Shown here one piece after another: positions 1-64,000 of a DNA stretch of 64,000 nucleotides. Each line of letters opens with the position of its first letter. Position 1 is the first letter of the stretch. The notes below the pieces were generated by a model that saw only the letters and a program-made list of their open reading frames with translations, did not search any database and was not told where the DNA came from. Source of the DNA: Candidatus Yanofskybacteria bacterium (GTDB lineage: Bacteria > Patescibacteriota > Minisyncoccia > 2-02-FULL-40-12 > IGHO2-01-FULL-4-A). The stretch spans positions 259,519 through 323,518 of the forward strand of contig JACOZV010000001.1 of the NCBI GenBank assembly GCA_016181175.1. The letters run 5' to 3'. A program made the position numbers and the translations under genes.

Positions 1-1
1 T

Positions 2-241
2 ATTTCAAACAACAAAGAGATTTTTGAGATTCCGATTTTTTCAAAAAAAGTGATTGATACCGTTGGTGCCGGAGACGCGTACTATTCTTTGGTGGCGCCG
101 TGTGTTCGCGCCGGACTGCCGCTTGAGTTGTGCGGTTTCATTGGCAATGCCGCCGGAGCCATAGCCACAACATATCTGGGTAACAAGACCACCGTAAATT
201 CTAAAATGTTGCTTGGTTTTGTTGATACTCTTTTAGGATAA
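2..241 (+). CDS. PfkB-family carbohydrate kinase, C-terminal fragment (open at window start)
   Basis: Frame open from window start; C-terminal TVGAGDAY motif typical of ribokinase/PfkB ATP-binding loop. Confidence 0.6.
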   Translation: MSNNKEIFEIPIFSKKVIDTVGAGDAYYSLVAPCVRAGLPLELCGFIGNAAGAIATTYLGNKTTVNSKMLLGFVDTLLG

Positions 242-249
242 TATAAAAA

Positions 250-283
250 CCCGCTGTAAAACGGGTTCTTTTTTTTGGCTAGA
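250..283. terminator. bidirectional rho-independent terminator between convergent genes
   Basis: aacccgctgtaaaacgggtt hairpin followed by T-run. Confidence 0.6.
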
Positions 284-284
284 C

Positions 285-872
285 TTATTCGTCCAAATAT
301 TTATGTATTTGGGTAAGACATACTTCCTGTGGTTGCGAAGTATCTACGGCTAAATGTTCAAGCGCTGGCTTTCCTCCGCATCTTGCGTATCTTGCTTTGA
401 ACATATAATAGTCTTCTGGCCGTATCGGAGCTGCTTGGGTATCTTTTAATCTTTCATCTGATCTTTTTTTGATTTCTAGTTCATTGTCGTTAGTAATTTG
501 GCACCATATTATTTTTAGTTTTACTGAATACGATTCAGCTATTTGCTTAAGACGATCTTCCATGGTACCGACATGCCATTTTTTGGTAAGTGACGGCATT
601 TCCACGATCAGCGGCACATTATGGCCCGCACTATTTTTAATCGTTTCAAAGAGTTTATCATATGCTTGGGCGGTTTTCTGGTTTTCTATCGCTTCTTTTT
701 CTTGATTAGTCCAATCTTTTGGTGCCGATAAAACCGGTCCGAATAGTTTTTTCCTTATTTTGTCTAGATTGATAAAAGGAATGCCTGTTTCTTGGGCTAT
801 TATTTTGGCGAGAGTTGTTTTACCCGAAAGCTGGACTCCGAGAAAAATGATTAGTTTTGTCTGCACTGTCAT
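285..872 (-). CDS. P-loop NTPase / AAA-type kinase family protein
   Basis: Walker A GVQLSGKTTLA near N-terminus; 195 aa. Confidence 0.55.
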   Translation of the reverse strand: MTVQTKLIIFLGVQLSGKTTLAKIIAQETGIPFINLDKIRKKLFGPVLSAPKDWTNQEKEAIENQKTAQAYDKLFETIKNSAGHNVPLIVEMPSLTKKWHVGTMEDRLKQIAESYSVKLKIIWCQITNDNELEIKKRSDERLKDTQAAPIRPEDYYMFKARYARCGGKPALEHLAVDTSQPQEVCLTQIHKYLDE

Positions 873-878
873 CTCCCG

Positions 879-2090
879 TCAGATAAAATTAACATTCTTA
901 GGTAAGGAATCCGGTTGGAACGTTTCTTGTACATTTTCCGGTCCTGATTGGCGTTTCGTTTCCAAATCCCAGAGGGCTTCATTTACAAAATGCATCCTGC
1001 AATTTTTGCGGCAGGCCGAAATGTCAAAGTTTTTCATAAATTCAATGTGCTGGCGACGGCGTTCTCCCCACCAAATTTCTTTGAAGGTCTTATCTGTAAT
1101 GTTGCCGAGGTCAAAATCCGGGTTGCTGTTGTGGGCGGCACAGCTGATTATCATACCGTCCGATTGTAGATATGCCCACGACATGGGTGTAGCCAGACAT
1201 TTTTCGTATTCCCGTTTCGGCTTTTCATAGCTTAGTATTGTATTCCACCTGAAAACAACTTTAAAATTTGCATCATTCAGTTTTTGCAGTTCACCATCCA
1301 TTTTTTCAAATTCCTTCAGGAAGCCGGTATATTTCATGTCCCCATATCTTTGCATGGTTCCCAAGCTATAGGGATTTTGGCCGTATGGTTTAATCACTAC
1401 ATGATCTAACCCTGTTTCTTTGGCTTTTTTTGCCAAGTCAATAGCTTCATGCCAGTTGGCCGGCACAACCGTGCCGTCTAAATCTAGCGTGTCATTTACC
1501 AGAAGCACTGTTTGACAGCCGATTTCGCACGAATATCCGAATTTTGTTCTCATTTCTACCGCTTTTCCGAGATTGCGCCAGATTGTATCCCAATGATTGG
1601 GTCCAGCTTTGTGTATTTTTGTGTAAGTCTCTTTTTTACCGGCGTTAACGCTGGCCTTAATCCAGCTTAGGTGCGGTAGGGCGGGGTCAAGAAATTTTTC
1701 AGTTAAACCGGTGGCGTTGGTAGTGAGAGCGCTTTCAATGCCGCATCTGGCAGTTTCTGCGATAACTTCGGCCAGGTCTTTGTAGAGTGTAGGTTCACCT
1801 TCGCCCGCGTGCATTAAGCTTCTTACGCCCAAACCATCAGGGTCTTGAGATCTCAACCATGCCAGTTCTCGGATAAACCCAATCAGCCTCTCTTTAGGAA
1901 TACTTCTGTCGGGATAGCCCATTACTTCCTTGGCGCAGAAGGTACAGCGATGATTACAAAGACCAATGGGGGATATTTCGATATAAATTGGTGGCGTTGA
2001 AAAAGGATTATCTAACCATCGTTTCAACCAAGCTGGGTGATATGAAATTTTTTGACTATCAAATTGGGTGTCAATTCGTGGAGTTTCCAT
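879..2090 (-). CDS. radical SAM protein with C-terminal SPASM-like Cys-rich domain
   Basis: CNHRCTFC (CxxxCxxC) cluster; C-terminal extra cysteines (CAAHN...CRKNCRMHF). Confidence 0.75.
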   Translation of the reverse strand: METPRIDTQFDSQKISYHPAWLKRWLDNPFSTPPIYIEISPIGLCNHRCTFCAKEVMGYPDRSIPKERLIGFIRELAWLRSQDPDGLGVRSLMHAGEGEPTLYKDLAEVIAETARCGIESALTTNATGLTEKFLDPALPHLSWIKASVNAGKKETYTKIHKAGPNHWDTIWRNLGKAVEMRTKFGYSCEIGCQTVLLVNDTLDLDGTVVPANWHEAIDLAKKAKETGLDHVVIKPYGQNPYSLGTMQRYGDMKYTGFLKEFEKMDGELQKLNDANFKVVFRWNTILSYEKPKREYEKCLATPMSWAYLQSDGMIISCAAHNSNPDFDLGNITDKTFKEIWWGERRRQHIEFMKNFDISACRKNCRMHFVNEALWDLETKRQSGPENVQETFQPDSLPKNVNFI

Positions 2091-2216
2091 TGTGTTTCCT
2101 GTATTTTTTGTGAAATAGCTTTTGTGAGTTTATAACAATCTTGACGTATTGGCAATATACCACTTTTGTGATATTGACTTAGACAAGTTCGTTGACAAAT
2201 AATTCAGGAAAATCAT

Positions 2217-2966
2217 ATGGCCGTTTCTGTGAGCGTGGTGATGCCCGCTCACAAAGAAGCGGGCAATTTAGAGGGTGCGGTCGGGTATGTCACCGACAAC
2301 ATGAATATTTTTATCCAAAACGGGAAAGTCGTGGACTGGGAAATTATAATTGTTGATTCTCTTGAACCGGATGGTTCAAGTGATGGCACGCCAGAGCTTG
2401 CCGATAAGTTGGCAAGGCAAAATCAGCATATACGCGTTATCCACAATCAGGCCTTCGTCAATTTAGGTTTTAAATATAAGCAGGGATTAGCCATGGCGCG
2501 ATTTGGTTACTTTATGATGGTGCCTGGTAAAAATACTTTGCACGGCGATTCTTTGAAAAACCTTTTCGGTTGCCTGGAACATGCTGATGTCGTCATTGGC
2601 TATCAAGCCGATATGAGCCGCCGGCCATTTGGACGACGCCTGATTTCCAAAACATTTACCGTGTTCATGAATTTAATTTTTGGTTTGCGCCTTCGTTATT
2701 ACAATGGCACGACGATTATCCCGACCCAAATACTACGCGAGCTTAATCCCGATGCCGACGACTTTGCTTACATGGCCGAAATTTTGGTGATGCTTTTGAA
2801 AAAATACCGTCTGTCCTATGCAGAAGCGCCATTTTATACCCGCGGCCGCCGTAAATACGGTCGAACCAATGCCACAAGAATTGATAATGTTATAAGCGTT
2901 GCCAAGACCGTGCTTAAACTCATAAAAAAAGTCTATTTTTCTGGCAGGATGGGTAGAAATGTTTAA
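2217..2966 (+). CDS. family 2 glycosyltransferase (dolichyl/polyprenyl-phosphate sugar transferase-like)
   Basis: N-terminal VSVVMPAHKE GT-A fold start, internal DxD-like region; paralogue of 10634..11368. Confidence 0.75.
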   Translation: MAVSVSVVMPAHKEAGNLEGAVGYVTDNMNIFIQNGKVVDWEIIIVDSLEPDGSSDGTPELADKLARQNQHIRVIHNQAFVNLGFKYKQGLAMARFGYFMMVPGKNTLHGDSLKNLFGCLEHADVVIGYQADMSRRPFGRRLISKTFTVFMNLIFGLRLRYYNGTTIIPTQILRELNPDADDFAYMAEILVMLLKKYRLSYAEAPFYTRGRRKYGRTNATRIDNVISVAKTVLKLIKKVYFSGRMGRNV

Positions 2967-3495
2967 ATCAATGCTTCGTGAAGCGGTTGTGCGCTTGAAA
3001 CATTTTATTCCCTGGCTGTCGTATGAAGACAGATTCAGATTTTACGAGGTAGAAGCGGGCAAGTTATACCGTTCATCTCAACCCGCACCTGAAGCGTTGT
3101 CTTATTTCTTCAAAAAATATGGCATAAATTCCATTATTATTTTGTTAAAACATGCCGAGGATTGGGAATTTGATTGGGCTTTGTCTCACGATCTTGCCGT
3201 TTTGCAAATTCCCATATCAGGCCGCGCTCCTAGCGACGATGAAATAAACAAATTCATTGAATTTGTTTCCTGTAAGTCTAACCAGCCAGTTTTAATTCAC
3301 TGCGTTCATGGCAGGGATCGCACCGGCTGCCTCTGTTTTTTATACAGAGTTGAAGTGATGGGCTGGGATGCCAAAGATGCCTGGCGCGAGATGAAGAAGC
3401 TGGGCTATTGCAGTTTGCCATGGCACTTTCGAGAGCAAACGCAAATAAATATCACAAGGTGGTTGGAAAATAGATATAGAGTTCAGCTCAAATAG
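2959..3495 (+). CDS. protein-tyrosine/dual-specificity phosphatase
   Basis: HCVHGRDRTG = C(X)5R P-loop signature. Confidence 0.75.
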   Translation: MFKSMLREAVVRLKHFIPWLSYEDRFRFYEVEAGKLYRSSQPAPEALSYFFKKYGINSIIILLKHAEDWEFDWALSHDLAVLQIPISGRAPSDDEINKFIEFVSCKSNQPVLIHCVHGRDRTGCLCFLYRVEVMGWDAKDAWREMKKLGYCSLPWHFREQTQINITRWLENRYRVQLK

Positions 3496-3544
3496 TGCGC
3501 ATTGACGCACTTTTTTCTTGACAAAATACACGCTTGATTTGTTG

Positions 3545-3580
3545 CCCCGGCGTGTTATATTAGCACCAAATGTTATTTAA
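3545..3580 (+). promoter_or_regulatory. candidate sigma70-type promoter (TTGATT N16 TGnTATATT) upstream of TPP-enzyme gene
   Basis: cttgatttgttgccccggcgtgttatattag with extended -10. Confidence 0.35.
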
Positions 3581-3597
3581 TAATTTGAGGAGGGCCA

Positions 3598-5439
3598 ATG
3601 AAACTCTCGGATTACGTGATTCATTTTTTGGCCGATTTGGGCTTGAAACATGTTTTTGTGCTGACGGGCGGTTATGCCGTTAATCTGATTGACTCATTCC
3701 ACAAAGAACCGAGATTGAAACATATCTGTGTTAATCATGAACAGGTTGGGGCCATGGCGGCCGAGGCCTACTCTCGTTTTGCCGGTTTTGGCGCTATGAT
3801 CAGCACTAATGCGCCGGGGGCACTGAATCTGCTTAATGGCATAGATGGCGCGTGGAATGATTCTATTCCCTGTATTTTTATCTGTGGGCAGGTAGTTAGG
3901 GAGAGATGGAACCGCAGCAAAGACGTTACTTCACATGGCCGCGAGATTGTAGATATGGTTACCATTGCCGGTTCGGTTACCAAGTATGCCCAATATGTGG
4001 AAGACCCGGAGAATATAAAATATTATATGGAGACAGCCGTTTCTATTGCCAACGAAGGCAGACCGGGACCGGTGCTCCTTGAGATTCCTTTGGATGTGCA
4101 AAAAGCAAATGTTGAGCCGGAAAAACTGGTTGGTTTTAATCCGGATCCGGATGCGCATTTAAGATTGCAAAAAGTTGGACCGCAAAACCAAGACAAGATT
4201 TCCACTAAAATTACAGAAGCTCTGGCAATGATTAAAGAAGCCAAACGTCCAGTTGTTTTGCTGGGCGGCGGGTTAAGACTATCAGGCACAATTGAACAGG
4301 CGCGAATATTTATTGAATCTCTCGGCATTCCAACTGTTGCCACTTGGGCCGCTTTTGACAATATGCCGCATAACCATCCGCTTTATCTGGGCAATATTGG
4401 CAGTTACGGGAACAGGCGGGCTAATTTTACCGTTCAAAACGCAGATTTGGTTATTGCTCTTGGAGCGCGCTTAAATGTCAGACAAACCGGCGGCAGTCCG
4501 AACACATTCGCGCGAGACGCTAAAAAAATCATGGTTGATATTGATGAATTTGAGCTGGCAAGGGCGAGAGTCAAAGTTGACCTGCCAATCAAATGCGATT
4601 TGCGTGACTTCTTTGACCTTTTGTTCGGTCAAAACAAATATCTCCCAAAGCTTAATATTGACTGTTGGCGCAATCAAACAACGACTTACAAAATCTTATA
4701 CACGGAAGTTTTACCTGAATATTATAAGCAAAAAAATTCTGTTAACGTTTATGTTTTTTTAAAAACACTTTCTAATATGATAGATGCTTCTGTTCCGGCA
4801 GTTACGGACTGCGGCGGAAACCTTATCTGGACAATGCAGGCCTTTGAGGTAAAAGATGGCCAAAGAGTTTTTTCTAATATGGGTTTGTCGTCCATGGGCT
4901 ATTCGCTTGCCGCGAGCATCGGTGTTTGCCTTGCCAACGACAAAAAACCAACTGTTTGTATAATCGGAGACGGGGGATTCCAGGTTCACATACAAGAATT
5001 GGAAACTATTAAGCGGTTGGGGCTGCCGATTAAAGTTTTTGTTTTGAACAACCACAGCTACGGAATCATTAAGCAGACAATTGAGTCGTGGTTTGGTATT
5101 GCAAGCACGGAAGAGCTTGAAAAAAGATGTTTGGCTGTATCATCGCGCGACGGTTATAGTTGTCCTGATTTTTTAAAAGTTGCCCGGGCTTATGGCATTG
5201 CCAATCTTAGGATCGGTAGTCATGCCGAAATGGAATCAGGAATAAGAGAAGCTTTGGATTATAATGGTCCAATCGTTTGTGATGTGGTGCTGGATGAACA
5301 TCAAAAAATCACTCCGCGGCTGGAATTCGGCAATCCGCTTGAAGACCAGCATCCGCTGTTGCCAAGGGAAGAATTAAAAAAGGTTATGCTAATTGATGTT
5401 TTGAAAAATAATGAAGAAGAGTGGATGCAGGGGATATAA
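3598..5439 (+). CDS. thiamine-pyrophosphate enzyme of acetolactate-synthase/sulfoacetaldehyde-acetyltransferase family
   Basis: 613 aa; TPP-binding GDGGFQ...(27 aa)...NN motif; three-domain length. Confidence 0.8.
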   Translation: MKLSDYVIHFLADLGLKHVFVLTGGYAVNLIDSFHKEPRLKHICVNHEQVGAMAAEAYSRFAGFGAMISTNAPGALNLLNGIDGAWNDSIPCIFICGQVVRERWNRSKDVTSHGREIVDMVTIAGSVTKYAQYVEDPENIKYYMETAVSIANEGRPGPVLLEIPLDVQKANVEPEKLVGFNPDPDAHLRLQKVGPQNQDKISTKITEALAMIKEAKRPVVLLGGGLRLSGTIEQARIFIESLGIPTVATWAAFDNMPHNHPLYLGNIGSYGNRRANFTVQNADLVIALGARLNVRQTGGSPNTFARDAKKIMVDIDEFELARARVKVDLPIKCDLRDFFDLLFGQNKYLPKLNIDCWRNQTTTYKILYTEVLPEYYKQKNSVNVYVFLKTLSNMIDASVPAVTDCGGNLIWTMQAFEVKDGQRVFSNMGLSSMGYSLAASIGVCLANDKKPTVCIIGDGGFQVHIQELETIKRLGLPIKVFVLNNHSYGIIKQTIESWFGIASTEELEKRCLAVSSRDGYSCPDFLKVARAYGIANLRIGSHAEMESGIREALDYNGPIVCDVVLDEHQKITPRLEFGNPLEDQHPLLPREELKKVMLIDVLKNNEEEWMQGI

Positions 5440-5448
5440 ATACTTTAG

Positions 5449-5485
5449 ACGCCTCACAATAGTGAGGCTTTTTATTTTTTTAAAA
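5449..5485 (+). terminator. rho-independent terminator
   Basis: gcctcacaatagtgaggc hairpin + T-run directly after stop. Confidence 0.7.
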
Positions 5486-5512
5486 TATAATACTATTCCA
5501 TTAAAAACCCCC

Positions 5513-5670
5513 GCTCGCCATAGAACCTTTTGGGAATTTCGAAAACCTCCAGCGAGGTTTTCTCATCTTTTGTGATTGCCGCCATTTGTCAAGACACTCA
5601 CTTCGTTCGGTCATTGACAAAACCGTGCTGGCGGCAACCCCAGAAGTCCCAAAAGGCACTATGGCTCGCT
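5513..5670. repeat. divergent member of the family-1 terminal-inverted-repeat element (contains ccagcgag box)
   Basis: ends ctcgccatagaacctttt / aaaaggcactatggctcgct; shared ccagcgag box. Confidence 0.4.
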
Positions 5671-5831
5671 AAATTTTTGAAATAATAGATATCGCTAGAG
5701 ATCCTTTCGTGATTTCTTAAAAGTGTCTTTGGTATCGGCTTGGGGTTTGTAATTTTTGCACCCTTGACACATCGCAAATTCATATGCTAACCTATTACAA
5801 TATTAGTAACTTTAAAAATCGGGGGTTTTAA

Positions 5832-6212
5832 ATGTTAGAGCAAGCAGCCGAAGGTAACTTACTAATTGAAAGAAAGCCAATTGAGGTCTTGCTTTCAAAA
5901 ATAGAGAAATTAAAAAAGAGCAAAGAAAAAGAAGTAGCCGATTCGCTAAAAGCAGTAAAGAGAAGATTTCTCATGTGTATTTTTTGGTATACAGGTAAGG
6001 AGTATTCTTTAGATTACTTATGTATGGAATATTCTTCTGGTCTTTCGCGCCAAGAAATAATAATACAAGAAGTAATAATAGATGTACTTAGAAAATTTTC
6101 AGATCAAGAACTAGTAACTTTAGCGACCCATCTAATCCAGGAATCCGTCAAAAGGACGGATTACATTAAAAAAACCGGAAAAAGGTGTTGGTATTGTCGT
6201 TATTTACGCTAG
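5832..6212 (+). CDS. hypothetical protein
   Basis: 126-aa ORF, no recognisable motif. Confidence 0.35.
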   Translation: MLEQAAEGNLLIERKPIEVLLSKIEKLKKSKEKEVADSLKAVKRRFLMCIFWYTGKEYSLDYLCMEYSSGLSRQEIIIQEVIIDVLRKFSDQELVTLATHLIQESVKRTDYIKKTGKRCWYCRYLR

Positions 6213-6420
6213 GAATATATTGGTGCTACCTTACTCGGAATTTTGTTTATAGTTTTGGTTTAATAATTAGCAATTTGGACAAATTCAATGTTACTCCCCT
6301 CCAAGTACTAGAGGAATTTCTAAACGAGTAGCGTAAAAAACTAGAGTGAGATAGAGTTGTAACAGTGTCTTGACTTGAAAAGAAAAATTATTTACCGCCA
6401 TTGCTGGCGGTTTTGTTTTT

Positions 6421-6837
6421 TCAAAACAAATACAAAAATAAAATTGCGCCGGTGAAGTTTAATGCAAGGTCAAATAAACCATCCTTCCATTCGTAATTCA
6501 CGCTTTTAAGTCTGAATTTACTTTTTATGTATCTTGAAAGCGTCGGAGCAGACGCAATCAAAAACTCCGCCGATTCCCACAAAATGCTGATGATACCAAG
6601 ACTTATTAAAATCAAACTGACGGAGCTGAAAAAACTTGAGAAAAACATAGCTACAAAAAACCCGCCCAAAAAATGCAATGTCTGGAAAAACCAGTAATGC
6701 CGAACACCAAAACCGTAGTACATTCCCACAACCAAATTGAGAACAAAAATACCCAATAGTATGGCAACCGATGCCATCATCGTGGCAAGATTTATGTTTT
6801 CCATATTTTTATTATACAAGAATACGAGCTTTCTCAA
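6421..6837 (-). CDS. hypothetical membrane protein
   Basis: 138 aa, several hydrophobic helices. Confidence 0.45.
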   Translation of the reverse strand: MRKLVFLYNKNMENINLATMMASVAILLGIFVLNLVVGMYYGFGVRHYWFFQTLHFLGGFFVAMFFSSFFSSVSLILISLGIISILWESAEFLIASAPTLSRYIKSKFRLKSVNYEWKDGLFDLALNFTGAILFLYLF

Positions 6838-6907
6838 AAATTACAAACCAAGCTCACCCTCTGATTTTCTTACAACGTCATGCCTTTCTGCAAATTTTCC
6901 TCACCGT

Positions 6908-6989
6908 GCTATTGTTCCTGGCAATTTGCGGTTATCCATTCCCCCTTCGTCTTCTGACTCCGGGGCCCGCAAATTGCCAGCGGAACAAT
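6908..6989. repeat. 22-bp inverted repeat with 35-bp spacer in divergent intergenic region
   Basis: ctattgttcctggcaatttgcgg ... ccgcaaattgccagcggaacaata. Confidence 0.6.
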
Positions 6990-7125
6990 AAACGCCCGGT
7001 TCGTTAATTTACTAGTCGGCAGACGAATGACGAAAATCAAGAGGTTTCGCTTGCCTTTGGTTTGTAATTTTTTAGCGAACCATTGTGCCTTTTGTGATTT
7101 TTGTGGATAGCAAAATGGAAAAGCG

Positions 7126-7334
7126 AGGCCATTATGCCTCATAGCACCGTCAAAAGAGTGGATTGTCCCGATTCTGCTTTGCAGAATCGAGGATCCTCGA
7201 TTTTCATGAATGAAAATCGGGACATGGTTTGCGAGCAGTATAATATTTCCTCACTGCGAGCAAAATCCACGCTTTTGACGGAATGTAGAATTCTCGCTGG
7301 GAATTCAAATGGTGATAGGAGGTATAATGGCGAG
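7126..7334 (-). repeat. family-1 TIR/stem element, copy with internal palindromic insertion, followed by tandem partial duplication (7328-7387)
   Basis: reverse complement of 28019-28168 over both ends (ccattatgcctc..tcacc..ccagcgag..ccgtcaaaag.gtggatt). Confidence 0.7.
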
Positions 7335-7462
7335 CTAGTTTTTGAAATTACCAAAAGGCACTATGGCGAGCTGGTTTTTGAATTTGATAAAAATAGTGAT
7401 TCGTGCTATTTTCAATAACAAGTTTTTTAAAAATTAAATTATAGCCGGAGAGGAGGTGGAAT

Positions 7463-9124
7463 ATGGCCGACAAAATTCTTTTTGTTGTAAATAACGTTGA
7501 TTACATTGACCCGATGGGAGTGATGCTAATGTCGGCCTTGGCCAAACGGGAGGGATTCGCGACATTTCTAACCGTTTTAAGTCAGGACGACTTGGGCGAG
7601 GAATTGAAGCGTATTAAACCGGATATAGTCGCGCATTGCAGTGTCAAAACCGGCGAACAACAGTTTTTTCTAAAAGCCAACGACAAAATAAAGGATTATT
7701 CAAAAAGCATCGTTACGATAATGGGCGGTCCTCACCCGACCTTCAACCCTGACATTATTGAAGAAAGCCTAATTGATGCCGTTGGTATGGGCGAATGCGA
7801 TGTTGCCTGGCCCAAACTCCTTAAGGCGTTACGGGACAGAGAAGACACAAGCAACATACCAAATATCTTTACCAGAGATTCCTGGCTTTCTAAATGGAAA
7901 AATGAAACTGAAGCAAATCGTAATCGTTTTAGACACAAATTGACCCACCCTTTGGATGGCCTGCCTTTTTATGACAGAGAGATTGTTTACAGTAAAACTC
8001 ATCTTGGCAAATTTCCAATGCGCTGTTTTATGAGTTCCTGGGGCTGTCCGTTTGAATGCACCTATTGTTTTGAGCCAAAAACGAATGCCCAACAGCGCGG
8101 TCTGGGTCCGATATATAGGAGATACTCTCCAAGACGATTATGCGCCGAACTTAAAGAATTAAAAAATAGATATTCCACCCAGTTCATTAAGTTTTATGAT
8201 GATATGTTCGTTTTGAGCCGGAGCGTTGATCCTTGGCTTGCCGAATTTGCCGAAATTTACCCTCAAGAAGTCGGCTTGCCGTTTTTCTGCTTAACGCGAT
8301 GTAATGTTTTGACCAGAGAGAATCTTACCGTCCTCAAGAAGGCCGGCCTTCATTCAATAACAATGTCCATTGAGTCAGGTAATGATTATATCAGAGAAAA
8401 AGTTATAAAACGCCATATGACTCGGCCTGAAATTGAAGAGGCCTTTGCGCTTTGCAATGAAATGGGCGTAAAAACTTTTGCTAATTCAATTTTGGCTATT
8501 CCGGTAAAAAAGGAAATAATGGCCGAACAAGATAAAACCCCGATTGATTACGATTTTGATTCCCTGGAATTGAATCTCAAATCAAGAGTTACTTTTGGAG
8601 AATTTTCGCCGGTATATCCCTACCCAGGCTGTGAGCTTTCAGAATATGTAGTGGAAAACGGCTGGTTTGACTATACTGACTTTGGAAAACTTCACGCGAG
8701 TTATCAAAACGAGAGTCCGTTAAATTGTTTTACCCCACTGGAAAAAAGAATGCAAAGCAACATGTCGTTGCTGGGAACGGTATTTCTCGCTTTCCCGTTC
8801 TTATATTCCAGGAAATTTGCCGAATTTCTGTTCAAACTGCCGCTGGCAAAACTTTATTTTATTTTATACTTTTTCGTTAAGGGTTATCTAAATGTTTTCA
8901 AAATATATCCGATGAAATTTTCAGTTGTTAGCCTTTTGTTAAATATCCGCAGAAGCATAGCGTTAGAGTACAAGAAACATGCTCCCGGCGAGCGTATTTA
9001 TGAATCCAAGAGGACCATGTCTCAAGCGACTACGCCCATGCTTGGCGGTTTGCCGCAAGGCGGACTGATACCTCCACCGCCAAAGCCAAAAAAGAAAGAC
9101 GACATTTTTAAGATAATTGATTAA
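7463..9124 (+). CDS. B12-binding-domain radical SAM protein (class B)
   Basis: N-terminal B12-binding-like region; CPFECTYC (CxxxCxxC). Confidence 0.75.
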   Translation: MADKILFVVNNVDYIDPMGVMLMSALAKREGFATFLTVLSQDDLGEELKRIKPDIVAHCSVKTGEQQFFLKANDKIKDYSKSIVTIMGGPHPTFNPDIIEESLIDAVGMGECDVAWPKLLKALRDREDTSNIPNIFTRDSWLSKWKNETEANRNRFRHKLTHPLDGLPFYDREIVYSKTHLGKFPMRCFMSSWGCPFECTYCFEPKTNAQQRGLGPIYRRYSPRRLCAELKELKNRYSTQFIKFYDDMFVLSRSVDPWLAEFAEIYPQEVGLPFFCLTRCNVLTRENLTVLKKAGLHSITMSIESGNDYIREKVIKRHMTRPEIEEAFALCNEMGVKTFANSILAIPVKKEIMAEQDKTPIDYDFDSLELNLKSRVTFGEFSPVYPYPGCELSEYVVENGWFDYTDFGKLHASYQNESPLNCFTPLEKRMQSNMSLLGTVFLAFPFLYSRKFAEFLFKLPLAKLYFILYFFVKGYLNVFKIYPMKFSVVSLLLNIRRSIALEYKKHAPGERIYESKRTMSQATTPMLGGLPQGGLIPPPPKPKKKDDIFKIID

Positions 9125-9160
9125 ACAAAGACCCAGATCGGGTCTTTTAATTTAGCAAGG

Positions 9161-9475
9161 GGGTTGACCCCGCACCTTTTCAGCACAATAATCACAGCAT
9201 GCACTGGTTATACATAATTAAAAGTAAGGAAAATGGAGAATTATATATCGGCAGCACAGGAAATTTAGTGAAAAGACTGGCCGAACATAATACTGGCAAA
9301 TCTAGAGCTACGACCAGATATAAACCATGGTTTTTTGTTTATATTGAAGGCTATTTTTCTAAGGATGATGCCTTGCATCGCGAACGGAATCTGAAATACT
9401 TTGGCAAAGTCTATGCCCAATTAAAAAGACGTATTAAAAATAGCCTTCAGGGTGCTGAAAAGGTGCGGGGTTGAC
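9161..9475 (+). mobile_element. family-2 inverted-repeat element enclosing a GIY-YIG nuclease ORF
   Basis: ggttgaccccgcaccttttcagcac ... gtgctgaaaaggtgcggggttgac flank the ORF exactly. Confidence 0.6.
9199..9474 (+). CDS. GIY-YIG nuclease family protein (YhbQ/UPF0213-like)
   Basis: 91 aa; YIGSTGNL...RLAEHN GIY-YIG core. Confidence 0.75.
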   Translation: MHWLYIIKSKENGELYIGSTGNLVKRLAEHNTGKSRATTRYKPWFFVYIEGYFSKDDALHRERNLKYFGKVYAQLKRRIKNSLQGAEKVRG

Positions 9476-9548
9476 TTTGTATTCCATTTTGATTTACTGG
9501 TTATAAATATCAAGGTTCTTTTAAATAAAATAAAAAAGGAGACAAATT

Positions 9549-10472
9549 GTGTCTGACGAAAAAAATGCCATTCCTCTCCAATCGAAAATCAAGCGGGTGA
9601 CCATTAAAACCTTGCATGACATGAAGAAAAAAAGACCGGAGCCGGAAATTATTTGTGCTTTGAGCATCTATGATTCTTTACATGCCCGGCTATTTGACAG
9701 GGCTGGCGGAGATATGATTATTGTCGGCGATTCTGTAGGTATGACTTTGCAGGGTAGAGCTAACACCCTGCCGGTAACAATGGATGAAATGGTTATGTTT
9801 ACCCAAGCTGTAAGAAGGGGCACGGATAGATTATTTGTTGTTGGTGATATGCCCTTGGGTTCGTATGAGGTTTCAAACGAAGAAGCGGTGCGTAATGCTT
9901 TGCGCTTTGTCAAAGAAGCGGGTTGTAACGCAGTGAAGGTGGAAACCAATCTTGATTACATTGACCGCATCAGAGTTATTGCCAGCGCCTGTTTGGTGGT
10001 GGCGCATATCGGTTTAAATCCCAACAAAGCCGAGATGCTTGGAGGTTACAGGACGCAAGGTAAGACAAGAGAAAGCTTTTTGGAATTAAGCAAGGTAATT
10101 GTTGAAGCTGAAAAAGCGGGTGCCTGTATAATTTTAATAGAATCGGTTACGGAAGAAATAGCCGAAATGCTAAAGTCCAAAGTTAATATTCCAGTATTTG
10201 GCATTGCCGCCGGTCGCAAGCTTGATGGCCAGCTTGTCATCAGTTCTGATTTACTTGGATTTTTCGAATGGCCGGGCAACCCCCCGATTCACTTTGAAAA
10301 ATATCTTACAGAAAGACAGGGCATTACGATCGGTGATGTTACCCTGGATGCTTTTCGCTGGTATGTCAAAGCCGTAAAGGAAAAAAGATTTCCAAGCGAC
10401 AAACATGTCCATCACATTTCAGCCGACGAGTTAAGTCAAGTGTTACAAACCAATAACAATTCATCAGCCTAA
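9549..10472 (+). CDS. panB: 3-methyl-2-oxobutanoate hydroxymethyltransferase (PanB)-like protein with C-terminal extension
   Basis: IVGDSVGMTLQG and VVGDMPLGSYE match PanB hallmark GDSLGM / DMPFGSY. Confidence 0.65.
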   Translation: MSDEKNAIPLQSKIKRVTIKTLHDMKKKRPEPEIICALSIYDSLHARLFDRAGGDMIIVGDSVGMTLQGRANTLPVTMDEMVMFTQAVRRGTDRLFVVGDMPLGSYEVSNEEAVRNALRFVKEAGCNAVKVETNLDYIDRIRVIASACLVVAHIGLNPNKAEMLGGYRTQGKTRESFLELSKVIVEAEKAGACIILIESVTEEIAEMLKSKVNIPVFGIAAGRKLDGQLVISSDLLGFFEWPGNPPIHFEKYLTERQGITIGDVTLDAFRWYVKAVKEKRFPSDKHVHHISADELSQVLQTNNNSSA

Positions 10473-10473
10473 G

Positions 10474-10498
10474 ACCGTCTTAACGGTCTTTATTTTTA
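10474..10498 (+). terminator. rho-independent terminator
   Basis: gaccgtcttaacggtc hairpin + T-run. Confidence 0.6.
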
Positions 10499-10592
10499 GC
10501 CGTGCGATTGATTTTCAGAGAATATTGTGTTATTCAATATGCAGAAAACGAGAACTTTAAAAACGTTATCATCTACCACAAGAAGGGGGATT

Positions 10593-10637
10593 ATGCTATT
10601 TATTAGAATGAAACACAAACAGCGATGGAAAAAATGA
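10593..10637 (+). CDS. 14-codon upstream leader ORF (MLFIRMKHKQRWKK) with strong SD, stop overlapping GT2 start (ATGA)
   Basis: aagaagggggatt-ATG; TGA at 10635-10637 overlaps ATG 10634. Confidence 0.3.
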   Translation: MLFIRMKHKQRWKK

Positions 10638-11368
10638 AACCAACATTAACCGTAATAATGCCGGCCTACAATGAGCTTAAAAATCTTAGGGGGGCTTTTA
10701 TAAGCGCAACCGGGGCCCTTAAAATAGCCGGTATTTCTGATTACGAAATAATAATCATAACCAACACGAAGCGTGATGGTAGCCACGACGGTACGCCGTA
10801 TGTTGCCGAACAAATCGTGAAGGAAGATTCCAGGGTTAGGCATATTCATAACAACTCTTACGTGGGCTTGGGTTTTAAATTTAGACAAGGCATTGGAGAT
10901 GCCCGGAAGAGCTTCATAACTTGGGTGCCGGGCGATAATGAAAATATTGAGGAGTCCGTTGCCGGCATCTTCAGACATATCGGCGAAGCCGATATGATTA
11001 CCAGTTATACTTCCAACACTCAAGTCAGGAAATGGAAAAGACGTTTTGTGTCCAGATGTTTTACTGAGTTTTGTAATTTGCTGTTTGGTTTGAGATTGAA
11101 GTATTACAACGGTATTTGTATTTATCCGACGAAACTACTCCAAAAAGTGCCGACGAAGTCCGATAATTTTGCATACATGGCCGAGATTATTATTTACTTG
11201 GTCAAATCCGGAGTTAGATACAAAGAGGTTCCAATGGAAATCAAACCCACTGCAATCTCATCTTCCTTTAAGTTAAAAAGTGTTTTTGAAGCTTTGGGCA
11301 CTATCGCTTTGTTATTTTGGAATATTCATTTTAAGAGGACAAGGATTAAAATTGGTTCAATAAATTAA
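10634..11368 (+). CDS. family 2 glycosyltransferase (paralogue of 2217..2966)
   Basis: LTVIMPAYNE, YNGICIYP, FAYMAEII conserved with 2217 ORF; start chosen at ATGA-coupled ATG (alternative 10625). Confidence 0.75.
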   Translation: MKPTLTVIMPAYNELKNLRGAFISATGALKIAGISDYEIIIITNTKRDGSHDGTPYVAEQIVKEDSRVRHIHNNSYVGLGFKFRQGIGDARKSFITWVPGDNENIEESVAGIFRHIGEADMITSYTSNTQVRKWKRRFVSRCFTEFCNLLFGLRLKYYNGICIYPTKLLQKVPTKSDNFAYMAEIIIYLVKSGVRYKEVPMEIKPTAISSSFKLKSVFEALGTIALLFWNIHFKRTRIKIGSIN

Positions 11369-11431
11369 ATTCAATCGGATTATATCCGATTTTTTATTGT
11401 GAAATAATTTTGCATGTGCTAAGTTGAACTT

Positions 11432-12322
11432 ATGAATTGTATTATTTGCGGCGGAACTTCCCCGCGTTTTTTTAGGGAAAAAGATGGCTGGCAGTTAGTC
11501 GAATGTCCCAATGACGGGCTTATTTACGTTGATCCGCAGCCAACCGTGGAACAATTAACGGAATTTTATAATTCGGGAAAGTACTTTCATTCTGATGATC
11601 ATGGGGTGGGGTATAAAGATTATATCCGAGAAAAATTTTTTATAAACCTCGGGCATAAGCCAATACTTCGCAAGATTTCAAAATATTTTTCAAAGCTGAA
11701 TAAAAAAGAAGGAGCTCCACGCAAATTATTGGATGTCGGTGCCGCATATGGTTTTTTCGTTGAGTTGGCTTCAAAGTACGGGTTTGAAGCTATGGGAAAC
11801 GACATAACGCGGGAAGCGGTGGATTATGCAAAGAGCCGCAATGTAAACGTGGTTTTGGGCAAAACCAAAGAGCTTAATTTTCCGGACGGTTCTTTTGATG
11901 TTGTGACAGTTTTGGGGGTTATTGAGCATTGGTATGATCCCAAGGAAGAGTTATCGGAAATACGAAGAATTCTCAAAGTGGGGGGTCTACTAGTTGTTTT
12001 AACATTGGATACCGGAAACTTTTTAGGGAGAGGTGCGGTTAAAGTGCCGGAACACGTATTCTATTTTTCAAAAAGAAACCTAATCAGGTTTTTATCAGAT
12101 TGCGGTTTTAAAACCATTAAAACTTCAATCAACTGTACCTTTTTCAGTGTTGAAGAATTCTTCTTCCATTTATTTGGGCGTTTTTTCAAAAACGATAGTT
12201 TTGGTTGGTTGGAAAAACTCTTAGTCGGTTTGGCTCAAAAAACTCGTTTAGACAAAGTTCCTTTGCCGGTAATAGACGGCCAGATTCTTTTTATATGCCG
12301 AAAAGAAGGTAGTGCAAAATAA
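11432..12322 (+). CDS. class I SAM-dependent methyltransferase with N-terminal Zn-ribbon
   Basis: CIICGG...C...C ribbon; motif I LLDVGAAYGFF. Confidence 0.7.
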   Translation: MNCIICGGTSPRFFREKDGWQLVECPNDGLIYVDPQPTVEQLTEFYNSGKYFHSDDHGVGYKDYIREKFFINLGHKPILRKISKYFSKLNKKEGAPRKLLDVGAAYGFFVELASKYGFEAMGNDITREAVDYAKSRNVNVVLGKTKELNFPDGSFDVVTVLGVIEHWYDPKEELSEIRRILKVGGLLVVLTLDTGNFLGRGAVKVPEHVFYFSKRNLIRFLSDCGFKTIKTSINCTFFSVEEFFFHLFGRFFKNDSFGWLEKLLVGLAQKTRLDKVPLPVIDGQILFICRKEGSAK

Positions 12323-12401
12323 TCCTCTTTGATTTGACCTTATTTTAGTAATGGTTTATCTTGTTTGGGTGAAAGTTCTTTTATAAAGAAGAGGATAATT
12401 T

Positions 12402-12764
12402 ATGTCGGTTGAAATAAAAAACTTAGACGGAGAAGTTGTTTTTGTTTTTCCCGGTGATTCGTTGGTTGAAGCCAATTTGAGCAATAACAAAAACTTGGGT
12501 CGGGCCGATTTTCGCGGCCAAGACATGAGAAATGTTAACCTTGGTGGCGCTCATTGCCGCGGAGCTGACTTTTCCGGTGCGGATATGTCCGGCCAGAAAA
12601 CCTGCCTAGTTTATGCGCAGTGCCAAGATGCCAAGTTTGTCGGTACCAATCTTGAAGGAGCAGACATGGAAAGAATAAACATATGCGGGGCTGACCTGAC
12701 TGGCGCCAGAAAAAATGGCGCCAGAACATCATATTGGCACTGGGATGAAGATACGAAATTTTAG
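12402..12764 (+). CDS. pentapeptide-repeat protein
   Basis: tandem A(D/N)(L/F)xG repeats. Confidence 0.65.
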   Translation: MSVEIKNLDGEVVFVFPGDSLVEANLSNNKNLGRADFRGQDMRNVNLGGAHCRGADFSGADMSGQKTCLVYAQCQDAKFVGTNLEGADMERINICGADLTGARKNGARTSYWHWDEDTKF

Positions 12765-12769
12765 GGAGG

Positions 12770-13345
12770 GTGAAGAGAATGATAAAAATTCTGCACCGCC
12801 ATACAAGAGAATTGCTTTTTGTTTATCCTCGTGACACGTTTATCGGCCAAGACCTGCGGGGTTTCAATCTGGAGTTTGCAGACTTAAGCGGACAAGATTT
12901 AACAGAAGCAATTATGGAAGGCATGAATCTTGATGAAACCGAATTTTCTTATGCGACCTTGATTGGAGCCAAGATGGCTCGCTGTAGCTTAAGGGAAGCA
13001 ATTTTTGATAGTACCGACCTAACAGAAGCGAAACTGGATAATTGTAAATTTTCAATGACGGCCTTTGTACGAGCTGTTCTTACTCGAGCTGATTTTTCTG
13101 GTTCAGATTTTGAGGGGGTAACAAATTTTACGTACGCGATTGCTATTGGTACGAAGTTTAGGAATATTAAAAAAATTGGTTCACCAATTTTTGAAAATAT
13201 AGACTGTGGTGGCGCCGATTTTACGGGTACTGATTTAACGGTAATTTCGGAAGGCGATATTTTGGACGCAAACTTTGAGGGTGCCGTACTGGACCCGGCA
13301 TCAAAAGAATATTTGGAAAAAATTTTACGGAAGGAGATAAAATGA
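12770..13345 (+). CDS. pentapeptide-repeat protein
   Basis: ADLSGQDLTEA-type repeats. Confidence 0.65.
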   Translation: MKRMIKILHRHTRELLFVYPRDTFIGQDLRGFNLEFADLSGQDLTEAIMEGMNLDETEFSYATLIGAKMARCSLREAIFDSTDLTEAKLDNCKFSMTAFVRAVLTRADFSGSDFEGVTNFTYAIAIGTKFRNIKKIGSPIFENIDCGGADFTGTDLTVISEGDILDANFEGAVLDPASKEYLEKILRKEIK

Positions 13346-13539
13346 CCGATTCACCGTCCCCGCTTTGCGAAAACCATAAAGATACGCCCAAGCTAGAAGA
13401 TTCGGTAAAAATAAAATGCCGTATGTGTTCAACGGGTGATCCCGATTCACTTCGTGATTCATTTTATGAGGATGCCCAGCTTTGTCAGGAATGTCATGAC
13501 AACACGCAGTTCTGTATTATCTGCCAAGAACCCATCTAA
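13342..13539 (+). CDS. small Cys-rich zinc-ribbon protein
   Basis: CxxC...CxxC...CxxC; ATGA overlap with upstream gene. Confidence 0.45.
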   Translation: MTDSPSPLCENHKDTPKLEDSVKIKCRMCSTGDPDSLRDSFYEDAQLCQECHDNTQFCIICQEPI

Positions 13540-13540
13540 A

Positions 13541-13618
13541 TAGGACTTACGCGCATAGTCCTATGTAGGTCCAAATTAAAAACCCTAGCTTAATCTAATT
13601 AGCTAGGGTGTTTTTGTG
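13541..13618. terminator. pair of hairpins (palindrome ataggacttacgcgcatagtcctat; ccctagc..gctaggg + T-run) between convergent genes
   Basis: perfect palindromes followed by T-run. Confidence 0.55.
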
Positions 13619-13619
13619 T

Positions 13620-15290
13620 TTAAACAACGTCTTTAGGCTTTTCTTTGGAGTCAATTTGATCCTTTTGATGTTTGGCGGCTTCTTTCATGCCGGCCCGGAT
13701 ATTATCTAAAGGACTCGCGGGAAAAAGGCGCGGGAAAAAGGTTTTGGCGGCATAGCCCACATTTCTTAAGAACGAACCGTCGCCAATAGATTTTTTTATT
13801 TTCCAGAAAGCGTATCCGGGATTGTGAAGCGGTGAGTAAAATTCGCGATAAAACTTATTATACCAAGCCCGTAAAACTTCGGGTGTTAACTCTGGGTTGG
13901 GATGGCGGAACATGCCTTCTGCCCGATGAATATTATACAGGTCCCAACGTTCACTTAGAATTAATCCGGCTCGTTTCCAATCTTTGAATGCTCGAGTATC
14001 GGGAAAGGGAGTAAATATTGTCGCCTTGGCGAAATCTGGCCGCAACTTTTTGGCAAAATCAATAGTTTTTTGCATTGACCTTGGAGTGTCCTTAGGCGCT
14101 CCGATCATGAAAAAACCGATGGTCTCGACATTAAATTCTTTTAGCAATTTCATACATTCAATGGATTTATCTAGACTTAATGATTTTTGAATAGAATCCA
14201 GCGCGTCTTGGTCGCCTGATTCAAAGCCGGCGCCAAGAGAGTAAAGTCCGGTGCGGGTAGCTAGATCTAAGAATTCTCTGTCTATTCGGTCGGCCCGGAC
14301 TCCATTACCTAGATTTATCGCAAAATGGAGGCCGTGCTCTAACATTTTTTGATGAATGATTTTACCTCTTTTCACGTTGGTTAAATACTGATCGTCGGTA
14401 ATTCTTAATTCTTTGATATTTCTGAATTTGAAATACTTCATCAGTTCAATAACCTTATCCGGACTGAATACCCGATACGCATCTTCGGCTGAACAAAAAT
14501 TGCAATGAAATGGGCAACCGCGGCTGGTCTCAAAACCAATCCAGGGGTGTTCGTGAGCAAGAAGTCTTGGCATTTTGTAAAGATAGTAGGGATACAAGTC
14601 CAAATCCAATGGTGGCAGGTCATCCATTGTCAGAAATTTCCTGGGCGGGGTTTCTAGAACCTCCAATTTAACACTTTGTTCGGGCGGGTACATTGCGTCC
14701 AGAGCAACATAATAAGCAAGCTCGCCAGTCGAGAGGCGACGAATTATTTCATCAGTTGTTGTTTTGATGCTCCGATCATCTTCGCCAGTTCGATAAAATA
14801 CACCCCTAACATCCTTAATTGGCATACCAGAGCAGATATCAGCTAAAGTAGCCTCGCCTTCACCCTTAACGACAACATCGCACAGCGTCTCGCTAAGAGC
14901 TTCACTGGCCAAATTAGATGCGTGAACTCCGCCATGAATCAAAACTAATTCCGGACCCAAAACTTCTTTGGCGATAATGCCGGCTAATTTTGTACTAAAA
15001 AATGATGGCGTTACTACCATTAAGCCCAAATATTTAGGACGTTCCTCAAGCAGAAATCTCTTATAAGTGTGCCAAGCTAATTCTAGCTCAATTATGCCCA
15101 TATCTATCACGCAAGTCTTAAAACCCTTAAGATTAAGTTTTAGATAAGCCGATAACCATTGATAGGCCTGAATTGGAAACACCTGGGTCGCTGCATTAAT
15201 ACGGGTTCCAGTATAAGCGGTAAATATCTCTGGCATAACCGCAAAAGCGATTTTACGTTCATCCAGAACCGGATAGTTCTTTTTATTCAT
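13620..15290 (-). CDS. B12-binding-domain radical SAM protein (class B)
   Basis: SRGCPFHCNFC cluster; 556 aa. Confidence 0.75.
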   Translation of the reverse strand: MNKKNYPVLDERKIAFAVMPEIFTAYTGTRINAATQVFPIQAYQWLSAYLKLNLKGFKTCVIDMGIIELELAWHTYKRFLLEERPKYLGLMVVTPSFFSTKLAGIIAKEVLGPELVLIHGGVHASNLASEALSETLCDVVVKGEGEATLADICSGMPIKDVRGVFYRTGEDDRSIKTTTDEIIRRLSTGELAYYVALDAMYPPEQSVKLEVLETPPRKFLTMDDLPPLDLDLYPYYLYKMPRLLAHEHPWIGFETSRGCPFHCNFCSAEDAYRVFSPDKVIELMKYFKFRNIKELRITDDQYLTNVKRGKIIHQKMLEHGLHFAINLGNGVRADRIDREFLDLATRTGLYSLGAGFESGDQDALDSIQKSLSLDKSIECMKLLKEFNVETIGFFMIGAPKDTPRSMQKTIDFAKKLRPDFAKATIFTPFPDTRAFKDWKRAGLILSERWDLYNIHRAEGMFRHPNPELTPEVLRAWYNKFYREFYSPLHNPGYAFWKIKKSIGDGSFLRNVGYAAKTFFPRLFPASPLDNIRAGMKEAAKHQKDQIDSKEKPKDVV

Positions 15291-15422
15291 CAGTTCTTCT
15301 CCCTGAAGATTTGTTCGTTTTTTAAAGTTCGTATGAATAATTTTAACCTAAATACGGTGGTTGTCAATCTGTTGTGTAGGTAACATTTTCTATGTTAAGT
15401 TTTTATCAATGTAATTTTTATT

Positions 15423-17927
15423 ATGAATAATAAACTTAAAATATTTTTTGTGAGAAAAAACATTACACGTTTTTTTATTTTTTTAACGCCCGTAATAATT
15501 ACACTGGTTTTAATCGGCCCTACTCTTTGGGGCGGCAAGGTGTTTTTGGATTCCGCGCATTCTACGGTTCAATATTCGGCCCTGTTTTCCCTAAAGAGTT
15601 CTCTTAATTCCGGTGTATGGTTTCCGGTTTGGATTTCCCAATGGACAAGCGGATTTTCCCTCTGGCTACTTCCGGCGAATTTCGGGCTATTAAACCCGCT
15701 CCATATTATTCTGACTAAATTTTTAGATTTTGCTTTGGCGTCCCATATTCTTACCCTTTTTTATTTTATAGCCGGATTTTATGCGGCATATTTTTTGGGC
15801 AGGGCGTTGAGTTTATCCAGGGCTGCCTCCCTTATTGTCGCTCTAGCTTATGCTTTTAACAGTTTTAATGTTTGGTGGGGGCTTCTCCTTTCCTTTTCGT
15901 TTCTCTATTTTCTTTTGCCTTTTTTGTTTTTGACGTTGCTTAAGGCTTATCGGGGTGAGCGCAAGTTTATATATTGGTCGGCCCTTTTTATTTTTTTGGC
16001 TTGGCCGTTCGCTCTGCCCCAGATATTTTTATACTCGCTTATTGCGACATTTGCTTTTGCTTTGTATTTAGACTTTGCCAAACGTACGGAAGGTTTAGTT
16101 CAGAAACGCTGGCTGGCCATTAAAAGTTTTTTTTACTTTATCATCCCCGGCACTTTTTTGGCTCTCATTTGGTTGCTTCCGGTTTATGATTTTATTCAGC
16201 TTTCTTCCAGAGCCGGAGGTCTTGCTTTAGAGGCGGCAGGAGAAGGACGGCTTCTACCTTGGGATCTCATTTTTTCATATATCTATCCGTCTTTTTCAAT
16301 GCCCAAACTTATCCGCGAACATTTTTTATATATCGGTATTTTACCTTTTGCTTTAGCCATTTTTTCTTTGGTAAATTTTAGAAAAGACCGGCTGGTTAGA
16401 TTTTTTTTCATCGGTTATATTTTTATTATCTCTGCTTTATTTCCCGGTTCGCCTGTTTGGAGATTATTTAACATTACTCCGGTGCTTAATCTTTTCCGAG
16501 TGCCCCTGCAGTTACTTTTCGTGGGAAATTTTTTCTTGGCGATACTTGCTGGATTCGGTTTAGACGGATTGTCGGAAAACAAAACAATCTCGTATCTAAG
16601 GTTTTTCAAAAATTATGTCCGGGGATTGAAAATAATGGTTATATTTGGACTTGCGACGGCAATGGTTATAGCATTGATTATGAAGTTTTACAGGTCTAAC
16701 CTGCAAAATTTCGGTTATAATTATTTTGTTGAAAACTTGTTGCAATATACAAAATACCGTCCCTTGGAGCACTACTATGCCTTAATCAACGGATATTTTG
16801 ATAAGTTTTCTTGGCACGTATCTTTTCTAAATCCATATTTTTTGACCGCACTGTTTACGTTGAGTGCGGTTTTCGCCCTATTTTATTTTTACAGTCGGGG
16901 CAAACTTACATTTAACAACTTTAAAATAATCGCCGTTATTATTACTGTTCTTGATTTACTTTTCGTTTGGCGTGGCCACTACAGATTTATGCCCAGGGAT
17001 TGGTTAGACCCGGCTCCGGCGGCGGTATTTCTGAATTCAAGGGATAAAGAACCATTTAGGATTTATGTCATTTCCGAAGGGTATTTAGAGCTGGAAAAAA
17101 TGGGCTATGATAAATACGACCTCTCTAATTACAAAAAAGATATGCTTTTTAAACGGAGCCGGATGCTTGGTTTTGGATTAAACGGCGTATCTGGCATACA
17201 AGGTGAAATAACGATGCTTGATACGCGCCGTTATGCCAAAATTATAGATCTTATTACAGATTCAGACGACGGAAGGAGAATAGAACTTTCAACCGCTGAC
17301 AGAATTAAAGCATGGCAATCTTTGCAAAACAGAAATTTGCTTTCAATGATGAATGTAAAATACATTATTTCATCCTTTGACTTTAAGATGCCATGGAAAA
17401 AGATATTTGAAACCAAACCGGTTGAGGACGAGAAAATTATGACTTATGTTTATGAAAATACCGAAGTTTTGCCTAGGGTCTATTTTGCTAATAATGCAAG
17501 TTTTGCAGAACCAGACGAGTCCAGCACCAGTTTAGCCAAGGCCAAACTGGTGCTGGACGAGGCCAAAGCTTTTGACGCGTTACTGGCTATTAAAAACTTT
17601 AAGAACACAACGCTTGTTGAATGTGCGAGCGGGGATTGCGCTTATTCGGGCCAGCCGAATTTCAAAGATAGTCTGGAAATCATTGAAAAAAAAGAAGGCT
17701 ATTTAAAAGTTAAAACGCAAACCAAAAATCCAAGATATTTAGTTTATTCGGAGTCTAATTTGCCGTATTGGGAGGCGAGGATTGATGGGAAAATGTCCCC
17801 GATTCTTATGGCAAATTACGCGTATCAGGCGGTTTTGGTTCCACCGGGGGAGCATTTAGTGGAATTTCAGTATCCCGGCCCAATTACGCAGTTTAAGTAC
17901 TCACTCAAAAAACTGCTTGATTTCTAG
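15423..17927 (+). CDS. large polytopic membrane protein, YfhO-like (glycan/teichoic-acid glycosylation family)
   Basis: 834 aa, >12 predicted TM helices N-terminal, large C-terminal extracytoplasmic domain. Confidence 0.5.
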   Translation: MNNKLKIFFVRKNITRFFIFLTPVIITLVLIGPTLWGGKVFLDSAHSTVQYSALFSLKSSLNSGVWFPVWISQWTSGFSLWLLPANFGLLNPLHIILTKFLDFALASHILTLFYFIAGFYAAYFLGRALSLSRAASLIVALAYAFNSFNVWWGLLLSFSFLYFLLPFLFLTLLKAYRGERKFIYWSALFIFLAWPFALPQIFLYSLIATFAFALYLDFAKRTEGLVQKRWLAIKSFFYFIIPGTFLALIWLLPVYDFIQLSSRAGGLALEAAGEGRLLPWDLIFSYIYPSFSMPKLIREHFLYIGILPFALAIFSLVNFRKDRLVRFFFIGYIFIISALFPGSPVWRLFNITPVLNLFRVPLQLLFVGNFFLAILAGFGLDGLSENKTISYLRFFKNYVRGLKIMVIFGLATAMVIALIMKFYRSNLQNFGYNYFVENLLQYTKYRPLEHYYALINGYFDKFSWHVSFLNPYFLTALFTLSAVFALFYFYSRGKLTFNNFKIIAVIITVLDLLFVWRGHYRFMPRDWLDPAPAAVFLNSRDKEPFRIYVISEGYLELEKMGYDKYDLSNYKKDMLFKRSRMLGFGLNGVSGIQGEITMLDTRRYAKIIDLITDSDDGRRIELSTADRIKAWQSLQNRNLLSMMNVKYIISSFDFKMPWKKIFETKPVEDEKIMTYVYENTEVLPRVYFANNASFAEPDESSTSLAKAKLVLDEAKAFDALLAIKNFKNTTLVECASGDCAYSGQPNFKDSLEIIEKKEGYLKVKTQTKNPRYLVYSESNLPYWEARIDGKMSPILMANYAYQAVLVPPGEHLVEFQYPGPITQFKYSLKKLLDF

Positions 17928-17934
17928 TTCTAAA

Positions 17935-18094
17935 AGCTTGGCAAATACTGCCTTCTATCACCGCTAGCAACCCCAGCGAGATTGCGTCGCTCCGTTGAAA
18001 GCGTGGATTCGCCTCGCAGTTCAACCATTATACTGCTCGGTGACCGTGCAATCCACCCTTTCAACGGTGCTATAAAGCAGTATTTGCCAAGCTT
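17935..18094 (+). repeat. family-1 TIR/stem element
   Basis: aagcttggcaaatactgc...gcagtatttgccaagctt termini; internal tatcacc, cccagcgag, ccgttgaaagcgtggatt / aatccaccctttcaacgg. Confidence 0.75.
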
Positions 18095-18147
18095 TTAGAC
18101 TTGACATGTAATGTGTCCGCATATTAAATTTTATATTACTTAATGCC

Positions 18148-18930
18148 ATGAAAAATTCTATTAATAAAATGTCTATGAGAAAAAACCCAATTTGTCCATT
18201 TGGGGATTTAGCTTGGAAAAAATACTATTGGTTTTATCCCAGGCGCACCCCGCATTATGAAAAAAGTTATTGGGGAGAGGCGGTAGATCCCGATGGAAAC
18301 AAAAGAAATCTTCTGAAAGAGTGGGACCAGCAGGTTAAAAACCGTAAGCATATAGCCGGATTTTTGAAACAGGTAAAACCGGGCAGGATACTTGATATCG
18401 GCTGCGGTCCCGGGTTTTTGTTGTCGGTTTTAGACAAAAAATGGGATAAATACGGGACCGATATTTCCAAGTCCAAAACGGCTCTAGATATCTGTTCTAA
18501 ATACGCGCGGGTTTATCAGGGTGAATTGCCGCGCATTAATTTTAATAAAAAATATTTTGATGTTGTGGTTTTGAATCATGTGATAGAACAGTTGCCTAAG
18601 CCACTCGAATATATTAAAGAAATAAAAAGAATACTTAAAAAAGGCGGCGTCTTAATTATAGAAACTCCTGATTTTGATTCCGGCTGTGCGAGGAGATTCA
18701 AAAAAAATTTCCGCCTGCTTCATGATTCGGATCATGTCAGTTTATTCACTTCGTTTTCCTTGGTAAAGATGCTGGAAGATTATGGTTTTGAAATAATGCG
18801 TGTTGAATATCCATTTTTTGATTCCGCTTACTTTACGAAGGAAAACCTTCTTCGCCTATTTGATAATAAAAAAGTTTCCCCGCCCTTTTACGGCAACAAT
18901 ATTTTTGTTTGTTCACGACTCACCCGGTAA
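18148..18930 (+). CDS. class I SAM-dependent methyltransferase
   Basis: motif I ILDIGCGPGFL. Confidence 0.7.
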   Translation: MKNSINKMSMRKNPICPFGDLAWKKYYWFYPRRTPHYEKSYWGEAVDPDGNKRNLLKEWDQQVKNRKHIAGFLKQVKPGRILDIGCGPGFLLSVLDKKWDKYGTDISKSKTALDICSKYARVYQGELPRINFNKKYFDVVVLNHVIEQLPKPLEYIKEIKRILKKGGVLIIETPDFDSGCARRFKKNFRLLHDSDHVSLFTSFSLVKMLEDYGFEIMRVEYPFFDSAYFTKENLLRLFDNKKVSPPFYGNNIFVCSRLTR

Positions 18931-19011
18931 CGCATAATACCCTTGACGTAAGTTAGTTTGTTTTGTAATTTGAAATTAAGACAGCACCTTGTCAATAAAA
19001 CAGGAGAAAGA

Positions 19012-20064
19012 ATGCCATTTCCGAAGCTTGATCCTAAAAAAGTCCGACAGCTTCCGCTTTCCATGCGTCGGGATAAAATGACCTTTCAGAAAATAAAGTA
19101 TTTGGACGAGCCGGTGCCATCAATTAACAGCCCCGAAGTCCAACAAGAAATTAACGGCCTGGCCAAGAAAATTGCCGAGGCGCACAGGAATAACCGTCCA
19201 GTTATTTGGATGACAGGAGACCACGTCACTTTGAGGCGCGGTAACCAGCGCTATCTTATAGATTTGATGGAACGAGGCATAGTAACCCATCTTGCAGGAA
19301 ATGGTGCCGTTCCAATACACGATTTTGAGCTCGCGCTTATCGGCTCAACACTTGAAGACGTTGAATTTTATATCCGCGATGGCAAGTTTGGAAACTGGGA
19401 CGAAGTCGGTTTTGCAATCAATGAAGCGGCCAAATGGGCTGCTGAATTCAAGTGGGGTTTTGGCGAAACAATCGGCTGGATGATAGAAAATGACCGTTTT
19501 GACTTCAAGTTCCCGCACAAGGATATAAGTATTTTTGCCGCGGCTCATCGTTTGGGAATTCCGGCTACGGTACATGTTCTTATTGGCGCCGACATTGTTC
19601 ACCAGCATCCGAATATGGACGGCGCGGCTACTGGCCAGGCAACTTACACAGATTTACTTATTTTTGCTCGCGCGCTTAGAAATCTTGAAGGCGGGGTATT
19701 TTTAAACCTTGGCACGGCGGTTCACGGGCCTGAAGTATATCTCAAGGCCTTGTCTATGGCCAGAAACGTTGAGCTTCAAGAGGGCCGTGAAAATATTTTG
19801 AATTTTACCACGGCAGTTTTTGACATTTTGGATTTGGGTAACTGGCGTGAGTCACGAAAAGAGATTTACGACTGGCGTCGCGATATGAAAGCCATGGATA
19901 ATGGAGATAAAGAAAATCTTGACTCCAGATATTATTTTCGTCCCGGAAAAACTATTTTAACTCGCACGGTTGCCGGAGGATTCGGACAAAGCTTTTATAT
20001 AAGAGGCGATTGCGGTATTACCGTGCCGAATCTTTATCAGAGCATTATGAAAGAATTGGGATAA
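19012..20064 (+). CDS. hypothetical protein (start moved to SD-preceded ATG)
   Basis: aaacaggagaaagaATG; no confident family assignment. Confidence 0.45.
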   Translation: MPFPKLDPKKVRQLPLSMRRDKMTFQKIKYLDEPVPSINSPEVQQEINGLAKKIAEAHRNNRPVIWMTGDHVTLRRGNQRYLIDLMERGIVTHLAGNGAVPIHDFELALIGSTLEDVEFYIRDGKFGNWDEVGFAINEAAKWAAEFKWGFGETIGWMIENDRFDFKFPHKDISIFAAAHRLGIPATVHVLIGADIVHQHPNMDGAATGQATYTDLLIFARALRNLEGGVFLNLGTAVHGPEVYLKALSMARNVELQEGRENILNFTTAVFDILDLGNWRESRKEIYDWRRDMKAMDNGDKENLDSRYYFRPGKTILTRTVAGGFGQSFYIRGDCGITVPNLYQSIMKELG

Positions 20065-20211
20065 ACTGCAACATAATAAATTTGACAAGGTAGCGGCGCG
20101 AATTATCACGCCGTTTTTATTTACGCATAAACCACTTGGTCAACTAACTATTTTAAAAATCTTAAAGATTGCCATTGGCTCAGAAAATAAAACTATGTTA
20201 TTAATCTAATT

Positions 20212-20796
20212 ATGACCAGAGATAAATTTTTTGAGATAATAGACAAGAAGATGGGCTTTGAAGGTAGAGAGCAGATAGAATGGGCTTATGTGTTGGCTAA
20301 ACAATTTCATAGAGAGCAGGTACGGGATGAGGGTGTAAGATATTTTGAGCATTGTCGTGACGTGGCCCTTATTTTGATAAAGTATGGACCGACTAATCCC
20401 GATGAATTAATTGTCGGACTTTTGCATGATGTTTATGAAGATCAGTTTGTTCCCAGGGGCATGATAAGGCAACTTTTCGGTAATGAAGTTGACGAAGCTC
20501 TGAAGGCTTTATCTCACGAAAAGCTATTCTACAAAAGTCACGGTAAAATTACCAAAACACCAGAAAATAAAAAAGAATATTTTGATTCAATTAAACGTGG
20601 TTCTATTCTAATAAGAAGGGTAAAACTTGCCGATAGATTACACAATCTTTTAACCCTGGAGTTCTGTAAACCAGAGAAACGAATTAGAAAAATTAAAGAA
20701 ACAATGGCGCATATTTTACCGATAGCCCAAGAGACAGACTTGAGGTTTTTAAAAGCCATTAAAAATAGATGCGACTATTGGGAGCGTAAGTCTTAA
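20212..20796 (+). CDS. HD-domain phosphohydrolase, small alarmone hydrolase (SpoT/Mesh1 HD)-like
   Basis: H...LLHDVYEDQ pattern typical of (p)ppGpp-hydrolase HD domains. Confidence 0.55.
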   Translation: MTRDKFFEIIDKKMGFEGREQIEWAYVLAKQFHREQVRDEGVRYFEHCRDVALILIKYGPTNPDELIVGLLHDVYEDQFVPRGMIRQLFGNEVDEALKALSHEKLFYKSHGKITKTPENKKEYFDSIKRGSILIRRVKLADRLHNLLTLEFCKPEKRIRKIKETMAHILPIAQETDLRFLKAIKNRCDYWERKS

Positions 20797-20926
20797 ATAC
20801 CAAATATGTTTTCCTTGACACATAACAGACCAATATGTTAACCTATTTATGTTGTTGGAGAGCCATAAAAAGCCCCAGCAAATTGGTCTTTTTCAATTAA
20901 ATTGAATAGAGGAAGGAGAAGTTAAA

Positions 20927-21622
20927 ATGAATTCTTTGCAACCAACCAAACCAGAAACATTATTTCAAAGGCTTCATAAATCAATTACAAAAACAAGAAG
21001 AAACGCTAAAAAATCTGCTAAATTAAAACTTGAAACCGAAAGCGCAAACGCCAAGAGAGAAGCAGAGGGAATGTATGTGGAAATTGAAATACTTAGAAAA
21101 AAGGCACAAAAAAATTTGGAGAAAACACTTCGTGAATCTCCTAGTTTTAAAAAGTTTTTGTTAAAAAAACTTTCTTCTTCTCCTAGCGGCTTAGAAGATC
21201 GGGAAGAATTTATTCCAAGATTGGGTTTTAAACTTATTCCTAATCAGGATGAGTTTAGCCAATGGTTATCTGATGAGGATATTAAGGATTTGAATAAACA
21301 ATGGTTATCTGAATCTTTATCTAACTATTATGTTACAATAGACGAGAAACTTAGAATTGGTATTATGCATTATGGCAGTCCATTTAAAGATGGGGAAAAT
21401 ATATTCTTGTCTGGGATATGGCACGATCTTGGCTCACATAGAAATGAGTGGCAACTGAAAAACAAAGAAATCTATCCAACATTAAAAAGACTCCTTGAGC
21501 TTTTTTGTAATTCGGAGGCGTTGATCAAATTTTTACTCTATCTGAATTGGACCGACTTGGATTATCTTGGTAAAAATCAAGTTAAATATTTTGGCTTTTA
21601 CTATTTTCCTGAATGCTTTTGA
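20927..21622 (+). CDS. hypothetical protein
   Basis: 231-aa ORF with SD ggaaggagaag. Confidence 0.4.
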   Translation: MNSLQPTKPETLFQRLHKSITKTRRNAKKSAKLKLETESANAKREAEGMYVEIEILRKKAQKNLEKTLRESPSFKKFLLKKLSSSPSGLEDREEFIPRLGFKLIPNQDEFSQWLSDEDIKDLNKQWLSESLSNYYVTIDEKLRIGIMHYGSPFKDGENIFLSGIWHDLGSHRNEWQLKNKEIYPTLKRLLELFCNSEALIKFLLYLNWTDLDYLGKNQVKYFGFYYFPECF

Positions 21623-21807
21623 GTGGGCTGATTCTTTAAGGGGTTAAATACCATTTTGCTTAGGTCACGAAGGATAAGGAATCAATACCCGCTTGATGAA
21701 TGCCCGTCATAATTGATGGGTTTTATTTTCCTAACTATTTGAGCCACCACCAAAACCGGTCTCGGTCAAATTGGCTATAAAAAAACCCGCCAAGTCAGAC
21801 TTGGCGG

Positions 21808-22428
21808 TTATTTATTTTCTTTAGTCAAAAGATAAATATCCAAAATGCAGTCGAGAATGAAAAGGTGGGTTCTTTCGGTGTGACGATAGGCAGTTGATGG
21901 TACCGCATATTTAGTCAGTAATGGCACATAGAAATTAATGTCGCCCATTTGACGCAATCTGTTATTCGACTGAAAACCGGATAGAGTGATTATGGCTAAA
22001 CCCTTAGATTTGGCTGTGGCAACCGCGTTAATAATATTTTGTGATTCGCCGGAACTTGAAATTGCGATTAAAATATCGCCCGCTTGCCCAAAAGTATCAA
22101 GTGGCAGTTCAAAAACTCTTTCCCAACCCATGTCGTTTGCCGTGGCGGTGAGCATGGCCGGATCGTTGAAAGTATGAGCCTTCAAACCGCAAAACTTCCA
22201 AAAACGATTTGCCGTTTCGCTGGCAATTGAGGCGCTTCCACCGTTTCCGATTATAAAAATACGACCGCCGGATTGTTTTAGAACCTTTAACTTTGAGATG
22301 GCCGCAAAAACCACCCTTGAAAATTTTCTTGGAACGTCACAACAATCAGCCTCAATTGAACTAATAGAATCTACACATTGTTTAAAATATTCTTTGCATG
22401 CTGAATCTCGCCAGTCTAAAGTGTCCAT
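21808..22428 (-). CDS. gmhA: SIS-domain sugar-phosphate isomerase (GmhA/DiaA-like, sedoheptulose-7-phosphate isomerase family)
   Basis: IFIIGNGGSASIASE ... DILIAISSSGES. Confidence 0.75.
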   Translation of the reverse strand: MDTLDWRDSACKEYFKQCVDSISSIEADCCDVPRKFSRVVFAAISKLKVLKQSGGRIFIIGNGGSASIASETANRFWKFCGLKAHTFNDPAMLTATANDMGWERVFELPLDTFGQAGDILIAISSSGESQNIINAVATAKSKGLAIITLSGFQSNNRLRQMGDINFYVPLLTKYAVPSTAYRHTERTHLFILDCILDIYLLTKENK

Positions 22429-22548
22429 GCTTTTACCTCGTCAAGTTTTGGATTGTTAATAGTGCTAATAAATGGATACCCAATTTCAGGAATAATTGCA
22501 ATAGAATTTGTAGATGCCCCATTTTCACGACTTTAATTAAGTGTTAAT

Positions 22549-22689
22549 CTAACGGGATGAATCCCGAACGAGACAGCCTTTGCCAACAACAAGGAAGGGT
22601 TACGATGGCTATCTAAACGGGATTAATAAAGTATTTTTAATAGGCACGGAAATGATTTACTCAATAAATCATTTCCTGTCTCGTACGGG
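22549..22689 (+). repeat. family-3 element: gaatcccgaacgagacag / ctgtctcgtacggg arms with internal hairpin, ending at start codon
   Basis: near-identical copy at 30285-30377 (opposite strand). Confidence 0.75.
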
Positions 22690-23652
22690 ATGAGACGATA
22701 CCTATTTTTATTAATTCAGATTGTTGTCAGCGCGATGCTGGTTTTTTTTATTTTTCAAAATATTCATTTCGGTGACCTCTCGGGAGCGTTTAAGAACGTG
22801 CAGATAGAATATATTTTTATTGCTTTGGTGTTTTCCATTCCCGCGTGGCTTGTGGGTATTTTCAAATGGCAATTCCTGGCCAAAACCATCGTGGACAAAA
22901 CCCCGCCTTTTAGATTTTTTATTTCATACTATCTTGTGGGATATTTCTACGCTTTATTTGTGCCAGGCGGCCAACTTCTAGGCGAAGGAATGAAGGCTTG
23001 GAGGATGTCTAACAAGTCAGAATTCAAACCCCAGTTGTATTTATCGGTTTTTGCCGATAAGGCCATAGGTTTTATGGCTCTAGGCTGTCTGGTTTTAATA
23101 TCTTTTTTGACACAGCCTGTTTTATACGGCGACAGATTGAGTATTTTGAGTCTCGCGGTAAGTGCCGCCATTGTGCTGGCCGGTATTATGATTTTCTTCA
23201 GTCGCGTTTTGCTGGAATACTTTTATAAGGTTCCTGAATTTTTAGTCAAATTTTTGCCGTTATTTATAGCCGGCCACGTCGCCATTTTAAAGGGACTTCT
23301 CATTAAATACAATCAGCGCAGAAAATCTACTCTTATAGGTATCGGAATCGGAGCCATTGCACAGCTTATATGGGTTTTGGTTATATATTTTATTGCCCTC
23401 TCATTTAATCTCCATGTACCATTTTTATTTATTGCCTGGACTTTTTTGATAATGTCTGTAGCCACTTTTCTGCCGGTATCCTATGCCGGCTTGGGAGTGA
23501 GAGAGGGAACGTTTGTCTATTTTTTTTCGTTGTTGGGCGTATCCCGTGAGCTAGCCTTAAGCATATCGCTTATGCTATTCGGTTTTCAGGTGCTGGCTGC
23601 TTTAATCGGGGGAGGTTTTGAATTAAAAGAATTATGGAGTAGAATAAAATAA
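22690..23652 (+). CDS. polytopic membrane protein, flippase-like / lysylphosphatidylglycerol-synthase-TM-region (UPF0104) family
   Basis: 320 aa, ~8 TM helices. Confidence 0.5.
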   Translation: MRRYLFLLIQIVVSAMLVFFIFQNIHFGDLSGAFKNVQIEYIFIALVFSIPAWLVGIFKWQFLAKTIVDKTPPFRFFISYYLVGYFYALFVPGGQLLGEGMKAWRMSNKSEFKPQLYLSVFADKAIGFMALGCLVLISFLTQPVLYGDRLSILSLAVSAAIVLAGIMIFFSRVLLEYFYKVPEFLVKFLPLFIAGHVAILKGLLIKYNQRRKSTLIGIGIGAIAQLIWVLVIYFIALSFNLHVPFLFIAWTFLIMSVATFLPVSYAGLGVREGTFVYFFSLLGVSRELALSISLMLFGFQVLAALIGGGFELKELWSRIK

Positions 23653-23658
23653 AATCAC

Positions 23659-25956
23659 ATGCGCGAGCTATTACTAGTCAAAATCACTAAATATTTAGTT
23701 TATGCCACGGCCTTTGTGCCGTTGATTATATTCTCGCAATTCATATCGCCATTCCATTTCGGCAAAGTGGTGGTTTTTCGTTCGCTTGTGGAGATAATGG
23801 CCGTTTTTTATTTTATTCTGATCATCAAAGACAGAGGTTATTTTCCCAAAAAGCATATACTTCTGACAATTTTCTCTCTTTTCACGCTGATTTTTGTCAT
23901 TTCAACTTTTATCAGCGTCAACCCTTATCTAAGTTTTTGGGGTTCGCTTGAACGTATGGGCGGACTCTGGAGTTTTATCCATTATCTTGTCTATTTCATA
24001 ATTCTTATTTCCATATTCAAGACCCGCGAGGACTGGCTGCGGTTGTTTAAGATAGTTATTTTTGTCGGAGCTCTTTCCGCGTTTTATGGTTTTGGCCAAA
24101 AGACAAATATTGAATTTTTCATAGGTTCTGGGAAACGCGAGAGGATATTTGGCACTATCGGCAATGCCGCTCTGTTTGCTGGTTATCAGATTATAATTTT
24201 ATTCCTTGCTTTGTCTTTGGCTCTTTCTTCTTGGGTATCGACTAAACACAGAGGTTATTTTTTTACCGCCGCTCTTATAAACACAGTTGCTGTTTTAATG
24301 ACTGCCGTTAGGGGTTCTATATTGGGTGTTGGCGTAGGTTTTTTACTTTTTGCTTTCCTTTACACTATTTCTTCTCATTCGCGTACGGCAAAAAAGATTT
24401 TATTGGGCTTGGTCGGTTTGGCTGTTATTTTTGTCGGGTTTGCTTTTGCTTTCAAAACCTCCAATTTTGTAAAAAGTTCCGGTTACTTGACGCGTTTGAC
24501 TGATTTTTCATTCCAGACGCTTACGGTTCAAACTCGTTTTTGGGCTTGGCGAGCTGGGTTAACCGGCTGGGTGGAGACACCAAAAACAATTTTATTCGGC
24601 TGGGGTCCGGAAAACTTTAATGTCCCTTTTTCCAAGCATTTTAATCCCAAGTTTTTCCGCGGTATTGGTTCTGAAACTCTTTTTGACCGTGCCCATAATC
24701 AGTTCGTTGAGATTTTAGTAACAATGGGCGCATTGGCATTTCTGCTCTATATAGCCCTGTTTGCTGTAGCCATGCGTTTGTTGTGGAAACGCGTAGTGCA
24801 AAACGGAAAAGAAAGGGCGATTGGTGTGGGTTTGATATCTTTAATTACCGCATATATTATTCACAATTCATTCATATTTGACACCTCGGCTAATTTTATA
24901 ATATTTTTTACGGTTTTAGGTTTTATTGCATGGTTGACCCCGCACCTTTCTGCGGCAGGTAACATGGGCTTGCGCGAAGCGCAGCCGCAGAAAGGTGCGG
25001 GGCAAGCCCCCATTACCAGTTACCAGTTACCAGTTACCAGTTATAAATTAACCGTCGGTCAACAAACCCTATTGTTTCTTTTGCTGATTGGCGCGGCAGT
25101 CCTGATTTATCGGACGAATATCACGCAGTCCAAGGCTAATTACACAACCACACGTGCCATTGTTAGAAGTTGGTCTGGGGATTTTGATGGTGCTTTGGCT
25201 AAGTATAAAGAAGCGTTGGCTTACGATATACCCGGCAAATATGAGTATCGCCACCGTTTTGCCCAGTGGCTTCTTGAATATGCAAATGGCAAAAAACGGG
25301 GAGAAAAAGAAGAGGCCGCTTTGACGTATGCCATACAGCAAGTGCAGAAAAATGCTGATGAGTCTAATCAGGACTATTTACCATATCTTTACATTTCGCG
25401 TGCCTATATAATTTTAGGCAAAGACGATCTGAAATCGCCGTATAACGACGAAGCATTAAAAAATTCTATGAAAGCATTGGAAATTTCTCCAAGTTTTGTA
25501 AGAGCGTATTACGAAGTAGCGCAGGCTTTTCTAAATAAAAAAGATTATAGCAATGCTATAAAATATTTTGAGCAGGCAGTTAAATTAAACCCCGATGTTG
25601 GTTTGAGCCATTGGTACTTGGGGGCAATCCTAATAGAAACGGGCGATATCGAGGGGGGATTAAAGGCGGTTAGCAGAGCCACTGAACTGGGTTATATGCT
25701 TTCCGAATCCGATACCTTAAGACTGATCAACCTTTACATTAAAACCGGCGATCTTAACAAAATAACTTTCCTTTTTGAGAGATTGATTAGTATAAAGCCC
25801 AATAACCCGCAATATCGTGCTTCGTTGGCGGCAGGTTATGCAAAAATCGGAAAAATAGATGAAGCAGTTGAACAGGCACGTGCCGCTGCTCAACTAGACA
25901 AAACTTTTGAAAGTGAAGCTCGTTCGTTTGTGCGGAGTTTGGGCAGGGAGTGGTAA
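23659..25956 (+). CDS. O-antigen ligase/polymerase (Wzy_C)-like membrane protein with C-terminal TPR repeats; carries in-frame repeat insertion
   Basis: multi-TM N-terminal domain, TPR-like C-terminal; palindrome + heptamer repeat at 24942-25043 inside CDS. Confidence 0.6.
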   Translation: MRELLLVKITKYLVYATAFVPLIIFSQFISPFHFGKVVVFRSLVEIMAVFYFILIIKDRGYFPKKHILLTIFSLFTLIFVISTFISVNPYLSFWGSLERMGGLWSFIHYLVYFIILISIFKTREDWLRLFKIVIFVGALSAFYGFGQKTNIEFFIGSGKRERIFGTIGNAALFAGYQIIILFLALSLALSSWVSTKHRGYFFTAALINTVAVLMTAVRGSILGVGVGFLLFAFLYTISSHSRTAKKILLGLVGLAVIFVGFAFAFKTSNFVKSSGYLTRLTDFSFQTLTVQTRFWAWRAGLTGWVETPKTILFGWGPENFNVPFSKHFNPKFFRGIGSETLFDRAHNQFVEILVTMGALAFLLYIALFAVAMRLLWKRVVQNGKERAIGVGLISLITAYIIHNSFIFDTSANFIIFFTVLGFIAWLTPHLSAAGNMGLREAQPQKGAGQAPITSYQLPVTSYKLTVGQQTLLFLLLIGAAVLIYRTNITQSKANYTTTRAIVRSWSGDFDGALAKYKEALAYDIPGKYEYRHRFAQWLLEYANGKKRGEKEEAALTYAIQQVQKNADESNQDYLPYLYISRAYIILGKDDLKSPYNDEALKNSMKALEISPSFVRAYYEVAQAFLNKKDYSNAIKYFEQAVKLNPDVGLSHWYLGAILIETGDIEGGLKAVSRATELGYMLSESDTLRLINLYIKTGDLNKITFLFERLISIKPNNPQYRASLAAGYAKIGKIDEAVEQARAAAQLDKTFESEARSFVRSLGREW
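24942..25003 (+). repeat. family-2 inverted repeat (ggttgaccccgcacctttctgcggc...gccgcagaaaggtgcgggg) inside CDS, in frame
   Basis: same arms as 9161/9455. Confidence 0.75.
25014..25043 (+). repeat. heptamer tandem repeat (accagtt)x4
   Basis: direct reading; related heptamers at 47691-47768. Confidence 0.8.
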
Positions 25957-25969
25957 GCGTGTTTTGGGT

Positions 25970-26968
25970 TTATATGACTTTTCCCTTGGCTACTAACTTC
26001 ATATCCGATTCAACCATCATTTTGACCAAATCTTTGAATTTTGTTTTGGGTTTCCAGCCGAGAATTTTGCGGGCTTTGGAATAGTCGCCAATTAGTAGAT
26101 TGACTTCGGATGGACGAATGTCGGCTGAATTATTCCATACGATATATTTTGCCGGATTAAGTCCGGCAACCCTGAACGCTTCTTCGGCAAATTCTCTAAC
26201 CGAGTGATTTTCTCCGGTAGCGATAACATAATCATCGGGTTTTGGCTGCTGCATCATCATCCACATGGCTTGAACAAAATCCCCGGCATAGCCCCAGTCA
26301 CGCTTAGCGTTTGGATTGCCGAGATATAACTTACTGGCTAGGCCGTGTTTGATAAGCGCGGCGGTGTGAGTAATTTTTCTGGTCACGAATTCTATACCGC
26401 GGCGAGGACTTTCGTGGTTAAAAAGTATGCCGCAAACGGCAAACATCTTAATAGCAGGATGGTTACGGTAGTAGCGCGTCATATGATGGCCGGTAACCTT
26501 GGATATTCCGTAAGGGGATCGCGGGTTAAACGCGGTCAGTTCAGTTTGCGGCACCTCCAGGACGTCCCCGAACATCTCGCTTGAAGCTGCGAAGTAAAAC
26601 TTTGCCTTTGGTACGATTTGGCTTATAGCCGCTAAAACAAAATGCACCCCAGAAACATTCGTGTGCATTGTTGAATGCTCATCTTCAAAAGAGTAAGAGA
26701 CAAAACTTTGTGCGGCTAAGTGGTATACCTCGTCGGGTTTTACTTTGGTTAAAACGTTGCAAATACTCGGGTAGCTTTCCAAGGATGCGCCATGCAGTTT
26801 AATGCGACCAGTTTTGATTAGATGGTTAATCCTGGAAAAGCGGTTATCGCTGTCCTCAAAAGCAACCCGGCGTACCATGCCGTGAACCCGATAGCCTTTT
26901 TTTAATAAAAATTCGGCTAGATAAGAGCCGTCTTGGCCAGTTATTCCCGTTATTAGTGCCTTTTTCAC
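25970..26968 (-). CDS. gmd: GDP-mannose 4,6-dehydratase
   Basis: N-terminal KKALITGITGQDGSYLAEFLL, full-length SDR-extended fold. Confidence 0.9.
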   Translation of the reverse strand: MKKALITGITGQDGSYLAEFLLKKGYRVHGMVRRVAFEDSDNRFSRINHLIKTGRIKLHGASLESYPSICNVLTKVKPDEVYHLAAQSFVSYSFEDEHSTMHTNVSGVHFVLAAISQIVPKAKFYFAASSEMFGDVLEVPQTELTAFNPRSPYGISKVTGHHMTRYYRNHPAIKMFAVCGILFNHESPRRGIEFVTRKITHTAALIKHGLASKLYLGNPNAKRDWGYAGDFVQAMWMMMQQPKPDDYVIATGENHSVREFAEEAFRVAGLNPAKYIVWNNSADIRPSEVNLLIGDYSKARKILGWKPKTKFKDLVKMMVESDMKLVAKGKVI

Positions 26969-27041
26969 TTTTTTAAGTTATTAAACATTGGTTATATTGT
27001 CAATCTTGTTTTTGGATATAAATATGTCATAATTTTTTTGG

Positions 27042-27527
27042 ATGAAACTTAGAGAACATCTGATAATTGGCGTTGTGTCTGTGATTATTTTAACTCCGCA
27101 TTGGGGCCTGTGGCGGGCGCTTTTATTTTGGGGAGCGGAGGTACTGATAGACGCCGACCATTATTGGGACTATTTGTGGCGGAGCAAGTTTCAGGATTGG
27201 AGCGGTTGGCGGATGTTTAGGTATTATAACCGAATAACCGAGCACATGCATGATAAAAACTTTTTTGCAATCAGCATATTGCATACCGTCGAAGTTTTTA
27301 TCGGCGTGTATTTGTTGGCCAGTTATTGGAATTACAACTTTTTTATGACGATTTTTTGGGGGTTGGTGTTTCATCTGATTTTGGATATGATTTATCAGTT
27401 GAAACTCAAATGCTTCTTCGTTCGCGCCTACTCAATAGTTGAGTATTTAATTCGCAAACGTTTAATGCTTAATCGCGGCCTCAACCCCGATGGCTTTTAC
27501 AAAAAAATGTTTGAGCTGTCAAAGTGA
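27042..27527 (+). CDS. hypothetical membrane protein
   Basis: 161 aa, hydrophobic. Confidence 0.4.
   Translation: MKLREHLIIGVVSVIILTPHWGLWRALLFWGAEVLIDADHYWDYLWRSKFQDWSGWRMFRYYNRITEHMHDKNFFAISILHTVEVFIGVYLLASYWNYNFFMTIFWGLVFHLILDMIYQLKLKCFFVRAYSIVEYLIRKRLMLNRGLNPDGFYKKMFELSK
27478..27514 (+). repeat. 37-bp direct repeat, copy 1 (gcctcaaccccgatggcttttacaaaaaaatgtttga)
   Basis: second copy at 27945-27981. Confidence 0.8.
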
Positions 27528-27933
27528 ATTTGACAGTATTTTCACCGGTGCTAGACTAAATGTCATGAAGAAGGATTTAAATAAAAAAGATAAATTAGTT
27601 ACCGAAAGTATTCTAGAGCGGAAACTTAAAAATGCGCTCGAACCTTATGTTACCAAGGATTTCTTGAAGAAAGAGTTTGTCAGACAAAACGAAAGAAATT
27701 TGGCGATTTTTGCGACCAAGCAAGACCTGAAAGAAGGATTGGGTGGGCTAGAAGAAAAAATGAATTGGAAGTTTGATAAATTACTAACTGCTTCAGAAAA
27801 AATATACGCCAAGCTGGAAAAGAAAGAACTTGAGGGTGTGGTGCATAGCTACCTCCACAAATCTGCAGAAGACCAATTGGCTAACCACGACAAACGAATC
27901 ACAAATCTTGAAAAAACTGTCCTGACGCAATGA
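27490..27933 (+). CDS. hypothetical coiled-coil protein within cassette bounded by 37-bp direct repeats
   Basis: ORF lies exactly between the direct repeats; likely true start at internal Met. Confidence 0.35.
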   Translation: MAFTKKCLSCQSEFDSIFTGARLNVMKKDLNKKDKLVTESILERKLKNALEPYVTKDFLKKEFVRQNERNLAIFATKQDLKEGLGGLEEKMNWKFDKLLTASEKIYAKLEKKELEGVVHSYLHKSAEDQLANHDKRITNLEKTVLTQ

Positions 27934-27944
27934 GCTTTACCGCA

Positions 27945-27981
27945 GCCTCAACCCCGATGGCTTTTACAAAAAAATGTTTGA
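27945..27981 (+). repeat. 37-bp direct repeat, copy 2
   Basis: matches 27478-27514. Confidence 0.8.
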
Positions 27982-28018
27982 ATTTTCAAAATAACACTTG
28001 CCCCCATCAAAAATTATC

Positions 28019-28168
28019 GCTCGCCATTATGCCTCCTATCACCATTTGAATTCCCAGCGAGAATTCTACATTCCGTCAAAAGCGTGGATTTTGCTCGCAG
28101 TGTTTTACTATTATACTGCTCGCAAACCGTGCAATCCACTCTTTTGACGGTGCTATGAGGCATAATGC
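28019..28168 (+). repeat. family-1 TIR/stem element
   Basis: ctcgccattatgcctcctatcacc...cccagcgag...ccgtcaaaagcgtggatt...aatccactcttttgacggtgctatgaggcataatgc. Confidence 0.75.
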
Positions 28169-28229
28169 TTTGACCGAATTAGAAAAATAAAAACCGCCTC
28201 AGCCATGAAAGCATCGACGGTAGATTTAT

Positions 28230-28661
28230 TTATAAAGGAAAACGCTTGAACCTATCTTCATAGGTACGCATAAGTTCATTAAACTCCCGTTCGGTTATAC
28301 CAAGTTTTTCCCAAGAAATTTCACCGCAATGCACCCCTTTTCTAATGGCGGTGGCAGATGCTCTTGCATGATAAGGATAGTTTGCTGCACGACGGAGTTC
28401 TTTTAATGCCAAGGGGTAATAAAGAAGCTTGTTTTGTAAAACCAGTTCTTTTAATTTCCCCGGCGTTGTTCCAAGCTCTTCCCATGAAATAACGGCATCA
28501 GAAACAGAAGATAGAATTTCTTGAGCCGAATATTCAGCGTGGAATGGTAACATTCCAAGGCAAAAATGAATCATATTTCGCAGTTGCTTAATATTTTCTA
28601 GTGCTATTCTTTTTCTTTGCTTACGAGTAGGCTTGTTTTGTAATGTTTCACACCTTGTCAT
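28230..28661 (-). CDS. hypothetical protein with internal duplicated ~35-aa motif
   Basis: EISWEELGTTPGKLKELV / EISWEKLGITEREFNELM. Confidence 0.4.
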   Translation of the reverse strand: MTRCETLQNKPTRKQRKRIALENIKQLRNMIHFCLGMLPFHAEYSAQEILSSVSDAVISWEELGTTPGKLKELVLQNKLLYYPLALKELRRAANYPYHARASATAIRKGVHCGEISWEKLGITEREFNELMRTYEDRFKRFPL

Positions 28662-28949
28662 TTTAATCTCCTATTTTTAAAAAACTAGTTTAAAACAGCA
28701 TAGCATAAATAGTGATATGTTGTCAAATTTTTGCTATGTTTCAGAATGCTTTCTCAAAAATTAAAAAACCTAAGCCGTCAACAGACGGCGGTTTTTATCA
28801 CTCCCATAATTGTTAAGGAGAGGATGTCAGTTTCCGGCGCAGGCGGACCCTTTTTGTGAAAAATCCCAGCAGGGTGGATTGAACAAAAAGGGTCCGCGGA
28901 GCCGGAAGATAAACTATTATGCTACCTTATTTTAATTTTTGAGGTCTAA

Positions 28950-30284
28950 CTAGCGGAATGCTTTTTTTAAGAGGATATTTATTGTTTTAAGTAAAATTCC
29001 CAGGTCTAAGATCAATGACCTGTTTTTTATGTAAAACAAATCATGCTGGAGTTTTTCATACGTATCTTTGATGGTCATGCCGCCGCGGAAGTCCAGCTTA
29101 TATTTGATTTGCGCCCAACCGGTCAGTCCCGGCTTGACCAAGTAGCGTTCTTCGTAAAAAGGGATTTCAGATTTTAATTTCTGGTGGAACTCGGGTCTTT
29201 CCGGGCGAGGCCCAACAAATGACATTTCGCCGCGCAATATGTTCCAAATTTGCGGTAGTTCGTCAATTCTTGTTTTGCGCAAAAACTTGCCGACTCGCGT
29301 AGTTCGAGCATCATTTTCAGCGGCCCAAATCGGACCCGTACTTTTTTCAATCTCCTGAAACATTGTCCTGAACTTTATTACGGTGAAAATTTTGCCGATT
29401 CGTCCCATTCGTCCTTGGTGATAGAAAACTTGACCACGCGAATCAAGTTTTATAGCTAAGATTATCAAGGGATAAAACGGCAGGGTCAGCAGCCCTATGA
29501 TTATGGTGCCGATTAAATCTAAAATTCTTTTTCCAGTTTCGTATCCGCGTCGGCTACCCTGAGAGAGGTTTTCCAAAAACCAAACCTGATCTATAGTTTC
29601 CAGTGGTATTCTTCCGGCAACTCGTTCATAAAAATCGGACAAGTTGAAAAAATTTATCCCAAAACCTACCAGGTGGTAAAACACGTCTATTATGTGCGGT
29701 ATCTTATAAACCGTCGGAGCCAGAACCAATGTCCGGATATTTTTTCTCTTAATCAGGTTGTCTAAAATTGCAGAAGCGGTTTTATCTCCAATATCAAGTA
29801 TGCCTAAGACGCCGTATCCCAGTTGTGGATTATTCAACAAAAAGTCGTAAAGCTCTTGAGATTGTTGACTCAAGCCGACTATTAATGTATTATTTTTGTA
29901 GCCGTTTTTGGCGGTGAGCCGATTAAAGAAAAAGCGCCAAAATCCTTGTAAGGCTGCAATAATGACAATAAAAACAAATAAGTTGGTTTTGGGGGCGATT
30001 CTAAAAAACTGGACAAAATAGAAGAAAAAAATAGAGATAGACGAAATAACGGCAATTGTATAAAAAAGATCGGAAAAAAAGCGGGCGTTATTTTTAGAAA
30101 GACCTATTTCATACAGATTGGAAATATAAAAAACTATTACCCAAACAACAAAAATAATGGTGAACGGTAGAAAGTGCATGCTGATCTGCTCGTCAAAACT
30201 ACGCCCATACCTTGCATAGAGGGTCAAAAAAAGCGCTAGATATAGGGTAATAATGTCGCCCAAGAAGAGTAAAAATTTACGCAT
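28950..30284 (-). CDS. polyprenyl-phosphate sugar phosphotransferase (bacterial sugar transferase, WbaP/PglC-like)
   Basis: C-terminal [25 protein letters not shown]; N-terminal TM helices; start moved to ATG abutting family-3 repeat. Confidence 0.8.
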
Positions 30285-30377
30285 CCCGTACGAGACAGGA
30301 AATGATTTATCTGAGTAAATCATTTCCGTGCCCATTTAATCTACTTTATTAATCCCGCCTAGATAACCATCGTAACC
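30285..30377 (-). repeat. family-3 element copy (lacks left arm), abuts sugar-transferase start
   Basis: ~90% identical to 22592-22689. Confidence 0.75.
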
Positions 30378-30391
30378 ATTTCGGTATTGGA

Positions 30392-31345
30392 ATGGTGGGG
30401 GAACCGATTAAAAGGTGGTTTGAAGAAAACCAAAAATATAGACGCGGAAAGGAACTGTTTTGTTACGATGCCGATCCCAAAAAGGGTTATAGCGATGACG
30501 TTAATTTGGCTGATATTATTTTTGTTGCCGTACCGACACCAACAAATCCTGATGGTAGCTGTAATGTTTCTATTGTACAAAGCGTTACCTCAACAATTAA
30601 TGACGGTAAGATCGTGATTATTAAATCTACAGTGCCGCCGGGGACAGTGGAGGGGCTGCAAAAGAAATATCCTAGCAAGAAGTTTGTTTTTAATCCGGAA
30701 TTTTTAACCGAGTCACAAGCTTGGCTTGATTTTATAAAGCCAAGCCGTCAGATTCTTGGCCACACAGCCCGAAGCTATGCTGACGTAAAAGAAATTATGG
30801 CTTTGCTTCCTCAAGCGCATTTTGAGCGCCCCTGGGCGAGTGATTATAGCAAGAAAGATATCAACGCTACCGAAGCGGAACTTGCCAAATATGCCAGCAA
30901 CGTTTTTGGCTATATCAAGGTAATTTATGGCAATATTTTAGCTGATCTGTGCCATGCTCTCGCAGTCAATTTTAAAAACAATAAAATAAATTCGGAAGTT
31001 ACCTACGAAAATATAAAAGAAGTTATTTCTGCAGATCCCAGAATCGGCCCGGCATGGCTCAATGTGGAGCATGGCAATTATTGCGGAGCCGGCGGATATT
31101 GTTTTCCCAAGGATATGAACGCCCTGATAAGTTTTGCAGAAAGTTTGGTTAAAGACTTGTCCAAGAATAAAAAGAACTTGGATTTGGTCACTTCTTTAAA
31201 AAAGGGTGTAGCTGTTTTAAGGGCTGTTACGGATTACAATAAGTCAATTCTTAATTTGCAGGGATTAACCATTGAAGATGTCTCGCGTCACGATAAAGAA
31301 ATTATTACGCTAAAACGCAAGCCGATACGAGTTAGAAAATCATAA
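30392..31345 (+). pseudogene. UDP-glucose/GDP-mannose dehydrogenase family protein lacking N-terminal ~45 aa (GxGxxG NAD-binding turn)
   Basis: begins at the GEPI...EPGL-equivalent region; ADIIFVAVPTP and catalytic-domain C motifs present; the missing 5' region is occupied by family-3 repeat and divergent gene. Confidence 0.5.
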
Positions 31346-31349
31346 AAAA

Positions 31350-32369
31350 ATGATCGATCAAATTATAAAAAAACGAAAAAAAGCAGTGGTAACCGGCGGG
31401 GCTGGTTTTATCGGGTCGCACTTAACGGACGCGTTGATAAAAGACGGTTTTGACGTTGTGGTTTTGGATAATCTTTCAACCGGCAAGAGATCGCAAGTCA
31501 ATAAAGCAGCCAAGTTCGTCAAAACAGATATCCGGAATCTTAAAAAAATCAAGCCATATTTCAAAGGAGCGGAATTGGTTTTTCATACCGCGGCTCAAGC
31601 GCGAATGCAGCCATCAATAAAAGATCCGACCCTTACTTTGGATAATAACGTAACAGGAACACTCAATGTTTTAATTGCGGCTAGCGATGCCGGAGTTAAG
31701 CGGTTAATTTACTCGGCTTCGTCTTCTTTTTACGGCGATCAAGAAACAGTGCCGTTTCATGAAGAAATGACACCAAATTTTAAAAATCCTTACGCGCTAT
31801 TCAAATATGTGGGTGAAAAACTATGCCAGCTTTTTACCGATTTGCATGGCTTAGAAACCGTTTCTTTAAGATATTTTAATGTCTATGGTCCGAGGCAATT
31901 GTCATCCGGTAATTATGCCACGGTAATTGGTATTTTTCTAAAACAAGAAAAACAGGGTAAGCCCCTTACAATTGTTGGTGATGGTAGAATGCGTCGAGAT
32001 TTCACACACGTTTATGATGTGGTAAGGGCAAATATGCTGGCGGCCCAATCCAAGAAAGTAGGCAGGGGTGAAGTAATAAATATCGGACCCGGCAAAAGTT
32101 ATTCAATAAACGAAGTGGCGGCAATGATTTTGGCACCAGATACATTCCAGTCGATGGGCGGTTCGCAGGCCAGAACCGTTGCAATTGAAAATTCACAACC
32201 CGAAGTTGTGCTTGCGGCCGCTCTTAAAAGTAACCGTGCTAAATATATTCCCCCGCGTATTAATGAATCTCAGCGCAGTTTAGCTAATAACTCAAAAGCC
32301 CGTGAACTTCTCGACTGGAAACCAACAATTTCATTTGAAGACGGCTTGGCGATGTTAAAAAAAATTTAA
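31350..32369 (+). CDS. NAD-dependent epimerase/dehydratase (UDP-sugar 4-epimerase/decarboxylase-like)
   Basis: VVTGGAGFIGSHL; YxxxK. Confidence 0.8.
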   Translation: MIDQIIKKRKKAVVTGGAGFIGSHLTDALIKDGFDVVVLDNLSTGKRSQVNKAAKFVKTDIRNLKKIKPYFKGAELVFHTAAQARMQPSIKDPTLTLDNNVTGTLNVLIAASDAGVKRLIYSASSSFYGDQETVPFHEEMTPNFKNPYALFKYVGEKLCQLFTDLHGLETVSLRYFNVYGPRQLSSGNYATVIGIFLKQEKQGKPLTIVGDGRMRRDFTHVYDVVRANMLAAQSKKVGRGEVINIGPGKSYSINEVAAMILAPDTFQSMGGSQARTVAIENSQPEVVLAAALKSNRAKYIPPRINESQRSLANNSKARELLDWKPTISFEDGLAMLKKI

Positions 32370-32436
32370 TTTATCTACTTTGAAGCAATTAAAAACCGGC
32401 TAGGCCGGTTTTTAATATTAGTGTAAGATTATTAGA

Positions 32437-34212
32437 ATGGAAAATAAAATTAAGTTGTACACTGTTTCTATTTTTGTATTTTTTATTTCGGTTTCTTTTA
32501 GCGCGAGTGCAGATACTCTTGGCCAAAATCAGCGGTTTTTTATCAGTTCGCAATATGACGCTCAATCACGCGAGTCAACTTCGGCTACCCTTAGGCATGT
32601 TTCAGAACACGCCTATTTTTATATTGCTGATGACTATTGGAATGTCATAAGTACGAATGCGCGTAATCAGGTTTTGAACAAAGTAGAAATTATTGCTCGT
32701 GAGTTCGACGGACGTATTTATCCTATTGAGACTCAATTTTTCGGTTCCGAACCCAATCCGGGTATTGATGGCGATTCTCGTATTACGATTCTAATGGCGC
32801 CGCTTATAGAAAACGCCGGTGGTTATTTTGATGCGGTTAATCAGTATAGCATTTCCGAAGCCAACAACTCTAACCAGAGGGAGATTATTTATCTGAACGT
32901 CAAAGAAGTGGCTGATCAAGCCAGGATGTTTATTTTTCTAGCCCATGAATTTCAGCACCTTATTTCTTTTAATCAAAAAGAAAAACTCCGAAATATCTAC
33001 GATGACATTTGGCTCAATGAGTTGAGGTCGGAATACGCGCCCACCCTGCTTGGTTATAACGATATCTTCCTGGGTTCAAATTTAGAAAAGCGTAGCCTTG
33101 ATTTATCAGATGCGCCATCCGACAGTTTAACCGAATGGAAAAACCTTCCGGCAGATTACGGTCAGATTGGCATGTTCAGTGAATATATAGCCGAACACTG
33201 GTCGCCTCAAGTAATAGCCGATACACTGAAGAATAATCTTAAAAGTATACCCAGTTTTAATTATGCGCTTTCGCAAAACGGATTTTCCGACAACTTCACT
33301 GATGTTTATCGAGATTGGCTTATTTCTAATTACTTGAACGACGATTCTTATAACGGTAAATTTGGTTATTCAAGGATAGACTTGGCCAATTTCAAGGTGT
33401 CAGCCACAAAAACCTTAAGTAATCTTGACGATAATGCTGCATTTCTTGTTTCTGGTTCTATAAAAGATTGGCAAGGCAGATGGTACGATCTTATTCAACT
33501 TGCGCCTGGTCAGAAGAACGTCTTGAAGATTTCTTTTACCTCGTCGTCACTGGCCAGTTTTTACGTTCCTTATGTTGTTTTTGATTCTACTGGTAAACAT
33601 CAATTATACATTTTCAATCCTACGCCTAGTTCTAACGCTATTTATGTTTCAAACATAGGAGCCGATGTTAGAAGAGTTTTGATTTTGCCTATTAAAAAAG
33701 ACAAACTTTCCAATTTTTTTATTAATGAAACGTCCGTACGGTTGGATACTACTTTTGAACGTGTTGCTTCGGTGCCGTCAATCATTTCCGCACCCGTTTC
33801 TGTAATGGCTGATTCTGTGCCATCTGTGTCTGATACTAAATACGAAATACCTAAAAATAATTTTCCCGACGGTTCTTTGATCCGCGCGCGCGGAGATTAC
33901 AAGGTTTATGTCGTAAAGGGTAAATGGCGAAGACACATAATAGATTCAAGGATTTTCAATTTTTATCCCGGACTTGGTTTTGAAAAAGTAACGGAAGTTG
34001 AACCGTCTATATTAAATCAGTATCAGGAAAGCGACCTTGTCCGTTATGCTGATAGCCAGCGAGTTTATAGTATTGATAAGATTGGTGTCCGCCACTGGTT
34101 AGATATAAGCGGCGCGCAATTCACTGCTTCTGGCCGTGCGTGGGACGCTATTTTTGAAGTTAATATAAGAGAGTTGAATTTCTACAAGATCGGGACTAGT
34201 ATAGTGGAATAG
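32437..34212 (+). CDS. secreted protein with HExxH zinc-metallopeptidase motif
   Basis: N-terminal signal peptide; FLAHEFQHLISF. Confidence 0.5.
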   Translation: MENKIKLYTVSIFVFFISVSFSASADTLGQNQRFFISSQYDAQSRESTSATLRHVSEHAYFYIADDYWNVISTNARNQVLNKVEIIAREFDGRIYPIETQFFGSEPNPGIDGDSRITILMAPLIENAGGYFDAVNQYSISEANNSNQREIIYLNVKEVADQARMFIFLAHEFQHLISFNQKEKLRNIYDDIWLNELRSEYAPTLLGYNDIFLGSNLEKRSLDLSDAPSDSLTEWKNLPADYGQIGMFSEYIAEHWSPQVIADTLKNNLKSIPSFNYALSQNGFSDNFTDVYRDWLISNYLNDDSYNGKFGYSRIDLANFKVSATKTLSNLDDNAAFLVSGSIKDWQGRWYDLIQLAPGQKNVLKISFTSSSLASFYVPYVVFDSTGKHQLYIFNPTPSSNAIYVSNIGADVRRVLILPIKKDKLSNFFINETSVRLDTTFERVASVPSIISAPVSVMADSVPSVSDTKYEIPKNNFPDGSLIRARGDYKVYVVKGKWRRHIIDSRIFNFYPGLGFEKVTEVEPSILNQYQESDLVRYADSQRVYSIDKIGVRHWLDISGAQFTASGRAWDAIFEVNIRELNFYKIGTSIVE

Positions 34213-34237
34213 TTTTTTCAAAATTGGGAGGATAAAT

Positions 34238-35176
34238 ATGAAGTTGCCGGACTTTATAAGACAAAATGTTCCATTGGCCGGCTACTCTACGCTGGGAGTG
34301 GGCGGTACGGCTGACTATTTTACTGATATCAAAAGGATCAAAACATATAATTCCAGGTCTGAAGAAACTTACATTCAGGAAGCCAAGGCGGAGTTTTTTG
34401 TTAATCTGTGCGAAACTCATGAATTTGCAAAAGAAAACGGACTTGATATTTTTGTTCTTGGGCGTGGTTCTAATATTATGTTTGCCGATTCCGGTTTTCG
34501 GGGATTAGTTTTGCGCATGGGCATGTCGCGGGTGCATTTTTACAATGACGAATTATGGGTTGAAGCGGGAGTATTAGTTTCTGAACTGGTTACGCTGTAC
34601 GAAAATGGTTACATGGGATTGGAGTGTTTTGCAGGTTTACCCGGCACTGTTGGCGGTGCAATCTTCGGAAATGCCGGTTGTTACGGCGGACAGTTCTGGG
34701 ATGTGGTTGAGGAGGTTATGTTTTTTGACGGGGAATATTTTAAAACTATAAAAAAAGACCCGGTTCTGTTCGGCTATCGCCAGAGTATTTTTAAAAGAAA
34801 TCCCAACTGGATTATTACTGGCTGTCGTTTAAAATTTGAGCCAAAAGACAGAGAACTAGTTGTAAAAGAAACAAAAAGAATAAGAAAATTGCGCCAGACA
34901 AGTCAGCCAAAATCGCCCAGCGTTGGTTGCATTTTTAAAAATCCGGATGTTGACGGTGAAAAAGTATCAGCCGGTTTGCTTATTGAAAGAGCCGGTCTTA
35001 AGGGTATGTGCATTGGCGGGGCGATGATATCTTACGAGCATGCCAATTTTTTTATAAATCTTGGTGGCGCCATTGCAAGCGATTTTCTTAAGCTGATTAA
35101 AGTTGCCAAGAGCCGCGTTCTTGAACAATCAGGAATTTTACTGGAAGAAGAAATTATTCAAATCGGAGAGTTTTAA
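34238..35176 (+). CDS. murB: UDP-N-acetylenolpyruvoylglucosamine reductase
   Basis: LAGYSTLGVGGTADYF FAD-binding N-terminus; C-terminal MurB domain. Confidence 0.85.
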   Translation: MKLPDFIRQNVPLAGYSTLGVGGTADYFTDIKRIKTYNSRSEETYIQEAKAEFFVNLCETHEFAKENGLDIFVLGRGSNIMFADSGFRGLVLRMGMSRVHFYNDELWVEAGVLVSELVTLYENGYMGLECFAGLPGTVGGAIFGNAGCYGGQFWDVVEEVMFFDGEYFKTIKKDPVLFGYRQSIFKRNPNWIITGCRLKFEPKDRELVVKETKRIRKLRQTSQPKSPSVGCIFKNPDVDGEKVSAGLLIERAGLKGMCIGGAMISYEHANFFINLGGAIASDFLKLIKVAKSRVLEQSGILLEEEIIQIGEF

Positions 35177-35352
35177 CCCGCCATTAAGGCGGTTTTAATT
35201 TGCCGCCAAGTTATCCACTTTTTTATAATAAAAAAATTTTTTCGTGATATAATTAATAAGTAAGTGGAAAATATTTTTGATAACAAAAATATTTTTGAAA
35301 ACTTTTGACGGCTTGGTCAGTCGTCATATTAGGAGGGCGAGATAACTGATCG

Positions 35353-35370
35353 CTAGAAACTAGTTTCTAG
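35353..35370. promoter_or_regulatory. perfect 18-bp palindrome ctagaaactagtttctag (operator-like)
   Basis: self-complementary. Confidence 0.4.
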
Positions 35371-35465
35371 GAACTAGCAAAAAGTTGTCTCGTGACTTCA
35401 AAGCCAAATGGCAAAGAAAAAGAAGGCAAAGAAGAAGAAGAGAATATAAGCTTCTTCGCGCCGGA

Positions 35466-35498
35466 AGGCGTACTCCGAAAACCCCGCGTTGCGGGGTT
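35466..35498 (+). terminator. rho-independent terminator
   Basis: aaaaccccgcgttgcggggtttt. Confidence 0.65.
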
Positions 35499-35531
35499 TT
35501 CAATTTGTTTATTTTGTGATAAATTATAGGG

Positions 35532-35690
35532 GCTTAGCGAATAATACCTTCTATCACCATTTGTCGCCCCAGCGAGGCGACTGCATTCCGTCAAAAATAT
35601 TAATTTTGATTTTGTTGAAGAAATATTGTAACAAAATCAAACCATGCAATTAACACTTTTGACGGTGCTATAAGGTATTATTCGCTAAGC
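35532..35690 (+). repeat. family-1 TIR/stem element
   Basis: gcttagcgaataatacc...ggtattattcgctaagc termini; tatcacc, ccccagcgag, ccgtcaaaa / ttttgacggtgctata. Confidence 0.75.
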
Positions 35691-35700
35691 CCGTTCATAT

Positions 35701-36036
35701 ATGCGTACAATGATTCATACTAAAAACCTGGAGCTGACTCCGTCAATAGAAATTTTTGTTAAACAAAAGATGGATACGATTGCCAAGCTTTTTAAGCCAG
35801 GTGAACAATTAACCGAGGCGCGTATTGAAATTGGTAAGCCCTCTAGTCATCACCAAAAAGGCCCGGTTTATTATGCCGAGATTAACCTCAAAATAGGCGG
35901 CAAGTTATTGAGAGCTACTACCGAACACGTGGATCTTCGAACCGCCATTGACTTTGCTAGGGACGAAGTTGAACGTCAAATCAAAAAATTTAAATCTAAA
36001 ATTAGAGATACACAGAGGATTCCAAAACGGTCATGA
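35701..36036 (+). CDS. hpf: ribosome hibernation-promoting factor / RaiA family
   Basis: MIHTKNLELTPSI... typical S30AE family. Confidence 0.8.
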   Translation: MRTMIHTKNLELTPSIEIFVKQKMDTIAKLFKPGEQLTEARIEIGKPSSHHQKGPVYYAEINLKIGGKLLRATTEHVDLRTAIDFARDEVERQIKKFKSKIRDTQRIPKRS

Positions 36037-38768
36037 ATTTATTATCCAAAATATTCGGTGATGCCAATCAGCGGACAGTTGATAGTTACAAGCCGATTGT
36101 CCAGAAAATAAACGAGCTCGAACCGACGTTCGAGCGTTTTTCATTTGATGAACTTCGGAGCAAGACAACTGAATTTAAACAACGGCTTGCTGGTGGTGAA
36201 TCACCAGATGACATATTGCCTGACGCCTTTGCTATGGTCCGTGAAGCATCCAAGCGCACGCTTGGCCAGAGGCACTTTGATGTTCAGCTGATGGGTGGCG
36301 TAGCGCTTCATCAAGGTAAAATTTCTGAAATGAAAACCGGTGAAGGCAAGACTTTGGTCGCAACTCTGCCAGCCTATCTCAATGCGCTTACTGGGCGCGG
36401 TGTCCACATAGTAACCGTTAACGATTATCTTTCACGACGCGATGCGGTTTGGATGGGTCAAATATATCACTTGCTTGGATTAACTGTGGGATGTATTAAC
36501 CACGAATCATCTTTTGTATACGATCCGCTACATAGTGAAATTCAAAATGATAATTTAAAATTTAAAAGTGAAAAGGAAAATGAAAAATCAGAAAAGTTAG
36601 ATGAAATACGCGATACAACCGGTTCATTTCGGGTTGTGCATGAATTCTTAAGACCGGTTACAAGACAAGAGGCTTACGAGGCGGACATAACCTATGGTAC
36701 CAACAATGAATTCGGTTTTGATTATCTGCGTGACAATATGGCTTATGAGCTGGTGCAAATTGCACAAACTAAATCCCACAATTACGCAATAGTAGACGAG
36801 ATTGATTCCATTTTGATAGATGAAGCGCGCACTCCACTCATTATTTCCGCGCCAGACTCCGATTCAACCAAACTTTACGAAACTTTTGCCAAAATCGTTC
36901 CGCGTCTTCATGAAAACGAAGATTACAATGTTGATGAAAAATTAAAGGCCGTGTCAATTACCGAGAAAGGTATTGAAAAAGTTGAAGGCATGCTTAACTT
37001 AAAAAATATTTACGAAGAAGGCGGTACTCGCTATGTCCACCACCTTGAGCAAGCGTTAAAGGCGGAAATACTTTTTCACCGCGACAAAGACTACGTTGTT
37101 AAAGATGGAGAAGTTATTATAGTTGATGAGTTTACGGGGCGTTTGATGCCGGGCCGACGCTGGTCGGAGGGATTGCATCAGGCCGTGGAGGCTAAGGAGG
37201 GCGTTTACGTGCAGAAAGAATCGCGCACATTTGCCACGATTACTTTTCAAAATTATTTTCGTTTGTACAAAAAACTGGCAGGCATGACCGGTACGGCGCA
37301 GACATCTGCTGAAGAATTCCACAAAGTTTACAAACTTGATGTTGTTTCAATTCCGACAAATAAACAAATGGTTCGTAACGATTTACCCGATCGCATTTAC
37401 AAAACTGAAGCCGGCAAATTAAGGGCGATTGTCGCTGAAATCAAAGATCGTCATTTGAGGGGTCAACCGGTGCTTGTCGGCACCGCGGCGATTACCAAGA
37501 ATGAACTTTTATCGGTTCATCTCAATCGGGAAGGTATTCCGCATAAAGTATTAAATGCTAAAAATCACGAGCAGGAAGGTGAAATCATTGCTCAAGCTGG
37601 TCGTCCGGGTGCCGTAACGGTAGCGACCAATATGGCGGGAAGGGGAGTTGATATTATTCTTGGCGGCAATCCGCTAGACACAGAAGAAGCAATCAGGGTT
37701 CGCGAATATGGTGGTTTGCACGTTATGGGCACTGAGAGACACGAGGCGAGACGGATTGACAACCAATTGCGCGGGCGCGCTGGTCGTCAAGGCGATCCCG
37801 GTTCCTCACAATTTTTTGTATCCACCGAAGATGAATTAGTGCGCATATTCGGCGGTGACCGTTTAAAGAACCTCATGGATCGCTTGGGAGTGGGCGAGGA
37901 TGATGTTATTGAAAACCGATTTATTTCACGCGCTATTGAACAAGCGCAATCCAAGATTGAGGGCAACAACTTTGACATAAGAAAATACGTCTTAGAATAT
38001 GACGATGTAATGAATAAGCACAGAACAGCGATTTATGGATTGCGCAACGATATACTTAGATCGGCTAATACCAGAGAAAAAACACTAGATTATGTCCACA
38101 ATCAAATTGATAAAATTTTGCAATTCCATACAAGTGTCACTTCGGAATCTTTTAGTGAGGGATGGAATATTGAAGAAATTGCCGAAAACATCAAAACTAT
38201 TATACCCATTGAAAATGACCTGCACGGCAAGTTAAAAGAAATTTCAACCACAAAGGACCCGAACCAATTATCAGAATTTTCTCACAAAATAATTGATGAT
38301 GCCTATGCTGCACGTGAAAAGCAGGTTGGTGTTGAAGCAATGAGGCATCTTGAAAAAATGGTTTTACTACGTGTGATTGACGAATTGTGGGTTGACCATC
38401 TTGAGCAAATGGAATATCTGCGTGATTCGGTGCGTTTACGCGCCTACGGTCAGCGTGACCCGTTGGTTGAGTATAAAATAGAAGGCCAGAAAATGTTCAA
38501 CCAATTGCAAGAGGCAATCGGCGCGCAAGTCGCCGGCATGATTTTTAAAGTAGGATTTGTTCACCCCGAACGAAGCCGTAAGGGAACGCAGCATGCTCTT
38601 GCTTCATCTGGAGTTCAGAAATCGAATGCTATGGTAATTGAAGAAAAGCGTCGCAATGATCAAGAACAAAGTCGGTTGGCAAATGTTCATGACCATAATA
38701 AAATAGGCAGGAATGATCCCTGCCCTTGCGGGTCTGGTAAAAAATATAAGAAGTGTCATGGAAAGTGA
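36033..38768 (+). CDS. secA: preprotein translocase ATPase SecA
   Basis: 911 aa; MKTGEGKT Walker A; C-terminal CPCGSGKKYKKCHG zinc motif. Confidence 0.95.
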   Translation: MNLLSKIFGDANQRTVDSYKPIVQKINELEPTFERFSFDELRSKTTEFKQRLAGGESPDDILPDAFAMVREASKRTLGQRHFDVQLMGGVALHQGKISEMKTGEGKTLVATLPAYLNALTGRGVHIVTVNDYLSRRDAVWMGQIYHLLGLTVGCINHESSFVYDPLHSEIQNDNLKFKSEKENEKSEKLDEIRDTTGSFRVVHEFLRPVTRQEAYEADITYGTNNEFGFDYLRDNMAYELVQIAQTKSHNYAIVDEIDSILIDEARTPLIISAPDSDSTKLYETFAKIVPRLHENEDYNVDEKLKAVSITEKGIEKVEGMLNLKNIYEEGGTRYVHHLEQALKAEILFHRDKDYVVKDGEVIIVDEFTGRLMPGRRWSEGLHQAVEAKEGVYVQKESRTFATITFQNYFRLYKKLAGMTGTAQTSAEEFHKVYKLDVVSIPTNKQMVRNDLPDRIYKTEAGKLRAIVAEIKDRHLRGQPVLVGTAAITKNELLSVHLNREGIPHKVLNAKNHEQEGEIIAQAGRPGAVTVATNMAGRGVDIILGGNPLDTEEAIRVREYGGLHVMGTERHEARRIDNQLRGRAGRQGDPGSSQFFVSTEDELVRIFGGDRLKNLMDRLGVGEDDVIENRFISRAIEQAQSKIEGNNFDIRKYVLEYDDVMNKHRTAIYGLRNDILRSANTREKTLDYVHNQIDKILQFHTSVTSESFSEGWNIEEIAENIKTIIPIENDLHGKLKEISTTKDPNQLSEFSHKIIDDAYAAREKQVGVEAMRHLEKMVLLRVIDELWVDHLEQMEYLRDSVRLRAYGQRDPLVEYKIEGQKMFNQLQEAIGAQVAGMIFKVGFVHPERSRKGTQHALASSGVQKSNAMVIEEKRRNDQEQSRLANVHDHNKIGRNDPCPCGSGKKYKKCHGK

Positions 38769-38810
38769 GGATAAAAAACCGTTGGTTGGACCAACGGGTG
38801 ACAAAAAAAT

Positions 38811-39107
38811 TTACTCTCTAATTGGGCAGACAATTCTAGTTTCTTTGCCATTATTTTTAATGTGCCTATCTTGAGGATTTTGGAGGTCAATTGCCGATTT
38901 GCAGTTGGGGCAAGTCTTCAGATTGTTCGGGTAAACAAATTGCCCGCATTCCGTACACCATTCCACAATAGTGCCATTGCGCTTTATTCCATAGCGGAAA
39001 GGAGAATTGCCGCAGAGCGGATGGAAGCGTCCTTTGTTGGGGCACAGGTCTTTAATTCCTAAGCTGCGTGCATCTTCCTCAAGCTCACTAAGCATTTTAG
39101 ACCTCAC
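38811..39107 (-). CDS. Cys-rich double zinc-ribbon protein
   Basis: CTECGQ...CPNCK. Confidence 0.4.
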   Translation of the reverse strand: MRSKMLSELEEDARSLGIKDLCPNKGRFHPLCGNSPFRYGIKRNGTIVEWCTECGQFVYPNNLKTCPNCKSAIDLQNPQDRHIKNNGKETRIVCPIRE

Positions 39108-39167
39108 CTGATTTTAAGCCGCTTTCATGTTTAAAATTAACTGTTAATATTAATAGAGTCAACCCCG

Positions 39168-39240
39168 TTAGAAGTCTCGCTCGTGCCTAATGGCACGAGT
39201 CCGAAGGACATCGGCGAGGCCACTTCTAACGGGGTCAACC
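39168..39240. repeat. family-2 inverted repeat, ORF-less (gtcaaccccgttagaagt...acttctaacggggtcaacc)
   Basis: arms share gttgaccccg core with 9161 element. Confidence 0.7.
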
Positions 39241-39276
39241 CGTCCCCACTTGGAAAGCATTTGCTTTTTATCTTTC

Positions 39277-39720
39277 ATGAAAAACAAAAATAAAATTATT
39301 ATAGTCGTGTCAGGCGGTATGGATCCGCTTCATCCGGGCCACATACGTCTTTTCCAGGAAGCCAAGAAGTTGGGCGATGAGCTTGTTGTCATTCTAAATA
39401 ACGACAACTGGTTGAAAAAGAAAAAAGGTTACGTGTTTATGTCTGAAAAAGAACGCAAGGAAGTCATTGAGGCAATCAAGGGGGTTGATCGGGTAATTCT
39501 TACTAAACATTCGTCTAAGACGTTAGATATGAGTGTGCGTGCCGAACTGAAAAAAATTCGGCCCCACATTTTTGCAAACGGCGGCGACAGAAACGAAGGT
39601 AATATTCCAGAAATTGCTGTTTGCAAAAAAATAGGATGCAAGGTGGTTTTTAATGTCGGACGAGGAGGCAAAATCGCTTCAAGTTCTAAACTTGTTGCCG
39701 GCTTTGCAAAAGAAAGTTAA
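39277..39720 (+). CDS. cytidylyltransferase-like nucleotidyltransferase (HxGH; glycerol-3-P cytidylyltransferase/heptose-1-P adenylyltransferase family)
   Basis: IIVVSGGMDPLHPGHIRLF. Confidence 0.75.
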   Translation: MKNKNKIIIVVSGGMDPLHPGHIRLFQEAKKLGDELVVILNNDNWLKKKKGYVFMSEKERKEVIEAIKGVDRVILTKHSSKTLDMSVRAELKKIRPHIFANGGDRNEGNIPEIAVCKKIGCKVVFNVGRGGKIASSSKLVAGFAKES

Positions 39721-39724
39721 TAAT

Positions 39725-39847
39725 GAATCCCGAACGAGACAGCTAATTTTTACCTTGCTAAATAATTGCCGTGTTATTAGTTGTCATTTATGGCGGGATT
39801 ACTTATAATCAACGGAAATGCATAAAGCATTTCCTGTCTCGTACGGG
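39725..39847 (+). repeat. family-3 element spanning the whole intergenic spacer (arm after stop, arm before ATG)
   Basis: gaatcccgaacgagacagc ... ggaaatgcataaagcatttcctgtctcgtacggg-ATG. Confidence 0.75.
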
Positions 39848-40408
39848 ATGAATATTCAAAAAGTAATTTCGGAGACGAGAGATATATTTCTCAAGTCGGA
39901 CGTGTCTTTACCGCTTTTGCTTAAAATAAAAACCACCGAGCTGGTTTTGAATCTTATGGCCCATCAAAAAAATTTTGGTCTTTTTATAATACTTGGCTGG
40001 CAGGATAAATGGCAGGAATATACGGATATTTCTGATGCCGCTCAGGATATTTTTGTTGCTCACCGCATAAACCTGAACGATATAGAAAATCACTCTGATT
40101 GGTATCTTGAGGTGGAGTCTACGGTTGGTTTTGACGGTGCTATCCTGATAGATGGTAACGGCGTGATACAACACTCCGGCGTTATATTGGAAGGTTTGCG
40201 TCCCCGAATGGTTGCCGACGCGATAAATCCGGGTCAGTTCAAGGACTTGTCAGAACAGTTTGGTTTCAAGCAAAAAGTCCATTCAAGACATCTTTTTGCC
40301 ATTACTTCTTCTCATGTTTTTAAAAATACCGCCGTTTTTACTGTTTCTGAAGAGAACAACACTTTCCACATTTTTGAAGCCGGAAAGATTGTTTACTCAA
40401 CAGACTGA
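39848..40408 (+). CDS. hypothetical protein, possible DisA_N/diadenylate-cyclase-like domain (tentative)
   Basis: FDGAILIDGNGVI...RHLFAIT weakly resembles DAC DGA/RHR motifs. Confidence 0.3.
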   Translation: MNIQKVISETRDIFLKSDVSLPLLLKIKTTELVLNLMAHQKNFGLFIILGWQDKWQEYTDISDAAQDIFVAHRINLNDIENHSDWYLEVESTVGFDGAILIDGNGVIQHSGVILEGLRPRMVADAINPGQFKDLSEQFGFKQKVHSRHLFAITSSHVFKNTAVFTVSEENNTFHIFEAGKIVYSTD

Positions 40409-40794
40409 TGCAATTTAAACCTCCTAAAAACGACGATAAATACCAGTGGACTAACCATGTTAAAGGCAAGATGGTTTATTACGGGATTTCTGAAAGTTTA
40501 ATAAAACGTATAACTAGATTTCCTAAACGTAAAGAAGTTGGCATTGCGACCAATACCGTTGCAGTTATGCAGTCGACTAGCAACAAGAATAAACCGCAAG
40601 AAGTGTGGGTGATGTTTCAACCCGTGGGTTCTGGACGCACAAGTAACAATAAGTCACCGGTTTTTGATTTCAAGCAAAATAAGATAAGAATAATTTCCGC
40701 GTGGCGTTACCCCGGCGTAAGTCCGGTTGGCAAAACCGTACCCATACCCGATGAAATTTTACAGGAACTTAGCAATTTGATAGAGTTGGCTTAA
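40408..40794 (+). CDS. hypothetical protein
   Basis: 128-aa ORF overlapping upstream stop. Confidence 0.4.
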
Positions 40795-40795
40795 C

Positions 40796-41476
40796 ATGAA
40801 AATTTTAGTTTTACTTTTCGCAATAGCGGTCGTAGCCCTTGGTGGTTATTTTGCCATGAAGAAAGGTGGTGGCGTCAATGTAAGCGCATCGCCAGAGCCG
40901 TCACCGACACCGACTGCTCCTGTAGACATTCAGTCACAAGAACCATTGCCAGATGTAGTCAAAGCCATACTGGTAACCGCTCGCGGCAATATTGAGCTTG
41001 AACTTTACCAGAAAGTGGCGCCCAAAACCGTTGCTAACTTTGTAAAATTAGCCGCATCGGGTTTCTACGATGGCACCAAGTTTCATCGGGTCATTGACGA
41101 TTTTATGATACAAGGGGGCGATCCATTATCTAAAACTGACGATCCTCGCGTGGGCACAGGCGGGCCCGGTTATCAATTTGAAGACGAAATTAACCTCAAA
41201 TCACTTGGCGCTCCGGATGAACTAATTGCCCAATATGAAGCGCAAGGTTATAAATATAGCAACATCCTTCAGTCATTGCCTGTGGATCCGGGTTACATTG
41301 CCATGGCTAATGCCGGACCTAATACCAATGGCAGTCAGTTTTTTATCGTGACAACTAAACCCCAACAACATCTCTATGGCAAACACACGGTATTTGGCAA
41401 AGTGGTTAAGGGAATGGATGTGGTGTTAAAAATCAAACAGGGAGATTTATTAAAGAAGGCAGTTGTTAATTTTTAA
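40796..41476 (+). CDS. cyclophilin-type peptidyl-prolyl cis-trans isomerase, membrane-anchored/secreted
   Basis: [22 protein letters not shown]. Confidence 0.85.
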
Positions 41477-41525
41477 ACATTGATATTTATTTAAAAATTA
41501 AAAATTGGAAATTAAAAATTCTTGA
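41476..41525. promoter_or_regulatory. AT-rich repeat motif ttaaaaattaaaaattggaaattaaaaatt (shared with 49060-49139 in opposite orientation)
   Basis: ~30-bp near-identical block. Confidence 0.5.
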
Positions 41526-42233
41526 ATGTCGTTTGTAAGAACCTCAAAACTACTAAAAATATCCCGCGCCAATATTCAGCTGATGAAAGAATGTCCGCGC
41601 TGTTTTTGGTTATACAAGCATAAGGGTATCGGTCGGCCGCAGGGCTATCCGTACACGCTTTCAATAGCAGTAGACCAGTTGCTTAAGCATGAGTTTGACG
41701 AGTATCGGGAGAGGGGAGAGATGCACCCGGTTTTAGTTGGATTTGATGGGCTGGCGGAAGCTCATCTTTTTTCTGACCAAGGACAGCTTCAAAAGTGGCG
41801 CAATAATTTTGAAGGACTTAAATACCACGACGAGGGTCTGGATGCCACGCTTTTCGGTGCGGTTGACGATATGTTGGAGTTTTCCGATGGTTCGCTTGCG
41901 GTGATAGATTATAAATCTTCAGGTGCCAAGGAAATATCCGTTTATGATGATTACAAAATGCAGATGGATGTCTATACGTATATTTTGGAACAACTCGGTT
42001 ATAAGACTGCCCGAAAAGGGTATTTCGTATTTTTTCAGGTAGACAAAACAGACGGTTTTAGAGGGCGTTTGCCGTTTCGTGGTGAAATACGTGATGTGGA
42101 TGCTGATCCAAGCTATATTTATGATCTTTTTGCTAAGGCCGTTACCTTGGCTCGTTCAGACAATCCACCTCCGTCTCATGCCGAGTGTCAATATTGTATG
42201 TATGCGGAGCACCATAAACATATAAATGAATAA
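41526..42233 (+). CDS. PD-(D/E)xK nuclease, Cas4/RecB-nuclease-like with Cys cluster
   Basis: N-terminal CPRCFWL, VIDYKS (D-x-K), C-terminal CQYCMY. Confidence 0.6.
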   Translation: MSFVRTSKLLKISRANIQLMKECPRCFWLYKHKGIGRPQGYPYTLSIAVDQLLKHEFDEYRERGEMHPVLVGFDGLAEAHLFSDQGQLQKWRNNFEGLKYHDEGLDATLFGAVDDMLEFSDGSLAVIDYKSSGAKEISVYDDYKMQMDVYTYILEQLGYKTARKGYFVFFQVDKTDGFRGRLPFRGEIRDVDADPSYIYDLFAKAVTLARSDNPPPSHAECQYCMYAEHHKHINE

Positions 42234-43689
42234 AATGGTTGATAAAAAACCAAAACTTACCGGCGAACATTTTTATAAATTTTTCCAATGTCCGCATTGG
42301 ATTTGGTATGATATCTATGCCGATCAAACCAAAAAGGGTGGAATTCCTCCTCTGATAGAGATGATTCACCGGGGCGGTCTCAAGCATGAAAAAGAAATGA
42401 TCCAGACGCGCAAGTTTGAAGAAATAAAGCCGGAACTTTTTCGCGATCTTGATGAAGCTTTTTTGTCTACGCTTGAGCTGATGAAACAAGGGAAAAATAT
42501 CTACCACGGTGTGTTGATGGATCAGAATTGGGTTGGCATTCCGGACCTGCTTGAAGCGCGGCCAGTGGAGAAAGGAATGAAATCTAACTTTGGTGACCAT
42601 TACTATGTTGTATATGATGTTAAAACCGGCAAAGAAATGCGTGACGAATACAAATTCCAGCTGGTTTTCTACAGTTTAATTTTGGAACGACTGCAGGGGG
42701 TTTTGCCGCGCGATGCTTTTATCGTCAACTCTGACGGCGAGGAGCGTTCATTCATGGTTGATGACTTTCTTGACTATTTTCACTTGACCAGGGAGAGAAT
42801 TGAACGAGTTTTGGCCGGCGAAAAACCGCCACCATTTCTTAAAAGTGGCTGCAAGCAATCGCCATGGTATTCACTTTGTGTTGATGAGACAAAGGGTTGC
42901 GACGATGTCTCGTTGATTTACAGGTTGAGCCAGAACGACCAACGGCGTTTTTATGAACTTGGTATACATAGCGTAAAAGATTTGGCTTCAGCCGATTTGG
43001 ATAACTTACGTTCGCGGCTTGAAGACTGGCCGTTTGATAAAATCCTGCGTTTTTATAATCAGGCCCAAGTACTGGTTTCAAACGAGCCAAAAGTTCTCAA
43101 GAAAAGCGAGTTTCCTCAAGTAGAAAACGAAATATATTTTGATATTGAATCTGATCCAACGGAGGGCATCGATTATCTTTTTGGGATGCTCATAAAAAGC
43201 GGAAACAAAAAACCCGAATACAAATATTTTTTGGCACAGGATAAAAAGGACGAGGAAAGGGTGTGGCGTGATTTTTTGGATTTTCTCGAATCTCTTAATG
43301 ACTTTGTCATTTATCACTATTCTTATTACGAAAGAGAAGTTTTTAAGCGTTTGGGCAATGAATATGGTATTTCAGTGGCGCTTGAAGATAAGTTCAAAAA
43401 TAATACAATTGATTTACACTGGAAATTTATTGAAGCAGCAGTTTTGCCAATTTATTTTTACAGCCTAAAAGATGTTGCCAAGTATCTTGGCTTCAAATGG
43501 CAGGCCGATGACGCTGGCGGAGCAGAATCGGTGGTTTGGTACAATGATTGGTTGCAGAAGCATGACCAAAAAATCATGGACAAAATCATCAAATATAATG
43601 AGGACGATGTAAAAGCTACACTGTTTCTCAAGGAGTGGTTGGATAAACAAAAACCCCGAACAAGCAAGGAGCGACTGCCGGAAGACTAG
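42226..43689 (+). CDS. RecB-family nuclease (TM0106-like) with C-terminal RNase-H-like 3'-5' exonuclease (YprB-like) domain
   Basis: CPHWIWY, YDVKTGKEMRDEYKFQL; IYFDIESDP...YHYSYYE. Confidence 0.55.
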   Translation: MNKMVDKKPKLTGEHFYKFFQCPHWIWYDIYADQTKKGGIPPLIEMIHRGGLKHEKEMIQTRKFEEIKPELFRDLDEAFLSTLELMKQGKNIYHGVLMDQNWVGIPDLLEARPVEKGMKSNFGDHYYVVYDVKTGKEMRDEYKFQLVFYSLILERLQGVLPRDAFIVNSDGEERSFMVDDFLDYFHLTRERIERVLAGEKPPPFLKSGCKQSPWYSLCVDETKGCDDVSLIYRLSQNDQRRFYELGIHSVKDLASADLDNLRSRLEDWPFDKILRFYNQAQVLVSNEPKVLKKSEFPQVENEIYFDIESDPTEGIDYLFGMLIKSGNKKPEYKYFLAQDKKDEERVWRDFLDFLESLNDFVIYHYSYYEREVFKRLGNEYGISVALEDKFKNNTIDLHWKFIEAAVLPIYFYSLKDVAKYLGFKWQADDAGGAESVVWYNDWLQKHDQKIMDKIIKYNEDDVKATLFLKEWLDKQKPRTSKERLPED

Positions 43690-43778
43690 TGTTTATATTA
43701 AAACAAGAAAAAAATCAGCTTATGCTGATTTTTTGGTGACTTGATTTTTAAATAATAGTATTTTACTATCAAATTTAA

Positions 43779-43891
43779 TCCCGTTAGAAGTCGCCCTAAC
43801 GGGTTCGCGGTCATAATTAGCAAATAATTTAAAGTCTTATTGTTTAGCCGTAACTTATGTATAAGGCTACACAGTAGCGACTTCTAACGGG
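43779..43891. repeat. family-2-related inverted repeat, ORF-less (cccgttagaagtcgc ... gcgacttctaacggg)
   Basis: arms share ccgttagaagt with 39168 copy. Confidence 0.65.
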
Positions 43892-43895
43892 ACAA

Positions 43896-45287
43896 GTGTT
43901 ACGTAGATTTACTCCATTGATAATTTTAGCCGTTGCTCTGTTTTTGGGCGTTTTTGCTTATCCTCAAGGTTGGGATATGGGCGCGGACATAGTAAATTCA
44001 AAACTCAAAATCCAAAATTCAAAATATAAGATTCCACGTATGTTTAAAATTCCGCCATTTCGTCTTGGTCTTGACCTGTTGGGCGGTACCCACTTAGTTT
44101 ATCAAGCCGATTTGTCTGGAACCGAGGGTCAAAGCGCTGGTGACGCTATGTCTGGTGTGCGTGACGTTATCGAGCGCAGAGTTAATCTTTTTGGCGTTGC
44201 AGAACCGTTGGTGCAAATTGAAGGCAACGATCGTCTTGTGGTGGAATTGGCCGGCATCAAAGATGTAAATCAGGCAATACAGATGATTGGTCAGACGCCA
44301 TTTTTGGAATTCAAAGAAGAACGTCCGTCAGAAGAGTCGCAAAAAATTATTGAAGCCCAACAAAAAGGTTCATCCAGCACCAGTTTGGACAGCCCCGAAC
44401 TGGTGCTGGACAAGCAACAGTTTGAAGATCCGTATTTTAAGCCAACCGGTTTAACCGGTCGATATCTTAAGCGTTCCCAATTGACATTTGATCAGACAAC
44501 ATCACAACCGGAGGTTTCGCTGGAATTAAACGACGACGGAGCAAAATTATTTGCTGAAATTACAAAGCGAAATATTGGGAAGCGTGTTGCAATTTATGTT
44601 GACGGCGTGGGCATAAGCGCACCGACGGTTCAAAGCGAAATTCCAAGCGGTCGTGCCGTGATCAGTGGCAGTTTTTCCATAAAAGAAGCCAGGGATTTAG
44701 TTAACAATCTTAATGCCGGGGCACTGCCGGTACCGATAAATTTAATTTCACAACAGACGGTGGGCCCTTCTTTGGGGCAGGAATCACTGCAAAAATCATT
44801 GACGGCCGGCTTATACGGATTGCTTGCGGTAGCCATTTTCATGATATTGTTTTACCGTTTGCCCGGCCTTGTGTCAGTTGTCGCTTTGTTGGTGTATGTT
44901 GCAATTGTTCTGACTGTCTATAAAGTAATTCCGGTAACGCTGACTTTGGCCGGAATAGCAGGTTTTATATTGTCTTTGGGTATGGCTGTGGATGCCAATA
45001 TTTTGATTTTTGCCAGAATGCGCGAAGAGTTAAAGGCTGGCAATTCTTTAGCACAGTCATTTGCAAGCGGTTTCCACCGAGCTTGGTACTCAATCCGTGA
45101 CAGTCACGTTACAACTTTGCTCGGCGCTTTTGTGCTGTATGCTTTTTCAACATCTGTGGTTAGGGGATTTGCTTTGACGCTTGGAATCGGAGTTTTGGCA
45201 AGTTTGTTTACGGCCATTGTTATTACTAAATCATTTTTAAGGTTGTTTATTGGACACAAAATGGAGAAAACAAAGTGGATGTTTTAA
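43896..45287 (+). CDS. secD: protein-export membrane protein SecD
   Basis: 463 aa; N-terminal TM, periplasmic domain, C-terminal 6-TM RND-like block. Confidence 0.9.
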   Translation: MLRRFTPLIILAVALFLGVFAYPQGWDMGADIVNSKLKIQNSKYKIPRMFKIPPFRLGLDLLGGTHLVYQADLSGTEGQSAGDAMSGVRDVIERRVNLFGVAEPLVQIEGNDRLVVELAGIKDVNQAIQMIGQTPFLEFKEERPSEESQKIIEAQQKGSSSTSLDSPELVLDKQQFEDPYFKPTGLTGRYLKRSQLTFDQTTSQPEVSLELNDDGAKLFAEITKRNIGKRVAIYVDGVGISAPTVQSEIPSGRAVISGSFSIKEARDLVNNLNAGALPVPINLISQQTVGPSLGQESLQKSLTAGLYGLLAVAIFMILFYRLPGLVSVVALLVYVAIVLTVYKVIPVTLTLAGIAGFILSLGMAVDANILIFARMREELKAGNSLAQSFASGFHRAWYSIRDSHVTTLLGAFVLYAFSTSVVRGFALTLGIGVLASLFTAIVITKSFLRLFIGHKMEKTKWMF

Positions 45288-45291
45288 ATAT

Positions 45292-45570
45292 GAATCCCAA
45301 ACGAGACAGCAAAACCATGTTTTATACATATGTTTTAAGAAATAAAAAAAGCCGCTTTTATGTTGGTTTTACTTATGATTTACGGAAACGCTTCAATGAA
45401 CATAATAATAAAAAATCAACTTATACAAAATATCGTGGCCCATACGAACTTATTTACTATGAAGCTTGTCTTGATGAGAATGACGCTCGTTAAAGAGAAA
45501 AGTATTTTAAATCTGGAACAGGTAAACGCTACTTCAAAAACAGATTGAAGCGTTTCCTGTCTCGTACTGG
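45292..45570 (+). mobile_element. family-3 arms enclosing a GIY-YIG ORF, inserted between secD and secF
   Basis: gaatcccaaacgagacagc after secD stop; ttcctgtctcgtactgg immediately before secF ATG. Confidence 0.6.
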
Positions 45571-45571
45571 A
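45317..45571 (+). pseudogene. GIY-YIG nuclease (YhbQ-like) interrupted by in-frame TAA at codon 59; would otherwise end ATGA-overlapped with secF
   Basis: FYTYVLRNKKSRFYVGFTYDLRKRFNEHN...YELIYYEACLDENDAR-stop-REKYFKSGTGKRYFKNRLKRFL. Confidence 0.6.
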
Positions 45572-46461
45572 TGAAACCCATATATACAATTATGTTTTTT
45601 ATTTCCATGGCGCTGACTGTCGCGGCCGTTATTTTGGTGGCAGTTTTTGGTTTGCGTTTTGGGGTAGATTTCAAGGGCGGCTCTTTACTGGAAATTGCCT
45701 TTGTTAATCCTCGTCCATCAACCGGAGAAATACAAAATATTATAAGCGGGATTGACGGTGTCAAAAACATAAATGTAAATCCGGTGGGTGACAACGGTGC
45801 TTTAATAAGGCTAAATGATATCAATGAGCAGACTCATCAAGATATTTTAACTAAGATTTCCGGAAGTTTTGGTGAGATAATGGAAAATCGCTTTGATTCC
45901 ATAGGTCCTGTAGTCGGCAATGAGTTGAGAGATAAGAGCGTTAAGGCAATAGTAATTTTATTAATAGCTATAATTATTTATCTCGCTTTTGTTTTTAGGA
46001 AAATTTCACGCGTTCTTTCCTCTTGGGCTATGGGTTTAGCTGCCATTGTTGCGCTGGTTCATGATGTTATTATACCCGTTGGCGTTTTTGCGTTACTTGG
46101 GCATTATTATGGAATTGAGATTACGGCAATTTTTGTGGCGGCCGCATTAACTATTTTGGGGTATTCGCTTTCTGACTCCGTTGTTATTTTTGATAGAGTA
46201 AGAGAAAACGTGCTTCGTTTGGGCATTTCTCATCAAAGTTTCGGAGCACTTGTCCACAAAAGTGTCTTACAAACCCTGGTCCGTTCCATTAATACGACCC
46301 TCACAACGCTATTTTCTCTGATTGTGATTTACTTTTTTGGAGGAGAATCAATAAAATACTTTTCTTTAGCCCTAATTATAGGTATTTTTTCAGGCGCTTA
46401 TTCTTCAATTTTTGTTGCTTCTCCGATTCTAGTTTGGCTTAGCAATCGACGCAAGAGTTAA
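45571..46461 (+). CDS. secF: protein-export membrane protein SecF
   Basis: 296 aa, 6-TM SecF pattern. Confidence 0.9.
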   Translation: MKPIYTIMFFISMALTVAAVILVAVFGLRFGVDFKGGSLLEIAFVNPRPSTGEIQNIISGIDGVKNINVNPVGDNGALIRLNDINEQTHQDILTKISGSFGEIMENRFDSIGPVVGNELRDKSVKAIVILLIAIIIYLAFVFRKISRVLSSWAMGLAAIVALVHDVIIPVGVFALLGHYYGIEITAIFVAAALTILGYSLSDSVVIFDRVRENVLRLGISHQSFGALVHKSVLQTLVRSINTTLTTLFSLIVIYFFGGESIKYFSLALIIGIFSGAYSSIFVASPILVWLSNRRKS

Positions 46462-46628
46462 AAAATATGGTGGTATTGACATGTCAGGCGCACGGTTATA
46501 TGTTGATATGTTAAGCAGTTGACCCATTTAAAACTATATGGTATCTTTATAAATAACAACCAACTAATGGTTAGAAAATAGTAATAATTAGTTTACTTTT
46601 TACTATTATTTGTTGGCATAAGTGATAC

Positions 46629-47684
46629 TTGACAAATTTGAATAGTACAATCAGGGGGGTAGTCGGACAGGTGCTTTATGTTTTAAACACCAGAAATAAG
46701 GATGTGATATCCCGGCGTTTTGGTTTGAAAACCGGCAAAAAAGAGACGCTGGAATCGATTGGTAAAAGCTACGGTATTACTCGTGAAAGAGTCAGGCAGA
46801 TTGAAGAAGCATCGCTAAAGCAGATTAGGGAAAATTTAAATTCCAGCCTGGCCAGTAAGGTGAAGCCCTTTGTTGACCTTGCTGAAAACACTCTTGAACA
46901 AGCCGGAGGTGTAACCAGCGAAGATAATCTTTTTGCAAAGTTTTCGGGTGTTGCTAAAGAAAATCCGGCCAATGCTACACTAGTCTTTTTTCTTTCTTTG
47001 GATGGCAGACTCAGGAAATTTATTGAGACTGATGATTTTAATACTTTTTGGGCATTATCCGATCAGCATGCCGAATCATTTAATAAGTCCATTTTTGCTT
47101 TTATCGACGCTCTAAAAAAGTTAGGGACGCCAATTGCCGAATCGGCAGTTGTCGATTTTTATAAGAAATCTGGTGCCACCCTCAAAGATGTAACGTCTGC
47201 AACTGTTGCTTCTTTTATTTCAGTTTCTAAGAATATTGCCAAAAACAACTTTGGCCAGCTTGGTTTGACTAGTTGGCCTGACATAAAACCTCGTGGCGTA
47301 AAAGATAAGGCCTTTCTTGTGCTTAAGCGTGATGGTAAGCCCCGACATTTCAGGGAAATAACCCAATTGATTAATACGTCAAGTTTTGGTAACCGCAAGG
47401 CTAATGTACAAACAGTTCACAACGAACTAATCAAGGACAAAAGATTTGTTTTAGTTGGCCGCGGTTTATACGGTTTGACCGAATGGGGATATAAGGCGGG
47501 AACCGTTAAAGATGTTATAGTTGACATATTGCGTTCTACCGGTCAGCCCATGCATAAAAAAGACATTGTAACCCAGGTTTTATCTAATCGTATGGTTAAA
47601 GAAAATACGATTCTTTTAAATTTACAGAACCCCAAAGTCTTTGAAAGAAAAGGCAATGGAGTCTACGCACTTAAAGAAGCATAA
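46629..47684 (+). CDS. sigma-70 region-4-like HTH protein with C-terminal HARE-HTH-like domain
   Basis: ETLESIGKSYGITRERVRQIEEASLKQIR; C-terminal KKDIV...GVYALKE. Confidence 0.55.
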   Translation: MTNLNSTIRGVVGQVLYVLNTRNKDVISRRFGLKTGKKETLESIGKSYGITRERVRQIEEASLKQIRENLNSSLASKVKPFVDLAENTLEQAGGVTSEDNLFAKFSGVAKENPANATLVFFLSLDGRLRKFIETDDFNTFWALSDQHAESFNKSIFAFIDALKKLGTPIAESAVVDFYKKSGATLKDVTSATVASFISVSKNIAKNNFGQLGLTSWPDIKPRGVKDKAFLVLKRDGKPRHFREITQLINTSSFGNRKANVQTVHNELIKDKRFVLVGRGLYGLTEWGYKAGTVKDVIVDILRSTGQPMHKKDIVTQVLSNRMVKENTILLNLQNPKVFERKGNGVYALKEA

Positions 47685-47690
47685 ATGCTT

Positions 47691-47768
47691 CCAGTAAACG
47701 GTAATCAGTAACCAGTAATCAGTAATTTATTTTTTGATTTTTCCAGTTACCAGTTACGAGTTACTAAT
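47691..47768. repeat. inverted arrays of agtaacc/agtaatc heptamers around a T-run
   Basis: taatcagtaaccagtaatcagtaat ... ccagttaccagttacgagttactaat. Confidence 0.7.
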
Positions 47769-47779
47769 TACTTTGTATT

Positions 47780-49057
47780 TTGTTCTACGACGTTTTTAGT
47801 CCACTAAAAACCGCTTTTTCTCTTATCTTGCTCTATTGGTGGATTTTCACCCCGTTTTTATTTTTTTTCGGCGCACTTGACGGCTGGCTTTTTTATAAAA
47901 GAAAAAAGCACCTGCTCTCCATCAGGTGGGTTTTACTTGAGGTTAAGCCTCCACCTGACGTCCAAAAAAGTCCCAAAATAGCTGAAAATATATTTTCTGG
48001 CCTTCACGCTGTTTATTCGGGACCAAAAAGCTGGAAGGACAAATTTTTTAAAGGCGAAGTTCAGCCCTGGTTTTCGTTTGAAATCGTTGGCAATGGCGGT
48101 GAAATTAACTTTTATGTCAGGACACCAGAAGACCTGCGCAACTTAGTCGAAGCTCAAATTTTCGCGCAGTATCCAGACGCGGAAATTAAAATTGCTGATG
48201 ATTACATAAGCCAACTTCCCGAGCATTTGCCCAACAATGACTATGATATGTTCGGCACCGAACTCGTATTTTCAAAACCAAACGCCTATCCAGTCAAAAC
48301 GTATCCGTTTTTTGAAGAGGAGTCCGGCAAGGACGAATTCAGGCGGACGGATCCACTGGCACCGCTTGCAGAAATAATGAGTGCGTTGGAATCAGGCGAG
48401 CACATCTGGGTGCAGCTTTTAATAAGGGCTACTGGCGATGCGTGGGTTAAAGAAGCAAAGATTGAGATAGACAAACTAGTCGGCAAAGAGCCAAAAATTG
48501 AACGCGATGCGCTTGGCAAAGCTGTTGACTTTGTGGACCAGCTTTTGCCTGGCGGAACACCACCGCAGGAAGAAAAGAAAAAAGAAGATTTTTCACCGCA
48601 AAAACTTACGCCGGGTCAGAAATTTACTCTTGAACAGGTTGAAAATAAAATTTCAAAACTGGGCTTCAAATCCGGTTATAGATTTTTTTACATTGCGCGC
48701 AAAGACCGTTTTCATGGGTCACATATTTCAGCGGTTATGGGCATGTTCAAACAGCTTTATTTCAATAACCTTAACAGTTTCAAACCCAATAAAAGGGTTA
48801 TTACCAAGGACAAAGGATGGTTCCCATGGCTTTTCCCTTCGGAAAAAGGATTTTTTTATCGTGAACGTGAATATAGGCGCAAGGAGTATCTTTATCAGAA
48901 ATACCGCGAGAGGGCTTTTGTCGACCAGTTTATAATTTTAAACACTGAAGAACTAGCCACATTATTCCATTTGCCTGGCATTGGCGTGAAGGCGCCGGCA
49001 TTTCCAAGGGTTGAAGCGAAGAAGGGGCAACCGCCTGCCGGTTTACCAACAGGGTAG
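47780..49057 (+). CDS. hypothetical membrane-anchored protein
   Basis: N-terminal TM helices; 425 aa. Confidence 0.45.
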   Translation: MFYDVFSPLKTAFSLILLYWWIFTPFLFFFGALDGWLFYKRKKHLLSIRWVLLEVKPPPDVQKSPKIAENIFSGLHAVYSGPKSWKDKFFKGEVQPWFSFEIVGNGGEINFYVRTPEDLRNLVEAQIFAQYPDAEIKIADDYISQLPEHLPNNDYDMFGTELVFSKPNAYPVKTYPFFEEESGKDEFRRTDPLAPLAEIMSALESGEHIWVQLLIRATGDAWVKEAKIEIDKLVGKEPKIERDALGKAVDFVDQLLPGGTPPQEEKKKEDFSPQKLTPGQKFTLEQVENKISKLGFKSGYRFFYIARKDRFHGSHISAVMGMFKQLYFNNLNSFKPNKRVITKDKGWFPWLFPSEKGFFYREREYRRKEYLYQKYRERAFVDQFIILNTEELATLFHLPGIGVKAPAFPRVEAKKGQPPAGLPTG

Positions 49058-49059
49058 AA

Positions 49060-49139
49060 TGTTGATAATTTTTAATTTCCAATTTTTAATTTTTAAACAT
49101 TAGAAATTATTTATAAAATTAAAAATTTAAAAATTTTTC
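49060..49139. promoter_or_regulatory. AT-rich repeat motif (inverted copy of 41476-41525 block)
   Basis: aatttccaatttttaatttttaa. Confidence 0.5.
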
Positions 49140-50828
49140 ATGAACGTAGTGAATGACAATCCAGTCGTATTATTTGGTGAAACTAACTTTCGCAATAAGA
49201 AAGTGACTTTTGGTGTTAAGATGGATGACCGCCGCCGCCATATGTATGTAATCGGTAAAACCGGTATGGGCAAATCAGAACTGCTCAAAAATATTGCCAT
49301 ACAGGATATTCAGGATGGCAGGGGGCTTGCTTTTGTTGATCCGCACGGGGATCCTGTTGAAGACCTGTTTGATTACATTCCAGAAGACAGAATAAAAGAT
49401 GTTATTTATATAAATCCTGCCGATTTGGAATATCCGATTGCTTTCAATGTCATGGAACAAGTTGATCCAGACAAGCGCCACCTGGTTGCTGACGGTGTGA
49501 TGGGCGTATTCAAAAAAATATGGGTTGACGTATGGTCGCCGCGCATGGAATACATCCTCAATAACACCATCTTGGCTTTGTTGGAAACTCCGGATGCGAC
49601 ACTGCTTGGCATTAATAGAATGCTTGCCGAGAAGGAATATCGGGCAAAAGTTGTGAATCAGCTAACTGATCCGGTTGTAAAAGCGTTTTGGACTGAAGAA
49701 TTTGCCAAATACGCCGACAGATTTGCTTCGGAGGCAACAGCGGCGATACAAAACAAAGTTGGTCAGTTCGTATCCTCATCTTTAATCCGCAACATTATTG
49801 GCCAATCGAAATCCACGCTTGATATGCGAAAAATTATGGACGACGGTAAGATTCTGCTGGTCAATATTTCAAAGGGAAGAATCGGCGAAGATGCCTCGCG
49901 ATTGCTTGGTGCGTTGATTATCACCAAAATTCAGCTTGCGGCAATGTCTCGTGTTGACATGCCAGAGCGGGAGCGCAAGGATTTTATACTTATGGTAGAC
50001 GAATTCCAGAATTTTGCCACTGCTTCATTCGCCAATATTTTATCGGAGGCCCGCAAATATCATTTAAGTTTGGTTATTGCACACCAGTATGTTGCACAAA
50101 TGGACGAAGGTGTCAGAGATGCGGTTTTTGGCAATGTGGGAACAATTGTTTCTTTTAGAGTGGGCGCAGAAGATGCAGAATTACTGGAAAAAGAATTAGC
50201 GCCGGAATTCATGGCAACCGATATAGTTAATCTAGGCAAAAGGCAGATATATTTGAAGCTTATGATTGACGGTGTGGCGTCGCGCGCTTTTTCAGCAATG
50301 ACGATGGATACAATTAAACGCTTACCCATCGGTTATCGCCAAAGAATTATCGACTATTCAAGAGAACATTATTCTGCTCGCCGTGAAGATGTGGAGAAAA
50401 AAATTGCTGACTGGCATGCCCCGGTAACTGCTGATATTAGCAGATTCGACAAATCCACCGCGGGCAGATTTTATGATGAACGTCCGCAACGCGAAATGCG
50501 TTCGCCACGCCCAAATTATGGCGAGTCAAACCGATTCGATACTCTTCCAACACGATTTGAACCCAGACCCCAAGTTTTTCAGCATCGTCCCGCACCCAGC
50601 GAGGTTAGGGCCGTGCCTGGACCCATGCGATCTAATCCCATTGCTTCATCTAAACCACCAATTAAACCAATTTCTTTTTCAGAAGCCATAAAAAGCGGTC
50701 CTGTTGATTTTAAGGGGCGCAAACTTGAGCCAAAAACAGTTGTGCCGCGACCAAAAGTTGAAGTTGATGTCGGTGGATTGCGTAAGATTCTGGAAGAGAG
50801 CATGAACAAAGAAGAAAGCCCTGATTAG
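49140..50828 (+). CDS. FtsK/HerA/TraD(VirD4)-superfamily P-loop ATPase with Pro-rich disordered C-terminus
   Basis: GKTGMGKS Walker A, VDPHGD, ILMVDEFQNF Walker B. Confidence 0.6.
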   Translation: MNVVNDNPVVLFGETNFRNKKVTFGVKMDDRRRHMYVIGKTGMGKSELLKNIAIQDIQDGRGLAFVDPHGDPVEDLFDYIPEDRIKDVIYINPADLEYPIAFNVMEQVDPDKRHLVADGVMGVFKKIWVDVWSPRMEYILNNTILALLETPDATLLGINRMLAEKEYRAKVVNQLTDPVVKAFWTEEFAKYADRFASEATAAIQNKVGQFVSSSLIRNIIGQSKSTLDMRKIMDDGKILLVNISKGRIGEDASRLLGALIITKIQLAAMSRVDMPERERKDFILMVDEFQNFATASFANILSEARKYHLSLVIAHQYVAQMDEGVRDAVFGNVGTIVSFRVGAEDAELLEKELAPEFMATDIVNLGKRQIYLKLMIDGVASRAFSAMTMDTIKRLPIGYRQRIIDYSREHYSARREDVEKKIADWHAPVTADISRFDKSTAGRFYDERPQREMRSPRPNYGESNRFDTLPTRFEPRPQVFQHRPAPSEVRAVPGPMRSNPIASSKPPIKPISFSEAIKSGPVDFKGRKLEPKTVVPRPKVEVDVGGLRKILEESMNKEESPD

Positions 50829-51077
50829 GCAAACCCTGGAGTTACATCAAAAATTACAAATTTAATTAGCAAAAAAGATTATTTGCCGGCTACGCGCACG
50901 TGTTTTGCTGGCCCTCTTGGACAGGCGCAAAACGCGCGCGCCTCCGCCGGTAAGTAACATCCTCTGCTTAGCAATTATGGGAGTGATAAAAACCGCCGAT
51001 TGGTATCGGCTTTTGTTTTGTAATTTTTGATGATAGCAATTTGATTTTTTGTATTTTTTGATATTTAATCAAAGGTA

Positions 51078-52364
51078 ATGGCTACTCATAAATGGATTCC
51101 GTGGCCGGGCATAGGACAGGTGGACAAGGGGAGCATCTCTCCGGTTGTAGACAATCATTTTTTCCGACGTTTGAGCGATAAGCGCCAGCTCGCTTTCAGT
51201 TACTTGGTTTTTCCCGGGGCGACACATGACCGCCGTCAGCATTCAATGGGCGCTTACATTAAAACTTGCGAGTTTACCGCGCGGATGGTTGAGCGCGGTT
51301 TTTTAACCAAAAAACAAGCCTTGAACCTCGGCCTTTACGCACTGTTACACGATATCGGCCACGGTCCCTTTTCTCATATTATAGAACCGTTTACCAAGAT
51401 TAACCACAAGGAATACGGCCTTAAGATTGTGGATAGGATGACGGATGATATTAAAAAATGCGGCGGTGATATTAAGCTGATAAAAAGCTATATGAAAAAA
51501 AAGGATCCGGCTTGGCGGATAGTCAGCGATAAGAATTTTGGCATGGAAAAAATGGATTACCTGGTTCGCGATCAAGAAGCGACAGAATTCGGCCCTAATA
51601 TACGTCGCTGTGTGGAGAGCGTTTTTAACCATTTGGAATATAAAAACGGCAGTCTTACGGTTGATTTAAAAGCGTTGGATGCGGCTATTGAAATACAGAG
51701 AGCTTACATCTATTTTTACAGAAACGTTCATCTGGAGAAAAGCGCCTATTTAATCCAGCGTTTTATGCAGAAGCTGATGTACAGATTACTCAATACGCCC
51801 AAAAAACTCGGTGGGATTACCGAAGACGAGCTGTGGGAGATGGTAGACGGCGACTTGATTCATGCTTTGAAAAAATGCCGTGACGAGACCGTCAGAAATG
51901 GCATAGCGATTTTTGATAACGGTGTGCGCCATTTTCCAAAGACTGCTTTGGCAATCCGTTTAACAGGATATAAGTGGCTTGAACGGCGCGCTGGCAAGCA
52001 GATAAAGGTTGTTGAAGCTGATAAGAAATTTTTTGATAAGTTTTTTGTAAAATCCAGCGCCGCCGATTTGGAAAAAATAGAAACAGCAATTGCCAAATTG
52101 TTGGGCATAGAAAGTTGGAAAATGGCCGTAAGCCATATAGTGGAGAAAAACCGCTTTATTCCAGAGGATATTTTATTTTTTGACGGACCGAAAACTTATT
52201 CATTAAAACAGCAAGATCCGAGTTATTTTGAACTTCTTGAAAAAGAATTGGATAAATATTTGTGTGTCAGGGTCTGCGTGGTGCCTGAACATCGCCAGGC
52301 GCTATATTCCAAATGGAAAGAAGTTTTTGATCTTGTTTGCAAATATGTTGGTCATAAACCATAA
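51078..52364 (+). CDS. HD-domain phosphohydrolase (dGTPase/SAMHD1-like)
   Basis: H...HD...LLHDIGHGPFSH. Confidence 0.7.
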   Translation: MATHKWIPWPGIGQVDKGSISPVVDNHFFRRLSDKRQLAFSYLVFPGATHDRRQHSMGAYIKTCEFTARMVERGFLTKKQALNLGLYALLHDIGHGPFSHIIEPFTKINHKEYGLKIVDRMTDDIKKCGGDIKLIKSYMKKKDPAWRIVSDKNFGMEKMDYLVRDQEATEFGPNIRRCVESVFNHLEYKNGSLTVDLKALDAAIEIQRAYIYFYRNVHLEKSAYLIQRFMQKLMYRLLNTPKKLGGITEDELWEMVDGDLIHALKKCRDETVRNGIAIFDNGVRHFPKTALAIRLTGYKWLERRAGKQIKVVEADKKFFDKFFVKSSAADLEKIETAIAKLLGIESWKMAVSHIVEKNRFIPEDILFFDGPKTYSLKQQDPSYFELLEKELDKYLCVRVCVVPEHRQALYSKWKEVFDLVCKYVGHKP

Positions 52365-52398
52365 AACCGGCTTAAGCCGGTTTTATGGTTTATGAGGG

Positions 52399-52447
52399 TC
52401 CGTCCACCAGGAATCGAACCTGGAACCTTCTCCTTAAAAGGGAGCTG
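52399..52447 (-). repeat. duplicated 3' half (anticodon stem to 3' end) of tRNA-Lys, not a complete tRNA
   Basis: 49 nt identical to 52489-52537 region of the full gene. Confidence 0.8.
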
Positions 52448-52488
52448 TCCTGGTTTTGTAAACAAAATCGAGGATTCTCGATACAAAG

Positions 52489-52561
52489 TCCGTCCACCAG
52501 GAATCGAACCTGGAACCTTCTCCTTAAAAGGGAGCTGCTCTACCAATTGAGCTATGGACGG
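52489..52561 (-). tRNA. tRNA-Lys (anticodon UUU)
   Basis: manual fold: acceptor CCGTCCA/TGGACGG, U8, D-loop AATTGGTA, anticodon loop CUUUUAA, T-loop TTCGATT. Confidence 0.75.
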
Positions 52562-52639
52562 ACTTTGTATCGGAACTCTTCCGGGGAATTTTTTGACGGA
52601 AATCGAGACGATTTCCTAAAATTACCGTCAAAGCCAAGC

Positions 52640-52678
52640 AGTTGGTTTTGACCCAACTGAGCTAAGGGCGGAAAGTAA
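52640..52678 (-). other. tRNA-like 5' fragment (GCCCTTAGCTCAGTTGG...) without matching 3' half
   Basis: acceptor/D-arm-like sequence, no GAGC/T-arm. Confidence 0.25.
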
Positions 52679-52704
52679 CATTCTAGCATAGAAAACGAGT
52701 TTAC

Positions 52705-52745
52705 TCAATAAAAAAGCCTCGTGTGCATGAGCTACACGAGGCTTG
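52705..52745 (-). terminator. rho-independent terminator of SPFH gene
   Basis: gcctcgtgtagctcatgcacacgaggc + T-run on minus strand. Confidence 0.6.
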
Positions 52746-52864
52746 CCAGTTCAGTATGGAACTTGACGGTTTACTGCTTGGGGCTTGTCCGAGGAATACT
52801 CATGTCTAGCCCGAGCTCTCTTGCCGTTTTGGTGGATAGCACAGTCAGCACTATCCTGTTGTGA

Positions 52865-53692
52865 TTACTTTTGTGGCAATTGGAGAAAAGGAATAGCTCC
52901 ACCACCATTGTAGGTCGGTAGGTTGCCGTTCCATTTGACGATCGCCTGGCCTTGTAGCTCTAGGCGTCGCCACTCCAGGAGTGTTGGCGAGAGCGAACTC
53001 GTGAGGATCTTGTTTGACTCCGCTTCGCCTTCGGCTGCTGCGATTCGTTTCTGTGCCTCTGCCCTAGAGGTTCGCAATTGGTTCTCCGCCATGATGGCTT
53101 GCTGGATGGCCCTTACCTTTTCGTTGATTGCGTCCACAACTGCTTGAGGTGGTCGTGGTGCACCAATGAAACCGAACTGATCGAGAATTACCCCCTGCGG
53201 CTCCAGTTCTTCTTGGAGGGCCTTCCTGGTATCTGCCAGGAACTTAGCGTTGTCGCCCATGATGTCCTCTATTTTATACTTGCCGGCTATGTTGTCGAAC
53301 TTCTCGCGGGCCATGTTACGGAGAAAACCGTGCGTAAACGTTTGCAGATCGTCAGACCTGAACTTGACGTAAAATGCAGGCACTTTCTCTGCAACGAGAT
53401 GGTAGGCCAAACTGATGTCCGCGTCCACCTTCATCTGGTCACCGGTGGTGAACGTAATTTCCTCATTCACCGGATTTCCTTCTTCAAGCGACTTTGTCCA
53501 GGCCACTGTTTGGACGAAGGTAGGATATTCCTCAATTTCTGTCGAAATCGGGTTGTAAAATACCCAGCCCGTTTTCAATGTGAAGTCCTGAACTCCACGC
53601 TGGCTGCCAGCAAGATCCACTTCAATCCCCACATGGCCAGGGCCGATCCGCGTACAGCCACTGCCGGCTAGCATTGAAGAAGCAACCGCCAA
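52865..53692 (-). CDS. SPFH/band-7 (prohibitin/HflK-like) protein; upstream in-frame extension to 53938 contains TGA at 53909-53911
   Basis: SPFH domain with coiled-coil C-terminus; GC-rich (~55-60%) versus ~40% surroundings. Confidence 0.7.
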   Translation of the reverse strand: MAVASSMLAGSGCTRIGPGHVGIEVDLAGSQRGVQDFTLKTGWVFYNPISTEIEEYPTFVQTVAWTKSLEEGNPVNEEITFTTGDQMKVDADISLAYHLVAEKVPAFYVKFRSDDLQTFTHGFLRNMAREKFDNIAGKYKIEDIMGDNAKFLADTRKALQEELEPQGVILDQFGFIGAPRPPQAVVDAINEKVRAIQQAIMAENQLRTSRAEAQKRIAAAEGEAESNKILTSSLSPTLLEWRRLELQGQAIVKWNGNLPTYNGGGAIPFLQLPQK

Positions 53693-54065
53693 AATAATGA
53701 CGGCTGACCTTACGTTGTCTTCCCTCTGCTCGCCAGTCAGGCATGGCTTCAGTATCCTTTTGCAGTAGTAGAATCCGCAAATTCCGACTGTGAGCAGAAT
53801 CGCTACACCCTCGACGACGCCAGCGTCGCTCGGTGAGTTGATCAGAGCGAAAGCGAAGTTAACGACCCGGATGGCGACAAGACCTAAAACGATCGTCAGA
53901 ACAACGGTTCAGACACTAAACTTCTTTCGTATCCGCATGAGATTTCTCCTTCTGCTATTTTTAGGCCTTTTGCCTCGGCATAGCTACCAGTTTGGTTGTC
54001 AGCGAACTACTTCTACATTCTAACAAACAGCTACATTTTTGTCAAACAAGACAACGACTCAAAAA

Positions 54066-56072
54066 TTATAACTGTTTTCGGAGCTTAAGCATCTGTTCCC
54101 GCAGATACATCGCCTTTTCAAATTTGAGTTCTTTGACTGCCCGTTCCATTTCTTTTTGCAGGCGTTCTACTTGCATTGTGGGCGTTAGATGTTCTATTTC
54201 TTTTTCTTTGTCGGATAAATCATAACTATACCACTTGCTGATTCGTGCTTTTTTTGCCGAAGGTAAATCCGAGCGTTTAACCGCTTTTTGTATGGATGTA
54301 GGAGTAACGCCATGCTTGCGATTATATTCTTCCTGCACCTTGCGCCTGCGTTCCGTTTCTTTTATTGCATTAGCCATTGAACGCGTTATTTTGTCGGCAT
54401 ACATAATGACATGGCCGTCCAAATGCCGTGCCGCACGGCCCATGGTCTGTATCAATGTGGTGGCGTTGCGCAGAAAACCTTCTTTATCGGCATCCAAAAT
54501 TGCGATCAATGAGACTTCCGGTAAGTCCAACCCTTCCCGAAGCAAATTAACGCCGACAATGACATCATAGTTACCAAGTCGCAGGTCATGTATAATCTCA
54601 AGCCGTTGGAGAGTTTTGATTTCTGAATGTATGTAGTTGACCTTGATACCGTTGTCGGCCAAGTGTTCCGACAAATCCTCGGCCATTCTTTTGGTAAGTG
54701 TTGTAACCAAAATTCTCTGGCCATTAGTTATACGTTTTTTTATTTCACCGAGCAGATGTTTTATTTGATTTTTGGTTGGTCTGATTTCAATAGTCGGATC
54801 AAGTAGTCCGGTAGGTCGTACCAGTTGCTCGGCTATACCCTTTTTGCCGGATTTCTTGAGCTCATATTCCTTGGGAGTGGCTGACATATATATTGTCTGG
54901 CCGACATTTTTTTTGAATTCATCAAAACGGAGCGGACGGTTATCCAGCGCCGATGGCAAGCGGAAGCCATATTCAACTAGCGTGGCCTTGCGGGAGTAAT
55001 CGCCGGCATGCATGCCGTTTAATTGTGGGATCGTGAGGTGTGATTCGTCTATGATCGTCAAAAAGTTGCTTTTAGTTTTGAAGAAGTCAAGCATTGTAAA
55101 AGGTGGTGCGCCGGGGGTGCGGAAATCAAGGTGGCGCGAGTAATTTTCAATGCCATGGCAGTAACCGGTTTGTTTTATCATTCGGATATCGCGTTCAGTG
55201 CGTTCTTTTAGCCTGGCTGCTTCAAGGGCTAGCCCATTTCGTTCAAGTTTTTTTATGTGCCACTGAAGCTCGGTTTTTATGTTTTCAATAGCCAGATCTA
55301 TTTTATCGTCTGCGGCTATCCAGTATTTGGCCGGAAAAATTTTAGTTTCAATGATTTTCTCATATGCCGGATCTGTATAAATAAGAGAATCCAAATCCAC
55401 GCCATCGGCAACGGCGATTTTTTCTATGTGATTGTTTTTTGTTTTGATCCTTGTGATTTTGTTGCCAGTCGCCGAAACTATTTCTATTTCATCAGTTGAT
55501 TTACGAAATGTTCCTCGCTTGAGTTCTATGTCCTGGGCGTATTGTAATTTCAGTAGGGAGAATGCCAATTGTTTTAAATTTATTTTTTGTCCTTCAAAAA
55601 GGTGAAGCGACATTTTCTGGTAATCTTCGGGCGAGCCGAGGTTATAAATGCAGGAAACCGAAGCTATTACTATGACGTCATCGCGAGTCATAACTGCCTG
55701 AGTTGCCGCGTGGCGCAAGCGGTCTATTTCCTCGTTTATGCGGGCATCCTTTTCTATGTAAGTGTCGGTGTGGGGAATGTAGGCCTCGGGCTGATAGTAG
55801 TCGTAATAACTGACAAAGTAGTGAACGGAATTATGGGGGAAAAACTCCCTGAATTCCTGATAAAGTTGTGCGGCTAATGTTTTGTTGTGGGAAATGATAA
55901 GCGTCGGCTTTTTGATGTTGGCGATTACGTTAGCGATTGTGTAGGTTTTACCGCTACCAGTTACGCCGACCAAAGTTTGATGTTTTGCGCCGCGCTCAAG
56001 CCCACGAGTTAGTTTTGCTATGGCATCAGGCTGGTCGCCAGTCGGCTTGAATTTTGAGTTTAGGTTAAACAT
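54066..56072 (-). CDS. uvrB: excinuclease ABC subunit B
   Basis: GVTGSGKT Walker A; helicase motifs; C-terminal UVR domain. Confidence 0.95.
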   Translation of the reverse strand: MFNLNSKFKPTGDQPDAIAKLTRGLERGAKHQTLVGVTGSGKTYTIANVIANIKKPTLIISHNKTLAAQLYQEFREFFPHNSVHYFVSYYDYYQPEAYIPHTDTYIEKDARINEEIDRLRHAATQAVMTRDDVIVIASVSCIYNLGSPEDYQKMSLHLFEGQKINLKQLAFSLLKLQYAQDIELKRGTFRKSTDEIEIVSATGNKITRIKTKNNHIEKIAVADGVDLDSLIYTDPAYEKIIETKIFPAKYWIAADDKIDLAIENIKTELQWHIKKLERNGLALEAARLKERTERDIRMIKQTGYCHGIENYSRHLDFRTPGAPPFTMLDFFKTKSNFLTIIDESHLTIPQLNGMHAGDYSRKATLVEYGFRLPSALDNRPLRFDEFKKNVGQTIYMSATPKEYELKKSGKKGIAEQLVRPTGLLDPTIEIRPTKNQIKHLLGEIKKRITNGQRILVTTLTKRMAEDLSEHLADNGIKVNYIHSEIKTLQRLEIIHDLRLGNYDVIVGVNLLREGLDLPEVSLIAILDADKEGFLRNATTLIQTMGRAARHLDGHVIMYADKITRSMANAIKETERRRKVQEEYNRKHGVTPTSIQKAVKRSDLPSAKKARISKWYSYDLSDKEKEIEHLTPTMQVERLQKEMERAVKELKFEKAMYLREQMLKLRKQL

Positions 56073-56086
56073 GTTATTATAAAGAC

Positions 56087-56677
56087 ATGATTGGCTATAT
56101 ATCAGGCACAATTCAGGCGATTTCAGGTAAGTATGCCATTGTTGATGTCCATGGCGTGGGTTATCGCGTGACTATGCCAACTAAAAGCCTGAATAGTATA
56201 GCAAAAATAGGGGAGACAGTCAAGCTTTTTACGCACTATCAAACCAACCCCAGAGACGGTTCGGTAGAGTTATATGGTTTTACCACACCCGAGGAACTGA
56301 ATTTCTTTGAATTGCTTACTACTGTGTCAGGTATTGGCCCAAAATCAGCCCAAGCAATATTGGCTTCAGCTGAATTGCAGACTCTACAAATTGGCATAAT
56401 CCGTGGTGACGGCGATTATTTACATAAAGTATCCGGAATTAGTGAGAAAACCGCCCACCGGCTTGTGCTTGAACTTAAAAACAAAATTATGACCGCCGAC
56501 GTCGGTGTTGTCGCAGATTCAGATGCTGGCACGGATTCGGATGCCATAGATGCTCTTGTAACTCTTGGTTACTCACAGTATCAGGCCAGAGACATACTTA
56601 AGCATGTTGGAAAAACCGCCAAGACATCGGAAGAAAAAATAAAAGAAGCACTGAGAATTCTTGGGTCTAAAAAATAA
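56087..56677 (+). CDS. ruvA: Holliday junction branch-migration protein RuvA
   Basis: MIGYISGTI...VDVHGVGYRV. Confidence 0.9.
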   Translation: MIGYISGTIQAISGKYAIVDVHGVGYRVTMPTKSLNSIAKIGETVKLFTHYQTNPRDGSVELYGFTTPEELNFFELLTTVSGIGPKSAQAILASAELQTLQIGIIRGDGDYLHKVSGISEKTAHRLVLELKNKIMTADVGVVADSDAGTDSDAIDALVTLGYSQYQARDILKHVGKTAKTSEEKIKEALRILGSKK

Positions 56678-56759
56678 AAAGCCGCATTTCTACAGAAGTA
56701 TACTTTGCGGCCATAGGTGTGCCTACGCCAAGAGTAACTTTTGGCAGGTTCCAGGTTTG

Positions 56760-56855
56760 TTACTGGAACAATGCCCAAACAACTACTGCTATTGAGGCAA
56801 TACCTGCGAGAGCACTAATGATCGCGGCCCACCTTACTAATTCTTTGTTATTCAT
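56760..56855 (-). CDS. 31-aa single-TM small protein
   Basis: strong SD aaagaggaggggg 6 nt upstream of ATG; hydrophobic core. Confidence 0.3.
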   Translation of the reverse strand: MNNKELVRWAAIISALAGIASIAVVVWALFQ

Positions 56856-56903
56856 TTAGCCCCCTCCTCTTTGTTAGTATTAGTATATCAAATAAGTTAC
56901 GAT

Positions 56904-57818
56904 ATGTCAATATTTCTGCAATCCAAACAATGGATGGAATTTCAAAAGTCGCTGGGGCGGGAGGTTTTTGAATATGAGAAAGGGGGGATATCAGCCAAGA
57001 TAATAAAGCATGATTTACCACTCGGCAAGAATTACTTATACATTCCCTATGGGCCGGATATGGATTTTAACCAAATGATCGGCGGGTTCAAAAATCCGGT
57101 TGCTAATTTTGTCGGGTGGCTGCGCGAAGAAGCCAAAATGCGCAAATCTATTTTTGTAAAAATTGAACCGATGACCGACGGCGTGGCACAGGTATTGGCT
57201 GAACATAAATTTAAAAAATCTAAAAAAGAAGTCCAGCCTAGCAAAACTGTGGTTATTGATTTAAGCAAAGGCGAGGAAGAGTTACTTGCCGAGATGCACC
57301 ACAAAACCCGCTATAACATTGGGGTCGCTGACAGGCACGGCGTGGTTGTTGGCGAGCATAGCGACTCAGATTCTTTCTTGGGCTTACTTAAAAAAACTAC
57401 TAAAAGAGATAAGTTCAATCCGCACCCAGCTGATTATTATAAAAAACTTTTTGATTGCAGAGAATTGCAAACCAAACTATATTTTGCCAATCACAACGGT
57501 AAACCTGTTGCGGCGGCTTTAGTTTTAGTTTTTGGCGATACCGGTTACTATCTCCATGGCGCGTCAGACTATGAGTATCGGTCGTTGATGGCGCCCTATG
57601 CCCTTCATTGGCACATAATTAAACAATTAAAAACTGAAGGATTGAAACAGTATGACTTTTGGGGTATAGATGCCCGTAAGTGGCCCGGCGTCACCCGTTT
57701 CAAGCTGGGCTGGGGAGGTAAAACCGTTGAATACCCGGGTTCATTCAATTTGCCTATTTCTAAGTTTTGGTATATGGTTTATAAAATAACTCAAAAGTTG
57801 TCAGTAATACGCATTTGA
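56904..57818 (+). CDS. FemAB-family peptidoglycan interpeptide-bridge aminoacyltransferase-like protein
   Basis: N-terminal FLQSKQWMEFQK; Fem fold length. Confidence 0.65.
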   Translation: MSIFLQSKQWMEFQKSLGREVFEYEKGGISAKIIKHDLPLGKNYLYIPYGPDMDFNQMIGGFKNPVANFVGWLREEAKMRKSIFVKIEPMTDGVAQVLAEHKFKKSKKEVQPSKTVVIDLSKGEEELLAEMHHKTRYNIGVADRHGVVVGEHSDSDSFLGLLKKTTKRDKFNPHPADYYKKLFDCRELQTKLYFANHNGKPVAAALVLVFGDTGYYLHGASDYEYRSLMAPYALHWHIIKQLKTEGLKQYDFWGIDARKWPGVTRFKLGWGGKTVEYPGSFNLPISKFWYMVYKITQKLSVIRI

Positions 57819-57879
57819 CGAATCAAGCCAGTTCTCATATGCTTTTTTATTATTAGTACTTTTATAACTGGAGAGTGAT

Positions 57880-59703
57880 ATGCCGGAACAGACACAGCCA
57901 CACCCGCTGCGCAGATTTATTATTTCCCTTAAGTTATACAGGGCACACATAGGATTGGGTAGTAACGAAAAGCTTATTAAGTTTGTTGATGAGCTTGTTC
58001 AAAGTGCTGAAAGAATTGAAACAAGGCAGGAGGCATCGGGCAGATCGGTTGGGTTAAGTTTTGAGTTTTTAGATTCAGTTTGCGGTTTCCTTTATAACCA
58101 ACTGCAAAAAGTAACAGCAGAAAACAATAAAAATAAGGCCGAAGCCAATAAATTATTGGAAAACCTGAAAAGTGCCGTTGAAGAAATAAAAGCTCTTCAA
58201 CGCCCTCCCCATTCGTTTGTTTTTTTTCAGAAGTTGGAAGAAAGAGGTGGCGAATTTTGGATTCGTACAAAAGATAGTACTGCTTTAGTATTTTCAGACG
58301 AATTGGTTGAGAAACTAAAAACCGCCAAAGCGGGCCAAAAGGTTCGGCTCAACGAATCCGGTGTAGCCATAGAATTGTTGGACGAGTTTGATAAAGACGG
58401 CGACATGGTGCAAGTTCTCGAGTTGTTGGGTGACAACCGATTGAGGGTTAGCCAAGAAAATAGGGGTGAAAGCATAGTTTTTATTTCTCCTTGTGTCCAA
58501 GAGGCGGATCTCAAAATAGGCGATAAGGTTTTACTTTCGCGATATAACAATTTAGTTACTGAAAAATTGTCCAGCTCCGAAGTAACCGAACTGGTTTTGC
58601 ATAAAGTTCCTAATTATACCTGGGATGATATTGGTGGTTTGGAAGAACAAATTGGTGCGTGGCGGGACGAAGTTGAAACCAACCTGGTTGATCCCGAATC
58701 AGCCAAAATTTACGGAATTGAGCAAACGAAAGGCGTTTTAATTACCGGTCCGCCCGGAGTCGGTAAGACTTTTCTCGTAAAAGTCGCGCTTAGCGAAACC
58801 GTAAAGTTTGTTAATCAGCAAACAGGCAGAAATATCGAGGGTTTTTATATCCTTGTAAACGGTCCAGCCGATATTTTGCGCGGTATTGTGGGGGATTCGC
58901 CGCGGCGAATCCAATATCTTTTCGCTGAAGCCAAAAGAAGGGCCAAGGAAGGCCATTTGGTTTTTATAATTTTGGATGAGTTCGAATCGTTATTTAGAAT
59001 ACGCGGCTCAATGGTTTTGGATGCCGGGGTTGGCAATGAAGATGTTAACCAGTTAAATGCTGAAATGGACGGCATTGAAGAATTGGATGGCGTACTGGTT
59101 GTGGCTTTGTCAAACAGGGCTGACCTAATTGACCCCGCCGTAATCAGACCCGGCAGGTTTGATCTCAAGATAGAAATTCCGAGATATGATAAAAAAACTG
59201 CCGCCAAAGTCTTTAGCAAATACATCAAACCGACACTCAAGTTCCATCACCAATATAAAAATCAAGACCCGGAACAAACTGCAAACCTGTTTGTTAACAA
59301 CATCGTTGATCTGTGTTATGACAGTCAGAGACCAGAAAATCAGCTGGCAGAAGTCATAGATGATGACTCCGGAGAATCTATCGTGTTCACTATTGGCAAC
59401 TTTATGTCCGGAGCTTTGATTAAAAACATAGTTTCAAGGGCAAAAAAAATTGCCCGTCGCCGGTTTGTGAATATTCCCAAAGAACAAGGCGAGAAAAGAG
59501 AATTAGAAGGGCTTATGTTGGACGACTTTTTCCAATCCATTGCAATAATTATCAGAAGCGAAATTAAATTACCGACCGGCGAGCAGGCACTAGAAGAATG
59601 GCTTCAAATTGAAGGTTATCAACACAGAAAAATAAGAAGAATGCGTTTTCTTTTGGACAAGAAAGATCCGTCCCGGACACCGGAACGCAGGGTCATGTCT
59701 TAA
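57880..59703 (+). CDS. proteasome-associated AAA ATPase (ARC/Mpa-like): coiled coil + OB-like region + AAA module
   Basis: GPPGVGKT Walker A, IILDEF Walker B, N-terminal coiled coil. Confidence 0.75.
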   Translation: MPEQTQPHPLRRFIISLKLYRAHIGLGSNEKLIKFVDELVQSAERIETRQEASGRSVGLSFEFLDSVCGFLYNQLQKVTAENNKNKAEANKLLENLKSAVEEIKALQRPPHSFVFFQKLEERGGEFWIRTKDSTALVFSDELVEKLKTAKAGQKVRLNESGVAIELLDEFDKDGDMVQVLELLGDNRLRVSQENRGESIVFISPCVQEADLKIGDKVLLSRYNNLVTEKLSSSEVTELVLHKVPNYTWDDIGGLEEQIGAWRDEVETNLVDPESAKIYGIEQTKGVLITGPPGVGKTFLVKVALSETVKFVNQQTGRNIEGFYILVNGPADILRGIVGDSPRRIQYLFAEAKRRAKEGHLVFIILDEFESLFRIRGSMVLDAGVGNEDVNQLNAEMDGIEELDGVLVVALSNRADLIDPAVIRPGRFDLKIEIPRYDKKTAAKVFSKYIKPTLKFHHQYKNQDPEQTANLFVNNIVDLCYDSQRPENQLAEVIDDDSGESIVFTIGNFMSGALIKNIVSRAKKIARRRFVNIPKEQGEKRELEGLMLDDFFQSIAIIIRSEIKLPTGEQALEEWLQIEGYQHRKIRRMRFLLDKKDPSRTPERRVMS

Positions 59704-59745
59704 TAAAATAAATAAAACCTCGCTTTACTTGGCGAGGTTTTTTAC
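59704..59745 (+). terminator. rho-independent terminator
   Basis: cctcgctttacttggcgagg + T-run. Confidence 0.6.
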
Positions 59746-59789
59746 TTAGAGTGGTTTAATTAGTGCAGATCTTTAAAAACGAGAGGAAT

Positions 59790-61445
59790 ATGAGTATTAA
59801 AAAAATTGTTGGAATAGAAACCGAGCTAAGACTTGACTGCGTCGATCCCGAAAATGACAAAAACCGAAAGAATTCTGGAGAATTGGAAGATTACGTGCTT
59901 CCGGGGAGTGTTGTTAAAAACGCGTTGAGCCAATCTGGTGGAGTTGTCGCCGTTGGTTCCGACACGCAACCCGCAAATTTGCAAAAAAATTTGGCGATTG
60001 TGGAAAATTTAAAAAAACTTTATCCGTCGTCACAAAAAGCCATACAAGAGCATTTGGAAAACAGAAGCGCAAGAAAGCGGGACCGTGGCATATCTGAAGA
60101 AGACTGCCTTGATACATATCAAAGATTTGGCCTTTCGGGCGGTTATACGTTTTCGGGTTTTAGGATTTATGTTGATGGAACTCATCCCGAAGTGTCAACG
60201 CCTGAATGTGCCACTCCTTTTGATTTGGTTTGCCGGCAAAAAGCCGGGGAAAGGATCATAGAAGAGGGCAGAAAGAAAACCGAAGAAGAAACCGGACGAC
60301 GGATTACGCTTTCGGCTGACAACAGCGACGGTTTGGGGGGAAGCTGGGGTTCTCACGAAAATTACCTTGTAAGCGATGAGCTTTTCGAGAGCCTTACTGA
60401 GGAAGGATGCCACCGTCACGATTTTCGCAGAACCCTTAATTCATATCAGGACTTTTGGGCCTCTTTTTTGGTGACACGTTTTGTATTTTGTGGTTCTGGC
60501 AAAATGGGCAGTGAAATTGACCAGGATTTGGAAAATAAATTTTTGATTTCGCAAAGAGCGGAGTTTATAAGCTGTAATTTTAGTCATAGAACCATGGAAC
60601 ACCGTCCCATTATAAATCTGCGCGATATTCCTTATGTTGGACCCGGATTTGGCCGGAGGCTGCACGTAATAATTGGTGACTCTAACATGTGTGAACCGGC
60701 AATTTACCTAAAAGTTGGCACGGCGATGATAATGCTGATGATGTTAGAAGATAATTTTATTTCTGAAGGTTCTTTCCCTATTTTTGAAAAACCGGTTAAA
60801 GCCTTGCAAACCGTCATGTCTGACGTTGATTGCTCCAATCTCCTAGATGTCTATGTTGGCGGTCAGTTTAGACACATGACCGCGATAGATATACAGAAGT
60901 TTTTTTGCGAATTGGCGGCAAAATGGCTTGAAGAACGTTTTAAAAATACCAGCGACAAAAAATCTGTTTCTTGGGTTTCGGAAGTTTTGTTCAGATTAGA
61001 TCAAGTTTTGACCAAGTTAAAAAATGATCCCATGGATCTTTTTGGCACAATTGACTGGGTGACCAAGTATGGCTTATGTTGTTCTGAACTTGAAAACCGA
61101 AATGCTGGTTGGACAGACGTAACCTCGCGTTCGAACCCGCTATTTCGCCGTTTGATCGGGATATGCGGCGCATATCATAGGTTAGACGAACTTGGCATAT
61201 ACAATAAATTAGAAGAAGCTCAAGAAGTTGAACGTATTGTTCAGGACGTTAATATTCACATTGCTTGTCTTGAGCCGCCGCAAGGCACCAGGGCTTTTGA
61301 GAGGGGCAAATTTCTTAGACATTTCAGGGACGACATATATCTTGTAAACTGGAACCTCATTTGCATTAAACGCAATCCTTACAAAATATTTCTAAACAGT
61401 CCATATTCATTTTCACCCGCTTTAGATGTGGAGCAAGAATCATGA
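59790..61445 (+). CDS. Pup-ligase/deamidase (PafA/Dop) family homologue 1, divergent N-terminal motif
   Basis: IVGIETELRL (instead of ETEYG), HPEVSTPECATPFD; SD gagagga. Confidence 0.65.
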   Translation: MSIKKIVGIETELRLDCVDPENDKNRKNSGELEDYVLPGSVVKNALSQSGGVVAVGSDTQPANLQKNLAIVENLKKLYPSSQKAIQEHLENRSARKRDRGISEEDCLDTYQRFGLSGGYTFSGFRIYVDGTHPEVSTPECATPFDLVCRQKAGERIIEEGRKKTEEETGRRITLSADNSDGLGGSWGSHENYLVSDELFESLTEEGCHRHDFRRTLNSYQDFWASFLVTRFVFCGSGKMGSEIDQDLENKFLISQRAEFISCNFSHRTMEHRPIINLRDIPYVGPGFGRRLHVIIGDSNMCEPAIYLKVGTAMIMLMMLEDNFISEGSFPIFEKPVKALQTVMSDVDCSNLLDVYVGGQFRHMTAIDIQKFFCELAAKWLEERFKNTSDKKSVSWVSEVLFRLDQVLTKLKNDPMDLFGTIDWVTKYGLCCSELENRNAGWTDVTSRSNPLFRRLIGICGAYHRLDELGIYNKLEEAQEVERIVQDVNIHIACLEPPQGTRAFERGKFLRHFRDDIYLVNWNLICIKRNPYKIFLNSPYSFSPALDVEQES

Positions 61446-62956
61446 AACCACTAACCAGTTTTGCATGTGAGCTGGACCGGATTTACGGTACGGAAACAGA
61501 ATACGGCCTCTATTGGAATACCAATAAAACCGACATTTTTGATTTGATGGATAGAAATTTTGCTCTATCCATTACGGATTATGAAAACCTTTTTAACTGT
61601 TTTGATAACTTAAATTTTAGTCGATTGTCCGAATTTTTTGTTCAAAATGGCGGTTTAATCAAGAAAGATAATCCAAATGATTACTGTGATTGTACGCCAG
61701 AATTTGCCACACCGGAATGTAAATCAGCCAGAGACGCGGTTTGTTGGGAAAAAGCCGGGGAAATAATAATGCGGGGCTTGTTCGATCTTTCAGGTGCGAA
61801 TAATTCTGTTTTTTTGATGGTCAAGCACGGCCGCGGCATGGCAAATTATTGGGGTTTGGACGGCACAGTAGTGGAAGTTTCTTGCGGCCATCATGAAAAT
61901 TATTCATATGACGAAGAACTTAAAGCAAGATTAAAAAAAGACAGCTGGGAATCCTGCGTATTTGTTTCGTTTCTTGCCTCGCGTATTCTATTTAGCGGAG
62001 CAGGTTGGTTGGATTCAAAAGGTTTGGGTTATAAGTTAAGTCAACGGGTTGATTTTTTAGAACAAATTAAAGGTTTGAGCACAACCGAAAAACGAGCCCT
62101 GATTTGTACTCGTGATGAACCATTGGGAACACTAAGTCCGCCACGATTGCATCTTATTGCCGGCGATCATTTAATGTCGGAAGTGGCCTTGTATTTAACC
62201 CTTGGATCCACGGGTTTGGTTGTGAGGATGTTGGAATCGGGATACGATTTTGCCGGTGTGCCAATTTTGGAAAATCCGATTTTGGCCTTGCGTATATTTA
62301 ATTCGGACCCGTTGTTAAAAAATAAGGCAATGCTTAGCGGACTCCAAAAAGAAATAACTGCTCTTGAAATTCAGGAATATTTTTGTGCCAGAGCCGGTGA
62401 GTTTATTAATTGTAACCCGTCGACTGAAGAAGAAAATGATATTGTAGCCTATTGGGCAAGCGTGCTGAAGCGTCTCAAAAAAGATATTTACTCTCTTTAT
62501 GGTGAACTCGACTGGGTTACCAAATTGTGTTTAATGGAATCTTATTTGGAAAAATACGGCATTTGTCCCGAGAGGATTAGGGAGACCAATGGTTTGCCGC
62601 TAGAAACTTTAAATTGTTGCATGAGCCTTGATCTGACATATCATTTTATCACGCCTGACGGCCTGTATAACAAACTTAAAGAAGCGGGTTTGATCAAAAG
62701 GCTTCTGTCTGACGAAGAAATAACTCATGCCGTGACCAATCCGCCGCAAGATACCAGAGCAAGAATTAGGGGAGAAATGATTCAACTTATGAAGTCTGGC
62801 AAAATAGAAGGCCGAGTTGGCAATTGGAATAGCTTTAGCTTAAGTGGTCTTCCGCCGCACCAGCGTTTGGTTAGATCCGTCATAGGCATGGAAGATCCTT
62901 TTGATTTTTATTGCAAAGTATGGCAAGATCAAAAAAGATCATTAGGCTTCTCTTAA
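61442..62956 (+). CDS. Pup-ligase/deamidase (PafA/Dop) family homologue 2
   Basis: YGTETEYGLYW and TPEFATPECKSARD match PafA/Dop N-terminal signatures; ATGA overlap with homologue 1. Confidence 0.7.
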   Translation: MKPLTSFACELDRIYGTETEYGLYWNTNKTDIFDLMDRNFALSITDYENLFNCFDNLNFSRLSEFFVQNGGLIKKDNPNDYCDCTPEFATPECKSARDAVCWEKAGEIIMRGLFDLSGANNSVFLMVKHGRGMANYWGLDGTVVEVSCGHHENYSYDEELKARLKKDSWESCVFVSFLASRILFSGAGWLDSKGLGYKLSQRVDFLEQIKGLSTTEKRALICTRDEPLGTLSPPRLHLIAGDHLMSEVALYLTLGSTGLVVRMLESGYDFAGVPILENPILALRIFNSDPLLKNKAMLSGLQKEITALEIQEYFCARAGEFINCNPSTEEENDIVAYWASVLKRLKKDIYSLYGELDWVTKLCLMESYLEKYGICPERIRETNGLPLETLNCCMSLDLTYHFITPDGLYNKLKEAGLIKRLLSDEEITHAVTNPPQDTRARIRGEMIQLMKSGKIEGRVGNWNSFSLSGLPPHQRLVRSVIGMEDPFDFYCKVWQDQKRSLGFS

Positions 62957-62967
62957 GAGGTGATGAA

Positions 62968-63150
62968 ATGTCGCAGGAAGAAAAAACCAAAAAAAGGCCT
63001 GGCGATAATCGCGAACCGCAAGAAGAATCAAGAAAAAAAGCAGAACGAGAGCGAAGATCAAAAAAGCATAAAGACATTCTTGAAGACCTTCAAGATGTAA
63101 TAGGTGAAACGGAAAAACAAAGGCAGAAGGGCCGCAAGGGCGGTCAGTAA
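62968..63150 (+). CDS. prokaryotic ubiquitin-like protein (Pup/UBact-like), 60 aa, C-terminal GGQ
   Basis: disordered K/R/E-rich N-terminus, ILEDLQDVIGETE helix, ...KGRKGGQ-stop; SD agaggtga. Confidence 0.65.
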   Translation: MSQEEKTKKRPGDNREPQEESRKKAERERRSKKHKDILEDLQDVIGETEKQRQKGRKGGQ

Positions 63151-63151
63151 A

Positions 63152-63177
63152 GCGGATTTAATCCGCTTTTTTTCTTG
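63152..63177 (+). terminator. rho-independent terminator
   Basis: agcggatttaatccgct + T-run. Confidence 0.6.
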
Positions 63178-63241
63178 ACTTCAGCATGGTATCTAGGATA
63201 AACTTTTAGCAACTTGCTGTTTGAAATTTATAGGGGATATT

Positions 63242-64000
63242 ATGGAATTTCTAACCGCCGAAGAGGTTTTTGATAAATCTAGTGCTGAAGCGTTTAAGGG
63301 GTTAAATGATACAAATGGCGTCAGTATTGCTGACATTGGAAAGTTTTTATTGCACGGCACGACTGATTTAGCCATTCTTTTTGAGAGCGGGATAGTGTTA
63401 GCTACAGACGGCCGAGCCGCCGGACAAGATATGCATATCGGAGATGAATTTTTTGACAAAACATGCATGCTTGATAGTCACTCCCTGATTGCAATTTCTG
63501 GCGTTCCCGGGCTGGGTTTTTCCATGGCGAAACTAATAAGAGCAAGATTCATGTTTTCAGCAATGGACCACGAAAACCTTCCGCTTCCTGCCGAGACCAA
63601 AGCCAATGTCGTTGCCGCAAGCATCAGGGATAATTTGGGTTTGGTGTTAACTCACAAACTGGTTGTTCAGCCAATTTTGGCAATTTTTGATTTAAGTGAA
63701 TCCAAACCGTGCGGTAAAATTTTTAGCATCTGGATTGACGGAACGGTGCAAAAAGGAAACCGCTACGTTACTTGCGGTTCTGGCGGTCAAGTCGCGGACG
63801 TTGTTCTGGACCTGGCCCTTAACGTTATAAAAAAGAAACCGGACCAACTTTCACTCCAGGATGCCCAACATCTAGCGGTCTTAGCGCTTGAGTATGCCCA
63901 CAAAAGAGATGCGGCCACCGGAGGAAAGATATTTATGCGCGTTATTACCAAACACGGCGTAGAGTCCGTTTCGGAAGAAGAGATAAGCGGGTTTAGCGAA
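63242..64000 (+). CDS. prcB: 20S proteasome beta subunit (partial, runs off window)
   Basis: propeptide then HGTTDLAILFESGIVLATDGRA (N-terminal Thr nucleophile context); ORF open at window end. Confidence 0.75.
   Translation, partial: MEFLTAEEVFDKSSAEAFKGLNDTNGVSIADIGKFLLHGTTDLAILFESGIVLATDGRAAGQDMHIGDEFFDKTCMLDSHSLIAISGVPGLGFSMAKLIRARFMFSAMDHENLPLPAETKANVVAASIRDNLGLVLTHKLVVQPILAIFDLSESKPCGKIFSIWIDGTVQKGNRYVTCGSGGQVADVVLDLALNVIKKKPDQLSLQDAQHLAVLALEYAHKRDAATGGKIFMRVITKHGVESVSEEEISGFSE

Follow-up and report, generated by a model that had tools for sequence, protein, structure and literature searches.

The secD and secF genes of a Candidatus Yanofskybacteria MAG are separated by what is very probably a small selfish element, recently inactivated, that inserted at the secF start codon. 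We analysed the 64-kb stretch of this MAG that contains the two genes (hereafter, the window). The element, El3, is 279 bp long and contains an interrupted ORF for a GIY-YIG nuclease, terminal inverted repeats that can pair as a stem (P1), and a subterminal inverted repeat that can pair as a second stem (P2). Its extent rests on related full copies with the same termini and on empty sites in relatives. The features of the locus are as follows.

43896-45287, plus strand: secD, the upstream host gene (TIGR01129, 406 bits)
45290-45293, plus strand: left flank ATGA, the ancestral secF start-codon context
45294-45572, plus strand: El3, decaying element of 279 bp, ATCCCA... to ...CTGGAT
45294-45309, plus strand: 5' terminal inverted repeat of El3, 5' strand of stem P1, ATCCCAAACGAGACAG
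45317-45574, plus strand: GIY-YIG nuclease ORF, 85 codons and TGA (Pfam PF01541)
45371-45385, plus strand: box ACTTATGATTTACGG, codons T-Y-D-L-R
45384-45397, plus strand: 5' strand of stem P2, GGAAACGCTTCAAT, codons R-K-R-F-N
45491-45493, plus strand: in-frame TAA at codon 59 of the GIY-YIG ORF, the sole stop inside the frame
45544-45557, plus strand: 3' strand of stem P2, ATTGAAGCGTTTCC, codons L-K-R-F-L
45557-45572, plus strand: 3' terminal inverted repeat of El3, 3' strand of stem P1, CTGTCTCGTACTGGAT, codons L-S-R-T-G
45571-46461, plus strand: secF (TIGR00966, 262 bits)

The secD product has 463 aa, with a TAA stop at 45285-45287, and the secF product has 296 aa, with an N-terminus (MKPIYTIMF) that aligns with MKNIYKIMF of the related locus L095. 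Exact-sequence look-up returned no record for the window SecF or for P0241. The spacer between the two genes is 283 bp (45288-45570) and holds GAATCCCAAACGAGACAGC at 45292-45310 and TTCCTGTCTCGTACTGG at 45554-45570, the latter fused to the secF ATG. This ATG consists of the final AT of El3 and a G of the flank, and the GA dinucleotides at 45292-45293 and 45573-45574 are the left and right copies of a 2-bp duplication. The nuclease ORF starts with the ATG at 45317 and stops with the TGA at 45572-45574, which overlaps the secF ATG as ATGA; of this stop codon, the T belongs to the element and the GA to the flank. An upstream in-frame ATG at 45290 opens a 94-codon reading of the same ORF, in which the 5' arm is read as codons MNPKRDS, and many homologues are called as 94 aa, starting from the equivalent of this ATG. 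At the other end, the 3' arm provides the C-terminal codons FLSRTG.

The two arms of El3 (45294-45313 with 45553-45572) are 80% complementary over 20 nt, and their predicted pairing has a z of -3.7. Both recur in the window, with six occurrences of the 3' arm against 0.07 expected and three of the 5' arm against 0.00 expected. These counts bear out the initial annotation, which had described complementary arms here and assigned them to a repeat family. It had missed P2, which in El3 is a perfect 14-bp inverted repeat whose 3' strand is contiguous with the 3' terminal repeat. Each terminal repeat carries a single substitution, G to A at 45299 in the 5' repeat, compared with the family form ATCCCGAACGAGACAG, and G to T at 45568 in the 3' repeat.

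With the stop codon masked, the ORF scores 54.8 bits against PF01541 (cut-off 22.6), which agrees with the earlier description of a GIY-YIG ORF that carries a single in-frame TAA and overlaps secF by ATGA. The same description gave codon 59 as K/R in the intact paralogue of the window, which is incorrect: the paralogue has His, and in the alignment of the 27 closest homologues about 20 have CAA (Gln), with Ser, Arg or Ala in the remainder. The TAA falls in helix alpha-2, two codons ahead of a near-invariant catalytic Glu, and the frame 3' of it is intact and agrees with the family consensus. A base-call error, which the initial annotation had wished to exclude, is unlikely because a second assembly (contig L094 of Logan SRR12113383, which may derive from the same sample as the window) has the same TAA and is identical over the common stretch, and because the arms carry two further degenerative substitutions. 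Stop-codon reassignment was rejected, as secD is terminated by TAA. Given a change from CAA to TAA before the catalytic Glu and one substitution in each arm, sequence comparison indicates that El3 is a recently inactivated copy, a young pseudogene rather than a functional gene; its decay appears recent because the remainder of the frame still fits the consensus.

It is hardly credible that the ORF is instead a normal, intact host gene for a UPF0213-type repair nuclease, with the TAA being an error or read through and the flanks being terminator-like. UPF0213 genes are ordinary single-copy genes in many bacteria, and an intact, consensus-matching frame beyond the TAA would suit such a gene. However, the identical TAA is found in the second assembly, TAA is the working stop of secD, both arms are degenerate compared with El1 and El2 (two shorter copies in the window, see below) and with copies in other genomes, eight copies or remnants lie within 64 kb, and the stems are not followed by a U-tract.

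The nuclease family is under purifying selection, with a dN/dS of ~0.11 over 21 unique ungapped coding sequences. The nearest homologues share up to 88% identity, are called as 85 or 94 aa, and come from Yanofsky-, Giovannoni- and other Parcubacteria. The catalytic set of the superfamily comprises the two Tyr of GIY and YIG, an Arg, a His and the Glu of helix alpha-2; in the family, Y5, Y15, G17, R25 and H29 are invariant, and E61 is nearly invariant. The El3 product lacks E61 and cannot be active, as the TAA at codon 59 truncates it earlier. The AlphaFold2 model of the 86%-identical homologue P0005 (pLDDT 84.8) contains the elements E2-9, E14-19, H22-30, E43-51, H54-65 and H67-84, which make up a beta-beta-alpha-beta-alpha core and a long basic C-terminal helix. 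Foldseek matched this model to the UPF0213 protein 1zg2 (E = 1.6e-4) and to Slx1 7cq3 (rmsd 2.2 Å over 72 columns); the nearest solved structures are the UPF0213 proteins 1zg2 and 1ywl and Slx1, a branched-DNA nuclease. The protein is a single domain of 85 residues, with no evident DNA-binding module able to read the 14-bp repeats. No NCBIfam model matches the El3 ORF; TIGR01453 has no match in El3 and matches the paralogue at 9199-9474 weakly (22.8 bits, cut-off 56). Transposases of the DDE, HUH, Ser and Tyr classes are absent from the element, the GIY-YIG ORF being its sole ORF, and 279 bp leaves no room for a second gene. We take the GIY-YIG protein to be the putative mobilising enzyme because no other ORF is under selection.

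Comparison with relatives indicates that El3 is an insertion and not an ancestral spacer. The initial annotation had proposed an insert between secD and secF, and the orthologous junctions compared for empty sites lack it: secD is followed by secF ATGAAA after 4 nt in L095 and after 49 nt in L096, in relatives that are only 75-77% identical in the flanking proteins (SecF). Removal of 45294-45574 from the window leaves TTTTAAAT-ATGAAACCC, a junction of the same kind as in the relatives. The predicted empty junctions are TAAATATGAAACCC at secDF and AGTTAATAATGAATATT at El2, and the empty-site sequence inferred for the target duplex is TTTTAAATATGAAACCC. L153 and L155 likewise lack an insert at the El2 junction, where the two flanking genes abut, and the orthologous site in L096 lacks a 116-bp element that lies upstream of secD in the window. 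No filled/empty polymorphic pair was found among the fetched loci.

The window holds eight copies or remnants of such elements. Elements of the window other than El3 are listed below.

9167-9471, plus strand: intact full-length element of a second family, with an ORF at 9199-9474
22561-22691, plus strand: El1, 131-bp ORF-less derivative with arms and P2 hairpin
30283-30391, minus strand: El4, partial copy with P2 and 3' repeat, interior 88% identical to El1
39727-39849, plus strand: El2, 123-bp ORF-less derivative with consensus-form arms
43778-43893, plus strand: 116-bp short element of a sister sub-family, arms ATCCCGTTAGAAGTCGC / GCGACTTCTAACGGGAC

The arms of El1 and El2 are of consensus form, each pair with one internal A-A mismatch, and they stay at the family consensus while the interiors decay. 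El1 runs directly into the ATG of a lysyl-phosphatidylglycerol-synthase-like gene (22690-23652), and an element remnant adjoins it in tandem on the left. El2 has a cytidylyltransferase-like gene on one side and a DAC-like gene (ATG 39848) on the other. El4 likewise runs into a start codon, that of a sugar-transferase gene (28950-30284, minus strand; ATG), and has lost its 5' arm, along with the N-terminus of the adjacent UDP-glucose dehydrogenase gene. The 116-bp sister element stops 2 nt before the secD GTG. The terminal inverted repeat of the second-family element is perfect over 20 bp (ACCCCGCACC.../...GGTGCGGGGT), the element is flanked by a TG duplication, and its ORF encodes a GIY-YIG protein of 91 aa (68.6 bits against PF01541).

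About 140 related copies were found in other Patescibacteria (80 genome loci and 59 metagenome matches), and copies outside the window genome have more than 100 distinct flanks. Full elements are about 279-282 bp, with a range of 276-284 bp counted from ATCCCG to CGGGAT, and have terminal inverted repeats of 14-16 bp (ATCCCG...CGGGAT, stem P1), and almost all copies at the 80 genome loci have the form ATGA-ATCCCG...CGGGAT-GA. The flank consensus is ATGA on the left, each position of which is met in 47-61 of the 80 copies, and GAA on the right. A 2-bp flanking direct repeat, usually GA within ATGA/A, is present in 45 of the 80 copies; 23-35 of them have no clean 2-bp repeat, and some have repeats of 1, 3 or 4 bp. 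When the right flank is other than GA, it matches the left flank in 6 of 23 copies compared with 1.4 expected (GG twice, GT, TA, AA and TT), and the metagenome copies L111 and L146 add GG and GGC duplications. A 4-bp (ATGA) duplication was rejected in favour of one of 2 bp, because the two outermost bases at either end of ACCCCG...CGGGGT copies are complementary to one another and unlike the flank. The tandem copies at L020, L022, L051 and El1 show that the target is regenerated on insertion.

All copies are oriented in the same way as the host gene. In 62 of 85 copies, the last two bases of the element and the first base of the flank make the host ATG, which is rebuilt because the element ends in AT and the duplicated flank supplies the G. 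Of the 64 copies in which ATG or GTG stands here, 58 have an ORF of 60 codons or more starting from it, against 0 and 5 for the two control frames. The nuclease stop codon is the final T of the element and the flanking GA in 59 of the 85 copies. With GG, GC or GT as the flank, the nuclease ORF reads on for 2-3 codons and the host ATG is still rebuilt. The nuclease stop codon therefore lies outside the element, and both this stop and the G of the host ATG are derived from the target. Gene starts make up ~7.5% of the ATGAA sites in the window compared with ~70% of the insertions, so selection against within-gene insertions must aid the survival of insertions at start codons.

The two arms change together across lineages, as in the pairs GAACGAGACAG/CTGTCTCGTAC, GTTAGAGAT/ATCTCTAAC, GTACGAAAT/ATTTCGTAC and GTTAGAGCCAG/CTGGCTCTAAC. 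Over 73 full copies, P1 is 92-100% Watson-Crick paired at positions 2-14 and covaries at six positions (2, 8, 9, 12, 13 and 14), and its mismatches are few in number. Over 95 full copies, P2 is at least 88% Watson-Crick paired at positions 1-10 and covaries at synonymous third codon positions on both strands, with pair counts of AT 67 / GC 16, CG 74 / TA 8, and TA 38 / CG 31. For El3, El1, El2 and copies from metagenomes, the predicted minimum-free-energy fold consists of P1 and P2, and z lies between -3.7 and -7.4. These patterns of sequence change indicate that both stems are under selection. Mismatches of P2 in full copies are G:T in 35 cases and A:C in 33; being equally frequent, they show no sense-strand bias and speak neither for RNA nor for one of the DNA strands.

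Several other identities of the repeats or routes of transfer were considered. Rfam 15, at gathering thresholds and over the whole window, matched a tRNA only, and permissive Rfam scans of El3 and El1 gave sub-threshold chance matches or none; a known RNA family, ribozyme or group I intron was rejected for lack of a credible match. Phage carriage was rejected, as no relative was found among the viral contigs of IMG/VR. An integron attC reading was also set aside, since the arms, by inspection, depart from the consensus of attC core sites.

A metagenome scan with the window-type 3' arm gave the 59 matches mentioned above. Their lengths are bimodal, with 17 copies of 279-280 bp that contain the ORF, 22 copies of 119-137 bp that do not, and a few of intermediate length, and short copies are about as common as full ones. 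The short copies keep the 5' arm, the T-Y-D-L-R box (as CTTAtAaGATACGG, immediately 5' of P2), the P2 hairpin and the 3' arm; they are full elements minus the P2 loop. Short sub-families recur at different loci. In 23 short copies, 98.4% of the base-pair cells are paired, and both partners have changed in six of the eight P2 pairs. Covariation in the short copies scores 0.27 compared with 0.085 for shuffles, none of 500 shuffles reaches it, and slid registers give 0.054 at most. The frame is open to the ATGA overlap in 13 of 18 full window-type copies. An open coupling frame to ATGA is found in 6 of the 23 short copies, from two sub-families, and translational coupling through ORF-less copies was therefore rejected as a general rule. 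Anti-SD duplex energies to the left of the element were about those of random positions, and control genes scored weakly too.

As a rival reading, the stems could act mainly in host mRNA, where a loop-out or an RNase III-type site would permit expression of the downstream gene (secF), and the arms would be kept by host-level selection and not for mobility. We regard this as unlikely. The minimum-free-energy folds made of P1 and P2 (z -3.7 to -7.4), the consensus arms and decaying interiors of El1 and El2, and the orientation of every copy with its host gene are all in line with such a function. So are the P1 5' arms of the short copies, in which all seven single-side changes that keep a pair give G:U (G:U 7 against A:C 0), a difference that is not significant (~0.1, an estimate). 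There is also a precedent in the Correia elements, MITEs whose repeats are cut by RNase III in transcripts (PMC2649163, PMC10969869), and these are the nearest MITE counterpart for possible RNA-level effects. However, a function in mRNA does not explain why copies are scattered over more than 100 sites, and it accounts for neither the 2-bp duplications nor the tandem copies nor the locus-crossing short sub-families. P2 of full copies has no G:U excess, and part of the rebuilt AUG lies within P1. Moreover, it is compatible with a mobile element and is no true alternative to one. The initial annotation had proposed that the arms pair in the secDF transcript and loop out the insert. From the predicted folding, such a loop-out of RNA is plausible, but the arms are not a device specific to the secDF transcript: they are the terminal inverted repeats of a probable mobile element, which occupies more than 100 further sites in other genomes.

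Under the mobile-element explanation that we prefer, the nuclease would cut ATGA(A) sites with the 2-nt 3' stagger that is typical of GIY-YIG enzymes (PMC2761285), and host repair or ligation would then install a copy, leaving 2 nt duplicated. P1 and P2 would be cis-acting signals that work as folded single-stranded or branched nucleic acid. Action in cis may explain why ORF-less derivatives of 120-135 bp, with P1 and P2 alone, have multiplied, and a folded or branched structure would suit an SLX1-like enzyme, since branched DNA is the substrate of SLX1. Translation of intact copies could start at the ancestral ATG on the left and run across the nuclease ORF, and the ATGA overlap would re-couple the host gene.

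We tentatively extend this explanation to a proposal that we hold to be a real possibility, somewhat short of probable. These elements may represent a new class of autonomous prokaryotic transposable element, which at ~280 bp would be the smallest known, with an 85-residue SLX1-like GIY-YIG nuclease as the "transposase". The element would be recognised as a folded branched structure, with P1 stacked on P2, and not by its sequence. Cuts with a 2-nt stagger would allow restriction-enzyme-like cut-and-join or cut-and-copy movement between ATGA sites, and through evolution the ends would have become able to restore the start codon of the host while taking a translation start and a stop from the target.

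Phage T4 offers a comparison for a GIY-YIG gene lodged between other genes. The Seg proteins of T4 are far larger than the El3 product and carry DNA-binding domains. It is very unlikely that the El3 ORF is an ordinary free-standing homing endonuclease gene of this type, acting at its cognate site only, with repeats that are incidental. As with segA-G (PMC2988022), which are free-standing homing genes of this fold, a selfish GIY-YIG gene lies between two conserved genes and is present or absent among relatives, and a 2-nt 3' staggered cut is expected in common (PMC2761285). In contrast, each seg gene has one homing site and lacks terminal repeats, duplications and MITEs. Here, the protein has 85 residues without a DNA-binding domain, TIGR01453 is unmatched by El3 and weak in the paralogue (22.8 against 56), and the element has been found beside unrelated genes at over 100 sites. 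Homing genes have no counterpart to its covarying terminal repeats, its 2-bp duplication or its MITE-like derivatives, and no copy was found in viral contigs.

The best sequence and fold matches of the nuclease are the UPF0213/COG2827 proteins (BH0048 1zg2 and EF2693 1ywl) and the SLX1 domain, which have a similar size and the same beta-beta-alpha-beta-alpha core. They differ in being encoded by host genes that are not reported as mobile, and the identity is 23-35% only.

Insertion sequences and MITEs with short target duplications (such as IS630/Tc1-mariner, with TA duplication, and Correia/CREE of Neisseria) share several features with the element: terminal repeats, a 2-bp duplication, many dispersed copies, plentiful ORF-less derivatives of 100-150 bp beside genes, and repeats able to fold in transcripts. 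The smallest known insertion sequences are ~600-700 bp, whereas the full element is ~280 bp. Its sole ORF is a GIY-YIG nuclease and not a DDE, HUH, serine or tyrosine transposase, it targets ATGA(A) on start codons and rebuilds the start codon, and it adds P2, a covarying subterminal stem.

In REP/BIME with RAYT (REP-associated tyrosine transposase) and in IS200/IS605, a nuclease gene is flanked by palindromic units that are also scattered without a gene in intergenic regions. These systems likewise rely on hairpins over long sequence motifs. They differ in using HUH/Y1 chemistry without target duplication, and their hairpins are local, whereas the two ends of the present element pair with each other. 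The T4 mobE / gene 60 bypass cassette and the split ribosome-binding sites of genes 25 and 38 are examples of tolerated inserts associated with mobile nucleases. As in mobE/gene 60, a structured insert in or before a coding sequence would be crossed by translation. Unlike gene 60, there is no evidence of bypassing here, and coupling through the ATGA overlap is simpler for intact copies. No description of such an element was found in the open-access literature searched (GIY-YIG, UPF0213, Patescibacteria, MITE) or in Rfam, and the family is apparently undescribed.

We know of no insertion-sequence family that uses the GIY-YIG nuclease fold. If the role assigned to the nuclease is correct, Patescibacteria carry a widespread transposon-like family built on this fold, whose members are not even half as long as the smallest known insertion sequences and have MITE derivatives of their own. 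Their start-codon lifestyle would be an economical one, in which the target gives the element its start and stop codons and the host regains its ATG. Such a family would also explain the abundance of tiny "GIY-YIG / excinuclease ABC C subunit" ORFs in these genomes, the disagreement of gene callers over 85-aa and 94-aa products, and the listing of GIY-YIG genes with those that Patescibacteria appear to have donated (PMC12455944). For biochemistry, the family offers a very small, possibly structure-guided nuclease, and for annotation it is a warning that short structured inserts may lie between many gene pairs. In the window itself, secD and secF would be separated by a dead mobile element and not by a regulatory device. 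The El3 copy is dead, and its interest lies in the family that it reveals.

The main family (mini GIY-YIG mobile elements with ATCCCG...CGGGAT ends) includes partial, tandem and nested copies, and copies with ACCCCG...CGGGGT ends. Within the window, El4 is a partial copy (30283-30391, minus strand) that retains P2 and the 3' repeat and lacks the 5' arm. In the adjoining UDP-glucose dehydrogenase-like ORF (30392-31345), the match to the Pfam N-terminal domain does not begin until position 70 of the profile, and this N-terminal truncation coincides exactly with the place where the 5' arm of El4 is missing, which suggests that both were lost in one deletion. In other genomes, tandem or nested copies are found at loci L020 (2128-2418), L022, L051, L128 and L119. 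In the tandem arrangement, the right flank of one element is ATGAATCCCG of the next, and L119 is a short copy of 193 bp that holds a second arm pair inside. Copies with ACCCCG...CGGGGT ends (L057, L062, L066, L073, L075, L084, L087 and L090) come from bins labeled Planctomycetota, Syntrophales, Omnitrophota, Scalinduaceae and Thermodesulfobacteriota, so that the family has either been transferred horizontally to lineages outside Patescibacteria or entered these bins as contamination.

The window also contains features outside both GIY-YIG families:

7130-7335, 17929-18099, 28019-28167 and 35530-35692: palindromic repeat family of ~170 bp, four intergenic copies
28754-28856 with 50928-51030: inverted repeat pair, 103 nt, 83%, intergenic
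5729-5758, 24323-24352 and 51000-51029: direct repeats, 30 nt, intergenic
52488-52561, minus strand: tRNA-Lys(ttt)

The ~170-bp family is unrelated to the GIY-YIG elements and is probably another MITE. None of its copies contains an ORF, and the two with both arms resolved have terminal inverted repeats of 29-35 nt (for example TCTAAAAGCTTGGCAAATACTGCCTTCTATCACCG in copy 17929-18099). The inverted pair and the direct repeats belong to neither element family. The 3' part of the tRNA-Lys gene is duplicated perfectly over 50 nt at 52398-52447, 90 nt from the tRNA, and this duplicate adjoins a perfect palindrome of 22+22 nt (52352-52395). An element that once integrated here may have left this arrangement as its scar.

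The second GIY-YIG family is represented by one full-length element and one mini copy, and a further mini element resembles the full-length one in its flanks:

9167-9471: full-length intact GIY-YIG element, ORF 9199-9474
24937-25003: second-family mini copy, 67 bp, ACCCCGCACCTTTC...GAAAGGTGCGGGGC
39162-39235: mini element, 74 bp, ACCCCGTTAGAAGT...ACTTCTAACGGGGT

The 67-bp copy lies within an open ORF of 765 codons (23659-25956), between its Wzy_C and TPR domains. TTACCAG heptamer repeats (24999-25057) follow this copy directly, and similar heptamers are found at 47688-47770. The 74-bp element, which overlaps the first ATG of a cytidylyltransferase-like ORF, has perfect 14-bp arms and an internal hairpin.

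The terminal inverted repeat of the full-length element is perfect over 20 bp (ACCCCGCACCTTTTCAGCAC / GTGCTGAAAAGGTGCGGGGT). The element is flanked as GGTTG|...|TGACT, with a duplicated TG that restores TTGAC, a -35-like hexamer, at either end. These junctions suggest the same logic as in the main family, applied to a different target. The 74-bp element, read on the minus strand, has the same kind of flanks (GGGTTG|...|TGACTC).

Follow-up and report, generated by a model that had tools for sequence, protein, structure and literature searches.

ORF2 and ORF3, two adjacent genes on a contig of Candidatus Yanofskybacteria (Table 1), in our view probably make up a chromosomal, vertically inherited long-form type IV coupling protein (T4CP) encoded by two genes, with the inferred membrane motor role described below. 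The long-form T4CP of conjugative plasmids in monoderm bacteria and archaea is one continuous protein of about 800-1200 aa. A conjugation-type motor that elsewhere is a single plasmid protein would thus be present here as a conserved chromosomal gene pair in an ultra-small bacterium. The window that we analyzed is a stretch of 64,000 nucleotides, in which a sequence-only reading had placed a trio of ORFs at 46629-50828; three ORFs on the + strand are found at exactly these coordinates. Judging from their relatives, they are genuine conserved genes and not chance ORFs, because at least 7984 homologues were found for ORF1 and at least about 8000 for ORF3, and the ORF2 profile matched 3129 clusters at 50% identity.

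Table 1. Features of the locus, in positions of the window.
Feature	Position	Strand	Length	Description
secD	43896-45287	+		Upstream synteny partner (from translation)
secF	45571-46461	+		Upstream synteny partner (from translation)
Promoter-like TTGACA-17-TATGTT	46476-46504	+		Between secF and ORF1; consensus match only
ORF1	46629-47684	+	351 aa	Sigma-70 region 4 + HARE-HTH protein
ORF2	47780-49057	+	425 aa	DUF8128 (PF26449) protein
ORF2 hydrophobic membrane segment	47813-47878	+		About residues 12-33; invariant Pro25, then KRKK
ORF2 conserved C-terminal tail	48932-49048	+		ILNTEELATLFHLPG..VKAP.FPRVEAKKGQPP.GLP; invariant/near-invariant columns E390-P423
ORF3	49140-50828	+	562 aa	VirD4/TrwB-type ATPase
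ORF3 Walker A GKTGMGKS	49254-49277	+		Residues 39-46, read from translation
ORF3 all-alpha domain	49437-49844	+		About residues 100-235, inserted in nucleotide-binding domain
ORF3 Walker B region FILMVDEFQ	49983-50009	+		Residues 282-290, read from translation
ORF3 C-terminal tail	50430-50807	+		Pro/Arg-rich disordered linker (431-511), then conserved terminal motif
Terminator-like hairpin GCCGATTGGTATCGGC, then T-run	50995-51010	+		Between ORF3 and HD gene; consensus match only
ORF4	51078-52364	+	428 aa	HD-domain protein (Pfam HD, E 6.8e-7)

The ATPase motifs reported for ORF3 can all be read in its translation: the Walker A motif, in which G39, G42, G44, and K45 are invariant and T41, M43, and S46 are at least 90% conserved, DPHGD at residues 67-71, and MVDEFQNF at residues 285-292, in which D287, E288, F289, and Q290 are invariant. 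The coupling-protein-like character of the ATPase was borne out by the HMM searches, with matches to Pfam TrwB_AAD_bind (E 1.9e-9, 37.3 bits against a cut-off of 20.5), DUF87 (25.3 bits), and TraG-D_C (24.2 bits), the latter two also above their Pfam cut-offs, and the best hits were not to an unrelated housekeeping ATPase family. TrwB is the best solved-structure match by sequence (E 3.4e-8; hhalign 95%), and the alignment runs through its all-alpha domain, which corresponds to helices 110-234 in the AF2 model of ORF3 and is very highly conserved (e.g. RMEYILN, LLGINR). A VirB4-type assignment was rejected by sequence, the match to TrwK being limited to the P-loop. The C-terminal tail, with 19 Pro, 15 Arg, and 13 Ser among 132 residues, has pLDDT below 50 over residues 431-515 and short helices at 513-519 and 544-556 in the AF2 model; the linker varies in length and the end motif, SFSEA..GPVDFKGRK ... 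VD..GLRKILEE (about residues 512-556), is conserved and is presumed to be a partner-docking peptide.

The sequence-only reading had noted that the ATPase lacks its own TM segment and that the preceding ORF supplies N-terminal TM helices. Using the mean Kyte-Doolittle hydropathy in a 19-residue window with a threshold of 1.6, we found a maximum of 1.22 in ORF3, with no window at or above the threshold, and a maximum of 2.0 in ORF2, in the sole segment across ORF1-4 to reach it. The membrane anchor in ORF2 therefore stands, but as one hydrophobic segment (helices 7-18 and 20-47 in the AF2 model) attached to a large cytoplasmic domain of roughly 370 residues, which in the AF2 model folds like the N-terminal domain of VirB4. 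Sequence similarity to VirB4 proteins, either TrwK of R388 or TrsD of the split VirB4 (TrsD + TrsE) of pSK41/pGO1, was not detected for ORF2, and the predicted link to VirB4 is structural only. In the public record ORF2 is annotated as "hypothetical".

The case for a split coupling protein comes from fused homologues on conjugative plasmids and from phrog_5156, a single profile of 824 positions matched by ORF2 at 26-307 (E 1.3e-11) and by ORF3 at 392-809 (E 4e-62). In the 833-aa protein of Bacillus methanolicus pBM69 (WP_003349917.1), residues 53-310 align to ORF2 residues 94-419 (hhalign 97.9%, E 4.3e-13) and residues about 321-742 match ORF3 residues 7-410. The same arrangement is seen in an Embleya plasmid T4CP (WP_331738717.1, 812 aa), where the ORF2 part covers residues 36-393 and the ORF3 part residues about 402-779, and in a Haladaptatus plasmid protein (WP_227357333.1, 1193 aa), where these parts cover residues 62-361 and about 397-822; taken one by one, the alignments for Embleya, Haladaptatus, and S. 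aureus are weak, with probabilities of 39-59% against single-sequence templates. When the plasmid records were queried with ORF3, each gave a single matching place. Because of these fused proteins and the one PHROG profile spanning both ORFs, we conclude that the ATPase is truly split from a membrane-anchored N-module, as the sequence-only reading had proposed. The alignments show that ORF2 is the N-terminal module of long T4CPs, that ORF3 is the C-terminal module, a RecA-like nucleotide-binding domain with the inserted all-alpha domain, and that the boundary between the two genes coincides exactly with the linker that joins the modules. In the alignments, the conserved tail of ORF2 is matched by 'VILGTEEMAAIMRLPS' in pBM69 and by 'LSVPELAALAHLP' in the Embleya T4CP; since this tail directly precedes the ATPase domain in the fused homologues, we presume that it is a docking element for ORF3.

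The long-form T4CPs of pBM69, Embleya, and Haladaptatus, which are of MPF-FATA type and come from monoderms and archaea, share with our pair the DUF8128-like N-module, the 'EELA..HLP' junction motif, and the TrwB-like ATPase that follows, although identity to the ATPase of ORF3 is just 24-34%. They differ in being single plasmid-borne polypeptides, most of which have a relaxase and a VirB4-like ATPase as neighbors: in pBM69, S. aureus, and Embleya alike, the T4CP adjoins a 'replication-relaxation family' protein, the cluster carries a VirB4-like ATPase separate from the T4CP, and the Embleya cluster additionally has PrgI and NlpC/P60 genes, while the neighbors of the Haladaptatus gene are all unannotated. 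Here, in contrast, two chromosomal genes lie beside secDF and a sigma-r4/HARE-HTH gene with no relaxase or T4SS nearby. A similar long T4CP, the product of pLS20 gene 48, has 786 aa and two N-terminal TM segments. In TrwB (R388), which with VirD4 represents the canonical T4CP, the ATPase carries a TMD of just 70 residues and two helices (PMC7431656); TrwB has no module resembling the VirB4 N-terminal domain, unlike ORF2, and sits next to the relaxase on its plasmid. T4CPs without a TMD that are paired with a membrane protein are a recognized class, e.g. TraJ/TraI of pIP501, in which the membrane association of a cytosolic ATPase is likewise thought to be due to a separately encoded membrane protein (PMC7431656). 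In contrast to TraI, ORF2 is no small anchor but a large module with homology to one portion of the fused T4CPs.

In all 78 related species-level loci with enough DNA (78/78), ORF3 is directly downstream of ORF2, never fused to it, with a median gap of 18.5 nt, and the ATPase core is 50-65% identical where ORF2 is just 32-35% identical. The usual order, secD-secF-ORF1-ORF2-ORF3, is the same in Yanofsky-, Wolfe-, Colwell-, Uhr-, and Kerfeldbacteria and in Microgenomates, with identities that follow phylogenetic distance. Rather than a mobile module, the locus is part of the core chromosome, where vertical inheritance has kept it beside secDF. The suggestion of a DNA-uptake/transfer module found no backing in the gene content, as relaxase, T4SS, pilus, competence, and integrase genes are absent from the 64-kb window and none recurs around the 78 loci. 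More broadly, homologues of VirD4-type T4CPs have been found in 2,918 of 3,035 Patescibacteria genomes, with just 148 of 5,713 copies near virB4 (PMC12102498).

ORF1 was described in the sequence-only reading as a sigma-r4/HARE-HTH protein, and it does match Pfam Sigma70_r4 at residues 16-68 (E 5.8e-13) and HARE-HTH at residues 224-286 (E 3.1e-13, in two stretches, winged helices), with PDB matches to region 4 of SigA/RpoD (E about 1e-11). NCBI names its homologues 'sigma factor-like helix-turn-helix DNA-binding protein'. We rejected a complete sigma factor: only sigma-70 region 4 is present, and matches to NCBIfam sigma models are confined to their C-terminal region 4 and fall far under the cut-off. 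ORF1, which directly precedes the ORF2-ORF3 pair in 63 of 80 loci, is most likely a transcription factor that binds RNA polymerase or DNA and has an essential function of its own; it may be co-transcribed with the pair.

Southlakia epibionticum (Saccharimonadia) appears, from domain architecture and gene order, to carry the same cassette in fused form. SEML1_0293 (921 aa, with PF10412 at residues 402-719 and also PF12696 and PF01935) is directly downstream, on the same strand, of SEML1_0294 (Sigma70_r4 + HARE-HTH, 349 aa), thus repeating the gene order and Pfam architecture of ORF1 followed by a T4CP, but as one protein with the ATPase at residues 361-795. By Tn-seq SEML1_0294 is essential and SEML1_0293 is not (PMC10633639 supplements), which makes it doubtful that the trio is a functional unit. 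Because this apparently orthologous fused gene is dispensable for epibiotic growth, the role of ORF2-ORF3 would be conditional and not housekeeping. The T4SS of S. epibionticum is essential while its fused T4CP-like gene is not, an observation that counts against T4SS coupling; a second T4CP-like paralogue, SEML1_0142, is essential (PMC10633639 supplements) and may be the true T4SS partner in this organism.

In the mechanism that we favor for the two-gene T4CP, ORF2 would anchor ORF3 to the cytoplasmic membrane and aid ring assembly, and the ATP-driven ORF3 ring would recruit a macromolecular substrate, either DNA or unfolded protein, and pass it on to a channel in the membrane. The C-terminal motif of ORF3 may serve as an adaptor or substrate docking site, like the C-terminal tails of TraD and DotL. 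Most parsimoniously, the channel would be the T4SS of MPF-FATA type found at another chromosomal site in most Patescibacteria. T4SS, relaxase, pilin, and competence genes are absent from the window and do not recur near the 78 loci, so this coupling is something we can only infer.

It is possible, though clearly less probable, that the split T4CP is a T4SS-independent translocase with putative DNA binding, either a cytoplasmic motor that takes up DNA together with ComEC in natural transformation or a membrane-anchored pump for chromosome or plasmid DNA. Genomes with T4CP homologues outnumber those with VirB4 by about 500 (2,918 versus 2,417), so some genomes would have a motor without a channel, and the authors of that survey raise exaptation themselves (PMC12102498). 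The cassette is never beside T4SS genes in the 78 loci, its conserved upstream neighbor encodes a DNA-binding protein, and in being non-essential the fused gene resembles comEC, which is likewise dispensable although transformation depends on it. However, a ComEC-like gene is within 10 kb in only 5 of the 78 loci, at variable positions and at about the frequency expected by chance in a small genome. A segregation pump probably exists already, since transcriptome papers on Saccharibacteria report FtsK, and the nearest homologues in sequence are conjugative T4CPs, whose partner is a T4SS.

An anti-phage defense ATPase of the MADS-like (mad8), HerA, or DndH/DptH type seems improbable to us. ORF3 matches PADLOC mad8 (E 6e-17) and, weakly, HerA and DndH, and region 4 of ORF1 resembles the C-terminus of MzaA, but the ATPase fold common to the FtsK/HerA superfamily explains the matches, no methyltransferase, nuclease, Sir2, or other partner is adjacent to the locus among its secDF and housekeeping neighbors, and its near-universal, syntenic, single-copy conservation is unlike that of patchy defense islands. 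We give equally little credence to a functional reading of the synteny, in which the pair would be a partner of SecDF in exporting proteins or handling membrane proteins. SecD/SecF genes are immediately upstream in 58 loci (with Pfam SecD/SecF domains at an equivalent locus), secF abuts ORF2 directly, without ORF1, in 9, and proteins are the substrate of certain T4CPs, such as DotL. Against this, we know of no precedent for such cooperation, and the synteny may merely mirror conserved gene order in small genomes, as SecA, cyclophilin, and PDDEXK-RNaseH genes are likewise syntenic upstream. The S. epibionticum cassette is also not listed beside secDF, its annotated neighbors being GNAT, Cas9, and topoisomerase I (PMC10633639 supplements). 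An integrated conjugative or mobilizable element with ORF3 as its conjugation coupling protein, which the homology to plasmid T4CPs and an att-site-like, perfect 50-nt duplication of the 3' part of tRNA-Lys 1.6 kb downstream might suggest, is effectively refuted by the recurrence of the gene order across the lineages named above, the absence of integrase, relaxase, and VirB genes, a GC content around the trio (0.38-0.44) inside the range of the whole window (0.35-0.48), and the mere 40 nt enclosed between the tRNA repeats.

The promoter-like site upstream of ORF1 matches the consensus at 10 of 12 positions, and such sites number 23 in total against a shuffled expectation of 18.9 +/- 5.2, i.e. 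no excess. An HD hydrolase had been reported after the trio, and ORF4 does have an HD domain, along with weak dGTPase similarity, but it is a neighbor outside the conserved module, adjacent in only 15 loci, all from close relatives.

In this Candidatus Yanofskybacteria (Patescibacteria/CPR) MAG, ORF2 and ORF3 together are a split, chromosomal, orphan long-form type IV coupling protein (T4CP) with a VirB4-like N-terminal module. The three ORFs of the trio lie where the sequence-only reading had placed them, with gaps of 95 nt between ORF1 and ORF2 and 82 nt between ORF2 and ORF3, and ORF1 starts 167 nt past secF. ORF3 is MBI2062906.1 at 100% identity, and ORF2, which begins with a TTG codon, is MBI2062905.1, labelled "hypothetical protein" at NCBI.

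Features of the cassette and its surroundings (nucleotide positions in the window), and layout of plasmid proteins related to ORF2 and ORF3 (residues)
Feature	Position	Strand	Remarks
Radical-SAM gene cluster	879-15290
Cas4-like PD-(D/E)XK protein, then PD-(D/E)XK + RNase_H_2 fusion (487 aa)	41526-43689	+
secD/secF	43896-46461		upstream of ORF1
GIY-YIG ORF, 72 aa	45275-45493	+	inside the secD-secF gap; Pfam E 6.7e-12
Promoter-like site	5' of ORF1		consensus match only
ORF1, 351 aa	46629-47684	+	Pfam Sigma70_r4 at residues 16-68; HARE-HTH at 224-286 (two stretches)
ORF2, 425 aa	47780-49057	+	membrane-anchored, probably of DUF8128
ORF3, 562 aa	49140-50828	+	TrwB/VirD4-type ATPase
Terminator-like hairpin	3' of ORF3		consensus match only
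ORF4	51078-52364		Pfam HD domain
Perfect 50-nt direct repeat	52398-52447 and 52488-52537		40 nt between copies
tRNA-Lys(ttt)	52488-52561	-	its 3' 50 nt are the duplicated stretch
Proteasomal-type AAA ATPase (Mpa/ARC-like, Prot_ATP_ID_OB domains), then two Pup-ligase-family genes (PafA/Dop-like)	57880-62956	+
B. methanolicus pBM69 protein, 833 aa	53-310 ~ ORF2 94-419; ~321-742 ~ ORF3 7-410		hhalign 97.9%, E 4.3e-13
Embleya plasmid protein, 812 aa	36-393 ~ ORF2; ~402-779 ~ ORF3		hhalign to ORF2 family 56%, E 1e-4
Haladaptatus plasmid protein, 1193 aa	62-361 ~ ORF2; ~397-822 ~ ORF3		hhalign to ORF2 family 59%, E 9e-5
S. aureus plasmid protein, 861 aa			ORF2 match partial, ORF3 match present; hhalign to ORF2 family 39%, E 3e-4

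The motifs claimed for ORF3 (GKTGMGKS, DPHGD and MVDEFQNF) are all found, with key residues invariant among homologues and the Walker A/B residues invariant or nearly so. HMM searches matched ORF3 to TrwB_AAD_bind (37.3 bits against a cut-off of 20.5), DUF87 and TraG-D_C, each above the Pfam cut-off. By sequence, the nearest solved structures are TrwB of R388 and DotL; the TrwB match (E 3.4e-8) extends across residues 19-328, through the all-alpha domain, and hhalign of the ORF3 family profile against TrwB gives 95.2% probability over 267 columns. In the AF2 model, helices 110-234 form an insertion in the nucleotide-binding domain that aligns across the TrwB all-alpha domain. Residues 431-511 are disordered and Pro/Arg-rich, and the last ~50 residues hold a conserved motif, SFSEA..GPVDFKGRK ... 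VD..GLRKILEE.

Within this family, ORF3 stands outside all named TraD/VirD4 subfamilies, since the NCBIfam T4CP equivalogs (SXT_TraD, TOL TraD, F TraD, CD1115 VirD4-like and CedD) score 17-38 bits, far under their cut-offs of 250-650. Similarity to VirB4 is limited to a P-loop match of the family profile to TrwK (1.6% probability) and 17.5 bits for VirB4_plasma in NCBIfam against a cut-off of 590. ORF3 has neither the HAS-barrel and NurA partner of HerA nor the alpha/beta/gamma domains and multi-span TMD of FtsK. In PADLOC, ORF3 matches mad8, a gene of the MADS defence system, best (E 6e-17); this match is stronger than the one to Pfam TrwB and suggests that mad8 may itself be a T4CP-like ATPase; MADS gene context is absent around ORF3, and we reject a defence-system reading (mad8, HerA or DndH) because the partner genes are missing.

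A T4CP is expected to carry an N-terminal TM domain on the same polypeptide, whereas ORF3 has no hydrophobic segment, as had been noted, and the anchor sits on ORF2, which has a single such segment (approximately residues 12-33, followed by KRKK). ORF2 goes beyond a mere anchor and is the N-terminal module missing from ORF3. Precomputed PF26449 (DUF8128) assignments are present on all 120 homologues among the matches listed, which range from 51% to 85% identity, and the ORF2 profile reaches 3129 clusters at 50% identity, of which the best 150 are all stand-alone proteins. There was no match to ORF2 in NCBIfam, in PADLOC or in the Pfam set lacking the DUF8128 model, and the profile found nothing under E 0.17 among PDB sequences. 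Given that the family profile shows no similarity to TrwK (0.3% probability) or to pSK41 TrsD (0.2%), of the TrsD/TraD family of pGO1/pSK41, we reject ORF2 as a TrsD or VirB4 homologue by sequence. In its predicted fold, ORF2 appears to correspond to the VirB4 N-terminal domain. PF26449/DUF8128 is not mentioned in the literature that we searched, and the split T4CP would be the first functional assignment for this family.

Fused homologues bear out the earlier description of the pair as split and coupling-protein-like. A tblastn search of plasmids with ORF3 gave 674 records, every one below 60% identity, and of five plasmid records examined, four encode a longer protein with the ORF3-like region as its C-terminal part. 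The pBM69, Embleya and Haladaptatus proteins are collinear with ORF2-ORF3, and the pBM69 alignment contains a junction motif (ORF2 ILNTEELATLFHLP vs pBM69 VILGTEEMAAIMRLPS). Next to the genes of pBM69, S. aureus and Embleya there is in each case a "replication-relaxation family" gene, with a separate VirB4-like ATPase in the same cluster and, for Embleya, PrgI and NlpC/P60 genes as well; judging from these neighbours, the three are therefore coupling proteins of monoderm-type conjugation systems. The neighbours of the Haladaptatus gene are all unannotated. In phrog_5156, a single PHROG profile of 824 positions, 26-307 correspond to ORF2 and 392-809 to ORF3 (E 4e-62), which independently supports ORF2 and ORF3 being one protein elsewhere. 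The gene is split exactly at the inter-module linker.

The product of pLS20 gene 48 is likewise a long T4CP (786 aa, two N-terminal TM segments; PMC8557374), and TraJ/TraI of pIP501 exemplify a recognised class in which a TMD-less T4CP is paired with a membrane protein (PMC7431656). On pSK41, trsD lies directly 5' of a DUF87 ATPase gene; with the reported resemblance of TrsD to the N-terminal portion of VirB4, this is a parallel split in the VirB4 paralogue.

We also noted that phrog_5156 is a phage protein family, fused DUF8128-like and T4CP-like, that includes Bacillus phage G gp156 (JN638751.1 91972-93099); in phages, tblastn with ORF3 found 36 records, most of them from Bacillus phages and 22-28% identical. 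Among plasmids, the nearest relative of ORF3 is a 395-aa ATPase (40% identity, E 6e-83) that stands alone, without a DUF8128 partner, on an alphaproteobacterial plasmid of Sulfitobacter mediterraneus (NZ_CP081110.1, 99994-101181; locus L081). A transposase gene directly follows it and an IS91-family transposase lies ~2.7 kb downstream; this ATPase may be a horizontally acquired fragment.

To sample the genomic context, 80 species-level loci were fetched with the ORF2 profile, 78 of them with enough DNA for the ORF3 position. They cover Yanofsky-, Wolfe-, Colwell-, Uhr- and Kerfeldbacteria, Spechtbacterales and Microgenomates. ORF3 is directly 3' of ORF2 on the same strand in 78/78 loci (median gap 18.5 nt) and fused to it in none, and the ATPase core stays 50-65% identical where ORF2 is down to 32-35%. 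Among the 80 loci, ORF1 is directly 5' of ORF2 in 63 (another 2 are borderline), secD-secF stand ahead of the cassette in 58, and in 9 secF abuts ORF2 without ORF1. Clustering of neighbour ORFs returned only housekeeping families (AspRS, a PDDEXK-RNaseH protein, SecA, MnmA, MraY, FtsW, DnaK and others), and the remainder of the window is housekeeping or envelope biosynthesis.

The proposal of a DNA-uptake/transfer module fared less well. No relaxase, VirB component, pilin or integrase is found in the window or among the clustered neighbour ORFs, and none recurs in the 78 related loci, so the pair does not have the genetic association with relaxase and/or T4SS genes that marks a T4CP. By its context, the cassette is core chromosome rather than a transfer module. 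Linkage to ComEC is not convincing, with a ComEC-like gene inside 10 kb in only 5/78 loci. The HD-domain gene ORF4 does follow the trio, as described, and we rejected it as a module member since it adjoins only in close relatives.

Organism labels in this sample need some care. Many TPA assemblies with a clearly patescibacterial cassette (L004, L006, L008 and others, L054-L057, L062-L070 and L076) bear the title 'uncultured Candidatus Saccharibacteria' or 'uncultured Gammaproteobacteria'; that of L050 is called 'Candidatus Methylomirabilis'. At least some of these labels look unreliable: L004, for instance, has a Saccharibacteria title and an ORF2 with 74% identity to that of Yanofskybacteria.

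ORF1 has sigma region 4 only; region 2 (-10 recognition, core binding) was not matched, and for this reason we do not consider it a sigma factor. NCBIfam sigma models match over the last 60-80 positions only, at 25-60 bits against cut-offs of 240-800, and the RNA polymerase delta subunit model TIGR04567 gives 38.2 bits against 42, a domain-level similarity only. We found no literature on HARE-HTH with sigma in Patescibacteria that treats ORF1. We read ORF1 as sharing an operon-like position with the ORF2-ORF3 pair.

Functional unity of the trio is put in doubt by the Tn-seq data that Wang et al. 2023 tabulate for Southlakia epibionticum (PMC10633639). The ORF1-like SEML1_0294 (349 aa, Sigma70_r4 27-72, HARE-HTH 225-283) is essential, and we therefore read ORF1 as a separate RNA-polymerase or DNA-binding factor. 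The T4CP-like SEML1_0293 (921 aa, PF10412 402-719, P-loop domain 361-795), the next gene 3' of SEML1_0294 on that strand, is non-essential, with many transposon insertions. Based on domain architecture and gene order, these two genes are apparently the same cassette in fused form, and the cassette with its sigma-r4/HARE-HTH gene has apparently been kept from Paceibacteria-type lineages to Saccharimonadia. The T4SS of S. epibionticum (SEML1_0006-0019) is essential, and comEC is dispensable for growth and needed for transformation (PMC10633639). A second T4CP-like protein, SEML1_0142 (1019 aa, TraM-recognition domain, P-loop domain 381-800), is also essential (PMC10633639 Table S1) and may be the real partner of this T4SS; it has no equivalent within the window.

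What we count as established is the two-module homology, the strict pairing of the genes, the membrane segment of ORF2, and the conservation of the catalytic motifs, of the ORF2 tail and of the motif at the ORF3 C-terminus. ORF2 would hold an ORF3 ring at the membrane and organise it by way of the junction that fused homologues have as a covalent link, DNA or protein would be recruited or translocated by ATP hydrolysis, and the ORF3 C-terminal motif would dock an adaptor or substrate. The most parsimonious channel would be a chromosomal MPF-FATA-type T4SS, which shares its evolutionary source with the fused homologues.

The portions of Quinonero-Coronel et al. 2025 (PMC12102498) drawn on here report 5,713 VirD4-type T4CP homologues in 2,918/3,035 Patescibacteria genomes, with VirB4 present in 2,417 genomes and only 148/5,713 t4cp genes near virB4; they state that T4CP exaptation "cannot be ruled out" and mention neither a split nor a partner. 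The excess of T4CP-bearing over VirB4-bearing genomes and the Tn-seq data keep a T4SS-independent role alive. In its strongest form, which we think improbable, the pair keeps the ancestral T4CP architecture with a VirB4-type N-terminal domain and has been exapted as a nearly universal T4SS-independent membrane translocase of DNA or protein, coupled genetically to the essential sigma-r4/HARE-HTH RNA-polymerase factor. If true, this would be direct structural evidence for an origin of VirB4 and T4CPs in the duplication of an ancestor with a VirB4-type N-terminal domain, lost later in proteobacterial VirD4/TrwB. The ancient motor would no longer serve conjugation in Patescibacteria; it could, for instance, supply the cytoplasmic motor that is missing for DNA uptake.

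As a split T4CP, the pair reveals no new kind of machine, and we infer its function. Given that 96% of Patescibacteria retain VirD4-type ATPases despite tiny genomes, it matters that the orphan ATPase now has a probable anatomy, that of a two-gene split T4CP whose partner is DUF8128 with a predicted VirB4 N-terminal-domain fold, and this fold would connect the two T4SS ATPase families structurally. The annotation of thousands of "hypothetical" genes is corrected, and concrete experiments are opened up in S. epibionticum, the sole genetically tractable relative.

Elsewhere in the window, the tRNA-Lys repeat looks like the att-site scar of an integration or excision, with no element between the copies. 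An integrated mobile element was rejected; the duplicated stretches are just 40 nt apart. There is hardly any gap between secD and secF in most related loci, and small ORFs similar to the GIY-YIG ORF occur at other positions in 4 of them, which suggests a small mobile nuclease gene. The PD-(D/E)XK + RNase_H_2 fusion gene is kept upstream of secDF in 23 related loci. The AAA ATPase and Pup-ligase-family genes make up a pupylation-type gene set in a Patescibacteria genome. The radical-SAM cluster has three such genes (one SPASM, two B12-binding) and also encodes glycosyltransferases, methyltransferases, a pentapeptide-repeat protein, a TPP enzyme and a ketopantoate hydroxymethyltransferase. It may be an island for modifying glycans or natural products.

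Follow-up and report, generated by a model that had tools for sequence, protein, structure and literature searches.

Selfish DNA is known to reside in essential tRNA genes in two ways: as self-splicing introns, or by way of integrases that restore the tRNA's 3′ end. The tRNA-targeting integrative elements (prophages, ICEs and islands) are 9–120 kb long and integrase-encoding, and of the tRNA they bring no more than the 3′ part (10.1101/2022.07.05.498093). Fragments of tRNA lying beside tRNA genes are routinely taken as scars of integrases and are used to delimit islands. A case involving a 5′ fragment has been described in an archaeon, Caldiarchaeum subterraneum: its tRNA-Thr locus, which is polymorphic within a population, has a 5′ tRNA fragment separated from a complete tRNA by a 1.8-kb element that encodes a recombinase (PMC3293823). 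As for introns, tRNA introns are abundant in Patescibacteria, and those known there are group I introns situated in the anticodon loop (PMC13011429).

Here, we describe a locus from a genome of Candidatus Yanofskybacteria (CPR/Patescibacteria), contained in a 64-kb stretch of DNA that was analyzed as a whole (the window), in which a complete tRNA-Lys gene lies within another tRNA-Lys gene. A preliminary description had read it as the scar of an integrase att site next to the remnant of a horizontally acquired island, the latter carrying an SPFH gene interrupted by TGA. We consider it rather probable that the tRNA gene became nested through a small, non-coding insertion bearing a tRNA, and that the SPFH gene is a resident that was truncated separately.

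Structure of the tRNA-Lys Locus

Three features had drawn attention to this locus: a copy of the 3′ half of tRNA-Lys, given as 49 nt long and 42 bp away from the full gene, a small palindrome in the spacer, and a tRNA-like 5′ fragment at 52640–52678. The repeat is exact, but it is 50 nt long with a 40-nt spacer (52398–52447 and 52488–52537, 100% identical, with a start-to-start spacing of 90). The palindrome, ATCGAGGATTCTCGAT, lies in the spacer at 52467–52482 as described, and its second copy, noticed near 7190, is at 7186–7201 with one mismatch; its four strand-hits in the window compare with 0.02 expected by chance. The 5′ fragment is real but shorter, running from 52671 to 52653 on the minus strand. 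All of these are parts of one structure (Table 1): a single resident tRNA-Lys(UUU) gene, which adjoins an HD-domain gene, as in relatives, has been broken where the D-stem meets the anticodon stem (G24|C25), and its two ends are what had been seen as a 5′ fragment and a duplicated 3′ half. The promoter together with the first 16 nt of the outer tRNA is identical at 48 of 56 positions to the uninterrupted tRNA-Lys gene of a relative (L012), and that of another (L007) also aligns. The flank of the 3′ piece has its ortholog downstream of the single tRNA-Lys in L007; both halves of the broken locus, promoter with 5′ fragment and 3′ piece with flank, have orthologs in the single tRNA-Lys genes of these two relatives.

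Table 1. Features of the nested tRNA-Lys locus, the neighboring SPFH gene and the tRNA-less copy (window coordinates).
Feature	Position	Strand	Basis
tRNA-less element copy, 57 nt	7166..7222	+	exact indel vs L001/L002; R1 50.6 bits
Perfect 44-nt palindrome overlapping HD gene stop	52352..52395	.	inverted repeat, 22+22 nt, 100% complementary
Outer tRNA-Lys positions 25–73, now identical to inner gene	52399..52447	-	exact repeat
tRNA-carrying insertion element, 128 nt, non-coding	52448..52575	-	modular architecture common to L006, L010, L011 (two copies), L016, L017 and L024
Palindrome ATCGAGAATCCTCGAT then TTTTGTTT, base of hairpins I and II, terminator-like	52467..52482	-	sequence scan and fold
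Inner tRNA-Lys(UUU)	52489..52561	-	ARAGORN; Rfam tRNA 70.9 bits; no CCA encoded
Leader, 5′ strand of acceptor-extending stem	52562..52575	-	pairing with trailer
AGAG, outer tRNA positions 21–24, directly 5′ of element	52576..52579	-	cross-locus comparison
X′, 73-nt two-hairpin insert in outer D-loop	52580..52652	-	same position in L006, L017 and partly L016
Outer (resident) tRNA-Lys positions 1–19, CCGCCCTTAGCTCAGTTGG	52653..52671	-	matches tRNA-Lys 5′ end of L001/L012 and outer fragment of L006
−10 box TAGAAT, resident tRNA-Lys promoter	52680..52685	-	promoter scan and alignment; 8 nt upstream of outer tRNA position 1
−35 box TTGAGT, resident tRNA-Lys promoter	52703..52708	-	promoter scan: TTGAGT-17-TAGAAT with TG extension
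Hairpin AAGCCTCGTGT-AGCTCATGC-ACACGAGGCTT plus TTTT, downstream of SPFH stop	52710..52744	-	sequence reading; absent from the list of a simple scan
SPFH/Band-7 gene, ancestral long form, 357 codons, broken at codon 10	52865..53938	-	Pfam Band_7 2.9e-30
Longest ORF after TGA, TTG start, 275 aa, equal to deposited annotation	52865..53692	-	ORF list and homologue match
TGA nonsense codon	53909..53911	-	GGG (Gly) at this position in relatives
Promoter-like TTGACA-17-TAGAAT (11/12) upstream of SPFH ATG	54017..54045	-	promoter scan; TTGACA region aligns with L001–L004

The element occupying the break reads, in order, left end TTCCGAT, leader, inner tRNA-Lys, trailer, palindrome, AT-rich hairpin and right end CCAGGA; its general layout is TYCCGAK, leader, tRNA, trailer, ATCGAGRATCCTCGAT, hairpin and ATCGGGA. 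The inner tRNA-Lys can form a full cloverleaf with a UUU anticodon and an acceptor stem paired at seven of seven positions, and scores 70.9 bits over model positions 1–71. The outer halves are mismatched: the 5′ CCGCCCT faces a 3′ TGGACGG, which gives two acceptor mismatches, and position 20 is missing. From these features the inner gene appears to be the functional one; it would be driven by the resident −10 box and promoter, and the 44-nt palindrome beyond the outer 3′ piece would serve as a bidirectional terminator.

Why are the two 50-nt copies identical? In another nested locus, L006, the homologue of the outer 3′ piece keeps the outer-type AGGGCGG, which matches the CCGCCCT of the 5′ fragment. 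To judge from this comparison, the 50/50 identity in the window would best be explained by gene conversion, through which the outer 3′ piece was homogenized to the inner gene. An exact copy at 90-nt spacing in a MAG contig could also bring to mind local tandem duplication by slippage, or an assembly artefact, but this is scarcely credible: the sequences before and after the two copies are unrelated, so that no 90-nt unit is repeated and simple tandem duplication is rejected, and the same architecture occurs in NCBI, ENA and JGI assemblies.

Secondary Structure of the Element

The element consists of two hairpins sharing a basal motif of 7–8 nt, TYCCGAT ... ATCGRGRA. The first bears the complete tRNA-Lys at its tip, and thus the leader and trailer lengthen the acceptor stem by about 11 bp. 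They form 10–11 contiguous pairs beyond the acceptor stem in six of six nested copies (11 in the window) and two at most in seven of seven single tRNA-Lys genes. Compensatory double changes are found at 16 of 43 pairs, including seven consecutive ones in the stem extension. The G-U pairs of the stem work on the sense strand only, which would leave room for movement of the element, or selection on it, at the level of RNA or of single strands. Terminal inverted repeats of 7–8 bp, (G)TCCCGAT ... ATCGGGA(C), bound the element, although they are degenerate in the tRNA-bearing copy of the window. The hairpins of X′ also appear in the computed fold. Rfam searches over 52300–54100, 6950–7450 and the whole window matched tRNA only, the remaining matches being noise from terminator palindromes.

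The element folds into a compact, self-contained structure with paired ends, as might be expected if it were an intron-like insert that is removed from the RNA, leaving a functional outer tRNA in a locus that encodes two tRNA-Lys. The abundance of tRNA introns in Patescibacteria (PMC13011429) and the junction in the nested locus L010, which is exactly G24|C25 with nothing lost, would suit such an arrangement. It is nevertheless extremely improbable. In addition to the mismatched acceptor and the lost position 20 in the window, the outer 3′ part is truncated in L016, L011 is short by 6 nt, and the anticodon loop in L010 has 8 nt. Neither a group I nor a BHB intron is indicated: Rfam gives no match to group I or any other intron, and the insert lies away from the anticodon loop used by the group I introns of the phylum.

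Occurrence in Other Genomes

The same nested architecture is found at seven other loci in independent assemblies, distributed among L006 and L016 (NCBI, the former a MAG), L010 and L011 (JGI), and L017 and L024 (ENA), with inner and outer tRNA-Lys sequences that differ; L024 was found via translations of spurious ORFs, as the single match from that approach. The 3′ modules of all copies align, and the two-hairpin module has identical boundaries in eight copies. A covariance model built from this module (R1) matched only the known copies in a search of 166 kb, two of them in the window; a weak match (E = 0.025) at 5158–5211 of the window, which falls within a long ORF, was set aside.

Several types of tRNA-Lys gene have received the element. 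The outer halves pair CCGCCCT with AGGGCGG in L006, GCGCCCA with TGGGCGC in L010 and CCGTCCA with TGGACGG in L011, and the type CCGCCCG also occurs, yet the junction is always 24|25; AGAG precedes the left end in the window, L006, L010, L016 and L017. The element is present in both UUU and CUU tRNA-Lys genes, and the same type of inner tRNA has UUU in the window and CUU in L010. In L011, one element is carried inside an earlier copy, so that the nesting is double. Comparison of filled and empty sites indicates a clean insertion between G and C without target-site duplication: starting at C25, filled L017 and empty L021 agree at all of 98 nt reaching into the flank. When L017/L021, window/L001 and L010 were inspected, attB and the two junctions proved to share no core of a dinucleotide or longer, such as the common overlap of site-specific integration by serine or tyrosine recombinases. 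The left junctions vary, with X′ found in three or four loci and missing in L010 and L011, and thus part of the history relies on inferred deletions and secondary insertions.

A second copy in the window carries no tRNA. Its sequence, TCCCGATT-CTGC-TTT-GCAG-AATCGAGGATCCTCGATT-TTCATGAATGAA-AATCGGGA, folds as two hairpins. It is absent as a clean indel from L001 and L002, where the surrounding structured, RNA-like region is otherwise conserved.

Could the arrangement be immobile, an ancestral cassette for expression or processing of tRNA-Lys, whose outer pieces arose by unequal or ectopic recombination between tRNA-Lys paralogues? Every tRNA-bearing copy is in a tRNA-Lys gene, the same HD gene precedes five of them, and recombination or conversion between copies is evident in L024 and in the 3′ piece of the window. 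We hold this to be quite unlikely, because seven single tRNA-Lys genes of the same clade have no cassette, the junction is constant in outer genes of several types, the 57-nt copy is a clean indel in an unrelated RNA-like region, and L010 has its copy in another genomic context.

That mobile DNA has hit this tRNA-Lys gene, as first supposed, is supported. Was it an integrase-borne island that entered the 3′ part of tRNA-Lys, duplicated a 50-nt block and was later deleted to 40 nt, with the SPFH gene as leftover cargo? A repeat of the 3′ part does lie beside a complete tRNA, together with a difference in composition, as for an island between attL and attR. Like many att sites, the identity block begins in the anticodon stem and covers the rest of the tRNA up to its 3′ end (10.1101/2022.07.05.498093). 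L024 has neither leader nor 5′ fragment, only a full tRNA with the module and a partial copy, and viewed by itself it resembles the classical pattern of a full tRNA plus partial repeat; in L027 and L028, the gene of a large serine recombinase extends into the same tRNA-Lys, and relatives differ in gene content beyond the tRNA. Still, we regard a scar of this kind as unlikely. The 40-nt spacer is no random remnant but the conserved, structured two-hairpin module with boundaries alike in the seven other loci, and it is all that lies between the tRNA copies, where an integrase or cargo would be expected. The 5′ fragment, the covarying leader, the double nesting and the tRNA-less copy would be left unexplained, and the junctions and empty sites have no common core. 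Moreover, the repeats do not enclose the SPFH gene, which is situated 5′ of the tRNA promoter and is syntenic in relatives, adjoining uvrB in L001–L004, instead of being absent from them. The gene is GC-rich in those relatives as well, which also counts against an island remnant.

Viral contigs were scanned for the X′ hairpin, the inner tRNA and the pattern of palindrome plus right end, and contained no copy. Two matches from a further viral-contig scan, within a phage polymerase-like ORF with no tRNA nearby, were discarded as chance.

The Neighboring SPFH Gene

The SPFH/Band-7 proteins (HflK/C-prohibitin-like) are membrane scaffolds, with which the window gene has the Band_7 domain in common (PF01145, 106 bits against a gathering cut-off of 23.6), although the window copy is without the long-form start. 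The whole frame is spanned by homologues about 356 aa long, and close homologues occur across CPR MAGs under annotations as prohibitin or SPFH proteins. As noted initially, an in-frame TGA stands at codon 10 from the ATG at 53938 and is followed by 347 open codons. The hairpin and T-run downstream would be the terminator of the gene.

The jump in GC content around the gene is smaller than the 55–60% first given: it is raised, to 0.48–0.557 in 300-nt windows. The gene itself has a GC of 0.52 and a GC3 of 0.58–0.59, the top value in the window, against 0.416 ± 0.029 and 0.409 ± 0.052 for the 45 long ORFs. Orthologous loci, which the preliminary description had named as evidence that would count against an acquired gene, do exist: they are equally GC-rich, their ATG is intact, and GGG stands in place of the TGA of the window. 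The gene is GC-rich in L001–L004 and in a more distant homologue, L005; it is so relative to its flanks in L001 and L005, and the signal in composition is therefore old or specific to the gene. Nucleotide identity to L001–L004 is 86.5% in the gene and about 81% in its flanks. In L007 and L012 other, non-orthologous Band_7 genes occupy this slot.

The gene is an old, GC-rich resident, whose two-helix N-terminal extension was lost to one stop codon (a GGR Gly codon changed to TGA) and is decaying. In the extension, dN/dS is 0.16 and seven amino-acid changes are specific to the window, against none in L001 (p = 0.016); they are mostly non-conservative and include Gly to Glu in a helix. In the body, with a dN/dS of 0.10, window-specific changes number 7 against 11, without excess, and by these measures the body remains under purifying selection. 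Recent pseudogenization, one of the two options first offered, is thus the better of them, but only the N-terminal extension is affected. Translation from an internal start probably yields the body as a short form resembling a lipoprotein; a lipobox-like LAGSGC has its Cys at residue 13 of the 275-aa ORF. No good canonical start with a Shine-Dalgarno sequence was seen before the lipobox, and the TTG start leaves just 12 residues before the Cys; the body may therefore already be a very recent pseudogene.

The other option was a donor that recodes UGA. It finds no footing in a gene with a lone TGA, in a host that stops at TGA, with an extension that decays faster. The preliminary description was right that the host uses the standard code: eight of the 45 long ORFs terminate in TGA, and ORFs run without interruption for as many as 911 aa. 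A variant is that the long protein is made after all, UGA being read as Gly as in genetic code 25 or being read through, or that the TGA is a consensus error. Homologues have Gly at exactly this position, a strong promoter and a Shine-Dalgarno sequence precede the upstream ATG, and the stretch from the TGA to the TTG at 53692 has no canonical start. It is very unlikely all the same. One in-frame TGA in 357 codons is not the mark of a lineage using code 4 or 25, and the use of TGA as a stop elsewhere in the window points the same way. GGA to TGA is a single step, so that Gly at this position is unremarkable, and the excess of window-specific changes in the extension fits lost constraint, not continued use. 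Among sister lineages the gene is long in L005 and split at a G9 run in L001–L004. With long, split, truncated and lipoprotein forms, the two-helix anchor of SPFH proteins is evolutionarily labile, which is ordinary but instructive.

A Model for Nesting of tRNA Genes

For the nested tRNA-Lys, we favor an insertion by the following course. The element would be mobile but non-autonomous, and would be tolerated in an essential gene because it supplies a replacement tRNA. This tRNA, being promoterless, would rely for its transcription on the promoter captured from the broken gene, and would be freed from the long duplex by processing of the RNase III/P/Z type. The replacement recreates the target site, which would permit renewed invasion and thus nesting. 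We propose tentatively, without pressing the point, that this represents an undescribed class of miniature non-coding mobile elements in CPR/Patescibacteria, which homes to the D-stem/anticodon-stem junction of tRNA-Lys and survives in an essential single-copy gene by means of its promoterless replacement tRNA in a long processing stem, capturing the promoter and being invaded again to give tRNA genes within tRNA genes. Literature searches, with incomplete coverage, on bacterial tRNA genes that are interrupted or nested, on tRNA introns of CPR and on MITEs gave no description of such a structure, which does not prove novelty.

If so, the 128-nt insert, which destroys a gene and replaces it, adds a third mode in which selfish DNA can inhabit an essential tRNA gene. 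Sequences of tRNAs could turn over by this route, and even the anticodon could switch (UUU in the window, CUU in L010), which would be notable in organisms with minimal, single-copy tRNA sets. Reading the locus as a scar would here misplace a resident SPFH gene in an island. The element also offers a compact natural cassette of stem, tRNA and hairpin for direct tests of processing.

Comparison with Known Systems

The element resembles REP/REPIN sequences, the IS200/IS605-derived PATEs and MITEs in being short and non-coding, with hairpins that have a common motif at the stem base, and in its clean presence/absence polymorphism. Like MITEs it has terminal inverted repeats, but target-site duplication is absent, as it is for HUH-type elements. 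It differs from PATE/REP in its inconstant 5′ flank, which is AGAG in tRNA genes and ATTG at 7166; this speaks against a fixed target of the IS200/IS605 type. No Y1/RAYT transposase gene is present in the 64-kb window, and tblastn with an IS200-like protein of L001, whose gene has hairpins unlike those of the element, gave no copy. That search turned up small GIY-YIG ORFs, which are common in CPR and were not taken as evidence. We know of no REP/REPIN, PATE or MITE that carries a tRNA gene or inserts inside one.

With tRNA-targeting integrative elements the element shares its target, a tRNA gene of which a partial copy is left by a complete one, the restoration of the tRNA by incoming DNA, and an identity block that reaches the tRNA 3′ end (10.1101/2022.07.05.498093). 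In contrast to them, the insert in the window has 128 nt, is non-coding, brings a whole tRNA with a covarying leader/trailer stem, and leaves a 5′ fragment at junctions without a shared core. A 5′ fragment upstream of a complete tRNA of the same isotype, following a mobile-element event, is what the Caldiarchaeum tRNA-Thr locus has in common with the window; that case is archaeal, encodes a recombinase and has intron-containing complete tRNAs, and a nested structure, an extension stem or a miniature element is not described there (PMC3293823). Finally, the group I introns of the same phylum likewise interrupt tRNA genes without killing the cell, mostly without homing-endonuclease genes. They are self-splicing ribozymes of at least 200 nt in the anticodon loop, and the host tRNA stays functional, whereas the element lies at 24|25, has no ribozyme signature in Rfam, and is predicted to kill its host gene and replace it by the tRNA that it carries.

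Organization of the tRNA-Lys locus

The tRNA-Lys region of the window holds a 128-nt non-coding element that has a defined structure, recurs in other genomes, is polymorphic for insertion and keeps a conserved stem. The complete tRNA-Lys within it (inner tRNA) appears, from comparison of the sequences, to be the product of a small tRNA-carrying insertion. It is bracketed by a 5′ fragment and a copy of the tRNA 3′ half, which together are one additional tRNA-Lys gene (outer tRNA), broken at G24/C25 and again in the D-loop, where a two-hairpin block, X′, is inserted. Within the element, the trailer is complementary to the leader. The preliminary description had recorded the 3′-half copy, which is indeed exact and downstream of the full gene, although the repeat is 50 nt rather than 49 nt long (52398-52447 equals 52488-52537), with 40 nt rather than 42 nt between the copies. 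The 5′ fragment that it placed at 52640-52678 is also real and spans only the 19 nt of 52671-52653, and the spacer palindrome was rightly seen again near 7190 (7186-7201; 0.02 matches expected by chance).

Features of the tRNA-Lys region and its neighborhood in the window
Feature	Position	Strand	Remarks
Sigma-70/HARE-HTH-like gene		+	first in the listed neighborhood
Gene without assigned function			after the sigma-70/HARE-HTH-like gene; Pfam DUF8128 in relatives
TraG/VirD4-like ATPase gene			between the DUF8128-type and HD-domain genes
HD-domain gene	51078-52364	+	tRNA region next
Perfect palindrome, 44 nt			after the outer 3′ piece; common to the converging HD gene
Outer tRNA-Lys positions 25-73 (3′ piece)	52447-52399	-
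Element, 128 nt	52575-52448	-	left end TTCCGAT, 7-nt leader, inner tRNA-Lys, trailer, palindrome ATCGAGAATCCTCGAT, AT-rich hairpin, right end CCAGGA
Inner tRNA-Lys(UUU)	52489-52561	-	acceptor CCGTCCA/TGGACGG
AGAG (outer tRNA positions 21-24)		-	directly after X′
X′, two-hairpin block, 73 nt	52652-52580	-
Outer tRNA-Lys positions 1-19 (5′ fragment)	52671-52653	-	acceptor strand CCGCCCT
Promoter TTGAGT-17-TAGAAT	52708-52680	-
SPFH terminator hairpin	52744-52710	-
SPFH gene	52865-53938	-	after the tRNA region
uvrB		-	after SPFH
ruvA, FemAB-like gene, proteasomal-type AAA ATPase, Pup-ligase homologue			after uvrB

Insertion and recurrence

The promoter and 5′ fragment of the window can be aligned with those of the single tRNA-Lys in two homologous loci from other assemblies, L012 (48/56) and L007, and the 3′ piece and terminator with the tRNA 3′ end, terminator and HD gene end of L007; therefore the broken outer gene is the resident orthologue. 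From C25 through 98 nt of flank, an intact tRNA-Lys in L021 shows no difference from the outer 3′ piece of the nested locus L017 and its flank. Moreover, a conserved structured region contains, at 7166-7222, a 57-nt version of the element in which a TTT triloop replaces the tRNA, and exactly these 57 nt are absent from L001 and L002 (empty site ggattg^catgg). Neither a target-site duplication nor a common core sequence is visible at the junctions.

The structured region (window 7095-7335), about 180 nt long and apparently non-coding, has counterparts at L001 3868-4045 and L002 3772-3949 with 74% identity. Its long stems carry compensatory changes (e.g., CCGTCAAAAG/CTTTTGACGG versus CCGTTGAAAG/CTTTCAACGG), it gave no Rfam match, and its position is 5′ of a B12-binding radical-SAM gene (7463-9124) in the window and between tRNA-Lys and the HD gene in L001. 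It may be an undescribed CPR RNA.

Related loci were gathered by a DNA scan with the T-arm and acceptor of the inner tRNA and by look-ups of HD-gene homologues. Seven share the nested structure of the window, among them L006, L010, L011, L016, L017 and L024; the analysis thus covered eight such loci, with two element copies in the 64 kb of the window. Wherever both outer halves are kept, they pair: CCGCCCT with AGGGCGG in L006, GCGCCCA with TGGGCGC-CCA in L010, where the 24|25 junction is exact and the anticodon is CUU in the inner and outer gene alike, and CCGTCCA with TGGACGG in L011. The last is doubly nested, a CCGCCCA-type gene lying within a CCGTCCA-type gene, 3′ of which come a second copy of the 3′ module (the part of the element 3′ of the inner tRNA) and the 3′ part of a third tRNA-Lys. 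The anticodon loop of the middle-layer tRNA-Lys 3′ part (L011 1856-1935) holds an extra insert of about 29 nt that contains a perfect hairpin (CCCCGCTCTTTTCAAAAGAGCGGGG). L024 represents a further recombination product: it has lost the leader and 5′ fragment, and its promoter abuts a chimeric complete tRNA gene, 3′ of which stand the module and the outer 3′ part.

The 3′ modules can be aligned across all nine copies, with invariant CGAG.ATCC and C.GGAC blocks, and a covariance model built from them matches only these copies in 166 kb. The repeat had been taken for an integrase att-site scar; the 40 nt between its copies are, rather than a random leftover, a conserved module whose ends are fixed. 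Nor would an att scar left by a deleted island account for the 5′ fragment, the covariation of the leader, the nested arrangement or the copy without a tRNA.

Conservation of the stem and gene conversion

Beyond the acceptor stem, leader and trailer form 10-11 contiguous pairs in all six nested genes compared, versus at most two in all seven uninterrupted tRNA-Lys genes of the same clade. The sequences vary among copies (ACAAAGT, GCTTTGT, ATTGCGT, GCTGAGT, TCTCCCG) with complementarity kept. RNAalifold finds double compensatory changes at 16 of the 43 pairs, seven of them consecutive in the extension stem, and G-U pairs whose counterparts on the opposite strand would be A-C mismatches; two adjacent hairpins with related stem bases occur in the fold of every element copy. 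Conservation of the leader/trailer stem is evidence of selection on structure.

The composite of L006 is 91% identical to that of the window across 281 nt and its 3′ piece, still of the outer type, has 8 differences from the inner gene in 50 positions. The window 3′ piece has the inner-gene sequence, yet its flank is still resident. The simplest explanation for the 100% repeat identity would be gene conversion between repeats 90 nt apart.

The SPFH gene

The neighboring SPFH ORF is 100% identical to a deposited Candidatus Yanofskybacteria bacterium protein annotated as 'prohibitin family protein', and Yanofskybacteria/Paceibacterota MAGs are the nearest genomic relatives of the window. In composition the gene stands apart from the rest of the window (GC 0.52, GC3 0.58-0.59, against 0.416 ± 0.029 and 0.409 ± 0.052 for 45 window ORFs); a jump to about 55-60% had been reported, and GC is indeed raised, this level being reached only in single 300-nt windows. 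As described, a TGA (53909-53911) is codon 10 of the frame opening at ATG 53938, and the host code is standard, TGA terminating 8 of the 45 long ORFs.

The proposal of a horizontally acquired island remnant, possibly from a UGA-recoding donor, is not supported. Homologues of about 356 aa span the entire frame, its N-terminal two-helix extension included, the three closest full-length ones have Gly at the TGA position, and the DNA there reads GTC GGG ACC in L001-L005 versus GTC TGA ACC in the window. L001-L004 carry SPFH in the same slot, between uvrB and the tRNA-Lys/HD genes, with nucleotide identity to the window of 86.5% within SPFH versus about 81% in the flanking DNA, and the gene is GC-rich there too (0.54 versus 0.45-0.49 in surroundings in L001; 0.58 versus 0.40-0.46 in L005). 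Therefore, there was no recent acquisition and no recoded donor. Nor does SPFH suit the role of island cargo, lying outside the repeat-bounded interval.

Recent pseudogenisation, the other reading offered, fits the extension and not the body. In the comparison of the window with L001, the body has a dN/dS of 0.10 and the extension one of 0.16. When L005 serves as outgroup, seven replacements in the extension are specific to the window, among them W to R, R to F and G to E, and none to L001 (p = 0.016); in the body the corresponding counts are seven, all conservative, and 11. Constraint thus appears to have been lost on the extension, not on the body, in the window lineage. The sole canonical start remaining is TTG at 53692, 12 residues before a lipobox-like Cys. 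SPFH is a resident gene with an ordinary N-terminal truncation. What was originally observed is confirmed, and the island and recoding interpretation is not supported.

In L001-L004, four independent assemblies, a G9 run (L001 1590-1610) splits the extension (77-aa ORF) from the body, which starts at a new ATG overlapping the upstream stop as ATGA; one additional G would join the frames. Phase variation, programmed frameshifting or a split that is simply fixed could lie behind this arrangement. Between tRNA-Lys and uvrB, L007 has a flotillin-like Band_7 gene of 460 aa (7519-8901), and L012 has a 281-aa Band_7 lipoprotein gene beyond tRNA-Lys (8334-9179); neither protein is detectably related to window SPFH by BLASTP, and therefore different SPFH genes alternate at the locus. 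Farther along the window (57880-61445), the proteasomal-type AAA ATPase gene, with OB domains, adjoins the Pup-ligase-family gene, that is, pupylation-like components in a CPR genome.

The tRNA-Lys locus as a hotspot

The tRNA-Lys beside the HD gene is a genuine hotspot, and gene content beyond it varies widely among relatives. In the sister-lineage loci L027 (3344-4896) and L028 (1518-3070), a 513-aa large serine recombinase gene (Resolvase and Zn_ribbon_recom) ends inside the HD-downstream tRNA-Lys and is followed by a primase-like gene, a putative full-size integrated element at the same tRNA. In the window, L007 and L012 the tRNA-Lys faces the HD gene, and in L001, L006, L008, L011, L015 and L016 it faces the other way; with the L001 and L012 tRNA genes identical in sequence, this implies that the tRNA locus has been inverted repeatedly.

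Other occupants were also seen. Three genes absent from the window, a 2′-5′ RNA ligase/LigT-like gene and two without Pfam match, lie between tRNA-Lys and the Band_7 gene of L012 (5490-8205), a further sign of a variable interval. In L015, a complete tRNA-Lys and, about 530 nt downstream, a degenerate, internally deleted copy (5338-5411 and 5936-5998) bracket a 111-aa ORF without Pfam match, possibly a very small integrated element or what remains of one. Just 3′ of tRNA-Lys in L001 (2880-3700) and also L002 is an IS200-like Y1 transposase gene with REP-like palindromes (CACTTGGCGGTCGGACCGCCAAGTG) both at its flanks and within it; their hairpins show no relationship to the ones in the tRNA-carrying element.

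A probable mechanism

Most probably, a non-autonomous element is inserted at G24^C25 by some enzyme, killing the target gene and at once delivering a substitute tRNA. Having no promoter of its own, the substitute would use that of the broken gene; in the window, as in L010, L011 and L016, the outer 5′ fragment has a promoter ahead of it. The long leader/trailer duplex could make the inner tRNA excisable from a foreign transcript, and the palindrome followed by T-rich sequence may stop transcription, a signal that is weak in several copies. Since the substitute would recreate the target site, it could be invaded again. Free-standing nucleases such as GIY-YIG ORFs are candidates for the insertion activity. 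GIY-YIG-only ORFs of about 78 aa occur at window 45317-45547 and 9199-9396 and at L018 5731-5967, the last directly 5′ of tRNA-Lys, which may be coincidence.

Comparison with known systems

The element appears to be undescribed: in the literature searched, coverage of which was incomplete, no account of one bacterial tRNA gene nested within another was found. Its analogues include the Caldiarchaeum tRNA-Thr locus, with a 1.8-kb recombinase-encoding element between a 5′ fragment and a complete tRNA (PMC3293823), hairpin-based miniature elements (REP/REPIN, PATEs, MITEs) and the group I tRNA introns of Patescibacteria (PMC13011429). It lacks a target-site duplication, a fixed target tetranucleotide and a ribozyme, and its host tRNA is not intact. 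The nearest analogues are the tRNA-targeting integrative elements that rebuild the 3′ end, with example sizes of 9-23 kb and a 121-kb island (10.1101/2022.07.05.498093), from which it differs in lacking an integrase and a core. The element has single features in common with every one of these four, each of which also has defining features that it lacks.
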